NCBI GenBank assembly: GCA_026770705.1
Contig: JANJGN010000071.1
Coordinates: forward strand, 1,488,001 to 1,552,000
Length of the DNA stretch: 64,000 nucleotides
Source: Isurus oxyrinchus
Taxonomy: Eukaryota
Direction: 5' to 3'
Shown: positions 1 to 64,000 of the stretch, one piece after another
How positions within the stretch are numbered: position 1 is the first letter of the stretch
How the letters are laid out: each line of letters begins with the position of its first letter
Position numbers and translations under genes: made by a program
Notes under the pieces: model-generated
What the model saw: only the letters and a program-made list of their open reading frames with translations
Told to the model about the DNA's origin: nothing
The model's database searches: none

Positions 1-426
1 AGCACATACATAATGACAATGACTGCTATCATAACTCCTAAAATTCCTAATTAACATGACTCCCAGTTACACTCCCTTTAAGGCAACAGACCAAAAATAG
101 ATGTTAGATTTAAAACAAAATCAGCAAGTTAACCCAATGCCCCGGACAGTGGAATTCCAAATGCATTTTCCCCAACTTCAGTTCTGTTGGAGAGCAGACT
201 TCTGCACAAACAGGGTCCTGAGGACCATGAACCAATGTAGAATGAACTTTTCCACTTTTGTGTCCAGGATTCTCTTCCATCCGGTGTGATACCTTGTGGA
301 GTTCATTGTGTGTCCTGTAGATGGTCCACACTGCAGCCACTGTGCCCCAGTGATGGAGGGGGTGGATATCGAGTCTAGTGGATCAACAAAACATCCAGAG
401 TTAAATATTGATATTTCTCTCCCCAG

Positions 427-804
427 TTGGATTGTCACAAGAGTGGAAAGGTGACACTCCACGAGAGGTGACAGCACAGGAAGGTTCGTGTGTACAGATT
501 CCATGTCATTACAGTTATCCATCAGATTTGATAAAGAAACCACAGGTCGGATTCTGGAAAATGAGAAGATACATACGGAACAAATGGTCTAAATGGTCTA
601 TAGCCTTTCACTCCAAGGATCACAGTCGCGAGTTACAACGGTTCCGCCATCGGACCCGGCTGTCTGGAGACCTGAAAGATGGCGACTGTTCCCTGATTAT
701 AAACAACATCAGACGGGAAGATGCAGGACATTATTTTTTCATGATAAAATTTGGCAATCGTCCGAGCCGTAACGTTTCCCCTGAAACCCAGCTTCACGTT
801 TCTG
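427..804 (+). CDS. Siglec/CD22/MAG-like receptor gene A, N-terminal V-set Ig exon (intact frame; essential Arg replaced by Met)
   Basis: Acceptor ttctctccccAG ends at 426 and donor GTAAGT starts at 805; phase 1/1, 126 codons. Siglec-type V motifs: W..., GSCVQIPC, GFW, RTRLSGDLKDGDCSLIINNIRREDAGHYFF. Codon 741-743 is ATG where the paralogues have AGA. Confidence 0.9.
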
Positions 805-1029
805 GTAAGTGCTGTGTTATAATTACTCAACAATTCACATCCAACACTCAATGGGAAATAATAGTGTTTGATTTGCTTGTTTTTTGGCCGTGTTAACCAG
901 CGTCACTATTTTTAATGATTTGTCTATTTCTGCTCCCAGATCCATGAGCTTATTGTGTGTGATTGAATCCACATCATAGCTGTAATGTAAACCGAGCTGA
1001 GGGGTGATGACACCTCCCCCCTGAGTGAA

Positions 1030-2030
1030 GTATCTCCTCCCCACTACACCTTCCACCCCTCACACTGTCCGTGTAAACCCCCGTCCCATCTCCACCCTTT
1101 CTTTCACCTCCAAAGTCCTTGAACGTGTTTCCATCTCCCGAATCCGTTCCCATCTTTCCCGGAACTCCATGTTTGAATCCCTCCAATCAGGTTCCCACCC
1201 CAGCCACTGTGCTGAAACAGCTCTTATCAAGGTCACAAATGGCATCCTGTGTGACTGTGACAAAGGTCAACTTTCCCTCCTCGTCCTTCTCGATCTGTCT
1301 GCAGCCTTTGACACGCTCGACCACACCATCCTCCTCCAACACCTGTCCACTGTCGTCCAGCTGGGTGGGACTGCTCTCCCCTGGCTCCATTCTTATCCAT
1401 CTCATCGTAGCCAGAGAATCACTTGCAATGGCTTTGCAGCATCATCTGAACAGTGTTAGTTTTCACCTGTCCACTGAGGATCCCCAGCTCTACCTCACCA
1501 CCACCTCTCTCGACTCCTCCACTGCTGCTAAATTATCAGGCTGCTTATCCGACATCCAGTACTGGATGGGCAGAAATTCCCTCCAATTAAATATTGGAAA
1601 GACTGAAGCCATTGCCTTCATTCCCCGCTCCAAACTCTGTTCCCTCGCTACCAACTCCATTCCTCTCCCTGGCAGCTCTCTGAGATTGAAGCCAATCTGT
1701 TCACAGCTTTGTTGTCCCATTTGATCCTGAGATGAGCTTCCGGCCTCATATCTGCGCCCTCACTAACACCGTCTATTTCCACCTCCATAACGTCGTACAA
1801 CTTCACCCTGTCTCAGCTCATCTGCTGCTGAAACCCTCATCCACGCCTTCATTACCTCCAGACTCAACTGTTCCAACAAACGCTCTACACTCCATAAACT
1901 TGAGGCCATCCAAAACTGCTGACCACGTCCTTACTCACACCAAGTCCCGTTCCCTTATCTCCCGCTCTGCTCAATGACCGAGACTGGCTCCTGGTCAAGC
2001 AAAGTCTCAATGTCACAATTTTTGAATATT
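1030..2030 (+). mobile_element. L2/CR1-clade LINE reverse transcriptase fragment, degenerate
   Basis: ORF 1025..1459 has RT motifs (RPISTL..SKVLER, ETALIKV, LLDLSAAFDTLDH); downstream are DPQLY and LQLNIGKTE motifs with frameshifts. Confidence 0.85.
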
Positions 2031-2084
2031 TTTCCTCCCTATTACAGTAATCTCCTCCTTTATCTTCATCCACGGCAACATTCC

Positions 2085-2960
2085 CTATCTCAGGAGCCTC
2101 CTCCAGTCCCTACAACCCTCTCTATCTCAGGAGCCTCCTCCAGTCCCTACAACCCTCCTATCTCAGTACCCTCTTCCAATCCCGAAAACCATTCCTATCA
2201 CTGCAAACTCCTCCGGACCCAACACCCCTCCCTATCTCTTTAACCTCCTCAAGCCCCGATAACCCTTGCAATATTTGTAGCGTCCTCCAATCCTAACAAC
2301 CTCCCCTATCTCTGCAACCTCCTCCAGACCGAATACCTCTCCCTATCTCTGTAAGCTGCTCCATCTCTTACAACCCTTCATATTTCTGTAACCTCCTCCA
2401 GCCCACTACAACCCTCCCTATCTCTGTAACCTCCTCCAGTCCCTAAGAGTTTCCTTTATCTCTGTAACCTCCTCCAGCCATTATAACCCTCCCTATCTCT
2501 GTATCCTCCCTCAGCCCCAGCCACACTCCATATCTATGTAACCTCGTCCTGCCCCTACAACCCTCCCTATCTCTGTAACCCCATCCTGCCCCAAAAACTC
2601 CCCCTTCTCTGTAAACTCCTCCAGTCCCTGCAACCTTCCCTACCTCTGGAACCTCCACCAGCCTTTCCAACCCTCCCTACCTCTGCAATCCGTCCAGCCC
2701 CTACAACTCTTCCTATCCCTGTAAACTCCTCCTGCCCCTAAAACCGTCTCTGCCCTTGCAGCCTCCTCCAGTCCCTACACGCTCCCCATCTCCATAAACT
2801 CCTCAAATCCCTACAGCCCTCCCTATCTCTGCAACCTCCTCCAGGTCCTACCACCCTCCCTCTCTGCGTAACCTCCTCCAGTATCTACAGCCTTCCCTAT
2901 CTCTGTTACCTCCTCCAGCCCCCACAAACCTCCCTATCTGTGTAACCTCCTCCAGCCCCT
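2085..2960. repeat. About 37-bp minisatellite (ctctgtaacctcctccagcccctacaaccctccctat)n
   Basis: Tandem degenerate copies directly visible, following the L2 fragment. Confidence 0.9.
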
Positions 2961-3039
2961 GATGGAAGGTGGGTCGAGCGGGTCAGTCACTTGCATGTTT
3001 ATTCTGCAGCTTTAATATTTTAAGAAGGTAAGAATGTAG

Positions 3040-3860
3040 GAACATAAGAAATAGGGACAGGAGCAGGCCATTCGGCCCCTCGAGCCTGCTCTCACTGATC
3101 TGGTTGTTGCCTTAACTCCATTTTCCTGCCTGTCCCCCAAACCCTTGACTCCCTTGTCGATCAAAAACCTGCCTCACTCAGCCTTGAGTCTATTCAATGG
3201 CCCAGCCTCCACTGCTCTCTGGGGAAGAGAATTCCACAGGCTAGCGCCCCTCTGAGAGAGGAAATTCCTCCTCATCTCAGTCTTAAATGGGAGAGCCCTC
3301 ATTCCGAAACTGTGCTCCCTGGTTCTAGATTCCCCCACGAGGGGGAAACATCCTCCCAGCATCCACCCTGTCAAGCCCCCTCGGAATCGGATATGTTTCA
3401 ATAAGGTCACCCCTCATTCTTCTAAACTCCAATGGATACAGGCCCAACCTGCTCAACATTTGCTCACAGGACAAAGCCTTTAATCCCGGGAATCAGCCCA
3501 GTGAACCTCCTCTGAACTGCCTCCAATGCAGAGTCTATCCCTCCCTAAGTAAGGAGACCAGAACTGTACACACTGCTCCTGATACAATCTCCCCTTGTGC
3601 AGCTGTTGCAAGACTTCCCTCCTTTTATACTCCATCCCTTTGCAATAAAGGCCAACATTCCACTTGCCTTCCTCATTCCGTGGTGTTCCTGAATGCTGAC
3701 TTTCTGTAATTCATGTACAAGGACACCCAGATCCCTCTGTACTGCATTCTGCATCCTGTCTCCATTTAAATAATATCCTGTTTTTCTATTCTTCCTGCCA
3801 AAATAATTTGTTGCCATTTTCCTCAGTATTGACCATCCCCCCAATTCAGCCTCATCTGTA
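3040..3860 (-). mobile_element. CR1-like LINE 3' fragment
   Basis: Minus-strand ORFs with CR1 C-terminal motifs (QRDLGVLVH, RRNFLSQR..LWNSLP) and the typical 3' tail. Confidence 0.85.
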
Positions 3861-3921
3861 AAGTTGAGTCTAGTGGATCCACAAACCATCCAGAGTTAAA
3901 TATTGAGATTTGTCTCCCCAG

Positions 3922-4290
3922 CTGAACCCTCACAAGAGTGGAAAGGTGACACTCCACGAGAGGTGACAGTGCAGGAAGGTTCGTGTGTACAGATTCCATG
4001 TCATTACAGTTATCCATCGTGTCTGGAAAACCAACCGCGAGGTGGAGTCTGGTTTAATAATGAGAAACAGATTCCCTAGGATCCCATTGCCTTTCACTCC
4101 AAGGATCACAGTCACGAGTTACCACGGTTCCACCATCGGACCCGGCTGTCTGGAGACCTGAAAGATGGCGACTGTTCCCTGATTATAAACAACATCACAC
4201 GGGAAGATGAAGGACCTTATTTTTTCAGAATAGAATTTGACAATGGTCCGAGCCATAACTATTACCCTGTAACCCAGCTTCACGTTTCTG
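3922..4290 (+). pseudogene. Second Siglec-like V-set exon with in-frame stop
   Basis: AG at 3920-3921 and GTAAGT at 4291. Translates AEPSQEWKGDTPREVTVQEGSCVQIPC...NNEKQIP*DPIAF...EDEGPYFFRIEF. TAG at 4077-4079 is in frame; the Arg codon AGA (4227-4229) is retained. Confidence 0.9.
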
Positions 4291-5213
4291 GTAAGTGCTG
4301 TGTTATAATTACTCAACAATTCACATCCAACACTCAATGGGAAATAACACAAACTGTGACGTTTACATATTAACACAAAAGACAGTTTATTATAACACAC
4401 TGTCTGATTCTCAATAACCTGGTGATAGCTTCCAGTTCAGTCCTAAAACAACCTCTAATACTCACTTTAATATCAATGATTAAATGTATTGACTGTGTCC
4501 ATCAATGTTATCAGGTTATCCACTCCCATCGATCTCCCTAACCCTGTCTCGAAGTCTGACATATCGACAGAAGAAAGATTCACATTTCTATTGCACCTTT
4601 CACCATCTCAGCACGGACCAAATCACTTCACAGCCAATGAGCTGATTCCTGAATTGTAGTTACTGTTGTAATGTGAGAAACACAGCAGCCAATTTGCACA
4701 CAGCAAGCTCCCACAAATTGCAAAGTAATAAATGGCCCAGATCGCTGAGTGAATGATGGGGTAGTGCACTCCAAACTCTGGTCTGCTCCACCACCCTCAC
4801 CCACTATTATCAGTTCAAGTTTTTTGGAGTGAACATGTATTAAGCTGAGAGACAGAAACACCAAAGTAACATGTACGGACATCCTGCATTAGCCATTATA
4901 GTCCACATGTTACACAGCAAAACCCCATAAACTACAGTTTGTTTAACAACAGATCATCTGCTTTTATTGATAAAAATTCACCTCTGACATTGCAGAGCAA
5001 CTTCCTGCTGACCCCCCGACNNNNNNNNNNNNNNNNNNNNNNNNNNNNNNNNNNNNNNNNNNNNNNNNNNNNNNNNNNNNNNNNNNNNNNNNNNNNNNNN
5101 NNNNNNNNNNNNNNNNNNNNNNNNNNNNNNNNNNNNNNNNNNNNNNNNNNNNNNNNNNNNNNNNNNNNNNNNNNNNNNNNNNNNNNNNNNNNNNNNNNNN
5201 NNNNNNNNNNNNN

Positions 5214-5430
5214 GGATGCTGGAAATGTAAAACAAAAACAGAATTACCTGGAAAAACTCAGCAGGTCTGGCAGCATCGGCGGAGAAGAAAAGAGTTGACG
5301 TTTCGAGTCCTCATGACCCTTCGACAGAACTTCTGTCGAAGGGTCATGAGGACTCGAAACGTCAACTCTTTTCTTCTCCGCCGATGCTGCCAGACCTGCT
5401 GAGTTTTTCCAGGTAATTCTGTTTTTGTTT
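5214..5430. mobile_element. Penelope-like element terminal repeat forming a perfect 100-bp palindrome, with a minimal hammerhead-like motif
   Basis: 5230-5329 is the exact reverse complement of 5331-5430. CTGTCGA-AGGGTC-atgag-GACTC-GAAACGTC at 5333-5363 resembles the minimal type I hammerheads of Penelope-like elements. Confidence 0.65.
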
Positions 5431-6765
5431 CACACACACACACACACACACAAACACACTGACCCACACACATACACAGANNNNNNNNNNNNNNNNNNNN
5501 NNNNNNNNNNNNNNNNNNNNNNNNNNNNNNNNNNNNNNNNNNNNNNNNNNNNNNNNNNNNNNNNNNNNNNNNNNNNNNNNNNNNNNNNNNNNNNNNNNNN
5601 NNNNNNNNNNNNNNNNNNNNNNNNNNNNNNNNNNNNNNNNNNNNNNNNNNNNNNNNNNNNNNNNNNNNNNNNNNNNNNNNNNNNNNNNNNNNNNNNNNNN
5701 NNNNNNNNNNNNNNNNNNNNNNNNNNNNNNNNNNNNNNNNNNNNNNNNNNNNNNNNNNNNNNNNNNNNNNNNNNNNNNNNNNNNNNNNNNNNNNNNNNNN
5801 NNNNNNNNNNNNNNNNNNNNNNNNNNNNNNNNNNNNNNNNNNNNNNNNNNNNNNNNNNNNNNNNNNNNNNNNNNNNNNNNNNNNNNNNNNNNNNNNNNNN
5901 NNNNNNNNNNNNNNNNNNNNNNNNNNNNNNNNNNNNNNNNNNNNNNNNNNNNNNNNNNNNNNNNNNNNNNNNNNNNNNNNNNNNNNNNNNNNNNNNNNNN
6001 NNNNNNNNNNNNNNNNNNNNNNNNNNNNNNNNNNNNNNNNNNNNNNNNNNNNNNNNNNNNNNNNNNNNNNNNNNNNNNNNNNNNNNNNNNNNNNNNNNNN
6101 NNNNNNNNNNNNNNNNNNNNNNNNNNNNNNNNNNNNNNNNNNNNNNNNNNNNNNNNNNNNNNNNNNNNNNNNNNNNNNNNNNNNNNNNNNNNNNNNNNNN
6201 NNNNNNNNNNNNNNNNNNNNNNNNNNNNNNNNNNNNNNNNNNNNNNNNNNNNNNNNNNNNNNNNNNNNNNNNNNNNNNNNNNNNNNNNNNNNNNNNNNNN
6301 NNNNNNNNNNNNNNNNNNNNNNNNNNNNNNNNNNNNNNNNNNNNNNNNNNNNNNNNNNNNNNNNNNNNNNNNNNNNNNCACACACACCGACACATGGACA
6401 CAAACACAGACGCGCACACGCACACACACACACACACACAGAGGCACACACACACATACACACTNNNNNNNNNNNNNNNNNNNNNNNNNNNNNNNNNNNN
6501 NNNNNNNNNNNNNNNNNNNNNNNNNNNNNNNNNNNNNNNNNNNNNNNNNNNNNNNNNNNNNNNNNNNNNNNNNNNNNNNNNNNNNNNNNNNNNNNNNNNN
6601 NNNNNNNNNNNNNNNNNNNNNNNNNNNNNNNNNNNNNNNNNNNNNNNNACGTACACAGACGCACACACACACCTAGACACAGAGACACACACACACATAC
6701 AGACACACACACAGGCATACACACACAAACAGACAGAGACGCACACACACATACACACATACATT
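5431..6765. repeat. (CA)n-rich microsatellite with assembly gaps (N 5481-6378, 6465-6648)
   Basis: Directly visible. Confidence 0.95.
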
Positions 6766-6889
6766 TCCTGATATCTCAGTTCCACACTGGATCACTCTGG
6801 ATCACTGGCCTGGTTTTTGGGCTGTGTTGAAATATTCTGTTTAGATGCTCCTTTAAACCGATCTCTTTGACAAAGATTTTGGTGAAACA

Positions 6890-7775
6890 AACATACGAAC
6901 ACAGGAATGAGGGGCAGGAGGAGGCCACTTAGCCCCTCGAGCCTGTTCCGCCTTTCCATAAGGTCATGGATGACCTGATTGTAACCTCCACCCCACATTC
7001 CCTGCTCACCCCTGATGACCTTTCACCCCTTTGTGAATCAAGAACCTATCGAGCTGCGCCTTAAAAATATTCAAAGACTCTGTTTCCTGCCTTTTCAGGA
7101 AGAGTTCCAAAGCCTCACGACCCTCTGAGAGGAAATATTTTCTCCTCATCTCTGTCATAAATGATCAAACCCTTATTTTTAATCAGTGACGCCTAGTTCT
7201 AGCTTCTTCCACAAGAGGAAACATCCTCCCGACATCCACCCTGTCAAGGCCCCTCAGGATCTTAAATCTCTCAATCAGGTCTCCCCTTCCTCTTCTAAAT
7301 TCCAGTGGATACAAGTCTAACTTGTCCAGCCCGTCCTCATAAGACAACCCGCCCATTCCTGGTGTTGGTCCAATAAACCTTCTCTGAACTGCTCCTGATG
7401 CATTTACACCTTTCCCTAAATAAGGAGGCCAATACTGAACACAAAGCTCCAGATGTGGTCTCCCCAGCCCCCTGTATAACTGAAGTGTAACCTCCCTACG
7501 TTTGGATTCAATGCCCCTCACAGTAAATCATAACATTCTATTCGCTTTCCGAATTACCTGCTGTTCCTGCACACTAACCTTTTGTGATTCATGCACTAGG
7601 ACACCCAGATCCCTCTGAATCTCAGAGCTCTGCAATCTCTCACCATTGAGATAATAAGCTACTTTTTTATTCTCCCTGTCAAAATGGACAATTTCACATT
7701 TCCCAACATTGTGCAATATTTGCCCATTCACTTAACCTCTCTCTGTCAATTTGTAGCCTCCTTACACCCTCTTCA
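6890..7775 (-). mobile_element. CR1-like LINE 3' fragment
   Basis: Minus-strand ORFs 7183..7521 and 7528..7731 (QRDLGVLVHESQK, RPHLELCVQYW, RGDLIE). Confidence 0.88.
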
Positions 7776-8440
7776 CAAGGTCATCTGTCCCTGACATCAC
7801 CTCATGTGACTCAGGGTCTTGACAGGTTTTAGTCAACAGTGAACAGGCAGAAATTGGAGTTTGATTAATATTCATATATTTCATTGATAAAATTATCAAT
7901 AAATGATACATTGAAAAGGGTGACCTGTATCTATTGAATGACCAGATCATCACGAAACACTTTACAGTCAACGATATATGTTTGAAGGAATGTCATGTTG
8001 TAAGGTAGGAAAAACGGCACCAACCTGTGCACAGCAAGATCCCACAAAGCAAGGTGACAGTGATCTGATAATGTATTATTTTAATGAGGTTGTTTGATAC
8101 GTATATAGAGATCACATGTATAGGGTGGGTCACTAATGTCCCTTTAGTGAGGAAAACCTGTCCATTTTAACAGGTCTGGGAGTGTATGTGACTCCAGTCT
8201 GTAACACCAACATGGTTAACTCTTACCTGCCCTCTTAACTGGTCTCCCAGTTTGGGACAAACCAGTGGTTCAGGAGGAAGACTCCCCACCACCTTCTCAA
8301 GGGGAAACTAGGGATGGACAATAAATGTCAGCATTGCCCGAGAATGAGTATTTAAACACTGAGTGAGTGTATCGCTTCTCGAGATACATCGGAGCATCAT
8401 TGTAAACCTGTAGTGCAGTAATTAATGGCTGTTTTTACAG

Positions 8441-8537
8441 GTAGAGACTCCAGTAAATGGACAGTAGGATTGCTCACGGCTGGGATCATGTTGAGTGTTT
8501 TCCTGGCTGGAATCTTCATCTTCATCTGTGTGAGAAA
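8441..8537 (+). CDS. Gene A transmembrane exon (uncharged TM): xRDSSKWTVGLLTAGIMLSVFLAGIFIFICVRK
   Basis: Acceptor gtttttacAG ends at 8440 and donor GTAAGT starts at 8538; phase 1 in, phase 2 out. About 23 hydrophobic residues followed by a basic stop-transfer. Confidence 0.85.
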
Positions 8538-8924
8538 GTAAGTCTGAAGATTTAACTTGATTTTAATTTAAATATTTACTTCAAAGTTCTTTCCTTAAGT
8601 CGGTGATTGTTTCCCTTGGGATCAGCACCAGGTCCCTCTCTGTAAGTGATCCCTGTGTCCACTCTGATCCGGAGAGAACCTTTCATTGTCCTGTATCCAG
8701 GTAAACGATCAGGAGAACCAGAGATTCCTCACTCTGCACGATTACTCCTGGATTGTATCAGGTCACCTTGTGATTCCACACAACCGGAGTGGTGGTTATA
8801 ACCATCAGGAATGATTGAACAGTCTGGGTATTGGGACTATTTCGACAGTTTTTTCAAAGGGCCAGCACAGGCACAATGGGCTGAGTGGCTTCCTCCTGAG
8901 CTGTGAGATTTTTAATTCTTACAT

Positions 8925-9375
8925 CGAATGTGGCTGTCACTGGTGAGGCCGCTATTAATTGCCCATCTCTAATTGCCCTTGAGAAGGAGGTAGTGAGCTG
9001 CCTTCTTGACCCGCTGCAGTCCATGTGGTGTAGGTACACCCACAGTGCTGTTCGAGAGGGAGTTCCAGGATGTTAACCCAGCGACAGTGAAGGAACGGTG
9101 ATATATTTCCAAGTCAGGATGGTGAGTGACTTGGAGGGGAACTTCCAGGTGGTGGTGTTCCCATGTGTCTGCTGCCCTTGTCCTTCTAGATGGTAGAGGT
9201 CGTGGGTTTGGAAGGTGCTGTTGAAGGATCCTTGCTGAGTTGCTGCAGTGCATCTTGTAGATGGTACACACACTGCTGCCACTGTGTGTTCATGGTGGAG
9301 GGAGTGAATGTTTAATGTGTTGGATGGGTGAGGATCAATCGAGCTGCTTTGTCCTGGATGGTGTCGAGCTTCTTA
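8925..9375 (-). mobile_element. LINE 3' end (CR1/L2-clade, shark-type); duplicate copy at about 11845-12290
   Basis: Reverse complement of the tail seen on + at about 18600-19030 (LLQQHLPNPRPLPSRRTRAA...). Confidence 0.8.
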
Positions 9376-9508
9376 ATTCTGTGCTTTGTGCAGAAGTGAT
9401 TTAAAGAGACAGTCCAGTCGTTGGTGTAAGGTTTTAGTGGGCTCTGTATCTGTGGTGCACTGACTCTCTGCTATATGATAACCACAGTGTGATATTGTGT
9501 TATTGCAG

Positions 9509-9590
9509 GAGAAAGACAGCGATGGAGGAGAGAGTTTCAGGGACCAGTGACATTGCATTGAGCCCCAGTCCACTCTCTGTGAATCACCAG
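9509..9590 (+). CDS. Gene A cytoplasmic exon, copy 1 (RKTAMEERVSGTSDIALSPSPLSVNHQ)
   Basis: ttattgcAG acceptor and CAG|GTACAG donor; 82 nt, phase 2 in, phase 0 out. Exactly joins the TM exon to the terminal exon in frame. Confidence 0.8.
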
Positions 9591-9725
9591 GTACAGGAGC
9601 TGTTTACACTCACTCCAAAGCTTCAATCTCAGTGTGTAGACAACATATGTCCTAGATTCCCTGCCCAGTTACCCACTGATTTGTACCTGTGGAGTCAGCA
9701 ATGGTTCAGTATCATGCTGTCTCTC

Positions 9726-10459
9726 TGTTATGACACAGCAACTGGTAAAGGCTGTTGTTTAAAATCCCAGAAGGAAACTTTAAACAACTGTCATAACCTA
9801 TATTTCCCAGTGGAATGTTTGAGATGCAGCTTTAAATTCAGGAATAAGACCACCAGTTCTCGAGATGGGTTTATATCAAACTACATAAGCCATTTATTAA
9901 TTAACACAAGTTAAACATTTGCACATGGCTACAAGCTAGTATTATCATGGCTTTTTAACAAATTCCCAAACTAATCTCCTCTAACACAACCCATAGACTT
10001 TAGGCAGATTCCAAGCAAAGCATTTTCACCTCACAAATTCCAAATGAGGTTCCTTTCACTTTGGTTCCTTTGCAGACAGGTGTAGGCTTACAGCTGCTTT
10101 GATGTTACAAGCCTCTGCTCTGCACACACAAAACTGCTCAAGTTATACCCAGCACTTTTCTTTGAATGTAAATTCTCATTGTATCATCAGGACCTTTGAT
10201 CTCCATCTCTTCTAACTATAAATCCCCTTTCATTGTCTCAATTTTATTAGTAATATAAATGTTGATTGTTTTAAGATTTCGATCTCAGGCACTGAATGCG
10301 CTGTTTAAAAATGCAAATTACCTCTTTGCCTCCCTGTTTACATCTCAAAACTACTATACATCAAAGTACCCAGACTGGCTGGCTTTAATCTAATTTATAC
10401 ACACACAGACACACCCACAGAATAAACCTCTATTTTAATAAAAATAATTTCCAATAACA
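9726..10459. mobile_element. Solo-LTR-like element (duplicate at about 12646-13377)
   Basis: Bounded by TGTTAT...ATAACA terminal inverted repeats, about 730 bp, non-coding; no clear target-site duplication. Confidence 0.5.
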
Positions 10460-10629
10460 TGATATTCATTAATCGCATCATGTCAGTCTCTCTCTCTATC
10501 CCTACCTCTCTTTCTTTCTCTCTCTCTCTCTCTCTCATTCTCTCTCTGATTACAAGGTTCATGTTAATGAGCCTCAGATCAGACACTTGAGTGCAGAATC
10601 CAAACCAGCTCTCGCCAGAGCCATTACCG

Positions 10630-10880
10630 AGGGATTGCTGCACTGTCAGAGGGTCAGTACTGAGGGAGTGCTGCATTGTCGGACGGTCAGTACTGAGGAA
10701 GTGCTGCACTGTCGGAGGATCAGTGCAGAGGGAGTGCTGCACTGTTGGTGGGTCAGTACTGAGGGAGTGCTGCACTGTCGGAGGGTCAGTACTGAGGGAG
10801 TGCTGCACTGTCAGAGGGTCAGGACTGAGGGAGCGCTGCATTGTCGGATGGTCAGAACTGAGGGAGTGCTGCACTGTCAC
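10630..10880. repeat. 30-bp DeuSINE-derived minisatellite (cagtactgagggagtgctgcactgtcggagggt-type); also at 13545-13812, 16260-16350, 23680-23960, 26035-26135
   Basis: Tandem copies directly visible; they generate the VQHSLSTDPPT pseudo-ORFs. Confidence 0.9.
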
Positions 10881-11021
10881 ATGTGGTTTCTATCATATGA
10901 CATGAGAGAGAGCGTTAAACCTACTGAGACACGACCGACACTAGCGAGGCTGCACAATAATTTAACCCTATCAGTGCCAGTAAATAATGTGAGGATGTCT
11001 TCTGTTTCCATTTCTCTGTAG

Positions 11022-11270
11022 GGTAAACAGAACGTGCTGATTACTGAGCCCCGGAACACAACCAGAAACACAACTAGTGAGGGGGAGACCCCAGCTCCCC
11101 GGGGTCTCTCTGAAGGTCCAGTGGGAGGCGATGCTGGACATGGAATCCCTGACAATCCCGACGAGCTTCTCTACGCCAATCCCCAAGTCTTCAGGGTGCG
11201 CAGTGGTGATGGGTCTGTCCACAGGGAAGAGCAGACGGAATACGCACAGATCAGGTTCGAGCATAACTGA
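11022..11270 (+). CDS. Gene A terminal cytoplasmic exon, copy 1: degenerate ITIM (LLYANP) plus ITSM (TEYAQI)
   Basis: Acceptor tttctctgtAG ends at 11021; phase 0, open to TGA at 11268-11270. AATAAA at 11804-11809. Confidence 0.85.
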   Translation, partial: GKQNVLITEPRNTTRNTTSEGETPAPRGLSEGPVGGDAGHGIPDNPDELLYANPQVFRVRSGDGSVHREEQTEYAQIRFEHN

Positions 11271-12427
11271 ATGAGAAATGGGGAATGGGAGTGAGGAGGT
11301 GTGGGTGTGGGGGTAGGGATTGAGATTCCTGGGAACAGGAAATAACCCACCGGGGGACAGGGGGAGAGAGGGAGGAAGGGATGGGATTGGGCTGCGGTTG
11401 GTGTGGTTTGGAATGAAATGCTTCTCCAGAGAGGACTGGATGCTGAGCCATTGGGGACCGAGATTCACTGTCTCTCTCTGTCTCTCTGTCTCTCTCTCTC
11501 TCTCTCTGTCTCTGTCTTTCTTTCTGTGTCTGTCTCTCATTCTCTATCTCCAGCTCCTCCTTTAAGATGCCCGTTAAGAACTGACTTTGTTGACTCAGCT
11601 GTTGGTCTCCTGTCCCTAATATCTCCTCATGTGCCTCAGAGTCAGGTGAAGATGTCACTAACAATCCCCGGATGAGCCTTGGGACATTTTGCTACATTGA
11701 AGGTGCTAAAGAAATGCAAGTTGTTGTAGTAACTCTGATCTGCCTTGATTAACAATGGAACCACAAAGGCTCCTTCGACAGGGCGTGTGTGCGGCAGGGT
11801 CACAATAAATACATTGAGCTGTGAGATTTTTAATTCTTTCATCGAATGTGGCTGTCACTGGTGATGTCAGCGTTAATGCCCATCTCTAATTGCCCTTGAG
11901 AAGGTGGTGGTGAGCTGCCTTCTTGACCCGCTGTGGTCCATGTGGTGTAGGTACACCCAAAGTGCTTTTAGAGAGGAAGTTCCAGGATTTTGACCCAGCG
12001 ACAGTGAAGGAACGGTGATATACTTCCAAGTCAGGATGGTGAGTGACTTGGAGGGGAACTTCCAGGTGGTGGTGTTCCCATGTGTCTGCTGCCCTTGTCC
12101 TTCTAGATGGTAGAGGTCGTGGGTTTGGAAGGTGCTGTTGAAGGAGCCTTGCTGAGTTGCTGCAGTGCATCTTGTAGATGGTACACACACTGCTGCCACT
12201 GTGTGTTCATGGTGGAGGGAGTGAATGATCAATGTGGTGGATGGGGTGTGGATCAATCGGGCTGCTTTGTTGTGGATGGTGTCAAGCTTCTTGATTCTGT
12301 GCTTTGTGCAGAAGTGGTTTAAAGAGACAGTCCCATTCGTTGGTGTAAGGTTACAGTGTGCTCTGTGTCTGTGCTGCACTGACTCGCTGCTATATGATAA
12401 CCACAGTGTGATATTGTGTTATTGCAG

Positions 12428-12509
12428 GAGAAAGACAGCGATGGAGGAGAGAGTTTCAGGGACCAGAGACATTGCATTGACCCCCAGTCCACTCTCTGTG
12501 AAACGCCAG
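12428..12509 (+). CDS. Gene A cytoplasmic exon, copy 2 (RKTAMEERVSGTRDIALTPSPLSVKRQ)
   Basis: Same splice sites, length and phase as 9509-9590. Confidence 0.7.
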
Positions 12510-13953
12510 GTACAGGAGCTGTTTACACTCACTCCAAAGCTTCAATCTCAGTGTGCAGACAACACGTGTCCCAGATTCCCAGCCCAGTTACCCACTGATT
12601 TGTACCTGTGGAGTCAGCAATGGTTCAGTATCATGCTGTCTCTCTGTTATGACACAGCAACTGGTAAAGACTGTTGTTTAAAATCCCAGAGGGAAACTTT
12701 AAACAACTGTCATAACCTATATTTCCCAGTGAAATGTTTGAGATGCATCTTTAAATTCAGGAATAAGACCATCAGTTCTTGAGATGGGTTTATATCAAAC
12801 TACCTGAGACATTTATTAATTTACACAAGTTAAACAAATGCACGTGGCTACAAACTAGTATTATCATAACTTTATAACAAATTCCCAAACTAATCTCCTC
12901 TAAGATAACCCATAGACTTTAAGCAGATTCCAAGCAAAGCATTTTCACCTCACAAATTCCAAATGAGATTCTTTTCACTTTGGTTCCTTTGCAGACAGGT
13001 GTAGGCTTACAGCTGCTTTGATGTTACAAGCCTCTGCTCTGCACACACAAAACTGCTCAAGTTATACCCAATGCTTCTCTTTGAATGTAAATTCTCATTG
13101 TATCATCAGGACCTTTGAACTCCATCTCTTCTAATAATAAATCCCGTTTCATAGTATCAATTTTATTAGTAATATAAACATTGATTGGTTTAAGAATTCA
13201 CTCCCAGGCTTTGAATCCTCCTTTTAAAAATGCAATATGCCTCTTTACCTCTTTGTTTACATCTCAAAGCTACTATACATCAAAGTCCCCAGACCGGCTG
13301 TCTTTAATCCAATTAAAACACACACACACACACCCACAGACTAAACCTCTGTTTAAAAAGAGAATTTCCATTTACAATACATACATGAATAGATTCATAA
13401 TCCTTCCTCTCTCTTTCTCCCTCTCTCTCTCTTTCTCATCATGTCTCTGATTACAAGTTTCATGTTATTGAGACTCACACCAGGCACCTGAGTGCAGAAT
13501 CTAAGCCAGCACTCGCCAGAGACATTTCAGAGAGATTGCGAGACTGACAGAGGGTCAGTACTGAGGGAGTGCTGCACTGTCAGAGGGTCAGTACTGAGGG
13601 AGCACCGCACTGTCGGAGGGTCAGTACTGAGAGAGTGCTGCACTGTCTGAGGGTCAGTACTGAGCGAGTGCTGCACTGTCGGAGGGTCAGTACTGAGGGA
13701 GTGCTGCACTGTCGGAGGGTCAGTATTGAGGGAGTGCTGCACTGTCAGAGGGTCTGTACTGAGGGAGTGCTGCACTGTCGGATGGTCAGTACTGAGGGAG
13801 TGCTGCATTGCCATAGGTGGTGACTTTTATATGATATGAGAGAAATTTAAACCCACTGAGACATGACTGACACTAACGAGGCTGCACAATAATTTAACCC
13901 TATCAGTGCCAGTAAATGATGTGAGGATGTCTTCTGTTTCCATTTCTCTGTAG

Positions 13954-14202
13954 GGTAAACAGAACGTGCTGATTACTGAGCCCCGGAACACAACCAGAGA
14001 CACAACTAGTGAGGGGGAGACCCCAGCTCCCCGGGATCTCTCTGAAGGTCCAGTGGGAGGCGATGCTGGACATGGAATCCCTGACAATCCCAACGACCTT
14101 CTCTACGCCAATCCCCAAGTCTTCAGGGTGCCCAGTGGTGATGGGTCTGTCCACAGGGAAGAGGAGACGGAATACGCACAGATCAGATTCAAGCGAAACT
14201 GA
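13954..14202 (+). CDS. Terminal cytoplasmic exon, copy 2: LLYANP plus ITSM TEYAQI
   Basis: Intact acceptor and open frame to TGA; AATAAA at 14872-14877. Confidence 0.8.
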   Translation, partial: GKQNVLITEPRNTTRDTTSEGETPAPRDLSEGPVGGDAGHGIPDNPNDLLYANPQVFRVPSGDGSVHREEETEYAQIRFKRN

Positions 14203-15889
14203 GTGTGAAACGGGGAGAGGGGGTGAGGATGTTTGTGGGTGGGGGCAGGGCTTAAGATTCCATGGAACACGAGACAACCCACTGGGGGACAGGGGGAGAG
14301 AGGGAGGAAGGGACTGAATGGGTCTGTGGTTGGTGTGGTTTGGAATGAAATGTTTCCCCAGTGACGACTTGATGCTGAGTCATTGNNNNNNNNNNNNNNN
14401 NNNNNNNNNNNNNNNNNNNNNNNNNNNNNNNNNNNNNNNNNNNNNNNNNNNNNNNNNNNNNNNNNNNNNNNNNNNNNNNNNNNNNNNNNNNNNNNNNNNN
14501 NNNNNNNNNNNNNNNNNNNNNNNNNNNNNNNNNNNNNNNNNNNNNNNNNNNNNNNNNNNNNNNCCCTCTCTCTCTATCTCTCTATCTCTCTCCCTCTGCT
14601 TCTCTGTCTCTCTCTCTCTCTCTCTTCCTTTAACATGGTCCTTATTAACTGGCTTTGTTAACTCAGCTTTTGGTCACCTGTCCCTAATATCTCATTATGT
14701 GTCTCAGAGATGGATTTATATGTGGTTAACAATCCCCTGAAGAGCTTTGGGATAGTTTGCTACATTATGGGTGCTATATAAATGCAAGTTGTTGTAGTAA
14801 TATTGATCTGCCTCGATTCAGAATGGAAACACGGAGGCTCCTTCGACAGGGCGTGTGTGCAACAGGCTCGCAATAAATGCATTGCACAGCAACAACTAAG
14901 CATGTCCTTTGATGCTGATGCATCCCAGTCCTGCTGTGTGGACACATCACAACCGAGGGACTGCCTGACTGCGTGCAGCCAACATGGCCGAATAGTCATT
15001 AGCAGAAATGTGACGTCACTCAACCTTGTTAACATTTCAGAAAGTGCTTTCTGAATTCTGCAACTTGTTTATTCTGTGATAGATTACAAGAAGCCTTTGC
15101 ATTTTCTATAATATTACATTTATTGTCACAAGGGATTGAAATGCCCAGATAACTCTGTACAGATATATTTTTATTAAACATCTTACTCTAGGACAACCTT
15201 CCTGCTCCAATCTGTTATTTCATATCATTACATTTCCCCACCAAATTATCAAAAATTCCTGTGTCCACATTTATCATGAAAATTTCCCATGTAAACATGT
15301 CACACTGTACTTACACTCTCTTGCCAGTGGTGGTGCTGTAGGTGCACCAAATTCTTTCTCAGAGACTGCAGGACATCTCCCAGTTATCTTTACAATATTA
15401 TTAAGATACAGGAAATGGGGACAATCTTCACCCTGTGGTTACGATATTGTTAAGACAGAGAGCTGGTGAAACCTCCCCCCCTCCACAGAGTTAAGGGCAG
15501 GGTCAGTTCTGGCTGTGAGACCTCCACACTCATTCCACGCCCCCTGTTCATTTCCCCATCCCTGCTCTAACTTAGCGCTTTTACACATGAAGTGCGGGGC
15601 CCAGAGGAAAGTGTGGAAGGGCTGCCCATCGCAGCTAGAACAAGGTTCCTGGCGGGTCTCCCAGGATAGAATGGCGGAGTGGGGGAGGGGGAGCAGTGGG
15701 GTCAATATCCACACCCTCCCCAACACCCCCATCACTGTCACTACCAAGAGGGAATATCAGTCTCGAGACAGAGGCCAGAGTGTGAGCAACTGAGACAAAC
15801 TGAGACTGAAACCAGCATCAACCAGTGTCCCAGCAAATAAGGTCAGAGTAGGGGAAATGGGGAAAAGACAGAAAGGTTCTTAATCTGAA

Positions 15890-16260
15890 TGCACGCAAGA
15901 GGGAATCTAACCATCTCTCCTTGATATTCAATGGCAGCACCATCACTGAATCCCCGAATATCAGAAGCCTGGGGGTTACCATTGACGAGAATCTGAACTG
16001 GGTCAGCCACATAATCATTGTGGCTACAAGAGCAGCTCAGAGGCTGGGAATCCTGCGGTGAGTAACTCACCTCCTGACTCCTCAAATCCTGTCCATCATC
16101 GGCATAGCACAAGGCAGGAGTGTGAATGGAATACTCTCCACTTGCCTGGATGAGTGCAGCTCCAACAACACTCAAGAAGCTCGACACCACCCTGGACAAA
16201 GCAGCCCCGCTTGATTGGCTCCCCCTCAACCACAGCAACACTCACTCCCTCCATCGTCAA
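15890..16260 (+). mobile_element. LINE ORF2 C-terminal fragment
   Basis: LGVTID..LNW, MEYSPLAWMSAAPTTLKKLD motifs; same family as 16977-19050. Confidence 0.75.
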
Positions 16261-16539
16261 TGTGCTGAGGGAGTGCTGCACTGTCAGAGGGTCAGTTGTG
16301 AGGGAGTGCTGCACTGTCAGAGGGTCAGTAGTGAGGGAGTGCTGCACTGTTGGAGTGCGATAGAGATTAAATTATTAAGAGAGAGAGAAAGCGAGATAGA
16401 AAGATGACAGAGAAAGAGAGTGAAAAAAAGGCTTAAACCCACTGAGACACGACTGACCCTAACCCGGCTGCAGAATAATTTAACCCTATCAGTGCCAGTA
16501 AATGATGTGAGGATGTCTTCTGTTTCCATTTCTCTGTAG

Positions 16540-16788
16540 GGTAAACAGAATGTGCTGATTACTGAGCCCCAGAACACAACCAGAGACACAACTAGTGAGG
16601 GGGAGACCCCAGCTCCCCGGGATCTCTCTGAAGGTCCAGTGGGAGGCGATGTTGGACATGGGAACCCCGACAATACCGACGACCTTCTCTACACCAACAT
16701 CAACTTTTCAAAGCTGCCCAGCGGTGACAGGACTGTGCACAGGAGCGAGGACACGGAATACACAAAGATCAGGTTCCAGAAAAACTGA
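16540..16788 (+). CDS. Terminal cytoplasmic exon, copy 3: ITIM (LLYTNI) plus ITSM (TEYTKI)
   Basis: Intact acceptor ending at 16539 and open frame to TGA; CD33-related-Siglec-like tandem tyrosine motifs. Confidence 0.85.
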   Translation, partial: GKQNVLITEPQNTTRDTTSEGETPAPRDLSEGPVGGDVGHGNPDNTDDLLYTNINFSKLPSGDRTVHRSEDTEYTKIRFQKN

Positions 16789-16976
16789 GTGTGAAACAGG
16801 GAGCGGGGCTGTGGGGTGTGTGCAGCCAACATGGCCAAATAGTAATGAACACAAATATGATGTTGCTCAACTTTTTTTTATTGGTTTTAACTGAGCTTTC
16901 TGAATGCTGCGCCTTTTTCCATGCTGTAAAAGATTGTGAGAAGCTTATGGGTTATGTATAATTTTACATCTGTTAA

Positions 16977-19050
16977 TACAAGGTGAGGTGAGAGTGACTG
17001 CCCTTAACATTAAGGCTGCATTTGACCGAGTGTGGCCTCTGGGAGCCCGAGCATAACTGGAGTCATTGTGAATCAGGGGTGGTACGAAAGTATAATAATT
17101 TGCATAATATTTTCCTGGTTTGTTGTAAACTAGGTTTATGGGTGTGAGTGTAGATGGGTCTGTCTGTGTGGTTTAATTACATCTGGAGTCAGGTAGACTG
17201 CAAGTCTGAGATTATCAAAAGAAGCTAGATGTAGAAATGTACTTGAAATGCTAATGAGAACACATGGAGGCTGTGTTAACATGTAAGGTGTGAAGGGGTT
17301 GTTTAGATTTCAAAGGGATGTTGGTCTGTTTAGGACAAGCCCAATAAGCAAAGCTAAGGAGTTTTTTTTTAATTTTACCCAAACTTCATTGACAATATTG
17401 GCAACATGAAAGTTTATATTATGGGAAAGGTACAGTTCCAAAGAATTTACACATCAAAGAGAGAGAAACATGTATAAAGGAGAATGAAAGGCTATGTTGG
17501 GGGCCATGTAAGATCTAACAGGAGTGTGTGAAACAGGCTTGAAGAAGCCTCCAGGCATTTGTGCATAAGTCTGTTATGTTCAGTAAATAAAACTGGAGAA
17601 ATCCATTTCGAATTCCAGTGTCAAGTGTGTGCTGTGTTAACTTGCTGATTTTGTTTTTAATCTAAAATTGTATTTTGGACTGTTGCCTTAAACGGGCTCT
17701 GTAACTGGGAGTCAGGTTAATTAGGAATTTGAGAATTTATTTTAGTTGTAACTAACCGTGGTATTATGTCTGTGCTTGAAATCTTTTATTTTGTTAATAA
17801 ATATCTTAATTGAATTTTTAAAATCTCTAAAGGTTGTGGTCAACTCATTACTCCTGAATTCAGTGCACGCTTCTTGTAATAAATACAAATTGCAAACTAT
17901 TGTGATAGCGTGACCAATTTTCCCTTGTGGATTTGGAGCACCAAGCACACATCATCTGCCATGTCATGTCACAGGGAAAACTCTCCACTCGTTGGATTCA
18001 TACCAAGTACAAAGGAAGGTGGTTGTGGTTGTTGGAGGTCAGTCATCTCAGTTCCAGGATATCACTGCAGGAGTTGCTCAATGTAGTGTCCTAGGCCCAA
18101 CCATCTTCAGCTGCTTCATCAATGACATTCATTCTATCAGATGGTCAGAATTATGGATGGTCACTGATGATTGCACAACGTTCAACATCATTCATGACTC
18201 ATCAGATGCTGAAGCAGTCCATGTCCAAATGCAGCAAGACCTGGACAATATCCAGGCTTGGCCTGACAAGTGGCAAGTAACATTCATGCCACACAAGTGC
18301 CAGGCAATGACCATCTCCAACCAGAGAGAATATATCCATCTCCCCTTAATGTCCAATAGCATCACCATTGCTGAATCCCCCACTATCAACACTCTGGGGG
18401 TTACCATTGACTAGAAACTGAACTGGACTAGCCATATAAAAACTGTGACTATAAGAGCAGGCCAGAGCCTGGGAATCCTGTGGTGAGTAACTCGCCTACG
18501 GACTCCCCAAAGCCTGTCCACCAACCTCAAGGCACAGGTCAGGAGTGTGATGGAATACTCTCCACCTGCCTAGGTGAGTGCAGCTCTAACAACACTCAAG
18601 AAGCTCGACATCGTCCAGGACAAAGCAGCCCCGCTTGATTTGCGCCCCGTCCACAAACATTCTCTCCCTCTACAACTGACGCACAGTGGCAGCAGTGTGT
18701 GTACCATCTACAAGATGCAACACAGGGAGTCACCAAGCCTCCTTAGACAGCACCTTCCAAACACATGACCACTACCATCTAGAAGGACAAGGGCAGCAGA
18801 AACATGGGAACACCGCCACCTGGAAGTTCCCCTCCAAGTCACTCACCATCCTGACTTGGAAATATATCACCATTCCTTCACTGTCGCTGGGTCAGAATCC
18901 TGCAACACCCTCCCAAACAGTTCTGTGGGTGTACATACACCACAGGGACTGCAGCAGCTCAAGAAGGCAGCTCACCCCCATATTCTCAAGGACAATTAGG
19001 GATGGGCAATAAATTCTGGCCTAGCCAGTGTCAGTGAATGAATACAAAAA
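16977..19050 (+). mobile_element. LINE (RT to 3' tail) inserted in the 3' UTR of terminal exon 3, itself interrupted by an LTR-like element
   Basis: RT motifs (DIKAAFD-like, GVAQCSVLGPTIF, DDCT); UTR-homologous sequence resumes at about 19055. Confidence 0.85.
17080..17972. mobile_element. About 0.9-kb LTR-like insertion nested in the LINE
   Basis: The LINE sequence gaatcagggg|...|gggaaaactctcc is contiguous in the copy at about 45335-45355 but split here; the insert begins TG and ends CA. Confidence 0.6.
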
Positions 19051-19439
19051 AGAAGCAATTAAAATGCCCTGACATTTCTGTACATTTTTATCAAATTAAA
19101 TACGTACTCTAGTGAATAATTTCATTCTCCAAGGCACCACTTCCTGTTGTCACATGCCCTTCTGATTATTTAAATTCCTGTGTCATTGGTAATGGAACAT
19201 TCCCATGTAAACATGTCACACTGTAATTACAGCCTCCTGCCAGGGGTGGTGCTCTAGTGTCCTACCTTTGCTTCTCAGAGACTGGAGGAGCTGTATACTT
19301 TGTGTTTACAATATTAGTAACACTCAGGCGTGACCAAGGAGATTCTTTTGGCCAAGTTTACGATGTTGCTAAGATACAATGGCCCCCTGGGATTTTTCCT
19401 ACTGCGTTACAAGGTTGAATTGAAGAGATTTTTGAAGTG

Positions 19440-20000
19440 TCTGGCACAGTTTTATGAAGGTCCCCTCACACCCAATCTGGAGTCACTGGGTTCAGTCCAG
19501 AACACCGCACCTCAGGGAGGATATATTGTCCTTGGAGGGGGTGCTGTGCAGAGTCACCAGAACAATCCCGGGGCTGAAAGGGTTAAATCCCGAGGACAGG
19601 TTGCACAGACCAGGCTTGTGTTCCCTCAAGTCTCGAAGATTAAGGGGTGATCTAATCGAGGGGTTTAAGATGATTAAAGGATTCGATGGGGTCGATAGAG
19701 AGAAACTATTTCCCCTGGTGGTGGGGGTGAGGTGAGGGGGGGTCCAGAACAAGGGGGCAGAACATTAACATTGGAGCCAGGCCGTTCAGGGGGTGATGTC
19801 AGGAAGCACTTCTTCACACAAAGCGGGGGTGGAAATCTGGAACTCTCTCCCCCAGAAAAAGCTGTCGAGACTGGGAGGGGTCAATTGTAAATTTCAAAAC
19901 TGAGATTGGGAGATTGTTGTTGGGTCGGGGGTTAAGGGTCACGGAACCGAGGCGGGTGGATGGGGTTAAGATACAGATCGGACGTGATCCAATCAAATGT
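19440..20000 (+). mobile_element. CR1-like LINE 3' fragment
   Basis: PHLREDILSLEGV, RLRGDLIE motifs. Confidence 0.8.
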
Positions 20001-21076
20001 TAGGACGGTGAGTCTCAGGGAGGCTGGCCCAACCCCAGACGCAGCCGTCTCTGTGACCTGCTTCAACCCTGTGAGTCAGCAATGACAACATGAGTTGATG
20101 TTAGCCTGATATGTAGTGCATGGAGGGATATTACTCTCCAGGGTGTGTGTGCATCACAGTGCTCATTCACATGTGTTCCATGTGCACCTACATCAGCTGT
20201 GTAGACATACAAGCCTCAATGCTGCATCCGGGGAATGTACCATGTCTCACACCTTAGCTGCAGCACGACCCTTCCCTTGGAGCTCTGTGTGCTCGAGACA
20301 TATTTTGTTATTTTTTCCTGCCGTCTCTGGGTCCCCCGACCCGGGAGTGAAAATCCGGCCTTAACTTCCACTTTCTAGTGTCTGAGACAAGAGGCAATGA
20401 GTGAGTGGGCTGACGGTCAGGATTAATGCTGTTAATCTGTGTTTGAGGGGCTGTGAATTCTCGGGGGACTAGTTACTCTCTGAGCTGCAGCTTCCAAATC
20501 CTTATTTGATGCCGTGCATGTGGGGTTGGAAGATTCTTTTTAAAACCACAGGCAGTTCACAGAAACCCACAGGAAACCCACAGAGAGACAGTCACTGAGA
20601 AAGTCACTCACTCCTTGTGGTTTCACCTTTTAACCACATCCTGTCTGTGTGGCTTAAATGTTAAACACAGTGGCCAGACTCAAGGAGGTTTCACTCTGTG
20701 AAGNNNNNNNNNNNNNNNNNNNNNNNNNNNNNNNNNNNNNNNNNNNNNNNNNNNNNNNNNNNNNNNNNNNNNNNNNNNNNNNNNNNNNNNNNNNNNNNNN
20801 NNNNNNNNNNNNNNNNNNNNNNNNNNNNNNNCACAAACACACAGGGACACACACAGACACACACACACACACTCTCACTCACACACACACAGACACGCAC
20901 ACACACATACACAAACACACATACACACGATCACACACTTACAGACAGACACAAACACACACATTCACACACACACACACACATTCACTCACACACACAC
21001 ATTCACTCACACACTCACTCACACACACAAACACACACACAAAGACAATATCCCAATGACAACAAACTGCGATTAA

Positions 21077-23270
21077 GAGCTTCCTACAACTTAACTAAGA
21101 GACCAAAGACATATTGAACTGTCTAAAAGCGACCTGTTTTTCAAAGAAATACAAGATTGTACACAGAACAAAAATGGCTGACACAAGTCACCTGATTGCT
21201 GATACTGTGAAGTTGATCACTTCTCTGGAAAGGTTCAAATGAATTGCACTGCAGACCTGTTGCATGGAAGTTCACGCCTGGGGTGTGTCAGGGTCCACTT
21301 CAAATAGAGACACTCTTAAAAGGAAGGCATTAAAATGTAAAGTGCTGGACTTTGATCAGCTGTAGTTCAATCAAAACATTGGGAACTGCTCACCAAGCGG
21401 ATAATCATCAACCATTCAAAACCCCCTGTGGAGGATACAATACCCCCGTCTCCTGTTGATTTATATCTTGAAATGCATCAAAGGTTTCAGAGATGCAAAG
21501 ATAAAAAAATGGGAATACTTGGTCTATAACAATGAATGCAAAACATGCTGATCGAATTGACTTCAGGGATATACAGACAGGAGTTTAACAAATGGTTCTG
21601 CCAAGCAGATATAAGAGAAAGGAGGGGAAAAAGAAATATGGCAGTCTTCCACAAACACTGCTGGAAAAGAGCAGAAATGATTTCTCCCTCTCTCTCTCTG
21701 TCTGAAGCTAACAGAATGTCTTCAACAATGTGCAAGTCTGAGCCAGATAAAATACAGGAATCTACAGAAAACCAACTAATTTAAAACAGCTTCAAACTTC
21801 ACAGCCTACGCTGTAGTACAAGCAAATGACTCTTTTAATTTTTTATTGGACTCTATAATTATNNNNNNNNNNNNNNNNNNNNNNNNNNNNNNNNNNNNNN
21901 NNNNNNNNNNNNNNNNNNNNNNNNNNNNNNNNNNNNNNNNNNNNNNNNNNNNNNNNNNNNNNNNNNNNNNNNNNNNNNNNNNNNNNNNNNNNNNNNNNNN
22001 NNNNNNNNNNNNNNNNNNNNNNNNNNNNNNNNNNNNNNNNNNNNNNNNNNNNNNNNNNNNNNNNNNNNNNNNNNNNNNNNNNNNNNNNNNNNNNNNNNNN
22101 NNNNNNNNNNNNNNNNNNNNNNNNNNNNNNNNNNNNNNNNNNNNNNNNNNNNNNNNNNNNNNNNNNNNNNNNNNNNNNNNNNNATTATTTTTCCTCCAGT
22201 TAGGTAACTAATAAACTTACTCTTTCTTTGACTCCACCATACGTGGTTTAATTGGTTCATTCTTAACAATCAAAGAGACTTGCTTTGGAAATTGCATTTG
22301 GGGGAAAATATATTTTAAACCCTTTTTTTCAACCAACCATAATTACCTCTTAAACATCTTAATCTCATTACTACTGAATTCAAAGCCCACATCTCAAAAC
22401 ATACAAGTTGGAAATTAGTTGTGACAGTTGTTTCAAGTTTCCCTCCAGGATTTGAACAGCTCAGCATTTACCATCTGTTATGTCATAACAGAGCTTCCTT
22501 CAACTTAACCAACGAGCCAAAAACGTATTGAACTGTTTAAAGGAGACCTGTTTTTCAAAAGTACAAGATTAGGCATTGATCAAAAATGGCTGTCACGAGT
22601 CACCTGATTGCTGATACTGCAAACTTGATCACTTCTCTGGAAAGCTTCAAATGAATTGCACTACAGACATGTTGCATGAAAGTTCTCACTGAGGTGTGTC
22701 AGGGTCCACTTGAAACAGGGGCTCCATTAAAAATGCAAAGCGCTGGACTCTGTTCACTGTAGGTCTATCAAGCTAATGGGAACTGCTCACCATGCAGATA
22801 TTCATCAGTCATTCAAAACCCCTTGTGGAGGATGAAATGCCTCCATCTCCTGTTGATTTATATCTTGAAATGCATCAAATGTTTCAGAGATGCAAAGATC
22901 AAAAAAGGGATTACTTGGTCTGCGACAATGAATGCAAGACATGCTGATCGAATTCCCTTTGGGAATATACAGACAGGAGTTTAACAACAGGTTCTGTCAA
23001 GCAGATATAAGAAAAAGTAGGAGGAAAAAGAAAGATGGTAGTCACTCAAAAACACTGCTGGAAAAGAGCAGAAATTCTCTCTCTCTCTCTCTCTCTCTTT
23101 CTGAAGCTAACAGCGCATCTTCAACAAAGTGCAAATCTGAATCAAATCACCACCAGGATGCCACAGGAAATCAATTAACCTTGAACAGCTGCAAACGTCA
23201 ACAATCTACACCTCAAAGACAAGCAATTGTATTAATCATATATTCTTTTAAATTTTTATTGGACTCTAAC
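21077..23270. repeat. Diverged direct repeat of about 790 bp (21077-21862 and about 22490-23270), possibly LTR-like
   Basis: Colinear similarity from agagcttcct.caacttaac to tttttattggactcta; both copies end at N-gaps. Confidence 0.75.
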
Positions 23271-24026
23271 NNNNNNNNNNNNNNNNNNNNNNNNNNNNNN
23301 NNNNNNNNNNNNNNNNNNNNNNNNNNNNNNNNNNNNNNNNNNNNNNNNNNNNNNNNNNNNNNNNNNNNNNNNNNNNNNNNNNNNNNNNNNNNNNNNNNNN
23401 NNNNNNNNNNNNGTGAGTGTGTGTCTGTCTATGTACCCTTGTGAGTGAGTGTGTGTGTGTGTGTACATGTGTGCGTGTGGATTGTTGCATCTTTATTATT
23501 AACGTTATTTAAAAATAGTGATCACACAAGCCTGGTTTCTAAGGAAATGAAACTGCAAACAATTTACAGTAAAGTGAAACGTACAGGAATAATCTATTTA
23601 TTTTGAGCTGATGATATATAATTATACATGAGGCATGTTGCTAATTTCAAATGTCATCTGAAATATGGCAGGTCTGACAGAGCAGCATTCCCTCAGTGCC
23701 CACCCTCTGACAGTGCAGCACTCCCTCAGCATTGACCCTTTGAGAGTGCAGCACTCCTTCAGTGTTGACCCTCTGGGAGTGCAGCACTCCCTCAGCACTG
23801 ACCCTCTGGGAGTGCAGCTCTCCCTCAGTACTGACCCTCTGGAAGTGCAGCACTCCCTCAGTGCTAACCCTCCAACAGTGCAGCACTCTCTCAGTACTGA
23901 CCCTCTGACAGTGCAGCACTCCCTCAGTACTGACCCTCCAACAGTGCAGCACTCCCTCACTGGGAAGAGTCCGTCCGCATTTTACGCTGAAACCTTGAGA
24001 CGGTCTCAAAATCCCAACCTTCCATC

Positions 24027-24897
24027 TCAGAGAGAGAGAGTGCGTTTCTGTGAGAGAGAGAGACAATGTATGTGTGAGAGACTGAGAGTGTGTATGTGTG
24101 AGAGAGCAAATGAGAGGTAGAGTGTGTGTGCATGAGAGAGGGAGGTAGCTTGTGTGTGTGAGAGAGAGAGTGTGTGTGAGAGAAAGAGAACGTCTGTGAG
24201 AGTGAGAGAGAATTTATGTGTGAGAGAGAAAGATAGAGAGAATGTGCGTGTGAGATAGTGTGTGTGCAAAAGAGAGTGTGTGTCTGTGAGAGAGTGTTTG
24301 TGTATGTGAGAGTGTGTGTGTGAGATCATGTGTGTGTGTGTGTTTGAGAAAGAGGGTGTGTGTGTTTGAGAGAGGGAGTGTGCGAGAAAGAGATGGTGTG
24401 AGTGTTTGAGGGAGGGGGAGATTGTGTGTTTGAGACAGGGAGTGAGAGAGAACATGTGTGTGAGAGAGAGAGTGTGTGTGTATGTGTGCATGTGAAAGAG
24501 AAAGTGTTTGTGCAAAACAGTGTGTGTTTGAGAGTATGTGTGCATGTGTGAGTGTGTGTGTGTGTGTGCTAATGTTTGTGTCTGTGTGTGTGTGAGGGTT
24601 TGTGTGTGAGTGAGTTTGTGCGTTTGTGTGCATGTGTGTGTGCATGTGTGTGCGTGAAAGAGTGTTTGTGCAAAAGAGTGNNNNNNNNNNNNNNNNNNNN
24701 NNNNNNNNNNNNNNNNNNNNNNNNNNNNNNNNNNNNNNNNNNNNNNNNNNNNNNNNNNNNNNNNNNNNNNNNNNNNNNNNNNNNNNNNNNNNNNNNNNNN
24801 NNNNNNNNNNNNNNNNNNNNNNNNNNNNNNNNNNNNNNNNNNNNNNNNNNNNNNNNNNNNNNNNNNNNNNNNNNNNNNNNNNNNNNNNNNNNNNNNN
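24027..24897. repeat. (GA)n/(GT)n compound microsatellite plus N gap
   Basis: Directly visible. Confidence 0.95.
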
Positions 24898-25344
24898 ACA
24901 GTTACACACGTTGCTAGGGACCACTTTTCCGCCTCTCTGTCAGACTGTGTGTATCTGACAGCAGGTCAGGCAGAAATAGTCCAGAATGCGCTGTGGTTTT
25001 GTAGCATTGAAACAACGACAGGAACTAAATGAGTGCTGCACCAAATAAAGACATGGAGTTACCACACCAAAAAACCACGTGACATCCCCAGTTTCACATC
25101 TCCCTCAAACACAGAAAAACTGGGTTAACACTGACCCTCCTCCCAGAGCCAGTTCACCTCGTGTCCGATGCAGTCAGGAGAGGAAGATCATCTCTCCTCC
25201 GATCCTGCTAAACTGAACATTTCCAGAATGAGATCAGCTCCCTGAAGTGTCTCCAGTTAGACATTCATCTGACAGGATTGACTCTACAACCCTGGGGACT
25301 CATTCTCCTGTAAGTAAAACACTTGCTGCTCCTGTCAAATCTCT

Positions 25345-25630
25345 TCTGTACAGCATGGTCTCTGGATGTCCCAGAACACTTTACAATAGAGTTCACCATT
25401 TTTTCGAAGTGTGGTTACTGTTGTAATGTAGGAAACGCAGCAGCCAATTAGCGCACAGCAAGCTCCCACAAACAGCAATGTGATCACCTGTTTTTGGTGA
25501 TGTTGGTTGAGGGATAAATATTGGTGCCAGGACACCGGGGAGATCTCCCCCCTGCTCTTCCTCCAAATAGTGGCTGTGGGATCTTTCACACCCGCCCGAG
25601 AGGGCAGACGGGGGACTCGGTTTAGTGTCT
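25345..25630 (-). mobile_element. DeuSINE (SacSINE1/AmnSINE1-like) 3' part
   Basis: Reverse complement of the SINE body at 39200-39500. Confidence 0.7.
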
Positions 25631-26619
25631 AATATTGGACTAATCTCCAGGCGAGGTTGGCTGGATGGATTATTGACAAGGTCCATTCACCCTGTAAAGA
25701 GTTTCTCTGGTTTGAAATACCCGATCAAACATCGAGTTCTGTGTCTAAACCTTGTGTTGAAAAGACACCTTTCCAGCTCTTCACCTGCCATTAGCTTGTT
25801 GAGTCTTCACATGCTCCGTCTGTCCGTGGCCAACCCCTCTTAGCTCATCCTTTCCTTGTCGTACATCGAGCTGTTCATCCTGACGGGTTCCCTCCTTCCC
25901 AGTAACACTCCATCTCCGACATCAAACTAACTCCCAACACGTTGATGAATTGTATGGATTCCAGCGTCAGTTGGTTCTGTCTGAGGCTGTTTCTCTGATC
26001 GGGGACCGAGCTGTTCTGAATGGACATTGTGTTCAGTACTGATCCTCCGACAGTGCAGCACTCCCTCAGTGCTTACCCTCTGACAGTGCAGCACGCCCTC
26101 AGTACTGATCCTCTGACAGTGCAGCACTCCCTCACCACTCCCTCACTGGGGAGAATCTACCTGGGTTTTGAGCTGAAATCATGAGCAGGTCTTAAAACAT
26201 TCTGTATCAGAGAGAGAGAGAGTGTCTGAGAGAGAGAGAGAGACAGAGAGACTGTGTGAGAGAGAAAAAGAGATAGAGAGTGTGCATGTGTGAGGGAGAG
26301 TGTTTGTATATGAGGGAGAGAGTGTGCATGTGAGAGTGTGTGAGAGAGAGTGTGTGGGAGAGAGTGTGTGTGTGTGACAGAGAGAGTGTGTGTGTGCGAG
26401 GGAGAGAAAGAGAGAGACAGCAGAAGATCGAGATGAAGAGAAATGTTAAATGTTTGAGAGAGAGAGAATGTGCGTGTCTGAGAGAGAGAGTGTGTGTGTG
26501 TGAGAGAGAGTGTGTGCTTGACAGAAAGAGAGATTGTGTTAGTTTTAGGGAAAGTGTGTGAGTGTGTGAGAGAGTGTTTGTGTCTGAGAGAGAGAGAGAG
26601 AATGTATTTGAGGGAGGGA

Positions 26620-29600
26620 GACAGAGAGAATGTGTGTGTGAGAGAGAGAGAGAGAGCAGAAGAGTGCGATAGAGAGAGATTGTGAGTGTTAGAGAGAGAA
26701 TGTGTGTGTGAGAGAGAGAGATAGAGCAGAAGAGTGCGATAGAGAGAGATTGTGTTTGTTAGAGAATGAGTGTGTGTGTGAAAGAGAGAGAGAGAGCAGA
26801 AGAGTGTAATAGAGAGAGATTGTGAGTGTTAGAGAGAGAATGTGTGTGTGTGAGAGAGAGAGAGCAGAAGAGTGTAATAGAGAGAGATTGTGAGTGTTAG
26901 AGAGAGAATGTGTGTGTGTGTGAGAGAGAGAGATAGAGCAGAGGAGTGTGATAGAGAGAGATTGTGAGTGTTAGAGAGAGAATGTGTGTTTGTGAGAGAG
27001 AGAGAGAGAGCAGAAGAGTGCGATAGAGAGAGATTGTGAGAGTTAGAGAGAGAATGTGTGTGTGTGTGAGAGAGAGAGATAGAGCAGAGGAGTGAGATAG
27101 AGAGAGATTGTGAATGTTGGAGAGAGAATGTGTGTTTGTGTGAGAGAGAGAGAGAGCAGAAGAGTGCGATAGAGAGAGATTGTGAGTGTTAGAGAGAGAA
27201 TGTGTGTGTGTGTGAGAGAGAGATAGAGCAGAAGAGTGTGATAGAGAGAGATTGTGAGTGTTAGAGAGAGAATGTGTGTGTGTGTGAGAGAGAGATAGAG
27301 CAGAAGAGAGCGATAGAGAGAGATTGTGAGTGTTAGAGAGAGAATGTGTGTGTGTGAGAGAGAGAGAGATAGAGCAGAAGAGAGCGATAGAGAGAGATTG
27401 TGAGTGTTAGAGAGAGAATGTGTGTGTGTGAGAGAGAGATAGAGCAGAAGAGTGTGATAGAGACAGATTGTGAGTGTTAGAGAGAGAATGTGTGTGAGAG
27501 AGAGAGAGAGAGCAGAAGAGTGTGATAGAGAGAGATTGTGAGTGTTAGAGAGAGAATGTGTGTGTGAGAGAGAGAGAGATAGAGCAGAAGAGTGTGATAG
27601 AGACAGATTGTGAGTGTTAGAGAGAGAATGTGTGTGTGTGTGAGAGAGAGATAGAGCAGAAGAGTGTGATAGAGACAGATTGTGAGTGTTAGAGAGAGAA
27701 TGTGTGTGTGTGAGAGAGAGAGAGATAGAGCAGAAGAGTGTGATAGAGACAGATTGTGAGTGTTAGAGAGAGAATGTGTGTGAGAGAGAGAGAGATAGAG
27801 CAGAAGAGTGCGATAGAGAGAGATTGTGAGTGTTAGAGAGAGAATGTGTGTGTGTGTGAGAGAGAGATAGAGCAGAAGAGAGCGATAGAGAGAGATTGTG
27901 AGTGTTAGAGAGAGAATGTGTGTGTGTGAGAGAGAGAGAGATAGAGCAGAAGAGTGTGATAGAGAGAGATTGTGAGTGTTAGAGAGAGAATGTGTTTGTG
28001 AGAGAGAGAGAGATAGAGCAGAAGAGTGTGATAGAGAGAGATTGTGAGTGTTAGAGAGAGAATGTGTGTTTGTGAGAGAGAGAGAGATAGAGCAGAAGAG
28101 TGCGATAGAGAGAGTTTGTGAGTGTTAGAGAGAGAATGTGTGTGTTTGAGAGAGAGAGATAGAGCAGAAGAGTGTGATAGAGAGAGATTGTGAGTGTTAG
28201 AGAGAGAATGTGTGTGTGATAGAGAGAGAGATAGAGCACAGGAGTGTGATAGAGAGAGATTGTGAGTGTTAGAGAGAGAATGTGTGTGTGAGAGAGAGAG
28301 AGCAGAAGAGTGTGATAGAGAGAGATTGTGAGTGTTAGAGAGAGAATGTGTGTGTGAGAGAGAGAGAGATAGAGCAGAAGAGTGCGATAGAGAGAGATTG
28401 TGAGTGTTAGAGAGAGAATGTGTGTGTGTGAGAGAGATAGAGCAGAAGAGTGCGATAGAGAGAGATTGTGAGTGTTAGAGAGAGAATGTGTGTGTGTGAG
28501 AGAGATAGAGCAGAAGAGTGTGATAGAGAGAGATTGTGAGTGTTAGAGAGAGAATGTGTGTGTGTGAGAGAGAGAGAGATAGAGCAGAAGAGTGTGATAG
28601 AGATTGTGAGTGTTAGAGAGAGAATGTGTGTGAGAGAGAGAGAGAGAGAGCAGAAGAGTGTGATAGAGAGAGATTGTGAGTGTTAGAGAGAGAATGTGTG
28701 TGTGTGTGAGAGAGAGAGATAGAGCAGAAGAGTGTGATAGAGAGAGATTGTGTTTGTGAGAGAGAGAGAGAGCAGTAGAGTGCGATAGAGAGAGATTGTG
28801 AGTGTTAGAGAGAGAATGTGTGTGTGTGTGAGAGAGAGGGGCAGAAGAGTGTGATAGAGAGAGATTGTGAGTGTTAGAGAGAGAATGTGTGTGTGTGTGA
28901 GAGAGAGATAGAGCAGAAGAGTGTGATAGAGAGAGATTGTGAGTGTTAGAGAGAGAATGTGTGTGTGTGTGAGAGAGAGATAGAGCAGAAGAGTGCGATA
29001 GAGGGAGATTGTGAGTGTTAGAGAATGTGTGTGAGTGAACGAGAGATAGAGCAGAAGAGTGCGATAGAGAGAGATTGTGAGTGTTAGAGAGAGAATGTGT
29101 GTGTGTGCGAGAGAGAGATAGAGCAGAAGAGTGCGATAGAGAGAGATTGTGAGTGTTAGAGAGAGAATGTGTGTGTGAGAGAGAGAGAGAGAGCAGAAGA
29201 GTGCGATAGAGAGAGATTGTGAGTGTTAGAGAGAGAATGTGTGTGTGTGAGAGAGAGAGAGATAGAGCAGAGGAGTGTGATAGAGAGAGATTGTGTTTGT
29301 TAGAGAGAGAATGTGTGTGTGTGAGAGAGAGAGAGAGCAGAGGAGTGTGATAGAGAGAGATTGTGTTTGTTAGAGAGAGAATGTGTGTGTGTGAGAGAGA
29401 GATAGAGCAGAGGAGTGTGATAGAGAGAGATTGTGTTTGTTAGAGAGAGAATGTGGGTGTGAGAGAGAGAGATAGAGCAGAAGAGTGAGATAGAGATTGT
29501 GAGTGTTAGAGAGAGAATGTGTGTGTGTGTGAGAGAGAGAGAGAGCAGAAGAGTGCGATAGAGAGAGATTGTGTTTGTGAGAGAGAATGTGTGTGTGAGA

Positions 29601-31350
29601 GAGAGATAGAGCAGAGGAGTGTGATAGAGAGAGATTGTGAGTGTTAGAGAGAGAATGTGTGTGTGTGAGAGAGAGATAGAGCACAGGAGTGTGATAGAGA
29701 GAGATTGTGAGTGTTAGAGAGAGAATGTGTGTGTGAGAGAGAGAGAGATAGAGCAGAAGAGAGCGATAGAGAGAGATTGTGAGTGTTAGAGAGAGAATGT
29801 GTGTGTGTGAGAGAGAGATAGAGCAGAAGAGTGTGATAGAGAGAGATTGTGTTTGTGAGAGAGAGAGAGAGCAGTAGAGTGTGATAGAGAGAGATTGTGA
29901 GTGTTGGAGAGAGAATGTGTTTGTGTGAGAGAGAGAGATAGAGCAGAGGAGTGTGATAGAGAGAGATTGTGAGTGTTGGAGAGAGAATGTGTGTGTGTGA
30001 GAGAGAGATAGAGCAGAGGAGTGTGATAGAGAGAGATTGTGTTTGTTAGAGAGAGAATGTGTGTGTGAGAGAGAGAGAGAGCACAGGAGTGTGATAGAGA
30101 GAGATTGTGAGTGTTAGAGAGAGAATGTGTGTGGGAGAGAGAGATAGAGCACAGGAGTGTGATAGAGAGAGATTGTGAGTGTTAGAGAGAGAATGTGTGT
30201 GTGAGAGAGAGAGAGATAGAGCAGAAGAGTGCGATAGAGAGAGATTGTGAGTGTTAGAGAGAGGATGTGTGTGTGTGAGAGAGAGAGAGAGAGAGCAGAA
30301 GAGTGCGATAGAGAGAGATTGTGTTTGTGAGAGAGAGAGAGAGCAGTAGAGTGCGATAGAGAGAGATTGTGAGTGTTAGAGAGAGAATGTGTGTGAGAGA
30401 GAGATAGAGCAGAGGAGTGTGATAGAGAGAGATTGTGAGTGTTGGAGAGAGAATGTGTTTGTGTGAGAGAGAGAGATAGAGCAGAGGAGTGTGATAGAGA
30501 GAGATTGTGAGTGTTGGAGAGAGAATGTGTGTGTGTGAGAGAGAGAGATAGAGCAGAGGAGTGTGATAGAGAGAGATTGTGAGTGTTAGAGAGAGAATGT
30601 GTGTTTGTGAGAGAGAGAGAGAGAGCAGAAGAGTGCGATAGAGAGAGATTGTGTTTGTGAGAGAGAGAGAGAGAGAGCAGTAGAGTGCGATAGAGAGAGA
30701 TTGTGTTTGTTAGAGAGAGAAGGTGTGTGTGTGAGAGACAGAGAGATAGAGCAGAAGAGTGTGAAAGAGAGAGATTGTGAGTGTTAGAGAGAGAATGTGT
30801 GTGTTTGAGAGAGAGAGAGATAGAGCAGAAGAGTGTGATAGAGAGAGATTGTGAGTGTTAGAGAGAATGTGTGAGAGAGAGAGATAGAGCAGAAGAGTGT
30901 GATAGAGAGAGATTGTGAGGGTTAGAGAGAGAATGTGTGTGTGAGAGAGAGAGATAGAGCAGAAGAGTGTGATAGTGAGAGATTGTGAGTGTTAGAGAGA
31001 GAATGTGTGTGTGTGAGAGAGAGAGATAGAGCAGAAGAGAGCGATAGAGAGAGATTGTGAGTGTTAGAGAGAGAATGTGTGTGTGTGAGAGAGAGAGATA
31101 GAGCAGAAGAGTGTGATAGAGAGGGATTGTGAGTGTTAGAGAGAGAATGTGAGTGTGAGAGAGAGAGAGAGAGAGAGAGCAGAAGAGTGCGATAGATAGA
31201 GATTGTGAGTGTTGGAGAGAGAATGTGTGTGTGAGAGAGAGAGAGACAGAGCAGAAGAGTGTGATCGAGAGAGATTGTGAGTGTTAGAGAGAGAATGTGT
31301 GTGTGTGTGAGAGAGAGATAGAGCAGAAGAGTGCGATAGATAGATATTGT
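26620..31350. repeat. About 4.7-kb satellite of 60-66-bp units built from microsatellite modules (agagcagaagagtgtgatagagagagattgtgagtgttagagagagaatg(tg)n(ag)n)
   Basis: Dozens of tandem units directly visible. Confidence 0.97.
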
Positions 31351-31617
31351 GACGACTAAACTCACTGAGAGAAAAAGCTGGACACCCAGCACAGGGAGTG
31401 AGGGAACAATGAATTTTTGCCGTGTTTGGTGAATCGGTTTGCGATGTCCCTTCTCAATCTCTCCTTCCTTGTCTTGACATTAGTTTATTCCCTGGTGCTG
31501 TTTAACTCCCTGAAAGGTGCCATTTAACCACAAGTTGTTGTTTGAGGAAGAAACGCTGGGGACAATTTATGAAAAAGTCTCTGTCTTTATCATTTCCATT
31601 TAGATGAGGAACTGAAG

Positions 31618-31663
31618 ATGGGAGAGGTCGGTCTGATATTGATCTTCATCAGCTTGCTGCAAG
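31618..31663 (+). CDS. Gene B leader/signal-peptide exon (MGEVGLILIFISLLQG)
   Basis: Acceptor at 31602-31603, ATG at 31618, CAAG|GTAC donor in phase 1, matching the V exon at 32484; same 'SLLQG' ending as the gene D leader. Confidence 0.8.
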
Positions 31664-31994
31664 GTACAAATTCATTACTGATCGGAACTCTGGGAATTGG
31701 ATTCTTTCCTGGAGTGAGGAAGTGAACATTTAATTTTAGAGAACAGGATTAGTGATCACACAGAGAGTGAGCGAATAGCGAGTCAGAGAATATAGCAAAA
31801 GCAAAAGCCTCATACGGACTCGAAATACCAACTCTGTTTCTCTCTCCACAGATGCTGTCAGACCTGCTGAGTTTTTCCAGCATTTTCTGTTTGTGCATCA
31901 GAGAGCTTGTTTCAATAGGAATGACAGTGCATTTATATAGCACCTTTAATGCAGTAAAACATCCTTATTGCTTCACAGGATTCCCCCACAAGGG

Positions 31995-32450
31995 GTAACA
32001 TCCCCTCAGCATCCACCCTGTCAAACCCCCCACCACCTCAGAATCTTATATGTTTCAATAAGATCACCTCTCATTCTTCTAAACTCCAATGGATACAGGG
32101 CCCAACCTGCTCAACATTTCCTCACAGGACAAACCCTCTTCATCCCAGGAATCAGCCCAGTGAACCTCCTCTGAATTGCCTCCAATGCAGAGTCTATCCC
32201 TCCCTAAGTAAGGAGACCAGAACTGTACACACTGCTCCTGATACAATCTCACCAACGCCCTGTGCAGTTGTAGCAAGACTCCCCTCCTTTTATACTCCAT
32301 CCCTTTGCAATAAAGGCCAACATTCCACTTGCCTTCCTCATTCCGTGCTGTTCCTGAATGCTGACTTTCTGTGATTCATGTACAAGGACACCCAGGTCCC
32401 TCTGTACCGCATTCTGCTGCCTCTCTCCATTGAAGTAATATTCTGCTTTT
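31995..32450 (-). mobile_element. CR1-like LINE fragment
   Basis: Highly similar to about 3350-3790. Confidence 0.85.
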
Positions 32451-32483
32451 TGATGTCCTGTCTCTTCCCTTGTTGCCTTTCAG

Positions 32484-32785
32484 GAGTGACGTCAGAGGGA
32501 TGGTCTATGAAGGCGCTGCCTCAGAGGGCCATCAGCAGCTCTTGTGTGGTTATTCCGTGTAGCTTTGACTTTCCTTCCCACTCTTACACAGCACTGCACG
32601 GAGCTTGGTATAAATATTGGTATAGATGGAAATATACCATCACATACACCAAAGATCCCAATTATGGGGTGGCCACATTCGTGGGACGTGCTAAAATAAT
32701 TGGCGACTTGGAAGGGAAGAATTGTTTGGTGAGGATTGACAGTCTCAGAGCTGAAGACAGTGACGTGTATTACACCCAATTCTAA
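32484..32785 (+). pseudogene. Gene B MAG/sialoadhesin/CD22-like V-set exon, truncated in strand F by a Gypsy fragment
   Basis: cctttcAG acceptor; GVTSEGWSM...SSCVVIPCSFDFP...GAWYK...FVGRAKIIGDLEGKNCLVRIDSLRAEDSDVYY, then retroelement sequence and a stop; no G strand or donor site. Confidence 0.85.
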
Positions 32786-33890
32786 ATCTTTTCACCAATT
32801 AGTCGTCCTCATGAAGATGTATTTTCAGCTGAAGCCGTGGGTAATAATGCAGAGGTTTAAGTTTAACTCCAGAGTAAGGGCCCAGGGAGAGTCCATCGCA
32901 ACCTATACAGTGAAGTGGAAGCAGGTGACTGAGCACTGGGACCTCGGAGACACACTCAATGACATGTTGCGGGGCCGATTGGTTTGTGTCGTTCACCCCA
33001 ACGCCATTCAGAGCCGTTTACTCGCAGAAGCCGACATCGATTTGAAGCGCACCATGGAAATAGCGCCAGGCATGGAAAGTGCTGGGAGAGACTGGCGGGA
33101 TTTACAGGATGTACAACATGGCGCCAGTCCTCAGCTGGGACAGGAAACAACCACCGGGCGTGAGGCTCAAACTGGAGAGAGAGAGAGAGAGACAGCCGCC
33201 AAGCGAGAGACAGTCTCTGCCGCTCCAGAAACTAAAAGGCTTCGTGGGAGTATTTCAGCAGCAACTCCGAAGTTGGCCTTTTCTCGATGTGGGGGGCATT
33301 GAGCACGTACTGGACACCTGCAGGTTCAAGGGGGCAGAATTCCATCACTGCCACAAGAAAGGGGTGGGTAATAAAGCAATGCAGGGTGAAATCGAGACAG
33401 CCCATCAGGCAGTGCACCAACATGATGGAAGTGAATAATATCACAGAGCCTGAAGCTGCTGATACCGATGTCTATTCCCTGTCCAATGTCACAGTGGTAA
33501 AAACTGAACCTATAACCATCACAACCCAAGTGAATGGGCAGCCACTAGTAATGGGGCAGATACGGGAGCCTCAGACACAGTGGTGGAAGAGCCCACATTT
33601 AAACAGCTAAATGAAGGAACCCAGACGCTGAATTTAGAGCCAACAATGGATCAGCTGAAGACACACACTGGAGAATCCATACAGGGAAAGGACCTCATCC
33701 CAGTACCTGTGTCCTACAGGCAGCAGACAGCCCAGCTTCCAGTGATCATAGCGACAGGTGAGGGCCCTAGTCTTCTGGGCCGAGACTGGTTCCAGAAAAC
33801 CAAGCTCAGCTGCTCTGAAATGTTTCACTGGAGGAGTTGCTGAGTTGCTGGGGGAATATGAGAGTGTATCTCGGAATGAGTTTGAAGAAT
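32775..33890 (+). mobile_element. Ty3/Gypsy LTR retrotransposon internal fragment (gag, zinc knuckle, protease), degenerate
   Basis: IMQRFKFNSRVRAQGESI...LNDMLRGRLVC (gag), CSRCGG/CHKKG-like knuckles, VNGQPL...GEGPSLLGRDW (protease region). Confidence 0.85.
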
Positions 33891-34134
33891 TGAAGCATCC
33901 TCACAGGCTGCAAGTGTCCCTCAGGTCAGAGTTGGTTCCACTGGAAAATCCTGAAGAGAAAGAAAGCGAATTCTGTGCCGCTCTGAGCAAACTGAAGAAA
34001 CAGTTGGCAGGGAAGACCCAACCATGTCCAATGTTCCAGGAGGAAGGCAAGAGATACAAGGAAGAGACTGAAGAGCTGAAGATTCAGCTGAATGAAACCA
34101 AAGAGGCAGTTACAGTATCACAACAAGTTTACAG

Positions 34135-34372
34135 TGCAGAAGGAGGCCATTCAGCCCCTTGAGCCTGTTACACAGGAACAGGAAGAGGCCATTCAGCCTC
34201 CTCAAGCCTGTTACACAGGAACAGGAAGAGGCCCATTCAGCCCCCTCGAGACTGTTACACAGGAACAGGAGGAGGCCATTCAGCCCCCTCAAGACTGTTA
34301 CACAGAAACAGGAGGAGGCCATTCTGCCACTTATGTCCGTTATACAGGAACAGGAGGAGGCCATTCAGCCCC
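34135..34372. repeat. 43-44-bp tandem repeat derived from a CR1-like 3' tail (acaggaggaggccattcagccc...)
   Basis: About 5.5 copies visible. Confidence 0.85.
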
Positions 34373-34759
34373 TTGTAGGGTGTGGTGGTGTGTGTCAGCT
34401 TCACCTGCGACTTCTGAGCCGTCTGAATCGCTCCCACTCCCTGGGTTCTAGACCTTGGACTTATTCGGGGCTTGTCACAAAGTGCAGCAGACAACTGGTT
34501 TTGGTGCAAGACAAAAACTGAGTTTACTGAAGTCACAAATGAACTTCTAACATTAGGATGACACTGAGATTATACAGACTTACAAAGTACACTGAGTTAA
34601 GAATGGGGAACACACGGCATAACGAGGGAGAATCACGCTACTAATGCCCTTACCCTTGTCCCACCCCCAAACCCTAACTAAATTGCACTAGGAGAGGTCA
34701 GGGGTCATGCTCACCAACCCAGGGTTCCTTGACAGTTGGAAATTTTGAGAACCCTTCAA

Positions 34760-35380
34760 GAGATGGGGAGGGTTACAGGGGCTGGAGGAGGTTACAGAGA
34801 TAGGGAGGGTTGTAGGGGCTGGAGGAGGTTACAGAGATAAGGAGTGTTGTAGGGGCTGGAGGAGGTTACAGAGATAGGGAGGGTTGTAAGTGCTGGAAGC
34901 TGTTCCAGAGATAGGGAGGGTTGTAGGGGCTGGAGGAGGTTACAGGTATAGGGAGGGTTGTAGGGGCTGGAGGATGACACAGAGATAGGGCGAGTTGCAG
35001 GGGGTGGAGCAGGTTGTAGAGATAGGGAGGGTTGTAGGGACTGGAAGAGATTACAGAAATAGGGAGGGTTGTGGTGGTTGGAGGATGTTACAGAGATGGG
35101 CAGGATTGTCAAGGCTGGTGGAGGCTTGGGAGATTATTAGGGTTACAGTGGCTAGAGGAGGTGACATGTATAGGGGTGTTGTCGGGCTGGAGGTTGTTAC
35201 AGGGATAGGGAGGATTGTATGGGCTTGTGAAGGAGGTTACAGATATAGGGAGGGTTGTGGGAGGTGGAGGAGGTTACAGAGATGGGGAGGATTGTAGGGG
35301 CAGGTGGAGGTTACAGAGATAGGGAGGGTTGTAGGGGCTGGAGGAAAGGGACAGAGAGAGGAGGTTACAGATATAGGGAG
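34760..35380. repeat. About 37-bp minisatellite, reverse orientation of 2085-2960
   Basis: (agagatagggagggttgtaggggctggaggaggttac)n. Confidence 0.9.
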
Positions 35381-36464
35381 GGAGACAGTCAGAGAGAGAG
35401 CCTCCAGGAGATAGAGAGCGATAGAGAGATTGAGAGACAGACAGAGACTGAGAGAGGGGGAAGAGAGAAGGAGAGTGAGAGAGAGAGAGAGCGATTGTGA
35501 AAGATGGTGGAAGGGAAGAGTGGGGAGGAGGGGGCCTGATGGTATTTTCGCTGGACCAGTAATCCAGAGACCCAGTGTAATGCTCCTGGGACCCTGGTTA
35601 GAATCTCACCACAGCAGTTGGTGGAATTTCAATTCAATAAAAACCTGGAATTAAAAGTCCGATGATGACCAGGAAACCATTGCTGATTCTTGTATTTGGG
35701 TCACAAATGCCCTTTAGGGAGGGAAATCTGCTGTCCTTACCTGGTCTGGCCTACATGTGACTCCAGACCCACAGCAATGTGGTTCACTTTTAAAAAGTGG
35801 CCTCTGAACAAGGGCAATTAGGGTTGGGCAATAAATGCTGGCCTAGGCAGTGATGTCCACATCACATGAAAGAATGAAATAAAAGGACAGAGAGGGACAG
35901 ACAGAGTCGAGAGACACCCAGAATGAAAAAAAACACAGTAAACACTGGAAAATAAACATTCTGGTCTGATCTGGTCTTGTATACCTTCAAATGGAACACC
36001 AGTAAAACAGGGAAATAAGAGTACTGGGCCAAACTGTTAGAGAGGGGCACATTTAGAGAGAGAGAGAGAGAGAGAAAGAGGGAGACACTGAAAGAGATAA
36101 GGACATGGAAAGAAAGAGTGAGAGAGAGAGACAGACAGAGACACACAAAGAAGTAGAAAGAAAGTGATAGAGATGAAGCAGGAGAGAATGAGGAGAAAGA
36201 TAGATAGATAGAGAGAGAGGATGGTAGAGAAAGAGAACGAGAGGAAAAGAGACAAAGGCAGAATGTGATGGAACACTGAATCCTTGTCTATGCATTTTGA
36301 AATCCAGCCCAGAACTATCATTGGAAGATTCAGCGAGTGTCCAGTACAGGGGACCCAGCCCAACCTTCTCATCCTGACCTTCCCAGTGGGGCTGAAGAGG
36401 GCAGAGAGGAAACCTTCCTCTGTTATTCTGTTGTCGAATAAACACAACAATTCTGGAACTCTGC

Positions 36465-37060
36465 CCTTTCTATCTCACGGATTAGAATATAAGGGGGCAG
36501 AGGTCATGCTTCAGTCTACATAAAGCCCTGGCTAGACCACACCTGGAGTCACTGTGAGACATTCTGGGCCCCACACCTTAGGAAGGATATATTGACCTCG
36601 GAGGGAGAGCAGTGTCAGTTTACCAGAATGAGACTGGGACTCCAAGGGTTAAATCACAAGGAGAGATTAAACACAAACTCGGCTTGTATTCCCTGGAAGT
36701 TAGAATGTTAAGCAGGAGATTTGATGAAAGTTCGCATGATAATAAGGGGAACAGATCGGGGGCGATAAAGAGAAACCATTTCCCCTGGTTGGGGGGAGTC
36801 TGGGACTCAGGGTCAGAGCCTAAAAAGGAATTAAATTAGGAAGTACAAAGGGTGGGAGAAATTTGGAACTCTCTTCCCCAAACAGGAACTGATGCACGAT
36901 CAAGTTGTTCATTTTAAACCTGTGAGACTGATAGATTTTTGTTATCCAAAGGTATTAAAGGAGATGGGACAAAGCCATATGGGGCTAGTTTGCAGATCAG
37001 CCATGATCTCATTGAATGGTGGAGCAGGCTCGAGGGGCCAAATGGCCTCCTCCTACCCTC
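36465..37060 (+). mobile_element. CR1-like LINE 3' fragment
   Basis: GLEYK, RPHLE and WAPHLRKDI remnants; tail gatcagccatgatctcattgaatggtggagcaggctcgagggg. Confidence 0.75.
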
Positions 37061-37620
37061 ATGTAATAGAAACTTACCTGTCAGAAGCCAGTTTATGTTG
37101 ATGTGAGTCTGAGTCGATGACTGAACCCAGTTGGTAACTTGTTCCATACAAAGCAAGAACGTTCATGCCCTTCAATGTTCCTGGATAAACCATGAACAAA
37201 GCTGGTGACAGACAGTCTCCACATGGTAAACAGTTAACCCCTAAACCTCAGCGTAAATCAGTTCCCCCTCGAGGCCCCTTGTCCAAAATAAAAGCAACGC
37301 ACACAATTTGTAAAATAGTAAGTGTAGCAATGAGAGGAGTAAGGGGTTAGAGGGCATGCGGTTCACCTGATTTGCCGACATAAGAACCAGCCCCTATGTT
37401 TTTGCTATGTTGTGTTGCGTCAATATGAACACATATCTGCACAAGGTGAAGGGCGTTGCGGAGGGACTGATAGTTCTCGGTGCCAGACAGTCAATGTCCC
37501 AGTGACCTTACTGCTGGTCCCAGGCCAGTGGGACAGGGAACATCGACACTGCAATATCCAGAAATGGGTGTGATACCACACAGCTACCCACCCGCGGCTG
37601 TCCCCTTCAAGTGTTTCAGG

Positions 37621-37628
37621 TATAAGAG
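37621..37628 (+). promoter_or_regulatory. Candidate TATA box of the hepcidin-like gene
   Basis: TATAAGAG 77 nt upstream of the ATG, consistent with a short 5' UTR. Confidence 0.55.
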
Positions 37629-37697
37629 CAGGAAGCTCCTCTAGTTACAAACCAAAGCATCAAAGCAGAGCCAGAAGATCAGAAGAGACAGGCAGAG

Positions 37698-37790
37698 ATG
37701 GGAAGCTCCCAGATGAAATGGCGACTTGTCTTGTTCACTCTGACTTTGCTGCTCTCCCTGCAGCTGAGTCACTTCTTCTCCTTGTCGAGG
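37698..37790 (+). CDS. HAMP: Hepcidin-like gene exon 1 (signal peptide MGSSQMKWRLVLFTLTLLLSLQLSHFFSLSR)
   Basis: Strong Kozak context (gagATGG), hydrophobic signal peptide, 93 nt, phase-0 donor AGG|GTAAGC. Confidence 0.85.
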
Positions 37791-37989
37791 GTAAGCTAAG
37801 AGATGTCCCTCTGGGTGAGGTGTTTCTTGCACATGACTCTACGTCTACCACCCAGATAGACTGGTCTCTTCCGCAGTTTGATATTATTATGTTCGTGCCT
37901 TTAATATTGTCGCCCTCTATGAATTTAACATCATTTCCTTCTGTCGTTTCCCCTGAAATTCTCATTCTTGTTTTCAATCCCTCCTCAGC

Positions 37990-38850
37990 CACTCCCTATC
38001 TCTGTAACCTCCACCAGGCCTTACAACCCTCCCTATCTCTGTAACCTCCTCCAGCCCCTACACCCCTCCCTATCTCTGTAACCTCCTCCAGCCGCTACAA
38101 CCCTCCCTATATCTGTAACCTCCTCCAGCCCCTACAACAATCCCTATCTCTGTAACTTCCTCCAGCCCCTACAACTGTCCCTATCTCCGTAACCTCCTCC
38201 AGCCCCTACAACCCTCCCTATCTCTGAAACCTCCTCCAGCCCCTATAAACCTCCCTATCTCTGTAACCTCCTCCAGCCCCTACAACCCTACCTATCTCTG
38301 TAACCTCCCCCAGGCCCCACAACCCTCATGATCACTGTAACCTCCTCTAGACCCTACAACCCTCCCTATCTCTGTAACCTGCTCCAGACCCTACAACCCT
38401 CCCTATCTCTGTAACCTCCTCCAGGCCCTACAACCCTCCCTATCTCTGTAACCTCCTCCAGGCCCCACGACCCTCAGAATCACTGTAACCTCCTCCAGCC
38501 CCTACAATGCTCATGAACTCTATAACGTCCTCTCCACACTATAACTCTCCCTATCTCTGTAACCTACTATGGCCCCTACAACAGTATCTATTTTGGTAAC
38601 CTCCTCCAGCCTCTACAACCCTCCCTACCTCTGTAACCTCCTCCAGCCCCCACAACCCCCCCCATCTCTTTAACCTCCTACAGCCCCTACTCACCTCCCT
38701 ATCTCTGTAACCTCCTACAGCCCCTACAACCTTCCCTATCTCTGTCACCTCCTACAGCCTCTAGAACCCTCCCTATCTCTGTTACCTCCTACAGCCTCTA
38801 CAACCCTCCCTATCTCTGTAACCTCCTCCAGCCGGAACAACCCTACCTAA
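37990..38850. repeat. 37-bp minisatellite in hepcidin intron 1
   Basis: 37-nt period measured directly (38041 to 38078). Confidence 0.92.
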
Positions 38851-38859
38851 ATCTCTGGT

Positions 38860-39500
38860 CTGAGTCTCACTCCAGGGAATTCAGTCCCATAACGTCGGTC
38901 AACACTCCGTGCTGAGGGAGTGCTGGACTGTCAGAGGGTCAGTAGTGTGGAAGTGTTGCACTATTGGAGGGACAGTACTGAGTGAGTGCTATACTGTCGG
39001 AGGTCAGTACTGAGGAAGTGCTGCATTGTTACAGGGTCAGTACTGTGGAAGTGTTGCACTGTCGGAGGGTCAGTACTGAGGTAGCGCTGCACTGACGGAG
39101 GGACAATACTGTGGGAGTGCAGCACTATCGAAGGGTTAGTACTGAGGGAGTGCTGCAGTGTCAAAGGGTTAGTACTGAGGGAGCACAACAATGTTGAATG
39201 AGACATTAAACCGAGTCCCCCGTCTGCCCTCTCGGGCGGGTGTGAAAGATCCCACAGCCACTATTTGGAGGAAGAGCAGGGGGTGTTCTCCCCGGTGTCC
39301 TGGGACCAATATTTATCCCTCACCCAACATCACCAAAAGCAGATGATCTAGGCCATGATCACATTGCTATTTGTGGGATCTTGCTGTGCACAAATCAGCT
39401 GCCACATTTCCTACAGTGTGAGTGCACTTCAAAAACATCCTTCAGTGGCTGTGAAATGCTTTGGGATGTGGTGAAAGGCGTTAGAGAAATGCAAGTCTGT
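38860..39500 (+). mobile_element. DeuSINE (SacSINE1-like) with an internally amplified 30-bp unit
   Basis: The minisatellite runs directly into tgagacattaaaccgag...aaagatcccac...atttatccctca...gtgaaaggcg..agaaatgcaagt, the Deu-domain body and tail. Confidence 0.75.
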
Positions 39501-39597
39501 CCTCCTCCCCCTCTCTCTCCTGTACCTCTCTCTCTCTCTCTCCCTCTCCCTCAATCCTCCTCTCACTTTCTCCCTGATAAATTCTTTCTTTTTGCAG

Positions 39598-39654
39598 GTT
39601 GACACTGCTTTAGGTTCTTCGACGATTGAGAAATCTGTGGATTCCCCGGACACG
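39598..39654 (+). CDS. HAMP: Hepcidin-like gene exon 2 (pro-region VDTALGSSTIEKSVDSPDT)
   Basis: Long polypyrimidine tract plus ttgcAG acceptor, ACG|GTAGGT donor, 57 nt; only phase 0 is open. Confidence 0.8.
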
Positions 39655-40926
39655 GTAGGTGGAAATTCATTCCTTATTTTAAGGTTTCTCCCTGCTCGTT
39701 TCTTCCACAGAAAGTTTTCTGATTTCAAGCTGATTTCAGTGGCAGTCTGTCTCGGTTATACTCAGGAGGCATGTTTGAAATCGAGCCCCCCCACCCCTCA
39801 ATTTTTTTGCAAAGCTGGGAAGAGGCAATTCCAAGGAAGTGAACATATCCCCACAGGAATTTTAAATGTAACCCACGCCGGGAATAGTGAGAGGGAGACT
39901 GATCCAGCCTGGGAGTGGGTTAAAGAGAGGCTGGGAGTCGAGAGTCGGAGAGAGGGATGGAATGGGGGAGGGAGGGATTGGAAGAGAGAGACACAGAGTG
40001 GGACGGGGAGGGGTGAAAGGGAAAGAACATAGGTGGGAGAGAGTGACAGAGGGAGAAATTAAAGAGATGCAGAGTGAGGGAAAGTGAAAAGGGAAGAGAG
40101 ATTGTCCAAGAGAGAGAAATTACCAGGAAAGGGAGAGTTACAGAGCGAGCGAAAGTTACAAAAATAGTGTGAGAGAGAGGGAGAGATACAGAGTGGGAGA
40201 AGGAGACAGGGGAGAGAGAGGGAGAGAGACAGGAAAAGGGAGAGAGGAGAGAAAGATTGGGAGAGAGGGCAATTGAGCGGAAGAGTAGGAGAGAGAGAGA
40301 CAGGGAGAGGAGGAGTGGAAGAGAGGAAGAGAGAGAGAGATATGGAGCAGGAGAACACCTCCTCCGGTCCCGATGTTCCTCCAAAATCTCTGACATTATT
40401 GCATCTCCCAGGTCCCCCTGATTCCCATCGCTCCACCATTGGTGGCCGTGCCTTCAGCTGCCTGGGGCCCTGAGCTCCGGAATACCCTCCCTTAACCTCT
40501 CTGCCTCTCTCTCTCTCTCTCCTTTAAGACGCTCCTTAAAAACTGACATCTTTGACCAAGCTTTTGGTCACCTATCCCTAATATCTCCATATGTGACTCA
40601 GTGTTAGACTTCTCTCTGATTTACGTTCCGGTAATGTGGGCTGGGACATTTTGCAATGTCAGAGGTGCTGTGTAAATGCAAGTTGTGAGTGTTATGTGGA
40701 AGGGAGACCCCAGGCGGCAGTCAGTGCCAGAGACTGGAGTCATTGTGTGCAGACCGTATCTAATCTCTCCGAATGCACAATCGGTTTGACTGTCAGCCAA
40801 AGCATTTTTGATATTTGATCCTTCTACCTGTTTATAACCAGGCCTACATCAAACACCGAGAGGCTGGTTAATCAACAGACACCTTAGAGGATCGAGTGAA
40901 AGACAAAGAGGACTTGCATTTCTCTA

Positions 40927-41058
40927 TAAAAACAAAGAAAACTGCGGATGCTGGAAATCCAAAACAAAAACAGAATTACCTGAAAAAACTCAGCAGGTCT
41001 GGCAGCATCGGCGGAGAAGAAAAGAGTTGACGTTTCGAGTCCTCAGAAGGGTCATGAG
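40927..41058. mobile_element. Penelope-like terminal repeat fragment with a collapsed palindrome centre
   Basis: Same sequence as 5214-5315, followed by gaagggtcatgag. Confidence 0.65.
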
Positions 41059-41319
41059 CACCTTCCAACACATCAGGACATCCCAAACTGTTTCGCAGAC
41101 AATCAAGTGCTTTTTTTCTTTCATGTGAGGTCACTGATGTACTGTGGGAAAAGAATCAGCCATTGGCGCACAGTAAGATCCCACAGACAGCAGCATGATA
41201 ATGACCAGCGCGCTCCCAGTACTTGCACTGCAAGTGTCAGTTCAGGGTGTCTGCTCAATTCTCTGCAACTCTCAGCTCTGAGTTAAAAGGACCACCAGAC
41301 ATAATTGAGAAATTACTGA

Positions 41320-41930
41320 GCTGTCGGAGGGTCAGTACCAGCGGGGGGGCAGGACAGTCGGAGGGTCAGTACTGAGGGGGTGCTGCATTGTCAGACAGTC
41401 AGTCTTGGAGTGCTGCATTGTCAGAGGGTCAGTACCGGCGGGGGACTGCACAGTCGGAGGGTCAGTACTGAGGGGGTGCTGCATTGTCAGACGGTCAGTA
41501 CTGAGGGAGTGCTGCACAGTCGGAGGGTCAGTACTGAGGGGGTGCTGCACTGTTGAAGGCGCTGTCTTTCAGATGAGATGTTAAACTGAGACAACATCTG
41601 CCCTCTCAGATGGATGTAGAGGATTCCATGGCCACAATTTAAATGAAGTGCGTCAGGAGTTGGGGGTATGTGTGGAGGGGGTGGTGGGGGGTGGATGGGA
41701 TGCAGTTATGTCTGCTTTCCTGGGGCAAACATTTATCCCTCAACTGACATTGGTAATAAACTGAAAATCGGGGCCATTATCACATTTCTGTTTGTGGGAT
41801 CTTGCTGTGCGTGAATTGCCTGCTGCGTTTCCTACATTACAGCGGTGAGCTCACTTCAGAAAAAGTCCTTCCTTCAGCTGTGGAACACTTTGGGCCATCC
41901 TGAGGAGGGGAAAGGCGCTATAGAAATGCG
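41320..41930 (+). mobile_element. DeuSINE with amplified 30-bp unit (hepcidin intron 2)
   Basis: Array followed by gctgtctttcagatgagatgttaaac... and the tail aaaggcgctatagaaatgc. Confidence 0.75.
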
Positions 41931-42018
41931 CCATCCTCCTTCCAATGACGCGCCTGATTGAAATGATGCCTTCTTTCTTTCCGGAATGTTCTCACCTATT
42001 GTCCTCCTGCTTTTCCAG

Positions 42019-42135
42019 GGCTCCTTGCTGCAGCGCCAGAAGAGAATGGGCAGACAGCAGCTCTGCAGATTCTGCTGTAACTGCTGTAATTGGAGAGAAC
42101 CAAATGAGACTTGTGGTCTCTGCTGTAGATATTAG
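42019..42135 (+). CDS. HAMP: Hepcidin-like gene exon 3: GSLLQRQKR / MGRQQLCRFCCNCCNWREPNETCGLCCRY*
   Basis: cttttccAG acceptor, phase 0; RxKR furin site; hepcidin 8-Cys signature C-x2-CC-x-CC-xn-CG-x-CC; TAG at 42133-42135. Confidence 0.93.
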   Translation, partial: GSLLQRQKRMGRQQLCRFCCNCCNWREPNETCGLCCRY

Positions 42136-42982
42136 ACCCTGGCCTCATTCACGCAAGGTCATCCTGCACCATGCCACAGCCTCTCCCCTCCTTATCTACT
42201 GCTTAGCAATCTATTTCACACAGGCCCTGTTCATTAATTCCAACTGAAACTTTACCTGCGTTCTACAGCAGGGAAAGAAGCCATTCGGCCCATCTGTTCC
42301 ATGCTGGAGTTTCTGCTCCACACGAGTCTCCGCCCACCCCTTCTCCATCTCACCCCATCACCATATCCTTCTATTCATTTCTCCCTCATGTGTTTATCCA
42401 GCTTCCCCTTAAATACATCGACTCTATTCACCTCACGTGACTGTGTTTGTGTCTGTCTTTATGAGCGTGTGTGTGTGTGTGTGTGTGTGACTGTCAATAT
42501 GTGTGTGTCAATGTGAATGTGTGTGATTGTGTCAGCGTGTGTGTGTGTATGTGTGACTGTCAGTGCGTGTCAATGTGAATGTGTGTGATTGTGTCAGCGT
42601 GTGTGTGTGTGTGTGCGTGTGTGTGTGTGTGTAACTGTGTCAGTGTGTGTCAATGTGAATGAGTGAGTGTGTCAGTGTGTCTGTGTGGGTGTGTGTGACT
42701 GTGTCAGTGTGTGTCAATGTGAATGAGTGAGTGTGTCAGTGTGTCTGTGTGGGTGTGGGTGTGTGAGTGTGCAAGTGAATGTGTGAGGAATCTTATGACT
42801 AAGTCATTTGAATGGATGTTACTGGGGTTAATGATAGTTAAAATTCAGAGTGATGTAAAGCGGGCTCCTGATTTTGCTGCTTTATGCTCCCAGGCACAGA
42901 TTGACCCCGACAATGTGTTCATGATTCACCATCATCTTGTCGGGACTTTAATTGTAAAGATTATGATTTGTGAAAAAAAATG

Positions 42983-42988
42983 AATAAA
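42983..42988 (+). promoter_or_regulatory. Candidate polyadenylation signal of the hepcidin-like gene
   Basis: First AATAAA I found after the stop codon; followed by a T-rich stretch. Confidence 0.4.
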
Positions 42989-44629
42989 CAACTTTTGTCT
43001 TCACAAAGTGTCTGGCTTGGTATTTCAGGCTACTTGTCTCCCCGTCACCCTCCCCCCCAACCATGCCCCCCACACCAGGGAACAATTGTCCCCCCTTCCT
43101 CTGAAGTTCTGGGTAAAGATCAGCTTTGTTCAATGCAAGCTGTTCCGACATCGAGAACGTTGTTACAAATATCTCACAAAGGGCACACGCCATGATAGCC
43201 CACTTTCAACAGATTTTACCAGTTGACCAGGTTGAAAACCTTTTCATAAACCACAACATAGGTGTTCAATTCTTGCTGCTGTTTGCTTAATGTTCTCATA
43301 ACTGCTATAACCTCTCTAGTTCCACTACATAACAACACAAACATAAATAAACAGAAGCAGGAGTAGGCCTTTTGGCCTCCCAAGCCATCTTGTCCATTCA
43401 ATTTGAACCTGGCTCCTGCTGAAAGTTATTTAAGTTGAAGCGATAAAGCCATCAGGTGCAGGGATTAAAATGTAAGCAAAGGAAAAATAATACTTAGACA
43501 TGAGATTTAAAATCAGTTTCTGTGAAGAATCATACTGAGGCCATTGCACTGGATTCCTTCTTTCCAGAGTGAAGGGTTTAAAACTAGGAGTCACATTCAG
43601 CAGCTGCGTTGTCTTCTCTAGTTGACTATTTGGAGGTTGCCTGTTGATGTGAATCAGCAGGTCAGCAGCTTTGGGGAGTGAGTGAAGGTCCCTTTTATTT
43701 ACAGGATCTGCCACAGGATGTGCAGGAATATTCCTGCTGAATTCTCCATCCTTGCATTCATGAAGGGTTTGAAACTGGAAGTCATATTCAGCAGCTGCAA
43801 TGGCCTCTGTAGCCAACTGTCTGGAGGTTGCCTGTACAGGTGGACTCAGCAGGTCAACAGCTTTGTAGGGCGGGGGGGTGCACGGGTAGTAAAGGTTCCT
43901 TTACTTTAAAGGCTCTGCCAGTGCAACACTTGATGATCCTGGGTCAAAATCATGTAACTCCCTCCCCAACAGCACTGTGGATGTGCCCTATGGAGGTTCC
44001 TTGGCTTCGACAAGCAGCCGACCAGCTCTGCTCTCAATTCCTCTTCACACTTGCTTCCTTCCTCCTCTGGTCTTTACTTTGTTATAGTGTTAGTGTCCGC
44101 TCTGCCTTTTTTGTTGCTTTCCCAATTCTTCCCACCAACTCTCTCTGGCTTGATCCTTCTCTGTGCTCATCTCATTGGTTTGGGTTTCTATCCGTTCATT
44201 GACCTGGTGTAATCTGAAACTGGTGCAATCAGGTAGGGGTGGGGGGGTTGGCGCTGGCCGTGGGTGGTGATACACGGCTACCTTTTTACCAAAATTCTTT
44301 CACGGGATGTGGACAGCGTTTGTTACCTGTTCCTGACTGACCCCTTGAGAAGGGGGTGCTGAGCTGCCTTTTCGAAGTGCTGCAGTTCACCTGGTTTGAC
44401 TGGTCTGTGGCGGGTTTTGATATAACTCAGTGGCTTGCTCGGCCATTTCAGGGGCCAGTTAAGAGTCAACCACATTGCTGTGGGTCAGGAGTCACACGTA
44501 GGCCAGAATGGGTAAGGACGGCAGGTTTCCTTCCCCAAAGGGCATTAGTGACCCAGATGGGTTTTTGCAACAATTGGCCTTAGTTTCATGGTCACCATTA
44601 CTGAGACTAGCTTCGCATTCCAGATGTCA

Positions 44630-45705
44630 CATCCAGTCGTGGACAATCAAACAACTCACTGGAGGAGGAGTCTCCACAAATATCCCCATCCTCAATGATG
44701 GAGGAGCCCAGCACGCCAGTGCAAAAGACAAGACTGAAGCATGCGCAACAATCTTCAGCCAGAAGTGCTGAGTGGGTGATCCATCTCGGCCTCCTCCGGA
44801 GGTCCCCAGCATCAGAGATGCCAATCTTTAGCCAATTCGATTAATTCCACGTGATATCAAGAAAGGGCTGAAGGCACTGGATATTGTAAATGCTCCAGGC
44901 CCTGAAAATATTCTGGCAATAGTACTGAAGACTTGTGCTCCAGAACTTGCTGCGCCCCTAGCCAAGATTTTCTGGAATTTTCTAGTACAGCTGCAACACT
45001 GGCAACTACCCGGCTATGGGGTACGTCCTGTACACAAAAAGCAGGACAAATCCAACCCAGCCAATTCCCCAGCAGTCTATTCTTGATCATTACTAAAGTG
45101 ATGGAAGGGGTCATCAACAGCGCTTGCAAGCAGCACCTGCTTAGCAAGAACCTGCTCACTGACGCTCAGTTTGTGTTCCACCAGGATCATTCAGCTCCTG
45201 GCCTCATTACAGCCTTGGTTCAAACATGCACAAATGAGCTGAACTCCAGACGTGAGAGTGACTGTCCTTGACATCAAGGCAGCATTTGACTGAGTGTGGC
45301 AAATCAAGGAGCCCGAGCAAAACTGGAGTCAATGGGAATCGGGGGAAAACTCTCCGCTGCTTGGAGTCATACCCAGCACAAAGGACGATGGTTGTGATTA
45401 TTGGGGGTCAATCATCTCAGTTCCAGGACATCACTGCAGGAGTTGCTCAGGGTAGTGTCCTAGGCTCAAACATCTTCAACTGCTTCATCAATGTCCTTCC
45501 TTCCATCATAAGGTCAGAAGTGGGGATGTTTGCTGATGTTTGCACAATGTTCAGCATCATTCACGGCTCCTCAGATACTGAAGCAAGTTATGTCCAAATG
45601 CAGCAAGACCTGGACAACATCCAGGCTTGGGCTGACAGGTGATAAGTAACATTCATGCCACACAAGTGCCAGGCAATGACCAGCTCCAACAAGAGAGAAT
45701 CTCAC
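44630..45705 (+). mobile_element. LINE RT fragment, degenerate
   Basis: KVMEGVIN, DAQFVFHQDHSAP, GVAQGSVLG, MFADVCT motifs. Confidence 0.85.
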
Positions 45706-46199
45706 TGAAGGTGCAGAAAATTTGGATTTATTTTAAAGAGCCAGCCAGGACCAGCAGCTAGGGTGACAAAGCGTACACAGACAATCACATCCTTACGTGA
45801 AAGCTAAAAACCTGTACAAAGGGCTCAGCTGTAAATTTGCAATGAGGAAATGGGAGACACACACACAAGGACACAGGGTGACTCAATCAAGAAATGGGGA
45901 AGGTTATTTCACGCCGTCCGATGGCCTTGAACCACATCCAGTCAGCCTCCGGAAACCTTTTGTATTGAACAAACATAGATTCTTTGCTGTCTCAAAAGGA
46001 AAATAGCCAGTCTCTGCCCTGTAATTACTGTACAAGAACACAATTATCAGCCCACCGGAGGGTCATTGTGCTGTGGCCTTTGTCTAACTAATACCATTAC
46101 CTTGTAACTGAGAGTAAAAATATATAAACTGTGCTCATTTGAACCTCGGTGGAGAAGCACCTGGACTGCCCAGGAATGGCGGCTAAATGAGCTGCTGAC

Positions 46200-47120
46200 A
46201 CAAAGATAGGTTGGAAAGTAAATTGTGAAGAGGATGTAGGGTGGTTAGAAAGTGACATCGATAGGTTAAGTGAGTGGGTAAAGATCTGACAAATGGAGAA
46301 TAATGTGGGCGCATGTGAAATTGTTCATTTTGTCAGAAAGAACAAGAAGGAAGATTATTATCTAAAAGGTGAGCGATTGCAGAGCTCTGAGATGCAGAGG
46401 GATCTGGGTGTCCTCGTGCATGAATCACAAAAGGCTGGTTTGCAGATACAGCAGGTCATGAGGAAAGCTAATGGGATGTTATAATTTACTGTGGGGGAAT
46501 TGAATAGAAAAGTTGGGAGGTTACGTTCAGTTGTACAGGGCACTGGTGAGACCACATCTGGAGTACTCTGTACAGTAAGGTCACCTTACTTAAAGAAAGA
46601 TGTAAATGCATTAGAAGCAGTTCAGAGAAGGTTTACTAGACTAATACCAGGAATGGGTGGTTTGTCTTATGAGGTCAGGTTGGACAGGTTAGGCTTGTAT
46701 CCACTGGAGTTTAGAAGAGTAAGAGGCAACTTAATTAAAACCTTTAAGATCCAGGTGAGTCTTGACAGGGTGGATATGGAGAGGATGTTCCCTCTTGTGT
46801 GAGAATCTAGAATTAGGCGGTCATGGTTTAAAAATAAGGGGTCGCTCATTTAAGATAGAGATGAGGCGAAATGTTTTCTCTCAGAGGGTAGTAAGTCTTT
46901 GGAACACTCTGCCTCAAAAGGCAGTGGAAACAGGGTCTTTGAATATTTTTAAGGCAGAGCTAGATAGATTCTTGATTAACAAGGGGGTGAAAGGTCATTG
47001 GGGGTAGAAGTTGGAATGTGAGGTTGAGGTGACAATCAGATCAGCCATGATCTTACTGAATGGCGGAGCAGGTTCGAGGGGCTGAGTGACCTACTCCTGA
47101 TCCTAACTCAGATATCCATA
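46200..47120 (+). mobile_element. CR1-like LINE 3' fragment
   Basis: QRDLGVLVHESQK, LEAVQRRFTRLIPGM, RRNVFSQRVVSLWN motifs and 3' tail. Confidence 0.9.
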
Positions 47121-48356
47121 TGTTCTCAAAGGCAATTGGGGATGGGCAACAAATACTGGCCTAGCCAGTGACACCAACATCCCTGAAATGAATAAGAAAA
47201 AAATGTATCAATCAATTAAATTTATTGATTAATCGAATCGAAATTCCTCCAGCTGCCGTGGTGGGATTTGAACCCGTGCCTTCAAAGCATTCACCTGGGC
47301 CTCTGGATCACTGGCCTAGTGCCATTCCCATTGTGCGACTGTCTGCTATCATCATGGCTCTTTCACATCGATGTGGAAGTCCTGATAACAGAAGCATTGG
47401 ACGAGGTACAGAAAGGTGACAAATCAGGAGCTCCATTGCTCAATATGAACGGATAATAAAGATAAATGAACATAAACCTTCCAGTCGCTAATTAGGGAGT
47501 CACTGTGGAGCCCATGAGTCCCTCGCAGCGCTATTGCAACCTTCTGGATCCCCAGTAGGGGACTCGGGGTGCAGCTGTGTCTTCCTCATCATTTGGAAAA
47601 GCCGGAATTGTTCGGGTGCCCCTTCAAACAGGCCTACGAGTGCAGTGGGTGATGTCTCCCACAGGCCCTGGGAGACCTCCCCTGCCAATTTGTTTTGTAG
47701 CTTATTCTTCAACTGCGACATTGGATCAGCTTGAAAAAGGGTGGGGCTGAGGCAATACCACCAGGTAAGCGTCTATCCCCTCACACGTCACCCCCCCCCA
47801 CCCCCGTAACCATCACAGTCCCTCCCATCGTGCTGGAGGAGCATAATGTGCACATTCCCCTCCTTCCAATCAGTCTCCTCCCTTCCTCTCTAATCCTTGA
47901 TCTTACTGTGTTCGGGGTTGACATCCCAGTCCTCCTCCCTAGACTGTTTGATGTTGACATCCCAATGCCCCATGTAGACCTGACCTCTCTCCAACTAGAG
48001 GCCCATTGTACTGTGACTTACAGAGACCACCGGCCCCCCTCGATTCCCACCCCCACCCCTACCCTCTATATTACCTGCTCCCCACTGACAGGCTGTAGAT
48101 GCCTCCCCTGACTGGGATTGTGCCACCTGCGGCCTAGTATCAAGCCACCCACCCCCAGGACCGACGTGTGTGAGGGACTGACCACGTCCTGCACACCATG
48201 CTGGGCACCACCAACCCAGGACTGCCAGGCTCTCCCCACCACACTGGACTGGGACTAGAATAGGCATGCCAAGCACAGCTCTCTAAATCGTGGCGCAGAC
48301 CCACAGCAGTCGCAATGTTTTGTGGCCCGAATCCTTGCTGAGGAACTGCCCAGCAC

Positions 48357-48452
48357 TAAAAGCAAAAAAATTGCAGATGCTGGAAATCCAAAACAGAAAC
48401 AGAAACAGAAATACCTGGAAAAACTCAGCAGGTCTGGCAGCATCGGCGGAGA
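48357..48452. mobile_element. Penelope-like terminal repeat fragment
   Basis: gatgctggaaatccaaaac...ctcagcaggtctggcagcatcggcggagaag. Confidence 0.6.
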
Positions 48453-48903
48453 AGTACTGAGGTAGTGTGGCACTGTCGGAGGTTCAGTACTGAGGGAGTG
48501 CTGCACTGTCGGAGGGTCTGAGCTGAGGGAGTGCTGCACTGTCGGAGGCTCTGAGCTGAGGGAGTGCTGCACTGTTGGAGGGTTTGAACTGAGGGAGAGC
48601 TGCACTGTCGGAGGGTTTGTACTGAGGGAGTGCTGCACTGTCGGATGGTTTGAACTGAGAGAGTGCTGCACTGTCGGAGGTTCTGAACTGAGGGAGTGCT
48701 GCACTGTCTGAGGGTTTGAACTGAGGGAGTGCTGCACAGTCGGAGGGTCTGAACTGAGGGAGTGCTGCACTGTCGGAGGGTTTGAACTGAGGGAGTGCTG
48801 CATTGTCGGAGGGTCTGATCTGAAGGAGTGCTGCACTGTAGGAGGGTCTGAACTGAGGGAGTGCTGCGCTGTTGGAGGGTCAGTACTGAGGGAGTGCTGC
48901 GCT
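48453..48903. repeat. 30-bp DeuSINE-derived minisatellite
   Basis: Directly visible. Confidence 0.92.
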
Positions 48904-49271
48904 GTCTAAAGAACATTGTACAAGTTTCACAAAATTGCATCTGATGCCTGTGTCTCATGCTAACATGAAGTTCATGCACACAACAGGAATATTTCTCGCT
49001 GTTTCTCTGCAGCAAGACAGCTTTGATATCACACCAGCCACTGGCAAGAGTGTGCAGCTACAATGTGACATGTTTACATTGGAAATTTCTATTATAAAGA
49101 TGGACAGAGGAATTCATCTGATTGGAAAACGTGACAACATGAAGTAATGTCTTTGAGCCAAGAATTTTGCAGCAAAATAAGAATTTTAATCTCTAAATAT
49201 CTACAGAACAGGCTGAGCATTTTAATCACTTGAGTTAATCAATGTAATTTTATTCATAAGCCAAATGCTTC

Positions 49272-49594
49272 TTACAATCTATCGCAGCATGAAAAAGGTG
49301 CAGCATTCAGAAAGCACATTCCAATCAGAGAACAGAGTTTAGCAACGTCACATTTCTGTTCATTCCTATTCGACCATGTTGGCTGCACACAGCCAGACAA
49401 TGCCGTGGTTATGATGTGTCCACACAGCAGGACTGGGGAGCACCAGGTATAAGGAAAAGTTTCAGCTTGCTGAGGAGAAGAAGGAGAATCTCTCGTTCCA
49501 GGTTTCTCTCCGTACATTAAGAAGCAGGCATGCCGATGTTTCATTGCACTCTGTCTGCTGATGGGAGTCCGCTTGGAAATTGCTGTTTGTGCTG
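49272..49594 (-). CDS. Candidate terminal cytoplasmic exon (no ITIM) of the activating-type receptor fragment
   Basis: ttattctttccAG acceptor on the minus strand below the TM exon; downstream sequence is homologous to the 3' UTRs of the ITIM exons. Frame is uncertain (phase 1 gives about 107 aa; phase 0 gives QHKQQFPSGLPSADRVQ*). Confidence 0.35.
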
Positions 49595-49604
49595 CTGGAA
49601 AGAA

Positions 49605-50215
49605 TAAGCTTTTCATAAATTGAGGGATTGAGTACAAACACAGGGAGGTTATGCTGAACATTTATAAACCTCTGGTTAGGTCACAACTAGAGTATTGTGT
49701 CCAGTTCTGGTCTCCTCACTTTGGGAAGGAAGTGAGGGTCCTTGAGAGGGTGGGGAGGAGATTGAGCAGAATGGGTCCAGGGATGAGGGATTTTAGCTAC
49801 AAGGTTGGGTTGGAGAAGCTGGGGTTGTTCTCCTTGGAGCAAAGGAGATTGAGGGGGGATCTGATCGAGGTGTACAAGATGATGATGGGTTTAGATAAGG
49901 CAGACAAAGAGAAGCTGTTGCCATTAGCTGATGGGACAAGGACTGGGGGACACAGATTGAAGGTTTTGGGCAGAGGGGGGATTTGAGGAGGAACTTTTTT
50001 ACACAGCGAGTGGTAATGAGCTGGTACTCTCTGCCTACGAGGATGGTGGAAGCGGAGACGATGAACGATTTCAAAAGGAAATTGGATGGACACTTGAGGG
50101 GAAATAACCTTGCAGGGATACGGGGATAGAGCGGGGGAATGGGACTGACTGGATTGCTTTACAGAGAGACAGCATGGAGTCGATGGGCCGAATGCCGTTC
50201 TTCTGTTCCATGATG
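49605..50215 (+). mobile_element. CR1-like LINE 3' fragment (partial inverted copy at 54712-54970)
   Basis: LVRSQLEYCVQFWSPH, RRLRGDLIEVYK. Confidence 0.9.
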
Positions 50216-50245
50216 AGATTGTTGCTGTGCAAAGCTTTAAACTTC

Positions 50246-50365
50246 CTTTCACTGTTTGTCTCTCCCAGACACAGACTCCAGTGATAGTGATAACCACAGC
50301 CACAAGGAATATCACAGCTCGTATTCCCAGGATCAGGATCACGTGCAGAATCTCTCCTCCACTGT
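50246..50365 (-). CDS. Transmembrane exon with intramembrane Arg (SGGEILHVILILGIRAVIFLVAVVITITGVCVWERQTVK), activating-type Siglec-like receptor fragment
   Basis: Minus-strand acceptor ttctctAG, phase 1; hydrophobic stretch containing CGA (50319-50321). The expected donor reads AAG|GAAGT, so it appears mutated. Confidence 0.75.
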
Positions 50366-52034
50366 CTAGAGAACACACAGAAAGAAATCATCACTGACTC
50401 TCCGCTTTCAATCTCTCACTCTGGCTGAACAATCAAGCTTCATATCACTGCAACATTTGCTGTAATATTGACCCATCCACTGGGATTCAATGTGGAATGA
50501 ATGTTTTCATTGTAAACACTCTAAGAGTGGACAATCGCAACTTTCCCCTTAGCGTGGAACATTGGTGAGAATGGATCATTGTGCTGTTGGACTCCCTGTC
50601 CAATGTTTCTCTCCATCGCTGTGTACAGGATTGTGCTGTAGAAAATTCTGGAAACGTTTAGTGCAGGGTGGAAATCCATCTCGGACGCGTGTGCGAATCG
50701 GGCAGGATCAAGATGGACTCCCCTTCGGACTTACACCCCCCGCTTAATAAACAGTTCCAATCTTTACCCAGAGAGAGAGGAGAATGTGGAACTCGCTCCC
50801 ACTGGGAGTGTGTGATGTGAACAGTATCGATGTATTTAAGGGGCAGAAGGGTCGGTAACCAGAGGGACACAGATTGACGAACCGGAGGGGGAGATGAGGA
50901 GAATTTGTTTTGACAGAGCGAGTTGTTGTGATCTGGAAGGTGCTGCCTGAAAGGGCAGTGGAAGCAGATTCAATAGGAACTTTCAAAAGGGAAATTGGAT
51001 AAACACTTGAAGGAGGAAGATGGGGGCAAAGTGGAGTGGTGGTTAGTGGATCTGATGGGATAGAACATTGAAAGACCTGGCACAGGCTCAATGGGCTGAA
51101 TGGCCTCCTCCTGTGCTGTATCATTCTCCGCTTCCATGATCTCTCCCCCAGTCAGTAACCACTCCAGATCCCTCTTGAAGGTGACAGAGAATCAGCAACC
51201 ACCACACCCACTGACAGCACATTCCCGAGGATCACTACTCTCTGGGAAAAGATGAACTCCCCAACATCCAGCCTATTCCTGCTTCCCAGAGAGTGTAAAC
51301 CCTTCAGGGAGGCGCTGAGGAAGTTTTCAATAAAATGACATCAAATCTACCGTTTGAGAAATAATTGAATTCCGATGAACTCACAGCTTGTGGAGCAATC
51401 TGGGAAGTAGAGTTGCTGGGAAAGCTGGGAAACACAAGGATTAAGGGCTACAATGCCACCACTGGTGGGAGGCTGTAACTACAGCGTGACGTTTACATAG
51501 GCAGTCATCATTATAAACAGGGGCATTGCACATAATGGGAATTATGTGCACGGAAATAGTGAGAACATTATGTAAGCTTTTCACCAGCAGGAATTCTCTT
51601 CCTAAACCTCTCCAACTCTCTCTTACTCTCAGATACACAAAGAAAATCACACAGAATCAGATAAGGAAGAGTTGGGTTGGTGATTCATCAAAGGGTTAGG
51701 TTTCAGGAAGCTTCTTAAAAGGAGAGAGAGAGTTGGAGACGCAGAGAGTATCTGTGAGTGTCTCTATGCATCTGAGTGTCTGTAATAGTAATTTCCATAT
51801 TCTTCCATAAATATGAATGGGAACACAAATCCCAGAATTCAGGCCAACTCTCCAGTGCAGTACTGAGGGAGGTCAGGTAACCCATGAGGGAGTGAGTGTT
51901 AGTGTTTGTATGTGAGTGTGTCTTTGTGTGTGGTCATATATGTGTGTCTGCACGTGTCTATTTAGGTGTGTATGTTCGATGGTGTTTGTGTGGTGTTCAA
52001 ATCTGAGAGAGATGTTGAAGTCTGTGTAACTCAC

Positions 52035-52185
52035 GTTCCACACTGATGGTTATGAACCCATCCACTGCTCCATGTTCTTTCTCTGCCACACACTGATAGT
52101 CTCCAGTGTCCCTGGATGTAACATGAGGAATCACCAACCACAGCTCATTGTTGGAACTTGTTCTGTTCATTTGGACATTCAGATG
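52035..52185 (-). pseudogene. 5'-truncated second C2-set Ig exon (HLNVQMNRTSSNNELWLVIPHVTSRDTGDYQCVAEKEHG...ITISVE)
   Basis: DTGDYQC motif and phase-1 donor GTGAGT; the 5' half is replaced by unrelated repeat sequence with an in-frame TGA. Confidence 0.8.
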
Positions 52186-52510
52186 TCATGGCAGGAATCA
52201 AGAAGCCCGTTCACAGGATTACCAACAGAAAGTGAACAACAATTTATACTCAATGGGAAGAGAGTGCTGATTGGTTGGCAAGTGGTCTCTGATAGGTGGA
52301 GGTGTTGCCATGGAGAATGGTGTGTGCGAGATGTAAAGTTTAGACAGCTTGTCTCTTCATTCAGCAATAATCAAATAAAGATCAATTAACTTCTATCGAC
52401 TTTGAAGCACTTAGAGAGGCCTTAGAATGTGGATACAGAGAACGGGCTGCACTGTCAGAGGGTCTGCGCTGAGGGAGTGCTGATGTAGAATGAAAGGTGT
52501 ATGTAATTAC

Positions 52511-52807
52511 CTTGCACTGTTAGTACGAGGGTCCGCTCCGATGAAACAGATGGATAACTCACTCTGCAGCTGAGATTGTGTCCGTGGTGTTTGAGTGATG
52601 GGATCAGGGTCAGAACAGAAGCATAGGACAGAGTGACACCATGCTGAGTTACAGTGTTTGAGACTGATCCAGGTACGTCAGTGGGAGTGTCCCAGGTTAA
52701 GACAGGTGCTGCTGTTCCATTGCACGTTGTGTTGAAGGTGCAGCTTACATCCACACGCTTTCCTGCAATAATTTCAGCAGGGAATATCGTGGGTTTATCT
52801 GTGAAAT
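52511..52807 (-). CDS. Siglec-like first C2-set Ig exon (intact frame; no V exon upstream on this strand)
   Basis: 297 nt, AG/GT phase 1/1; DFTDKPTIFPAEIIAGKRVDVSCTFNTTC...LTW...LSCRVSY...LTVQ. Confidence 0.85.
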
Positions 52808-53427
52808 CTAACAGACAGAGAATGGATCCTTTTAGAAAAATATAACGTGAAGCATCAGTTCAAATAGAAATCACAGTCCCACAAGAGAAAGCACTTTTAC
52901 AAGGATGATATCAGAACTGAGAGGTTACAATGATCAGGAAAGATTTTCTTGCTCTTTGGCAGTAGTGTTTCTGTCTCTCAGCTGAATACACGTTCACTCC
53001 GAGACATGTGAATTGAGAACACTGGATGAGAGAAGAGGCTCAGACCAGAGATTGGAGTTAAAAGCAGAATACTGTGGATGCTGGAAATCTGAAACCAAAA
53101 CAAGATCATCCTTGTGAAGCTTTTTACCACCCTCTCCAGTGTCTCTATATCCTTTTCCAAATGCTGAGTCTGCTCTCCCCGAGCTGTGAGCTGTTCCTCC
53201 ACCCTCACCCAGTCTGGTCAAATCAAGGGTCACTGAGTGAGAGTGTATTAATCTGAGTGACAGAGATTCAACAAGTGTAAAAATAGACAATTCTTTAATG
53301 ATCATTGTAACCTCTCAGTTCTGATATCATCCTTGTAAAAGTGCTTTCTCGTGTGGGACTGTGGTTTCTATTTGAACTGATGCTTCACGTTATATTTCTC
53401 TAAAAGGATCCATTCTCTGTGTGTTAG

Positions 53428-53723
53428 ATTTCACAGATAAACCCACGATATTCCCTGCTGAAATTATTGCAGGAAAGCGTGTGGATGTAAGCTGCACCTT
53501 CAACACAACGTGCAATGGAACAGCAGCACCTGTCTTAACCTGGGACACTCCCACTGACGTACCTGGATCAGTCTCAAACACTGTAACTCAGCATGGTGTC
53601 ACTCTGACCTATACTTCTGTTCTGACCCTGATCCCATCACTCAAACACCACGGACACATCACAGCTGCAGAGTGAGATATCCATCTGTTTCATCGGAGAA
53701 GACCCTCGTACTAACTGTGCAAG
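53428..53723 (+). pseudogene. C2-set exon copy with a 1-nt deletion frameshift
   Basis: 296 nt versus 297; the frameshift near 53658 gives ..HHGHITAAE* before the second core Cys. Confidence 0.88.
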
Positions 53724-54048
53724 GTAATTACATACATCTTTCATTCTACATCAGCACTCCCTCAGCGCTGACCCTCTGACAGTGCAGCCCGTTCTCAGTA
53801 TCCACATTCTAAGGCCTCTCTAAGTGCTTCAAAGTCGATAGAAGTTAATTGATCTTTATTTGTTTATTGCTGAATAAAGAGACAAGCTGTCTAAACTTTA
53901 CATCTCACATACACCATTCTCCATGGCAACAACTCCACCTATCAGAGACCACTTGCCAACCAATCAGCACTCTCTTCCCATTAAGTATAAATTGTTGTTC
54001 ACTTTCTGTTGGTAATCCTGTGAACGGGCTTCTTGATTCCTGCCATGA

Positions 54049-54199
54049 CATCTGAATGTCCAAATGAACAGAACAAGTTCCAACAATGAGCTGTGGTTGG
54101 TGATTCCTCACATTACATCCAGGGACACTGGAGACTATCAGTGTGTGGCAGAGAATGAACATGGAGCAGTGGAGGGGTTCATAACCATCACTGTGGAAC
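54049..54199 (+). pseudogene. 5'-truncated second C2-set exon, inverted-arm copy
   Basis: ...IPHITSRDTGDYQCVAENEHGAVEGFITITVE|GTGAGT. Confidence 0.8.
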
Positions 54200-55664
54200 G
54201 TGAGTTACACAGACTTCAACATCTCTCTCAGATTTGAACACTACACAAACACCATCGAACATACACAACTAAATAGACACAAGCAGACACACATATATGA
54301 CCACACACAAAGACACACTCACACACAAACACTAACACTCACTCCCTCATGGGTTACCTGACCTCCCTCAGTACTGCACTGGAGAGTTGGCCTGAATTCT
54401 GGGATTTGTGTTCCCATTCATATTTATGGAAGAATATGGAAATTACTATTACAGACACTCAGATGCATAGAGACACTCACAGATACTCTCTGCGTCTCCA
54501 ACTCTCTCTCTCCCTTTAAGAAGCTTCCTGAAACCTAACCCTTTGATGAATCACCAACCCAACTCTTCCTTATCTGATTCTGTGAGATTTTCTTTGTGTA
54601 TCTGAGAGTAAGAGAGAGTTGGAGAGGTTTAGGAAGAGAATTCCTGCTGGTGAAAAGCTTACATAATGTTCTCACTATTTCCGTGCACATAATTCCCATT
54701 ATGTGCAATGCCACCTCGATCAGATCCCCCCTCAATCTCCTTTGCTCCAAGGAGAACAACCCCAGCTTCTCCAACCCAACCTTGTAGCTAAAATCCCTCA
54801 TCCCTGGACCCATTCTGCTCAATCTCCTCCCCACCCTCTCAAGGACCCTCACTTCCTTCCCAAAGTGAGGAGACCAGAACTGGACACAATACTCTAGTTG
54901 TGTCCTAACCAGAGCTTTATAAATGTTCAGCATAACCTCCCTGAGTTTGTACTCAATCCCTCAATTTATGAAAAGCTTATTCTTTCCATCATCACAAACA
55001 ACAATTTCCAAGCGGACTCCCATCAGCAGACAGAGTGCAATGAAACATCGGCATGCCTGCTTCTTAATGTACGGAGAGAAACCTGGAACGAGAGATTGTC
55101 CTTCTTCTCCTCAGCAAGCTGAAACTTTTCCTTATACCTGGTGCTCCCCAGTCCTGCTGTGTGGACACATCATAACCACGGCATTGTGTGCAGCCAACAT
55201 GGTCGAATAGGAATGAACAGAAATGTGACGTTGCTAAACTCTGTTCTCTGATTGGAATGTGCTTTCTGAATGCTGCACCTTTTTCATGCTGCGATAGATT
55301 GTAAGAAGCATTTGGGTGATGAATAAAATTACATTGATTAACACAAGTGATTAAAATGCACAGGCTGTTCTGTAGATATTTACACATTAAAATTCTCATT
55401 TTACTGCAAATTCTTGGCTCAAAGACATTACTTCATGTTGTGATGATTTTCCAATCATGTGAATTATTGTGCCCATCTTTATAATGGAAACTTCCCATGT
55501 AAACATGTCACATTGTAGTTAGGCACTCCTGCCATTGGGTGGTGTGATATCAAAGCTGCCTTGCTGCTCAGAAACAGCGAGAAATATTCCTGTTCTAAAT
55601 TTGAAGTTAGTGAGACAAAGGCATTAGATGCAATTTTGTGAAACTTGTACAATGTTCTTTAGAT

Positions 55665-58160
55665 AGTGGAGCACTCCCTCAGTACTGACCCTCCAACAGT
55701 GCAGCACTCCCTCAGTACTGACCCTCCAACAGTGCAGCACTCCCTCAATACTGATCATACAAGAGTGCAGCACTCCCTCAGTACTGACCAACTGACAGTG
55801 CAGCACTCCCTCAGTACTAACCCTCCAACAGTGCAGCACTCACTCAGTACTGACCCTCCAACAGTGCAGCACTCCCTCAGTACTGACCACACAAGAGTGC
55901 AGCACTCCCTCAGTACTGACCAACCGACAGTGCAGCACTCCCTCAGTACTGACCCTCCAACAGTGCAGCACTCCCCCAGTACTGACCATACAAGAGTGCA
56001 GCACTCCCCCAGTACTGACCATACAAGTGTGCAGCACTCCCTCAGTACTGACCAACCGACAGTGCAGCACTCCCTCAGTACTGACCCTCCAACAGTGCAG
56101 CACTCCCTCAGTACTGACTATACAATAGTGCGGCACTACATCAGTATTGACCCACCAAGTGTCCAGCACTTCCTCAATACTGACCCACTGACAGTGCAGC
56201 ACTCCCTCAGTACTGACACACCAAGAGTGCAGCATTCCCTCAGTACTGACCCTCCGACAGTGCAGCACTCCCTCAGTACTGACCCTCCAACAGTGCAGCA
56301 CTCCCTCAGTACTGACCCTCCGACAGTGCAGCACTACCTCAGTACTGACCCGATGACAGTGCAACACTACCTCAGTACTGACCCTCTGACAGTGCAGCAC
56401 TACCTCAGTTCTGACCCTCCAACAGTGTAGCACTCCCTCAGTACTGACCCTCTGAATGTGCAGCACTCCCTCAGTACTGACTCTCTGACAGTGCAGCACT
56501 CCCTCAGTACTGTCCCTCTGACAGTGCAGCACTCCCTCAGGAACAAGACTCTGACAGTGCAGCACTCCCTCAGTACTGACCCTCCGACAGGGCAGCACTC
56601 CTCAGAACTGTCCCTCCAAGAGTGCAGCACTACCTCAGTACTGAGCCTCCGACAGTGCAGCATTCCCTCTGTACTGACCCTCTGACAGTGCAGCACTACC
56701 TCAGTACTAACCCTCCGACAGTGCAGCAATACCTCAGTTCTGACCCTCCAACAGTGCAGCACTCCCTCAGTACTGACCCTCTGAATGTGCAGCACTCCCT
56801 CAGTACTGACCCTCTGACAGTGCAGCACTCCCACAGTACTGACCTTCTGATAGTGCAGCACTCCCTCAGTACTGACCCTCTGACAGTGCAGCACTCCCTC
56901 AGTGCTGACCCTCTGACAGTGCAGCACTCCCCCAGTACTGACCATACAAGAGTGCAGCACTCCCCCAGTACTGACCATACAAGTGTGCAGCACTCCCTCA
57001 GTACTGACCAACCGACAGTGCAGCACTCCCTCAGTACTGACCCTCCAACAGTGCAGCACTCCCTCAGTACTGACTATACAATAGTGCGGCACTACATCAG
57101 TATTGACCCACCAAGTGTCCAGCACTTCCTCAATACTGACCCACTGACAGTGCAGCACTCCCTCAGTACTGACACACCAAGAGTGCAGCATTCCCTCAGT
57201 ACTGACCCTCCGACAGTGCAGCACTCCCTCAGTACTGACCCTCCAACAGTGCAGCACTCCCTCAGTACTGACCCTCCGACAGTGCAGCACTCCCTCAGTA
57301 CTGACCCGATGACAGTGCAACACTACCTCAGTACTGACCCTCCGACAGTGCAGCACTACCTCAGTTCTGACCCTCCAACTGTGTAGCACTCCCTCAGTAC
57401 TGACCCTCTGAATGTGCAGCACTCCCTCAGTACTGACCCTCTGACAGTGCAGCACTCCCTCAGTACTGTCCCTCTGACAGTGCAGCACTCCCTCAGGAAC
57501 AAGACTCTGACAGTGCAGCACTCCCTCAGTACTGACCCTCCGACAGGGCAGCACTCCTCAGAACTGTCCCTCCAAGAGTGCAGCACTACCTCAGTACTGA
57601 GCCTCCGACAGTGCAGCATTCCCTCTGTACTGACCCTCTGACAGTGCAGCACTACCTCAGTACTAACCCTCCGACAGTGCAGCAATACCTCAGTTCTGAC
57701 CCTCCAACAGTGCAGCACTCCCTCAGTACTGACCCTCTGAATGTGCAGCACTCCCTCAGTACTGACCCTCTGACAGTGCAGCACTCCCACAGTACTGACC
57801 TTCTGATAGTGCAGCACTCCCTCAGTACTGACCCTCTGACAGTGCAGCACTCCCTCAGTGCTGACCCTCTGACAGTGCAGCACTCCCTCAGTACTGACCC
57901 TCTGACAGTGCAGCACTCCCTCAGTACTGACCCTCTGACAGTGCAGCACTCCCTCAGTACTGACCCTCTGACAGTGCAGCACTCCCTCAGCACTGACCCT
58001 CTGACAGTGCAGCACGCCCTCAGGAACAATACAACAATACTCTGACAGTGCAGAACTCCTTTGCTGCTGACCCTCCAACAGAGCAGCACTTCTTCAGACC
58101 TGATCCTGCGACAGAGCAGCACCCCATCAGAACTGACCCCCTGATGGTGCCGCACGTGCT
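55665..58160. repeat. About 2.5-kb array of the 30-bp DeuSINE-derived unit with a 956-bp higher-order duplication
   Basis: Rare variant units recur at a 956-bp offset (ORFs 56458/57414 and 56622/57578). Confidence 0.93.
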
Positions 58161-58299
58161 CAGTATTTACCCTGCAACAGCACAATTAAATATTAACCCT
58201 CGGAGCCATGGTAGAAAACTGACGTTACCAAATAGCAAACAACAGAAGAGAAGCATCACAGAGTCACAATAAATAGGTCAAAAGTGTGATTATGTTGCA

Positions 58300-58430
58300 A
58301 CGCTTTGTGGTATGAAGCACTCATTCCTACTGCCTGTTTACTCACTCCTTTGCTACTTCCTCATTTTGTCTCACAGAGACACATCAACCCTTTCTAATTA
58401 AATACACAGAGGGAGCAGCACAGGAAGAGG
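58300..58430 (+). promoter_or_regulatory. Candidate haematopoietic promoter of gene D (RUNX TGTGGT 58306-58311; PU.1/ETS ACTTCCTCATTTT 58355-58367)
   Basis: Motif matches upstream of a GTAAGT donor at 58495 (possible 5' UTR exon) and of the leader exon. Confidence 0.35.
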
Positions 58431-58943
58431 TCATTCAGCCCAAGCAGAGCGTGTGGGCAGTTCCTCCCCAGGCGAGCAGTCGGACAGGTCCTGGGTAAGT
58501 AACGGAACGACTGGAATTCACTTCCACGACCAACACCGTCCTTTGTTGATGTTGTGACTTTATAAAGACAGATTCCAATGATTGATGCCTTTGAAAGATT
58601 TCTACTGATTATTGAGATCTGGGTGTGAGGCTCAAGTCTGTTGTACAGAACATCTTTCTAGCTCAAGGGATGAGGGAAGAGCAGGGACATGAGCTTTGGG
58701 GTGTCCTGAGCAGGTGAAAGGCGATATAGAAATGCAAGTCCTTCATTGTTTTTCTTTTTCAAGCCTTGTAACTCTCGCCAGAGCACCTATCATCCCACAG
58801 AGAATCAAATTAATCTGTGAAGACATTGTCTAAAAGGAGTTCTGATCCCTCGAGAGCTGTCGGACAAGAGGTGAGGTCTCATTAACTCCTTTCTCTTTCA
58901 GAGTTTGAGAGTGAGAAGCTGTTGAAATATCTGGGAGTGGACA

Positions 58944-58983
58944 ATGATCGGGAAATATTACTGCCTCCTGTCACTTCTCCAAG
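58944..58983 (+). CDS. Gene D leader exon (MIGKYYCLLSLLQ)
   Basis: Acceptor ttctctttcAG ends at 58901; acaATGA; CAAG|GTAAT phase-1 donor matching the V exon. Confidence 0.78.
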
Positions 58984-59876
58984 GTAATATCATCGTCAGC
59001 TCAGATAGATTTATGGTTAATAGTCTTCGTAAAAGATCATTCTTATTGAGCTCTGATTGGGAAGTGATTCAGCAGTGAGCCAGTGTACAAACTCACACCA
59101 AGTCCCATTCACCCATCATCCCTGTGCTCACTGATATACACTGACTCCCTGTCTGACAGCAGAATTGGAGGAGTGCAGAGATCACAGAGGGTTGTAGGTT
59201 TGGAGGAGGTTACAGAGACAGGGAGTGGAGCGGAGTGATGGAGGGATTGGAAATCAAGTGTCAAAATAATCACATCGAGGTGTTGCTGGACTGGGAGCCA
59301 GTGTAGGTCAGCGAGTGACTTGTGGGGTCGGGGTGGAGGTTTGGGGAGGTGAAAGTTTGAGTAGAAAATTGGACACAAAATTCAGGGGATGAAGTCTATC
59401 TTGTGGCTAGGACTCTGACAGCAATGGCCTGAAATTAGTGTCTTTTGCTGATTTTAGTCAGAATTTCCCATGAAGACAACACAGCAGCTCCTAGAATAGA
59501 CAGGCTGTTCAGTGTCACACTTCCTGTCCATTCTCACCTTGCTAGATACTTCAATAAGGGAGCAAGATAACTGAAAGAGAGAAGGAAGGTAAAGCTGTCC
59601 ATGTGTAAAGGTGTCAATATTCAGTTTGTATATTTGTCTTTCTCTCGACACATGCAGAGCTCAGGCTAGAGGCACTTTGTTAGTGTGTTTCACAGTGTCT
59701 GCTGGAGTAGGGTCAGTGCTGAGCTTGGGGACAAGTCAGTCTACAATGCTGCATCGGAATCAACAATACAACAATATGGGGTTTGGTTCAGAAATAATCC
59801 CCTAGACAATGAGGATCCAAAGAGATTCCTTAGACAATGAGGATCCAGGGTTAAATATTGATATTTCTCTCCCCAG

Positions 59877-60245
59877 TTGGACTGTCACAAGAGTGGAAAG
59901 GTGACACTCCACGAGAGGTGACAGCGCAGGAAGGTTCGTGTGTACAGATGCGGTGTCACTACAGTTATCCAGCATATTTTGAAAACAAACGACAAGTCGG
60001 AATCTGGTTAAATAATGAGAAATACAAATTCTGGCCTCCCATTGCCTTTCACTCCAAGGATCACAGTCACGAGTTACCACGGTTCCACCATCGGACCCGG
60101 CTGTCTGGAGACCTGAAAGATGGCGACTGTTCCCTGATTATAAACAACATCAGACGGGAAGATGCAGGACCTTATTTTTTCAGAATAGAATTTGACAATG
60201 GTCCGAGCCATAACTATTACCCTGTAACCCAGCTTCAGGTTTCTG
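59877..60245 (+). CDS. Gene D Siglec-like V-set exon with the essential Arg (EDAGPYFFRIEF)
   Basis: 369 nt, phase 1/1, open frame; AGA at 60182-60184. Confidence 0.92.
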
Positions 60246-61560
60246 GTAAGTGCTGTGTTATAATTACTCAACAATTCACATTCAACACTCAATGGGAAAT
60301 AACACAAACTGTGATGTTTACACATTAACACAAAACACAGTTTATTTTCACAGACCGTCTGATTCTCAATAACCTGGTGATCGCTTCCAGTTCAGTCCTT
60401 AAGCAACCTCTAATACTCACTTTAATATCAATGATTAAATGTATTGACTGTGTCCATCAATGTTATCAGGTTATCCACTCCCATCAGTCTACCTAATGCT
60501 TTTTAAATGTCTAACAATTTGACAAAAGAAGGATGTGCATTCCTATAGCGCCTTACACCACCTCAGCAAACTTCAAATCATTTCACAGACAATGAAGAAA
60601 TTCTTGAAGTATAGTCACTGTCTAACGTGGCAGTGAGTTTGTGCACAGGAAGATCCCATAGAGAGCAATGGGATCAGTGACCCAGATCTCTGAGAGAATG
60701 ATGAGCCAGGGTTCCATGAGCTGTGGACTGCTCCATCACCCACACCCCAGTGTTGGCAATTCAAGGGTCTGGGAGTGAAAGTGTATTCAGCTCAGTGACA
60801 CATTCCCCACCAAGTTTGAAAATAGGAAAGTTGCTGCTGATTGTTGTGACCTCTCAGTTCCCATCTCATCCTTGGAAACCTGCTTTCAAAATACAAAAGC
60901 AATTCTCGCATTTCCATAGCGCCTTTCACCACCTCAGGACGATCCTAAATCAATTCACAGCCAATGAAGTGATTCTTGAAGCACACATTCTCCCCACTCT
61001 CTGGGTAAAGAAGTTTCTCCTGAATTCCCCATTGGATTTATTAGTGAGGATCTTATATTGTCAGCCTCTGGTTTTGTTCATTGTGAGGAGTGGAAACACT
61101 CTCTCCATGTCTACTCGATCAAAACCTTTCATTACTTCAAAGGTCAAATGATGTCACCCCTCAACCTTCTCTGTTCACGGGAACAGAGACCCAGCCTGTT
61201 CATCCTCTCCTGATAGGTAAAGCCTCACATTGCTGAGATCATCCTTGTGAAGCTTTTTACCACCCTCTCCAGTGTCTCTATATCCTTTTCCAAATGCTGA
61301 GTCTGCTCTCCCCGAGCTGTGAGCTGTTCCTCCACCCTCACCCAGTCTGGTCAAATCAAGGGTCACTGAGTGAGAGTGTATTAATCTGAGTGACAGAGAT
61401 TCAACAAGTGTAAAAATAGACAATTCTTTAATGATCATTGTAACCTCTCAGTTCTGATATCATCCTTGTAAAAGTGCTTTCTCTTGTGGGACTGTGGTTT
61501 CTATTTGAACTGATGCTTCACGTTATATTTCTCTAAAAGGATCCATTCTCTGTCTGTTAG

Positions 61561-61857
61561 ATTTCACAGATAAACCCACGATATTCCCTGCTGAAATTAT
61601 TGCAGGAAAGCGTGTGGATGTAAGCTGCACCTTCAACACAACGTGCAATGGAACAGCAGCACCTGTCTTAACCTGGGACACTCCCACTGACGTACCTGGA
61701 TCAGTCTCAAACACTGTAACTCAGCATGGTGTCACTCTGACCTATACTTCTGTTCTGACCCTGATCCCATCACTCAAACACCACGGACACACTCTCAGCT
61801 GCAGAGTGAGATATCCATCTGTTTCATCGGAGCGGACCCTCGTACTAACGGTGCAAT
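61561..61857 (+). CDS. Gene D first C2-set Ig exon; gene presumably continues beyond the window
   Basis: 297 nt, tgttAG acceptor, T|GTAAGT donor; extra Cys (CTFNTTC) typical of the Siglec interdomain disulfide. Confidence 0.9.
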
Positions 61858-62029
61858 GTAAGTATGGACATCCTTCATTCTACGTTAGCTGGAATAGTAT
61901 AAAATGTGCACAGCAAGCTCCCACATACTGCATTTTGTTGACCAACAAACCATTGGTCTTTAACTGGTAAAAGGTGACTCCTGACAGGCAGTACATCCTT
62001 AATACTGACTCTCCGACAGTGCATCATGG

Positions 62030-63750
62030 ACTCATAGACTCATAGACACTTACAGGACAGAAGGAGGCCATTTAGCCCACAATATCCATGCTGGTCAGCA
62101 ACTCCCTCCCCAAGTGCATCACCTCACACTTTTCCAGGTTGAATTCCATTTGCGTCGTGATCATTCCCCCTATATTTAAGTCCAATTCATTTATATACAC
62201 CACAAACAGCAAGTGCCCCAGCACTGAGCCCTGTGGAACCCCACTGGAAACAGACATCCAGTCACAGAAACATCCCTCCACCATCACCCTCTGCTTCCTG
62301 CCTCAGCCAATATTGGATCCAACGTGCCACTTTGCCTTGGATCCCATGGGCTCTTACTTTCTTGGCCTCTCTGCCAAGAGGCACCTTATCAAAAGCCTTC
62401 CTCAGCCCATGTCGACCACAACAAAGGCATTACTCTCATCAACACTCCTGGTTACCTCCTCAAAAGATTTGATCAGGTTTGTCAAACATGACCTTCCCTT
62501 AACAAATCCATGCTGAATATCCCAGATTAATCCTTGTCTCTCCCAGTGCAGATTCATTCTGTCCTTCAGAATTCTTACTAGTAACTTCCCCACCACCGAG
62601 GTTAGACTGACTGGCCTGTAATTTCCTGATCTATCCCTTCCTCCCTTTTTTAATAATGGGACAACATTAGCCATCCTCCAGTCCTCTGGCACCTCACCTG
62701 TGGCCAGAGAGGATTTGAAAATTACTGCCAGGGCCCCTGATATCTCTTCCCTTGCCTCCCTCAACAGCTTTGGATTCATCTCATCCAGGCTTGTGGATTT
62801 ATCCACTTTTCAGGCCACTAAACCCACTAGTACCTCCTTTCTCCGCGTTAATTTCCTCTCATATTTCACTGCCCTCCACCCTGATGTTATACCTGCATCA
62901 TCCTTTTCCATTGTGAAGACTGATGCAAAATATTCATTGAGGACTGTACCCACGTCTTCCAGGTCCACACACACATTACCTCGATAGTCCCTAATCGGCC
63001 CCACTCTTTACCGAGTTATTCTCCTGTTCTTTACATATTTAAAAAACCCCTCTGGGTTTTGCTTTATTCTACCCACCAGTGCTTTCTCATGCACTCGCTT
63101 ATCTTTCCTAATGTCCTTTTTCAGTTCCCCTCTGCACTATTTATACTCCTCTAGGGACTCTGCTGTATTGAGCCCTCAGTATCTGCCATAAGCTTCTCTT
63201 TTTTCTCAATCCTAACCTTTATGTTCCTTGTCTTCCAGGGTTCTCCAGACTTGGTCTCCCTCTTTGTCTTTACAGGAAGATATCTGCTCTGTACTCTCGC
63301 TATTCCCTCCTTGAATGCCTCCCACTGCTCTGACACAGTTTTATCTGCAAAGAGCTTCTCCCAGTCCACTTGGGCCCAATCATATCTCATCTTAGTAAAA
63401 TTAGCCTTTCCCCAGTTTAGAATTTTTATTCCCAGCACAAACTTATCCTTCTCCATAACTGTCCTAAATCCAATTGAGTTCCAGTCACTATCTCCCCTAC
63501 TGATACGCTTTCCAACTTCCCCGACGCTTTTCCATATATTAGGTCCAGAACTGTACCCTCCCTTGTTGAGCTTTCTATGCACAGGCTAAAAATCTTCTCC
63601 TGGATGCAACTTCAGAATTTTTCTCCCTCCCTACCTTGCTCACTAAAGCTGTCCCAGTTAATATTTGGGTAGTTAAAATCCCTGAGTATTACTGCTTTGT
63701 TATTCTTACACATCTCTGAAATGTGATCACATGTTGGATTGTCCATCTCT
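62030..63750 (-). mobile_element. CR1-like LINE ORF2 fragment (endonuclease linker to RT), degenerate
   Basis: VPEDWRMANVVPL, NYRPVSLTSVVGK, QHGFVKGRSCLTNL, SGVPQGSVLG. Confidence 0.92.
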
Positions 63751-63844
63751 CCCTGACTGTTTGTTGGTTTTATATCTTGAGTCTATGAGTTCACTGGTTG
63801 ATTAAATTCGAACTGCACTGCTTCACATACACTTGTTAGTTGAT

Positions 63845-64000
63845 AAAAACAAAAAAACTGCGGATGCTGGAAATCCAAAATAAAAACAGAATTACCTGGA
63901 AAAACTCAGCAGGTCTGGCAGCATCGGCGGAGAAGAAAAGTGTTGACGTTTCGAGTCCTCATGACCTCAGTTCTGTCGAAGGGTCATGAGGACTCGAAAC
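63845..64000. mobile_element. Penelope-like palindromic terminal repeat, truncated by the window end
   Basis: Same family as 5214-5430; gtttcgagtcctcatgacc...ggtcatgaggactcgaaac. Confidence 0.65.

What the first reader, a model, noticed from the sequence alone, without database searches (positions are those of the whole stretch)
8441..16788. One TM exon followed by three interchangeable ITIM/ITSM terminal exons: a possible signalling-tail cassette
Seen: a single TM exon (8441-8537) is followed by two copies of the linker exon (9509, 12428) and three copies of the terminal exon (11022, 13954, 16540). All have intact splice sites, compatible phase and open frames. Copies 1 and 2 each have their own AATAAA (11804, 14872). 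No ectodomain or TM exon is visible between them. Inference: alternative last-exon choice could give one ectodomain tails with different signalling (ITSM only versus ITIM+ITSM). Alternatively, the downstream copies are young duplication debris.
Basis: partly seen in the sequence, partly recalled or inferred. Interest (0 to 1): 0.7.

Follow-up and report, generated by a model that had tools for sequence, protein, structure and literature searches.

The report
Accordion signalling tails on shark Siglecs
In a huge shark family of Siglec-type immune receptor genes, about a hundred copies of a repeated inner-tail unit sit behind the membrane anchor, and the repeats are likely spliced end to end into one longer signalling tail rather than chosen one at a time, which would let these receptors vary how many and which signalling motifs they carry.

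Summary
The exons are real, but the reading changes. The window is one gene of a very large lamniform-shark Siglec-like family (219 exact TM-donor matches). Its 2.9-kb duplication has one breakpoint, found 101 times in the cluster. The gene grammar is TM-[linker-tailA1]n-linker-(tailA2 or tailB), with n = 0 to at least 4. Tail A1 is never last. It holds an in-frame internal GT donor 16 nt from its end (11254|11255), in 79 of 79 copies. White-shark and basking-shark RefSeq models splice exactly there onto the next linker, giving doubled tails (19 of 42 proteins); none ends at A1's own stop. One white-shark gene also has single-tail isoforms. So copy 1 is likely an internal exon, not an alternative last exon. 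Copies 1 and 2 here carry the same motif class. Copy 3, the only ITIM tail, is the leftover end of a deleted neighbour gene. This particular gene has a stop in its second V exon. The junction was not seen directly in RNA here. The scan noted this family before on other DNA, but not this tail design.

The parts
427..804 (+). First V-set exon (Siglec/CD22-type), open; the Siglec F-strand Arg is replaced by Met. The leader exon lies about 4.9 kb before the window start (L002:5105-5144)
   Evidence: Pfam V-set 5.5e-13, Ig_CD22 7.2e-10
3922..4290 (+). Second V-set exon with the Arg, but an in-frame TAG at 4077-4079 (open in the twin locus L005); no C2 exon found before the TM
8441..8537 (+). Uncharged TM exon, ends in phase 2
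   Evidence: joint 8537-9509 GT..AG in run X2
8897..11814 (+). First copy of the tandem unit (part of the TM-linker intron, linker, tail, part of the old 3' UTR)
9509..9590 (+). Linker exon L1, 82 nt, phase 2 to phase 0
11022..11254 (+). Tail exon A1 up to its internal donor (LLYANP, TEYAQI); predicted internal exon
11255..11270 (+). Internal 5' splice donor (GT with +5 G) and the old end of the frame with its stop codon
11804..11815 (+). AATAAA followed within about 6 nt by the duplication breakpoint (2-nt microhomology); the original cleavage region was not copied
12428..12509 (+). Linker exon L2, accepts phase 2 from the internal donor or from the TM
13954..14202 (+). Terminal tail exon A2 (LLYANP, TEYAQI); no GT at the donor position
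14872..15178 (+). A2 poly(A) signals: AATAAA 14872 and ATTAAA 15173 (the second lies outside the duplicated unit; present in 30 of 31 TM-bearing A2 genes)
16262..17883 (+). Remnant 3' end of a deleted single-tail neighbour: part of its last intron, tail exon B 16540-16788 (ITIM LLYTNI + TEYTKI) and 3' UTR with AATAAA at 17586, 17796, 17878

Best explanation
A single tandem duplication copied the linker exon and last exon of a shark Siglec-like receptor gene, and the upstream tail copy is likely used as an internal exon, so that the repeats are spliced in frame into one longer cytoplasmic tail. Shown: the breakpoint falls about 6 nt behind the AATAAA and leaves out the rest of the 3' end. The upstream class (A1) carries GT with +5 G just before its stop. 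That donor is phase 2, like the linker's acceptor, so each unit adds 105 residues with two tyrosine motifs. Unit number varies from 0 to at least 4 between paralogues. Inferred: the incomplete 3' end makes A1 a poor last exon and the internal donor wins. Unequal crossing-over among more than 200 paralogues spreads and resizes the array. Skipping of units yields shorter tails as minor isoforms. Predicted signalling: A modules (YxN, Grb2-type, plus ITSM-like) are stacked in front of a terminal A module or an ITIM+ITSM B module. The window's gene would give an A+A tail. Its third tail is a deletion remnant, and the gene is probably defective because of the stop in its second V exon.
For: Internal GT in 49 of 49 A1 exons (48 with +5 G) and 30 of 30 more from other contigs; in 0 of 42 terminal A2 exons; B exons have GT (51 of 51) but never +5 G. 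Splicing at that donor gives one open frame to the last stop in 32 of 34 multi-unit TM loci (1 frameshift, 1 cut by a contig end) and 6 of 7 further loci, one with four tails and 8 tyrosine motifs. RefSeq models carry exactly this junction (YAQIR|RKT) in 10 of 20 white-shark and 9 of 22 basking-shark proteins, 8 and 3 genes; none of 64 retrieved proteins contains A1's own end. One white-shark isoform (XP_041037217.1) joins the same donor out of frame to the downstream tail acceptor, which is hard to explain without transcript evidence (inference). Upstream tails of this genome group with upstream tails of white shark (100/95 and 100/88). RNA-type contigs cross AATAAA 11804 and the breakpoint without a break, and the A1-specific UTR lies at intron-like depth (weak).
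Against: The joint 11254-12428 is not among the 15 of 220 joints shown, and no direct read test was obtained. RefSeq models are predictions whose RNA support I could not see; reads from single-tail paralogues could create the skip isoforms by mis-mapping. The donor is weak (6 of 11 positions match the recalled U1 consensus, like the linker's own donor). The A1/A2 split at the donor is one inherited event linked to the unit's 3' end, not 79 independent ones; GT is probably ancestral because B has it. pN/pS is near 1 in every tail class, including single tails, and depletion of null changes is weak (A1: 1 observed vs about 5.5 expected, P=0.03, with a UTR-based indel baseline). A1 keeps AATAAA in 45 of 49 copies and an intact stop, so termination there remains possible. 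A search for short proteins spanning the junction found none.
Confidence: 0.65

Rival explanations
1. Alternative last exons: each tail exon is terminal with its own poly(A) site and the cell picks one. A composite version is also possible, in which A1 is sometimes terminal and sometimes internal, as in the secreted/membrane IgM switch.
For: A1 keeps an intact stop and mostly AATAAA (45 of 49). All acceptors are intact. White-shark isoforms X4 and X5 use only the downstream tail.
Against: 0 of 64 homologous proteins end at the A1 stop. The breakpoint removes the sequence right behind the hexamer, and the second signal used by A2 genes is outside the unit. Contigs cross the first signal. AGTAAA replaces AATAAA in 4 of 49 A1 units vs 0 of 43 A2 units (not significant on its own).
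Confidence: 0.17
2. Neutral hitch-hiking: the repeat is a by-product of unequal crossing-over in a fast-turning cluster. A1-bearing genes are little expressed or use one tail only, and the doubled RefSeq proteins are prediction artefacts.
For: pN/pS about 1. 12 fetched loci carry A1-L-A2 with no TM or first linker found upstream and still have mostly open tails, so open frames alone prove little. The window's own copy has a V-exon stop and its twin a linker frameshift.
Against: The arrangement is shared with white shark and basking shark models. The A1-L-B genes form a stable haplotype with their own 3' flank at 31 cluster sites. The same weak donor is used in 11 gene models of two species, once out of frame.
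Confidence: 0.15
3. Assembly or haplotype artefact.
For: The cluster lies on unplaced contigs, and some blocks are near-identical (L039-L042 vs L055-L058), so gene counts may be inflated.
Against: Units are about 10% diverged. One junction recurs 101 times. It is crossed by contigs of independent runs, and the design recurs in two other assemblies' gene models.
Confidence: 0.03

Closest known systems
CD33-related Siglecs (Siglec-5, -7, CD33) and MAG
   Same: V-set domain with best PDB hits Siglec-5 (7.5e-13), MAG and Siglec-7; C2-set domains in most paralogues; ITIM plus ITSM-like tail in class B; clustered, fast-turning family with gene conversion.
   Different: Hundreds of copies rather than a handful (PMC4384638 passage: 4-5 genes in three primates; about ten in human is recalled). 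A tandemly repeated tail unit is not known to me in mammalian Siglecs (recalled; not found in 10 searches).
CD22 (Siglec-2) multi-tyrosine tail
   Same: Several tyrosine motifs of mixed type in one tail: ITIMs plus a YxN Grb2 site (PMC3342095 and PMC5302901, passages). Doubled shark tails would stack YxN, ITSM-like and ITIM motifs.
   Different: The shark tail is built from whole-exon repeats of variable number. YANP lacks the +3 Val of the preferred pYXNV, so Grb2 binding is only a prediction.
Composite internal/terminal exons (IgM secreted/membrane switch) and read-through gene fusions that use a new donor in a last exon (both recalled)
   Same: A donor just before a stop codon competes with a downstream poly(A) signal.
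   Different: Here the downstream target is a duplicate of the same exons, so use of the donor lengthens a signalling tail, and the unit is repeated up to at least four times.
RefSeq models in Carcharodon carcharias (e.g. XP_041037215-221) and Cetorhinus maximus (XP_078389744.1, XP_078389619.1)
   Same: Same TM, linker and tails, same junction; 73-88% identity to tail A1 for most hits.
   Different: Automatic predictions under unrelated names (MAG-like, CD33-like, uncharacterized); I found no paper describing them.

Membership tests
Siglec family | N-terminal V-set domain of Siglec/CD22 type | tested here: met
   Pfam V-set and Ig_CD22 above cut-off for the window's first V exon and the next gene's V; PDB hits
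Siglec family | Conserved sialic-acid-binding Arg in the V-set domain (PMC13233462 passage) | tested here: inconclusive
   Present in most paralogues and in the window's second V, which carries a stop; replaced by Met in the window's first V
Siglec family | [quoted passage not shown] | tested here: inconclusive
   Met in most paralogues; not met in this copy, its twin L005 or L012 (V-V-TM); a basking-shark model P0011 is also V-V-TM
Siglec family | Binding of sialic acid | not testable with these tools
   needs glycan array
Inhibitory CD33-related-type Siglec | Uncharged TM, ITIM followed by ITIM-like/ITSM motif (consensus recalled) | tested here: inconclusive
   Met by class B tails; class A tails (copies 1 and 2 here) have Pro at +3 and so no ITIM. 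Orthology to mammalian CD33-related genes not tested
Alternative last exon cassette | Each exon has its own acceptor and open frame | tested here: met
Alternative last exon cassette | Each exon ends transcripts at its own poly(A) site, mutually exclusively | tested here: not met
   By gene models only: 0 of 64 proteins end at A1's stop and 19 join both tails; contigs cross the first signal. Direct 3'-end data not available
Tandem internal exon repeat through a donor in a former last exon | In-phase donor before the stop, restricted to non-terminal copies | tested here: met
   GT with +5 G in 78 of 79 A1, 0 of 42 A2, 0 of 51 B
Tandem internal exon repeat through a donor in a former last exon | Junction present in transcripts | tested here: inconclusive
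   In RefSeq models of two species; not among the joints shown for this species' runs

The most novel reading that the evidence does not exclude
Mackerel sharks turned the last exon of a Siglec into a stackable signalling module. Across about a hundred genes, copy number (1 to 5 or more tails) and regulated use of one splice donor set how many YxN/ITSM modules precede an ITIM tail. One receptor gene can then make adaptor-type, inhibitory or mixed tails: a tunable paired-receptor system inside single genes.
Probability: 0.3. Interest if true: 0.78.

Novelty: new variant of a known kind. Interest (0 to 1): 0.55.

Why it matters
Immune receptor families usually diversify by changing the number of outer domains or by pairing inhibitory and activating genes. 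Here the signalling tail itself appears to expand and contract by whole-exon repeats, with a traceable origin: one duplication, a clipped 3' end and one donor base. It is a clean natural case of a last exon becoming an internal exon, testable with existing shark RNA reads and a minigene. It also exposes a Siglec-like cluster of over 200 TM exons that I could not find described.

Tried and rejected
pN/pS by tail class: about 1 everywhere, uninformative. Null-mutation depletion: weak and baseline-dependent. Linker variants specific to the downstream position: too few and shared for a family-level test. The 3' UTR haplotype specific to downstream B tails was found, but its presence in RNA remains untested. 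Short proteins spanning the junction: none. Duplication by recombination between two repeat copies: rejected, since the breakpoint lies 12-37 nt before the nearest repeat start and has a 2-nt microhomology. The junction match on contig C24 is a chance hit without the gene. Pfam has no family for either tail. Contig depth cannot rank exons and is used only as a hint; low cover of the A1 UTR may partly reflect the tool's repeat filter at 11461-11561. No structure or complex prediction was run, since the tail is predicted to be unstructured and no binding claim is made.

Full report
Observation. The TM exon, two linkers and three tail exons are at the stated places with canonical splice sites and open frames. 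Units 1 and 2 form a 2.9-kb tandem duplication, 89% identical overall. Tails 1 and 2 read LLYANP ... TEYAQI and end FEHN and FKRN. Tail 3 reads LLYTNI ... TEYTKI and ends FQKN. By the recalled consensus patterns only tail 3 has an ITIM; all three have an ITSM-like motif.

Gene and family. Upstream lie a leader (L002) and two V exons of Siglec/CD22 type. The first lacks the Siglec Arg, the second has an in-frame stop, and no C2 exon was found here or in the 98.7% identical twin L005. So this copy is probably defective, unless the second V is skipped. The 5-Gb genome holds 219 exact matches to the TM donor pattern, 268 to the linker acceptor and 336 to the tail acceptor; some may be haplotype duplicates. 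The closest named proteins are from white shark and basking shark, so the source is a lamniform shark by similarity. Among the 25 representatives returned, those named from zebra, epaulette and whale shark and catsharks show a single ITIM-type tail where a tail is present. All YANP-type tails in a 41-row tree form one lamniform-only clade (100/99). The ITIM tail B is therefore likely ancestral.

Census. I fetched 10 kb behind all 66 TM-pattern sites of contig C52. Architectures: L-B 31, L-A1-L-B 14, L-A2 11, L-A1-L-A2 6, L-A1-L-A1-L-A2 3, TM alone 1. A1 (FEHN) is always followed by the same junction and another linker, and is never last. The junction pattern has 102 matches, one of them a chance hit outside the cluster. 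The breakpoint sits about 6 nt behind AATAAA with a 2-nt microhomology, so there was one founding duplication. Loci chosen for close-set junctions carry three or four A1 units before a B tail. A1-L-B genes share a private 3' flank: 31 cluster hits of a diagnostic 24-mer, all behind an A1 unit (28 by position against, 3 by fetched loci); 9 more hits lie on large scaffolds, where the flank is a dispersed repeat. The window's A1-A2-B order was seen in only 3 near-identical loci. From 16262 on, the window matches the end of single-tail gene L100 at 98.4% over 4.4 kb, so tail 3 is a deletion remnant. It could be reached in frame from a linker only by bypassing tail 2 and its poly(A) signals.

The internal donor. 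Six of the first 16 homologues carry two tails in one chain, joined at YAQIR|RKT. With cluster members, 10 of 20 white-shark and 9 of 22 basking-shark proteins do (8 and 3 genes), and 0 of 64 proteins contain FEHN. In the window this is a phase-2 donor at 11254|11255, matching the linker's phase-2 acceptor. The donor has GT in 49 of 49 A1 exons (48 with +5 G; the Glu of FEHN supplies that G), in 0 of 42 A2 exons, and GT without +5 G in 51 of 51 B exons. One A2 exon with a frameshift and one B exon cut by a contig end were left out. Thirty further A1 exons all have GT and +5 G. Joining at this donor gives an open frame in 32 of 34 and 6 of 7 multi-unit loci. One white-shark gene has isoforms with the doubled tail (X1, X2, X6), with B only (X4, X5), and with the donor joined out of frame to the last exon, leaving the A motifs only (X3). 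These are predictions whose support I could not view. The out-of-frame form suggests real introns (inference); the skip forms could come from mis-mapped paralogue reads.

RNA. Contigs of four runs guessed to be RNA (3 studies) were laid on 8300-17000. They show TM-linker and linker-tail GT..AG joints. The A1-linker joint is not among the 15 of 220 joints shown. Contigs cross AATAAA 11804 and the breakpoint (X2 11562-11902, X4 11733-11902) and also AATAAA 14872 (X4, X7). Summed contig depth over the A1 UTR bins (0-31 and 12-155) resembles an intron bin (48-180) and is below the A2 UTR bin (170-4390). The tool warns that such depths cannot rank parts of a gene, so this is a hint only. Direct evidence for the junction in this species is still missing.

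Selection. pN/pS is 0.7-1.6 in all classes with more than three copies, including single tails, so it says nothing. Null changes are fewer than a flank-based expectation in downstream B (0 vs 5.9) and upstream A1 (1 vs 5.5), but the baseline is crude. Twelve loci without a detected TM also keep mostly open tails. The clean A1/A2 split at the donor reflects one event plus linkage and is not independent proof of selection.

Mechanism. Shown: single breakpoint, clipped 3' end, in-phase donor confined to non-terminal copies, variable unit number, matching gene models in two species. Inferred: the donor outcompetes termination, tails are concatenated at 105 residues per unit, and unit skipping gives shorter forms. 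Predicted: YANP keeps the YxN core of Grb2 sites (PMC5302901 passages: pYXNV) while losing the ITIM, so doubled tails would mix motif types as CD22 does (PMC3342095 passages).

Literature. Ten full-text searches found no description of this cluster or tail design. I saw passages of PMC8455134, PMC8615218, PMC4384638, PMC3342095, PMC5302901 and PMC13233462, and only listings for the rest. No supplements were read; Supplementary file 9 of PMC8455134 may list shark Siglec families. Subscription journals are not covered. The IgM and read-through-fusion comparisons are recalled. Earlier notes of this scan cover other features of the family in this genome; look-ups by sequence and by words found nothing on this tail.

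Verdict. A real, family-wide feature, most likely a tandem internal repeat of a signalling tail with optional skipping, not a three-way last-exon switch. New variant of a known kind; interest 0.55.

Noticed in passing
G000 contigs C52, C71, C121, C150, C189 and others: Siglec-like mega-cluster: at least 219 near-identical TM exons, about one per 60 kb on C52; ectodomains vary widely in V and C2 number (one has at least nine copies of one Ig exon in 10 kb, L110).
   Followed up: partly
L084, L087-L097 (C52, C71): Twelve A1-linker-A2 tail pairs with no TM or first linker found upstream; two have a divergent V exon (Siglec-13-like in basking shark) about 9 kb before. The matching upstream tail type is attached to a TM in white-shark models P0001 and P0026.
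   Followed up: partly
window 49800-50387 (- strand): Open stretch with a TM-like segment holding an Arg, also in L002, L003 and L004: likely the activating-type anchor of the same cluster.
   Followed up: no
window 51522-52576 and 53658-54712: 1055-nt inverted repeat, 98% complementary, carrying C2 exon copies in both orientations: a young local inversion-duplication.
   Followed up: no
window 32447-32773 (+): V exon of the divergent Siglec-13-like subfamily (82% to P0007).
   Followed up: no
window 58900-61900 (+): Start of the next paralogue: leader, intact V with the Arg (59878-60245) and C2 exon (about 61560-61860).
   Followed up: partly
L033, L025, L076 about 500-1300 nt behind the B stop: The 3' UTR of downstream B tails is a different variant (about 85% identical) of a dispersed repeat than in single-B genes and lacks their first AATAAA; a ready marker for RNA tests.
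   Followed up: partly
L039-L042 vs L055-L058 (C52): Near-identical blocks of four genes about 1 Mb apart: segmental duplication or uncollapsed haplotype.
   Followed up: no
P0010 and isoforms (basking shark LOC144671591): Gene models that splice a linker exon on into the leader and V exons of the next gene, suggesting read-through between neighbours or a model artefact.
   Followed up: no

What the first reader, a model, noticed from the sequence alone, without database searches (positions are those of the whole stretch)
37698..42135. Complete three-exon shark hepcidin (HAMP)-like gene, invisible to the ORF track
Seen: exons 37698-37790 (93 nt), 39598-39654 (57 nt) and 42019-42135 (117 nt) have canonical GT-AG sites, all in phase 0. 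They splice to an 88-aa precursor, MGSSQMKWRLVLFTLTLLLSLQLSHFFSLSR-VDTALGSSTIEKSVDSPDT-GSLLQRQKR/MGRQQLCRFCCNCCNWREPNETCGLCCRY. There is a TATA-like box upstream. Established: vertebrate hepcidin genes have three small exons (signal, pro, pro+mature), an RxxR furin site and eight Cys in this spacing. Inference: this is a functional chondrichthyan hepcidin. Its tiny exons sit in satellite-filled introns, so automated annotation could easily miss it; I cannot confirm whether it has been described.
Basis: partly seen in the sequence, partly recalled or inferred. Interest (0 to 1): 0.92.

Follow-up and report, generated by a model that had tools for sequence, protein, structure and literature searches.

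The report
Diverged shark hepcidin gene copy
This is a real, intact, correctly spliced three-exon hepcidin-family gene in a shark genome, but it is not the iron hormone itself: it is a shark-specific duplicate that kept the hepcidin scaffold and changed almost every other residue of the mature peptide, so it probably serves host defence.

Summary
Exons 37698-37790, 39598-39654 and 42019-42135 (+) have ATG, GT/AG, phase 0 and a stop. Exon 3 alone passes Pfam Hepcidin (31.6 bits, cut-off 27). Contigs of a public run of the same species carry both predicted GT..AG joints.

The interpretation needs correcting.
- Shark hepcidins are already in NCBI: catshark 'hepcidin-2-like' and basking shark LOC144671611. 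Their mature peptide, MSHLS[IV]CVYCC..., has the same 29 residues and the same 8-residue loop. The long loop is therefore a shark trait, not a peculiarity of this copy.
- This copy is a paralogue. Its prepro part is 52/59 identical to the basking shark protein. Its mature non-Cys residues are 4/21 identical. The S-H-L-S start of the canonical form is replaced by G-R-Q-Q.
- The same run also holds a canonical-type transcript (SHLSICMYCC).
- Most transcripts carry letters that differ from this copy, so expression of this exact copy is not proven.
- The gene lies among Siglec/CD22-like exons, as HAMP does in mammals.

The scan has already found many near-identical copies elsewhere in this genome.

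Best reading: a furin-processed, secreted peptide of the defence type, analogous to teleost Hamp2 but of independent origin. Function was not tested. The joined precursor was never submitted; all searches were made exon by exon.

The parts
37621..37626 (+). TATA-like box (TATAAG), 72 nt upstream of the ATG
   Evidence: It is the only TATAWR within 800 nt upstream. A role as core promoter is inferred; no read start was available.
37698..37790 (+). Exon 1 coding part: 31 aa, MGSSQMKW...SLSR. Two basic residues are followed by a 12-residue hydrophobic core, giving a signal-peptide-like start.
   Evidence: 29/31 identical to basking shark LOC144671611. The joint 37790>39598 is seen in 10 contigs of X1.
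37791..39597 (+). Intron 1 (GT..AG), with a 37-nt satellite at 37992-38849 and a 33-nt array at 38912-39184
39598..39654 (+). Exon 2: 19 aa of the propeptide (VDTALGSSTIEKSVDSPDT)
   Evidence: 16/19 identical to P0003 residues 32-50. Joints are seen on both sides.
39655..42018 (+). Intron 2 (GT..AG), with GA-rich and 33-nt repeats
40842..40996 (+). Minor 155-nt cassette exon lying in an interspersed repeat. Including it shifts the reading frame.
   Evidence: GT..AG joints 39654>40842 and 40996>42019, one contig each in X1. Sequence read.
42019..42135 (+). Exon 3 coding part: end of the propeptide, the furin site, the mature peptide and the stop codon
   Evidence: Pfam Hepcidin 31.6 bits. Best solved relative is bass hepcidin 1S6W.
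42034..42045 (+). R-Q-K-R, a dibasic (furin-type) processing site
   Evidence: It aligns with REKR and RQRR of the annotated shark hepcidins. Cleavage is inferred.
42046..42132 (+). Predicted 29-aa mature peptide MGRQQLCRFCCNCCNWREPNETCGLCCRY: 8 Cys, an 8-residue loop, an N-E-T sequon and net charge +2
42136..43005 (+). Probable 3' untranslated region. The only AATAAA after the stop is at 42983-42988.
   Evidence: X1 contigs lie over 42136-42548 and 42736-43100. The end is inferred, because contigs cannot show an RNA end.
408..893 (+). Neighbouring Siglec/CD22-like V-set exon (context, not part of the gene)
   Evidence: Pfam V-set 48.4 bits and Ig_CD22 39 bits
52458..52859 (-). Neighbouring C2-set Ig exon (context). 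A near-copy lies at 61509-61967 (+).
   Evidence: Pfam C2-set_2, 33.8 and 36 bits

Best explanation
This is an intact member of a shark-specific hepcidin gene family. Three small exons give an 88-aa prepropeptide. Exon 1 supplies a signal-like start, exon 2 and the first nine codons of exon 3 supply a propeptide, and R-Q-K-R marks the cleavage site. The released product would be a 29-residue peptide with eight cysteines. It is a paralogue of the canonical shark hepcidin (mature MSHLS[IV]CVYCCGCCN.KG.KKTCGYCCKL). It kept the prepro part, the furin site, all eight Cys, the length and the 8-residue hairpin loop. It replaced 17 of the 21 other mature residues, including the S-H-L-S start that corresponds to the ferroportin-binding end of iron-regulatory hepcidins. 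It most likely acts as a secreted host-defence peptide, antimicrobial or immune-modulating, and not as the iron hormone. That makes it a shark counterpart of teleost Hamp2, arisen independently. Shown: exon structure, family membership, splicing, relation to the annotated shark hepcidins and the Siglec neighbourhood. Inferred: signal and furin cleavage, disulfide fold, loss of ferroportin binding and the defence role.
For: Exons and splice sites were read directly. Pfam Hepcidin is above its cut-off on exon 3 alone. CRFCCNCC...CG.CCR matches bass hepcidin 1S6W. A profile of shark hepcidins plus this exon finds human hepcidin 1M4F/6WBV at E 0.01. Both GT..AG joints appear in 10 and 9 contigs of run X1, whose intron contigs match the window with 0-1 differences per 145-360 nt, so X1 is the same species. 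Against basking shark P0003 the prepro part is 52/59 identical and the mature non-Cys residues 4/21 (Fisher p 1.3e-8). The two canonical orthologues P0003 and P0004 show the reverse pattern, prepro 38/59 and mature non-Cys 18/21. A contig in X1 follows this exon 3 up to 42048 and then reads SHLSICMYCC, so a canonical type coexists. Over those 30 nt, 12 letters differ, all in replaced codons, while the three Cys codons are identical. In sea bass, Hamp2 (HSSPGGCRFCCNCC...) has no QSHLSL start and, by that paper's title, does not regulate ferroportin, whereas Hamp1 does (PMC5665920). No GGCGCC or TTCNNNGAA element lies within 800 nt upstream.
Against: No function was tested. Phe at mature position 9 and Leu at position 6 are retained, so some ferroportin affinity cannot be excluded. 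Net charge is only +2, against +5 in the canonical form, which is not what a membrane-active peptide usually gains. At 3'-UTR place 42263, 96% of X1 depth carries T where the window has C. The deeper exon 2-3 joint carries T at 39653. Unique intron contigs differ from the window at about 0.5% of places, with the window's letter absent. The RNA may therefore come mainly from sister copies or another allele. Structure prediction gave low-confidence helices, not a hairpin. Tissue and induction are unknown because the runs are coded.
Confidence: 0.6

Rival explanations
1. It is still an iron-regulatory hepcidin. The shark ferroportin accepts a G-R-Q-Q-L start, and this multi-copy form is a second iron hormone or simply adds dosage.
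For: The scaffold, length, loop and furin site are identical in layout to the canonical shark form. Hydrophobic Leu6 and aromatic Phe9 are kept. The contigs are very deep.
Against: The S-H-L-S start is kept at 18/21 non-Cys mature identity between catshark and basking shark, so it is under strong constraint there, and it is lost here. A canonical form is expressed in the same sample. Teleost Hamp2, with a similarly altered start, does not regulate ferroportin (PMC5665920). No BMP-responsive or STAT consensus lies upstream (a weak test).
Confidence: 0.12
2. This particular copy is a redundant or silent young duplicate. The RNA seen comes from near-identical sisters, and the copy has no function of its own and may be decaying.
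For: The window's letter is the minority at 42263 (4% of depth). The exon 2-3 joint with the window's C at 39653 has depth 2475 against 13928 for the T form. Intron contigs differ from the window at places where the window's letter is absent. Earlier scan notes report many copies in this genome, some with a broken donor or a missing base (unchecked).
Against: The frame, both splice sites, the furin site, all eight Cys and the stop are intact. Contigs with exactly the window's letters across both joints exist. No difference inside the coding exons was listed apart from 39653.
Confidence: 0.25
3. It is a chance open frame in repeat-rich DNA and not a gene.
For: The surrounding DNA is full of satellites whose translations are Cys- and Leu/Ser-rich.
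Against: The Pfam score is above the cut-off. The exons are colinear, at 94% and 84% identity, with exons 1 and 2 of an annotated basking shark hepcidin. Spliced contigs carry both joints.
Confidence: 0.01

Closest known systems
Basking shark (Cetorhinus maximus) LOC144671611 isoform X2, 88 aa, named 'uncharacterized protein' in NCBI, Pfam Hepcidin (P0003)
   Same: Same length and the same 31/19/38 layout. Exon 1 is 29/31 identical, exon 2 is 16/19 and the pro part of exon 3 is 7/9. It has the same furin-type site, the same Met at mature position 1, eight Cys in identical positions and the same 8-residue loop.
   Different: Only 4/21 mature non-Cys residues are identical. MSHLSVCVY becomes MGRQQLCRF. 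The loop NKKGTKKT becomes NWREPNET, which creates an N-E-T sequon. Net charge is +2 instead of +5. It is a paralogue, not the orthologue.
Small-spotted catshark (Scyliorhinus canicula) 'hepcidin-2-like' proteins, 88 aa (P0004) and 84 aa (P0005), in NCBI and UniRef
   Same: Same family and precursor plan. P0004 has the 29-aa mature peptide with the 8-residue loop.
   Different: The prepro part is only 35/59 identical, and mature non-Cys residues 4/21. P0005 has a 4-residue loop. Both keep a His-containing start (MSHLSIC, MTNHSIC).
Teleost Hamp2-type hepcidin (sea bass HSSPGGCRFCCNCCPNMSGCGVCCRF; solved structure 1S6W)
   Same: The core CRFCCNCC and CG.CCR[FY] are identical. It lacks the Q-S-H-L-S-L start of Hamp1 and belongs to a family with a conserved precursor (PMC5665920). 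This is the model for how the shark copy probably works.
   Different: It is not an orthologue. The prepro part here is closest to canonical shark hepcidin, so the duplication is shark-specific. The loop has 8 residues against 5. Antimicrobial activity has not been tested here.
Human hepcidin-25 (HAMP; 1M4F, 2KEF, 6WBV with ferroportin)
   Same: Three-exon gene, furin-type site, six residues before the first Cys and eight Cys. It sits beside Siglec genes: MAG and CD22 in human by my own knowledge, Siglec/CD22-like exons here. The profile match has E 0.01.
   Different: The loop has 8 residues against 4. There is no His at position 3 and no hydrophobic residue at position 4. No GGCGCC or STAT consensus lies upstream. 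The gene is multi-copy in this genome according to scan notes.

Membership tests
Hepcidin family (Pfam PF06446) | Sequence scores above the family's curated cut-off | tested here: met
   Exon 3 alone scores 31.6 bits against a cut-off of 27, E 2e-7, covering profile positions 24-52 of 53.
Hepcidin family (Pfam PF06446) | Eight Cys as C-x2-CC-x-CC-loop-C-x2-CC | tested here: met
   Present, with a loop of 8 residues. All eight Cys are invariant in the alignment with three annotated shark hepcidins.
Hepcidin family (Pfam PF06446) | Three-exon gene (signal / pro / pro plus mature) that is spliced as such | tested here: met
   GT/AG at both introns, phase 0. Both joints are seen in contigs of run X1.
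Hepcidin family (Pfam PF06446) | R-x-[KR]-R processing site directly before the mature peptide | tested here: met
   RQKR at 42034-42045 aligns with REKR and RQRR. Cleavage itself was not tested.
Hepcidin family (Pfam PF06446) | N-terminal signal peptide | not testable with these tools
   Basic residues (K7, R9) followed by LVLFTLTLLLSL are seen by reading. No signal-peptide predictor was on hand, and the joined precursor was not to be submitted.
Hepcidin family (Pfam PF06446) | Beta-hairpin fold with four disulfides | tested here: inconclusive
   AlphaFold2 on exon 3 alone (pLDDT 71) and with a 4-row alignment (pLDDT 56) gave helices. Both models are low in confidence and were not used.
Hepcidin family (Pfam PF06446) | Position beside Siglec (MAG/CD22) genes, as for mammalian HAMP | tested here: met
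   V-set plus Ig_CD22 exon at 408-893. C2-set exons at 52458-52859 and 61509-61967. USF2 was not seen in the window.
Iron-regulatory hepcidin (hepcidin-25 / Hamp1 type) | Conserved N-terminus x-[ST]-H-[FL]-[PS]-[ILV]-C that engages ferroportin | tested here: not met
   The window has MGRQQLC. Canonical shark proteins have MSHLS[IV]C and sea bass Hamp1 has QSHLSLC (PMC5665920).
Iron-regulatory hepcidin (hepcidin-25 / Hamp1 type) | Binds ferroportin and causes its removal; transcript follows iron status | not testable with these tools
   This needs peptide and cell assays, and RNA from iron-treated animals.
Iron-regulatory hepcidin (hepcidin-25 / Hamp1 type) | BMP-responsive (GGCGCC) and STAT (TTCNNNGAA) elements in the proximal promoter, as in human HAMP (own knowledge) | tested here: not met
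   Neither occurs in 36900-37697 on either strand. This is a simple consensus scan and a weak test, since shark elements may differ.
Teleost Hamp2 lineage | Descent from the teleost hamp2 duplication | tested here: not met
   The prepro part is 52/59 identical to the canonical basking shark hepcidin, so the duplicate arose within sharks. The resemblance to Hamp2 lies in the kind of change, not in ancestry.

The most novel reading that the evidence does not exclude
Sharks evolved, independently of teleosts, a two-type hepcidin system. One type is a conserved iron-hormone form. The other is a multi-copy, strongly transcribed form whose mature peptide was remodelled under positive selection on an unchanged scaffold and precursor. 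The second type was amplified together with Siglec receptor genes, so the ancient HAMP-Siglec neighbourhood became a fast-evolving immune gene cluster.
Probability: 0.4. Interest if true: 0.6.

Novelty: new variant of a known kind. Interest (0 to 1): 0.42.

Why it matters
Hepcidin is the master iron hormone of vertebrates. The split into an iron type and a defence type has been worked out in teleosts only. I found no paper on hepcidin genes of cartilaginous fish in the held library. The only mention is hepcidin detected in nurse shark plasma by mass spectrometry (PMC9207270).

Two points are useful. First, the canonical shark hepcidin already has an 8-residue hairpin loop. Second, sharks carry a paralogue that keeps that scaffold but not the hormone's N-terminus. 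Together these would date functional splitting of hepcidin as a recurrent event, and they offer natural variants for asking which residues ferroportin needs.

For this single copy the value is modest. The family is known, relatives are annotated, and the scan has met the same gene form many times in this genome.

Tried and rejected
1. phmmer of the 38-aa exon 3 against 1.84 billion representatives. The only hit was P0001, a 577-aa translation of a tandem repeat and not a hepcidin. A peptide this short cannot reach significance in a library of that size, so the blank means nothing.
2. The search for homologous proteins with the open frame around exon 3 (41962-42132). No candidate shared three 5-residue words. 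I read this as 'no annotated protein with this mature peptide', not as absence of the family. The open frame around exon 1 then found the shark relatives.
3. AlphaFold2 on exon 3 alone and with a 4-row alignment. Both gave low-confidence helical models that contradict the known hairpin of the family. I did not use them and ran no fold search.
4. Rfam on 36000-44000: nothing.
5. Promoter consensus scan: only the TATA box, a TCCAGAA half-site and a TGACCT half-site. None is above what chance gives, so none is claimed.
6. Supplement of PMC9207270 searched for the nurse shark hepcidin sequence: not held.
The exon structure and neighbours of the relative could not be compared.
8. Runs X5, X7 and X8 (organism B) laid almost only on repeats. 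X5 has one shallow contig with the exon 2-3 joint, which is weak support from a second species label.
9. Exon-wise searches replace it.
Full report
**The observation**

- ATG lies at 37698, with G at -3 and G at +4.
- Donor 1 is AGG|GTAAGC after 37790. A pyrimidine tract and cag|G precede 39598.
- Donor 2 is ACG|GTAGGT after 39654. The acceptor ttttccag|G precedes 42019.
- TAG lies at 42133-42135.

A TATAAG box lies at 37621-37626. The introns hold a 37-nt satellite and 33-nt arrays. The window has a CpG observed/expected ratio of 0.28, as expected of a methylated vertebrate genome. It holds only one hepcidin-like exon 3.

Every search below used single exons, or the natural open frame around an exon, by reference.

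**Is it a hepcidin?**

Exon 3 alone scores 31.6 bits against Pfam Hepcidin (cut-off 27). Its best solved relative is hybrid bass hepcidin 1S6W, with CRFCCNCC and CG.CCR identical and a longer loop. A profile built from exon 3 and three annotated shark hepcidins finds human hepcidin (1M4F, 2KEF, 6WBV) at E 0.01.

R-Q-K-R stands directly before a 29-residue peptide with eight Cys. Six residues precede the first Cys, as in human hepcidin-25 (my own knowledge) and in the sea bass Hamp1 and Hamp2 peptides quoted in PMC5665920.

**Is it expressed?**

Run X1 comes from the window's species. Its unique intron contigs match with 0-1 differences over 145-360 nt.

X1 holds contigs with a GT..AG skip from 37790 to 39598 (10 contigs) and from 39654 to 42019 (9 contigs). 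A loose end at 42018 spells the end of exon 2. X1's record does not say that it is RNA. The intron-less joints, a minor alternative exon and much deeper exon contigs than intron contigs all say that it is. Contig depth is a poor measure of level, so I claim presence and not amount.

Three findings limit the claim for this exact copy.
- A deeper exon 2-3 joint carries T at 39653, changing ACG to ATG.
- 96% of the depth at 3'-UTR place 42263 carries T where the window has C.
- Several unique intron contigs differ from the window at places where the window's own letter is absent.

The RNA pool therefore comes from several near-identical copies or alleles. This copy's own share is unresolved.

Contigs continue to about 43,000. 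The only AATAAA after the stop is at 42983, so the 3' UTR is probably about 870 nt long.

**Relatives**

The open frame around exon 1 (37626-37796) found NCBI proteins of the basking shark, LOC144671611 isoforms X2 and X3. These are named 'uncharacterized protein', and X2 carries Pfam Hepcidin. Searching with X2 found two catshark proteins named 'hepcidin-2-like'. Shark hepcidins are therefore already in public databases.

Their mature peptide is MSHLS[VI]CVYCCGCCN[KR]KG[TS]KKTCGYCCKL. It has 29 residues and the same 8-residue loop as the window's peptide. The 'doubled loop' is therefore a trait of the shark lineage and not a peculiarity of this copy. That corrects a note made on this window.

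What is peculiar here is the pattern of identity.

| Comparison | Prepro part | Mature non-Cys residues |
|---|---|---|
| Window vs basking shark X2 | 52/59 | 4/21 (Fisher p 1.3e-8) |
| Basking shark vs catshark (canonical) | 38/59 | 18/21 |

The hormone-like form is strongly conserved. This copy, whose precursor is close to the basking shark's, has been remodelled at almost every position that is not a cysteine.

A contig in X1 follows the window's exon 3 up to 42048 and then reads SHLSICMYCC. The same animal therefore also makes a canonical type. Over those 30 nt, 12 letters differ, all in replaced codons, and the three Cys codons are identical.

**Context**

A V-set exon that also matches the CD22-like first Ig domain lies at 408-893. 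C2-set exons lie at 52458-52859 (-) and 61509-61967 (+). The gene therefore sits among Siglec/CD22-like genes. Mammalian HAMP lies next to MAG and CD22 (my own knowledge).

Scan notes report many further hepcidin copies in this genome, some of them broken or fused to Siglec tail exons. I did not check those copies.

**How it most likely works**

The precursor enters the secretory pathway and is cut after RQKR. It would fold into the four-disulfide hairpin of the family, with a longer tip.

The start of the mature peptide is the part of hepcidin needed for ferroportin binding (my own knowledge). Here it reads G-R-Q-Q in place of S-H-L-S. Sea bass Hamp2 has a comparably altered start, and that paper's title states that Hamp2, unlike Hamp1, does not regulate ferroportin (PMC5665920).

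I therefore read this gene as a defence-type paralogue of independent, shark-specific origin (confidence 0.6). Three things count against too much confidence. The net charge falls from +5 to +2. Leu6 and Phe9 are kept. Nothing was assayed.

**Novelty**

The held literature has no study of hepcidin genes in cartilaginous fish. Nurse shark plasma hepcidin was detected by mass spectrometry (PMC9207270). No protein with this mature peptide was found among 5.8 billion proteins.

This is a new variant of a known kind. It is of moderate interest, and the scan has met it repeatedly on other DNA of this genome.

**Limits**

Structure prediction was uninformative. Tissue and species names are coded.

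Noticed in passing
window 40842-40996 (+): A 155-nt cassette exon inside an interspersed repeat is spliced between exons 2 and 3 in a minority of X1 contigs (GT..AG joints 39654>40842 and 40996>42019). It shifts the frame, so it is probably unproductive exonisation of a repeat.
   Followed up: partly
window 45185-45290 (+); weaker copy at 16979-17026 (+): About 3 kb downstream of the gene lies a match (86-88% identity, with one frame shift) to the alternative last exon of basking shark LOC144671611 isoform X3 (P0002 residues 51-87). Its ...LDIKAAFD end recalls a reverse-transcriptase motif (from memory, not tested). The annotated isoform may therefore be a splice into a transposon fragment.
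   Followed up: no
window 135-374 (-): This stretch matches the 80-residue last exon of basking shark isoform X1 (P0006 residues 51-130) at 81% identity with one stop. It lies on the opposite strand, next to the Siglec V-set exon. It may belong to another hepcidin-derived transcript unit beyond the window's start.
   Followed up: no
window 49394-55190: A large near-perfect inverted duplication: arms 51522-52576 and 53658-54712 (1055 nt, 98%), continued by 49394-49872 and 54712-55190 (98%). It includes part of a Siglec C2-set exon. A further inverted copy is 52479-52946 / 61422-61889 (96%).
   Followed up: no
window 26455-31352: A 4.9-kb satellite with a 72/144-nt unit rich in GA and TG lies between the upstream Siglec tail exons and the hepcidin gene. 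Its minus-strand translation mimics Leu/Ser-rich signal peptides and gives many false tblastn hits.
   Followed up: no
window 55665-58139, 48456-48906, 38912-39184, 41321-41553; also 2082-2960, 34759-35345, 37992-38849: Two repeat families recur. One is a 33-nt unit (CTGAGGGAGTGCTGCACTGTCGGAGGGTCAGTA), up to 75 copies in one array. The other is a 37-nt satellite present in intron 1, at 2082-2960 and, inverted, at 34759-35345. Their contigs are very deep in all four runs laid, including those of the second species label.
   Followed up: no
run X1 at window 42048: A contig shares the propeptide part of exon 3 and then encodes SHLSICMYCC. This is a canonical-type hepcidin of the same animal whose gene is not in this window.
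   Followed up: partly

What the first reader, a model, noticed from the sequence alone, without database searches (positions are those of the whole stretch)
42046..42135. Atypical mature hepcidin: doubled hairpin loop with an N-glycosylation sequon and no ferroportin-binding N-terminus
Seen: the 29-aa mature peptide has 8 residues (NWREPNET, 42088-42111) between Cys5 and Cys6 and contains an N-E-T sequon. Its N-terminus is MGRQQL; the net side-chain charge is about +2. Established: human hepcidin-25 has 4 residues there (HRSK). Iron-regulatory hepcidins have an N-terminal DTHFPI/QSHLSL-type segment with His3, needed for ferroportin down-regulation; teleost HAMP2-type antimicrobial paralogues lack it. 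Inference: this may be an antimicrobial-type or lineage-specific hepcidin, possibly glycosylated, or one co-evolved with a divergent shark ferroportin. It bears on whether the ancestral role was immunity or iron control.
Basis: partly seen in the sequence, partly recalled or inferred. Interest (0 to 1): 0.78.

Follow-up and report, generated by a model that had tools for sequence, protein, structure and literature searches.

The report
Diverged copy of shark hepcidin gene
This is a real, spliced and strongly transcribed shark gene for a hepcidin-type peptide; its long loop is normal for shark hepcidins, but it has lost the histidine start that marks the iron hormone, so it is most likely a side copy with another, untested role.

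Summary
Window 42019-42135 (+) is the last exon of a three-exon hepcidin gene (Pfam Hepcidin 31.6 bits, cut-off 27). Both introns appear as GT..AG joints in RNA-like contigs of an independent run. After R-Q-K-R it encodes a 29-residue, 8-cysteine peptide with the 8-residue loop, an N-E-T sequon and net charge +2.

The 8-residue loop is not atypical for sharks. 4 of 5 annotated shark precursors that I retrieved (basking shark and two catsharks) encode 29-residue peptides with the same cysteine spacing and an 8-residue loop. All four start M-S-H-L-S, the iron-hormone pattern with His3.

What is special to this copy is the changed N-terminus, the lower charge (+2 against +5) and the sequon, which 0 of 5 relatives carry in the loop. 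Against the basking-shark gene the prepro part is 52/59 identical and the mature peptide 12/29. One contig of the same RNA-like run continues with the His3 type.

It is therefore a fast-diverged paralogue and not the animal's only hepcidin. Function and glycosylation are untested. The scan has already noted many near-identical copies elsewhere in this genome.

The parts
37621..37626 (+). TATAAG box, 77 bases before the start codon
   Evidence: Pattern scan. X5 depth rises from 12,677 (bin 37500-37663) to 295,260 (bin 37664-37827). The transcription start itself was not mapped.
37698..37790 (+). Exon 1 coding part, 31 residues: start codon and hydrophobic signal-peptide-like segment
   Evidence: Sequence. 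The donor GT follows. Joint 37789>39597, GT..AG (cut +1), is seen in 10 X5 contigs. 29 of 31 residues are identical to the basking-shark precursor P0003.
37791..39597 (+). Intron 1, with a 37-base tandem array (37992-38849, 23 copies) and 33-base repeats
   Evidence: Joint; Tandem Repeats Finder.
39598..39654 (+). Exon 2, 19 residues of propeptide
   Evidence: Sequence and joints on both sides in X5. 16 of 19 residues are identical to P0003.
39655..42018 (+). Intron 2. Minor transcripts include a cryptic exon of about 155 bases (about 40842-40996) inside a repeat.
   Evidence: Main joint 39653>42018, GT..AG (cut +1), in 9 X5 contigs. Minor joints 39653>40841 and 40993>42016, one contig each.
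42019..42135 (+). Exon 3 coding part: end of the propeptide, convertase site, mature peptide, stop
   Evidence: Translation. Pfam Hepcidin 31.6 bits, E 2e-7. The acceptor AG lies at 42017-42018.
42034..42045 (+). R-Q-K-R, presumed proprotein-convertase cleavage site
   Evidence: Sequence. The shark relatives have R-E-K-R or R-Q-R-R at the same place, directly before M-S-H. Cleavage is inferred.
42046..42132 (+). Predicted 29-residue mature peptide with 8 cysteines
   Evidence: The cysteine positions are the same as in P0003 and P0004.
42088..42111 (+). 8-residue hairpin loop between the fifth and sixth cysteines
   Evidence: It shows as a 4-residue insertion relative to human and bass hepcidin, and has the same length as in P0003, P0004, P0007 and P0008.
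42103..42111 (+). N-E-T sequon, Asn 9 residues before the C-terminus
   Evidence: The sequon is absent from the loop of 5 of 5 shark relatives. Occupancy is unknown.
42136..42435 (+). 3' untranslated region (end approximate), with AATACA at 42412
   Evidence: X5 depth stays at 6e5 to 8e5 up to 42400. Hexamer scan. The end was not mapped. The bin 42256-42400 also holds a repeat (X1 depth 6116).

Best explanation
This is one copy of a shark-lineage paralogue of hepcidin.

Shown:
- It is a three-exon gene that sits among Siglec-like V-set exons.
- Spliced RNA-like contigs match it at very high depth.
- Its 88-codon precursor model has prepro exons almost identical to the annotated basking-shark hepcidin precursor.
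- Its mature part has the shark-typical 29-residue, 8-cysteine, long-loop layout.

Inferred:
- The precursor is secreted and cut after R-Q-K-R by a furin-type convertase.
- It folds into the four-disulfide hepcidin hairpin, with the 8-residue loop at the tip.
- The gene arose by duplication of the His3-type shark hepcidin and then changed fast in the mature peptide only: positions 2-5, 8-9 and 12, and the loop from Lys-rich to W-R-E-P-N-E-T.
- The first nine residues carry hepcidin's effect on ferroportin, and His3 and the hydrophobic residue 4 are gone. I therefore judge it a poor ferroportin agonist.
- The conserved His3 copy keeps iron control. This copy serves another role, most likely in host defence.
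- The N-E-T sequon could be glycosylated only by the post-translocational STT3B route, so it is probably partly occupied or empty.
For: Family membership and gene structure:
- Pfam Hepcidin scores above the cut-off.
- GT..AG joints are seen at both introns, in 10 and 9 contigs, and the exon-to-intron depth ratio is about 100 to 1000 in X5.

Relatives:
- Exon 1 retrieves Cetorhinus maximus XP_078389754.1 (P0003, carrying PF06446), 2 of 2 candidates.
- P0003 as query retrieves catshark hepcidins, 5 hits among 12 candidates.
- Window against P0003: prepro 52/59 identical, mature 12/29 of which 8 are Cys (Fisher p 8e-6).
- P0003 against catshark P0004 shows the reverse pattern: prepro 38/59, mature 26/29.
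- Cysteine spacing and loop length are the same in P0003, P0004, P0007 and P0008.

The other type in the same run: one X5 contig shares the window's sequence up to 42048 and continues with S-H-L-S-I-C-M-Y-C-C by hand translation.

Same mature code across laid contigs: no variant rows fall inside 42046-42135.

From papers:
- The first nine residues reproduce hepcidin's effect, and the N-terminus inserts into the ferroportin cavity (passage of bioRxiv 10.1101/2020.03.16.993006).
- In sea bass only Hamp1 (start Q-S-H-L-S-L) lowers ferroportin, not Hamp2 (PMC5665920, title, start of the abstract and passages).

Context: V-set / Ig_CD22 exons at 408-893, 3903-4346 and 59858-60301.
Against: - No function was tested.
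- The copy keeps six residues before Cys7, Leu6, Phe9 and two residues after the last Cys, so some ferroportin binding is not excluded.
- Its charge (+2) is lower than that of the His3 shark peptides (+5). That does not favour a classical cationic antimicrobial role, although sea bass Hamp2 as printed in PMC5665920 has only 2 Arg.
- RNA cannot be assigned to this copy. At 42263 the window has C, while 519,898.7 of 545,744.5 depth in X5 has T. The exon 2/3 joint in the window's form has depth 2,474.9 against 13,927.5 for a form with one changed base.
- The His3 evidence in this organism is one contig and 30 printed letters.
- X5 is labelled RNA only as a guess. Its RNA nature rests on the joints and the depth ratio.
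Confidence: 0.62

Rival explanations
1. It is still an iron-regulatory ligand. The long loop and the new N-terminus co-evolved with a shark ferroportin, possibly the second ferroportin gene of cartilaginous fish.
For: N-terminal length, Leu6, Cys7, Phe9 and the C-terminal spacing are kept. In the docking described in the ferroportin preprint the disulfide-rich part faces outward, so a longer loop need not clash. His3 shark peptides carry the same long loop. A review states that some cartilaginous fish have a second ferroportin gene with another residue at the Cys326 position (PMC8235187, passage).
Against: His3 and hydrophobic residue 4 are lost. A His3 type, conserved at 26/29 between basking shark and catshark, is available for that role, and a His3 contig appears in the same run. 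No GGCGCC or TTCNNNGAA motif lies in the 1.2 kb upstream. That last point is weak, because the motifs are recalled from mammalian promoters.
Confidence: 0.15
2. This copy is a redundant or decaying member of an amplified array with no role of its own. The RNA comes from sister copies.
For: Most RNA depth carries T at 42263 where the window has C, and the deeper exon 2/3 joint differs by one base from the window. Earlier notes of the scan describe sister copies with an irregular splice site or a missing base (not tested here).
Against: The frame is open, both introns have GT..AG, all 8 cysteines and the convertase site are kept, and a TATA box is present. Contigs with the window's own junction exist (9 contigs), and some depth with C at 42263 remains (about 25,800 of 545,744.5).
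Confidence: 0.15
3. The loop insertion or the whole exon is an assembly artefact.
For: None of the 32 listed pieces spans 42042-42131. The listed contigs break at the borders of the mature-peptide code.
Against: Exon-3 bins in X5 (another study and sample) have depth 2.7e5 to 6.4e5 with no difference row in 42046-42135. An 8-residue loop with the same cysteine spacing exists in three other shark species. Contig breaks at those borders are what a word graph gives when copies share flanks and differ inside.
Confidence: 0.02

Closest known systems
Shark long-loop hepcidin with His3: Cetorhinus maximus XP_078389754.1 (named 'uncharacterized protein LOC144671611 isoform X2'), Scyliorhinus canicula XP_038670190.1 ('hepcidin-2-like'), S. 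torazame XP_072325013.1 ('hepcidin-1')
   Same: 88-residue precursor and the same three-part layout. Prepro 52/59 identical to the basking-shark protein. A 29-residue mature peptide with cysteines at 7, 10, 11, 13, 14, 23, 26 and 27. An 8-residue loop that starts with N and ends with T.
   Different: Mature peptide only 12/29 identical. It starts M-G-R-Q-Q-L instead of M-S-H-L-S-V/I. The loop is W-R-E-P-N-E instead of Lys-rich. Net charge is +2 instead of +5. It has an N-E-T sequon that none of them has.
Teleost Hamp2-type hepcidin (sea bass Hamp2; hybrid striped bass hepcidin, PDB 1S6W)
   Same: A side copy beside a His3-type hormone. The core C-R-F-C-C-N-C-C is identical, the end is C-G-x-C-C-R-aromatic, and the charge is low. 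In sea bass the Hamp2 type does not regulate ferroportin (PMC5665920).
   Different: The loop has 5 residues there and 8 here. The nearest relatives of the window's gene are shark His3 hepcidins, so the likeness to Hamp2 is best read as parallel evolution and not orthology (inference). No antimicrobial data exist for the shark peptide.
Human hepcidin-25 (PDB 1M4F, 2KEF, 3H0T, 4QAE, 6WBV)
   Same: Eight cysteines in the same order, the first Cys at position 7, Phe9, and two residues after the last Cys.
   Different: The human loop has 4 residues. The human start D-T-H-F-P-I has His3 and Phe4, which are absent here.
Short-loop catshark hepcidin, S. canicula XP_038669797.1 ('hepcidin-2-like')
   Same: A second hepcidin type in a shark, with a changed N-terminus (M-T-N-H-S-I).
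   Different: 25 residues, a 4-residue loop, and a different kind of divergence. This shows that sharks have diversified hepcidin more than once.

Membership tests
Hepcidin family (Pfam PF06446) | Profile score at or above Pfam's gathering cut-off | tested here: met
   31.6 bits against 27, E 2e-7, for the 38-residue exon. The 29-mer alone scores 24.9 bits, below the cut-off.
Hepcidin family (Pfam PF06446) | Eight cysteines as C-x2-C-C-x-C-C-loop-C-x2-C-C | tested here: met
   Cys at 7, 10, 11, 13, 14, 23, 26 and 27. The columns are invariant in alignment A1.
Hepcidin family (Pfam PF06446) | Three-exon gene with the mature peptide in the last exon, spliced in RNA | tested here: met
   GT..AG joints 37789>39597 (10 contigs) and 39653>42018 (9 contigs) in X5.
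Hepcidin family (Pfam PF06446) | Signal peptide and an R-x-K/R-R site directly before the mature peptide | tested here: met
   A hydrophobic exon 1 and R-Q-K-R are present in the sequence. Cleavage itself is not testable with these tools.
Hepcidin family (Pfam PF06446) | Full-length likeness to annotated hepcidin precursors | tested here: met
   Exons 1, 2 and the pro-part of exon 3 are 29/31, 16/19 and 7/9 identical to P0003, which carries PF06446. The exons were compared one by one and never joined.
Hepcidin family (Pfam PF06446) | Position beside MAG/CD22-type Siglec genes, as for HAMP in mammals (the mammalian synteny is recalled) | tested here: inconclusive
   V-set / Ig_CD22 exons lie at 408-893, 3903-4346 and 59858-60301. 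Orthology of these genes to MAG or CD22 was not tested.
Iron-regulatory (type 1) hepcidin | N-terminus x-S/T-H-L/F-x-I/L/V-C with His at position 3 | tested here: not met
   M-G-R-Q-Q-L-C here. Compare M-S-H-L-S-V/I-C in sharks, Q-S-H-L-S-L-C in sea bass Hamp1 and D-T-H-F-P-I-C in man.
Iron-regulatory (type 1) hepcidin | Six residues before the first Cys, hydrophobic residue 6, aromatic residue 9, two residues after the last Cys | tested here: met
   Leu6, Cys7, Phe9 and C-C-R-Y at the end.
Iron-regulatory (type 1) hepcidin | Causes internalisation and degradation of ferroportin | not testable with these tools
   Needs a cell assay with shark SLC40A1.
Iron-regulatory (type 1) hepcidin | BMP-responsive (GGCGCC) and STAT (TTCNNNGAA) elements near the promoter (motifs recalled from mammalian HAMP) | tested here: not met
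   0 matches of either motif in 36500-37697 on both strands. This is weak, because shark elements may differ.
Teleost Hamp2-type antimicrobial hepcidin | Common descent with teleost hamp2 | tested here: inconclusive
   The core C-R-F-C-C-N-C-C equals bass hepcidin, but the prepro region is 52/59 identical to a shark His3 hepcidin. Independent origin is the simpler reading. No tree was built.
Teleost Hamp2-type antimicrobial hepcidin | Coexists with a His3-type gene in the same animal | tested here: inconclusive
   One X5 contig continues with the His3 type. The gene itself was not seen.
Teleost Hamp2-type antimicrobial hepcidin | Direct antimicrobial activity | not testable with these tools
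   Needs MIC assays. The net charge of +2 is lower than the +5 of the His3 shark peptides.
N-glycosylated secreted peptide | Sequon N-x-S/T with x not Pro | tested here: met
   N20-E21-T22. The expectation by chance is 8.1%.
N-glycosylated secreted peptide | Sequon conserved in relatives | tested here: not met
   0 of 5 retrieved shark precursors have a sequon in the loop (for P0003 to P0005; by eye for P0007 and P0008).
N-glycosylated secreted peptide | Glycan present on the peptide | not testable with these tools
   Needs mass spectrometry with and without PNGase F. The site lies 9 residues from the C-terminus and next to Cys. Sites in the last 50-55 residues depend on STT3B, which prefers NXT (PMC3613688). 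Cys-proximal sites need MagT1 (PMC4137057, listing only).

The most novel reading that the evidence does not exclude
A shark related to the basking shark has amplified a fast-evolving, possibly N-glycosylated offshoot of its iron hormone to many copies and expresses it at very high levels. This offshoot has a target of its own. It might be a ligand or blocker of the second, Cys326-less ferroportin that some cartilaginous fish carry, or a decoy that tunes the action of the His3 hormone. That would be a two-ligand, two-receptor iron system that arose independently of the teleost Hamp1/Hamp2 split.
Probability: 0.1. Interest if true: 0.7.

Novelty: new member of a known kind. Interest (0 to 1): 0.38.

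Why it matters
Two points follow for hepcidin biology.

First, an 8-residue hairpin loop goes together with the conserved His3 N-terminus in at least three shark species. Loop length is therefore not what separates hormone-type from side-copy hepcidins, and ferroportin binding probably tolerates a long loop.

Second, sharks seem to have split hepcidin into a conserved type and a fast-changing type on their own, in parallel with teleost fish. The same signature is present: a conserved prepro part and a diverged mature peptide.

That makes the question of iron control against defence testable in a second, independent lineage. It does not settle the ancestral role of hepcidin.

I found no paper on cartilaginous-fish hepcidin sequences in the searchable library.

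Tried and rejected
Searches that gave nothing useful:
- Searches used a frame shifted by one base and found nothing. They were corrected.
- The word search with the exon-3 frame found no candidate.
- The full HMMER search of 1.84 billion representatives with the 38-residue exon gave one hit, P0001. This is a 577-residue repetitive protein without a hepcidin cysteine pattern. A 38-residue query cannot reach E 0.001 for true but diverged relatives in a library of that size, so this blank says nothing about absence.
- The ESM Atlas gave only a 0.76 hit to a plant hypothetical protein.
- A regular-expression scan for classical Ig motifs printed nothing. tblastn with the V-set frame worked instead.
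- Paper search was badly designed, because hepcidin was not forced among the terms. It adds only that 2 of its 25 listed papers hold the word.
- PMC3225996 (the minihepcidin paper) is not held. What I say of Phe4 and Phe9 beyond the 'first nine residues' passage is recalled.

Ideas considered and rejected:
- The loop as an assembly error (see the rival explanations).
- Orthology with teleost hamp2.
- Copy number from depth. Single X1 contigs over non-repeat parts have word depth 1100 to 2400 in a run of 4474 million letters, but the tool states that depth is no copy number and the library type is unknown. I report it as unexplained only.

The supplement of the nurse-shark plasma proteome paper (PMC9207270) may hold the detected hepcidin peptides and could bear on processing and glycosylation.

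Full report
**What is in the sequence**

The + strand frame at 42019-42135 follows an AG acceptor. It reads a short propeptide end, then R-Q-K-R, then a 29-residue peptide with eight cysteines, then TAG. All coordinates in the finding are right:
- mature peptide 42046-42132
- loop of 8 residues at 42088-42111
- sequon N20-E21-T22 at 42103-42111
- four Arg and two Glu, hence net +2

My first Pfam and PDB calls used a frame shifted by one base and found nothing. In the right frame the exon matches Pfam Hepcidin with 31.6 bits against a cut-off of 27, E 2e-7. The 29-mer alone scores 24.9 bits. It is the only complete hepcidin cysteine motif in the six frames of the window. No second copy of any of the three exons lies in the window.

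**Gene model and transcription**

Upstream lie a TATAAG box (37621), an exon of 31 codons that starts with ATG and is hydrophobic (37698-37790, donor GT), and an exon of 19 codons (39598-39654, AG and GT on its sides).

I laid contigs of four public runs on 37500-42400. Run X5 comes from another study and sample than the best DNA-like run X1, and its RNA label is only a guess. It shows:
- joint 37789>39597 (GT..AG) in 10 contigs
- joint 39653>42018 (GT..AG) in 9 contigs
- depths of 1e5 to 8e5 in the exon bins, against about 4e2 to 1e3 in non-repeat intron bins

That pattern is what spliced RNA gives. One contig of run X17 (organism B) also carries the exon 2/3 joint.

No substitution or indel row falls inside 42046-42135 in any of the four runs. 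The caveat is that only 32 of more than 103,000 pieces are listed and none of them spans the loop. The listed pieces stop at 42041 or 42045 and resume at 42132. I read those breaks as branch points between gene copies that share flanks and differ inside. That is an inference.

The RNA cannot be assigned to this copy:
- At 42263 the window has C, while 519,898.7 of 545,744.5 depth in X5 has T.
- The deeper exon 2/3 joint (13,927.5 against 2,474.9) differs from the window by one base, at the last codon of exon 2.

**A His3 type in the same run**

One X5 contig lies on the window up to 42048, the first codon of the mature peptide, and then runs on with 30 printed letters. By hand I translate these as S-H-L-S-I-C-M-Y-C-C (table 7). 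With the preceding Met this is the x-S-H-L-S-I-C pattern of iron-type hepcidins. By my hand count against the window:
- the first seven codons that follow the shared Met, all seven non-cysteine codons of that stretch, are changed, every one with a change of amino acid
- the three cysteine codons are letter-identical

This is a single contig, so the evidence is thin.

**Relatives**

The word search with the exon-3 frame found no candidate. The HMMER search of 1.84 billion representatives returned only a repetitive 577-residue protein that is not a hepcidin.

The exon-1 frame did find relatives: two isoforms of Cetorhinus maximus LOC144671611, 2 of 2 candidates. One of them, P0003 (XP_078389754.1), carries PF06446. 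Using P0003 as query gave 5 hits among 12 candidates. The cluster look-up added two more proteins:
- Scyliorhinus canicula XP_038670190.1 and XP_038669797.1, both named 'hepcidin-2-like'
- S. torazame XP_072325013.1 ('hepcidin-1') and GCB65323.1

Four of these five precursors (P0003, P0004, P0007, P0008) encode a 29-residue peptide with these features:
- cysteines at exactly the window's positions
- an 8-residue loop, N-K/R-K-G-T/S-K-K-T
- the start M-S-H-L-S-V/I
- net charge +5

The fifth (P0005) has 25 residues, a 4-residue loop and the start M-T-N-H-S-I.

A profile of the shark sequences aligns to human hepcidin-25 (1M4F and four further entries) with E 0.01. The N-terminus is in the same register and there is a 4-residue gap in the loop. 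The long loop is therefore a shark trait that goes together with His3. It is not a mark of this copy.

**What is special to this copy**

Compared exon by exon with the basking-shark precursor, the prepro part is 52/59 identical (29/31, 16/19, 7/9). The mature peptide is 12/29 identical, of which 8 are cysteines (Fisher p 8e-6). Between basking shark and catshark the pattern is the reverse: prepro 38/59, mature 26/29.

The His3 peptide is thus strongly conserved across shark orders. The window's gene looks like a recent duplicate of it that changed fast in the mature part alone:
- S-H-L-S became G-R-Q-Q
- V-Y became R-F
- G12 became N
- the Lys-rich loop became W-R-E-P-N-E
- the charge fell from +5 to +2

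The N-E-T sequon arose with that change. 0 of 5 relatives have a sequon in the loop. A sequon occurs in 8.1% of shuffles of the peptide with the cysteines fixed.

**How it most likely works**

Shown: a real three-exon hepcidin-family gene with matching spliced RNA.

Inferred: secretion, convertase cleavage after R-Q-K-R, and the four-disulfide hairpin. The shark relatives have a basic site at the same place. The overlapping R-M-G-R could give a 26-mer.

For ferroportin, the passages I read say three things:
- The first nine residues reproduce the hormone's effect.
- The N-terminus enters the cavity while the disulfide-rich part faces outward (bioRxiv 10.1101/2020.03.16.993006).
- The C-terminal carboxylate is essential (PMC9882908).

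This copy keeps the length, Leu6, Cys7, Phe9 and the C-terminal spacing, and it loses His3 and the hydrophobic residue 4. In sea bass only the Q-S-H-L-S-L type lowers ferroportin (PMC5665920, title, start of the abstract and passages). I therefore rate a weakened or lost ferroportin action as more likely than not, with another role for this copy.

Host defence is the usual guess, but the drop in charge does not favour it.

Glycosylation is possible only after translocation. The Asn lies 9 residues from the C-terminus and beside a cysteine.
- Sites in the last 50-55 residues depend on STT3B, which prefers NXT. A test site 14 residues from the end was used less well (PMC3613688, abstract and passages).
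- Cysteine-proximal sites need MagT1 (PMC4137057, search listing only).

**Context**

Siglec-like V-set exons (Pfam V-set 48.4 bits, Ig_CD22 39 bits) lie at 408-893. Copies at 72.8-76.3% identity lie at 3903-4346 and 59858-60301, and a weak one at 32528-32773, all on the + strand. That HAMP lies beside MAG and CD22 in mammals is recalled and was not tested.

The 1.2 kb upstream holds no GGCGCC and no TTCNNNGAA. This is a weak negative, because the motifs are recalled.

**Earlier notes of this scan**

The index lists 179 notes with the word hepcidin in this genome. They include follow-ups on near-identical long-loop copies 937 kb, 308 kb and 155 kb before this window, 551 kb and 770 kb after it, and on other pieces. 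So this is a repeat finding on other DNA of the same genome.

- One note said that the long loop is normal for sharks (s1-869909), and one that the copy lost the histidine start and the positive charge of other shark hepcidins (s1-871155). I tested both and they hold.
- The notes on many copies I could not test. The high word depth of X1 contigs (1100 to 2400) fits them, but by the tool's own warning it is no copy number.
- No note holds the M-S-H-L motif, so the His3 gene may not yet have been seen in this genome.

**Literature**

Searches for hepcidin with shark (208 papers, 25 listed), cartilaginous fish (47, 20 listed), elasmobranch (16, 15 listed), chondrichthy- (12, all listed), and Chondrichthyes plus ferroportin (0) showed no title on a cartilaginous-fish hepcidin. 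The loop motif occurs in no held paper.

The passages I read:
- Hepcidin is among the nurse-shark plasma proteins that had no whale-shark orthologue (PMC9207270).
- There is a general sentence on fish peptides (PMC6795676).
- There is a reference-list entry only (PMC3832898).

Subscription journals and supplements were not searchable, so 'not in print' holds for this library only.

**Verdict**

- The thing is a new member of a known kind: a diverged paralogue of the shark long-loop hepcidin.
- Its function and its glycosylation are open.

Noticed in passing
window 39655-42018 (about 40842-40996): Minor X5 joints 39653>40841 and 40993>42016 (GT..AG, one contig each, depths 844 and 510) imply a cryptic exon of about 155 bases inside intron 2. 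It lies in a very high-depth repeat and would break the frame.
   Followed up: no
window 37500-42400: Single contigs of the DNA-like run X1 over non-repeat parts of the gene have word depth 1100 to 2400 in a run of 4474 million letters. This fits many gene copies, but the tool warns that depth is no copy number.
   Followed up: partly
window 37992-38849, 38912-39184, 41321-41553: A 37-base tandem array of 23 copies lies in intron 1. A 33-base repeat family occurs in both introns. Both reach depths of 1e5 to 5e6 in all four runs, so they are genome-wide repeats.
   Followed up: no
window 408-893, 3903-4346, 59858-60301, 32528-32773: Siglec/CD22-like V-set exons flank the hepcidin gene, all on the + strand. 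The first reads Y-F-F-M where I recall an Arg in sialic-acid-binding Siglecs.
   Followed up: partly
P0002 and P0006 (Cetorhinus maximus LOC144671611 isoforms X3 and X1): In the basking-shark annotation, hepcidin exons 1-2 are also spliced onto unrelated 3' exons. The resulting products of 87 and 131 residues have no hepcidin domain.
   Followed up: no
window 26000-32000: A stretch with extreme GC skew (0.63 to 0.90) gives many weak Leu/Ser/Thr-rich matches on the minus strand. It is a long low-complexity repeat.
   Followed up: no
P0005 (Scyliorhinus canicula XP_038669797.1): The short-loop catshark hepcidin has its own sequon, N3-H-S, at the N-terminus, and His at position 4 instead of 3.
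   Followed up: no
window 42442-42771: A TG-rich microsatellite with 62-64-base higher-order units starts right after the presumed poly-A signal AATACA at 42412.
   Followed up: no
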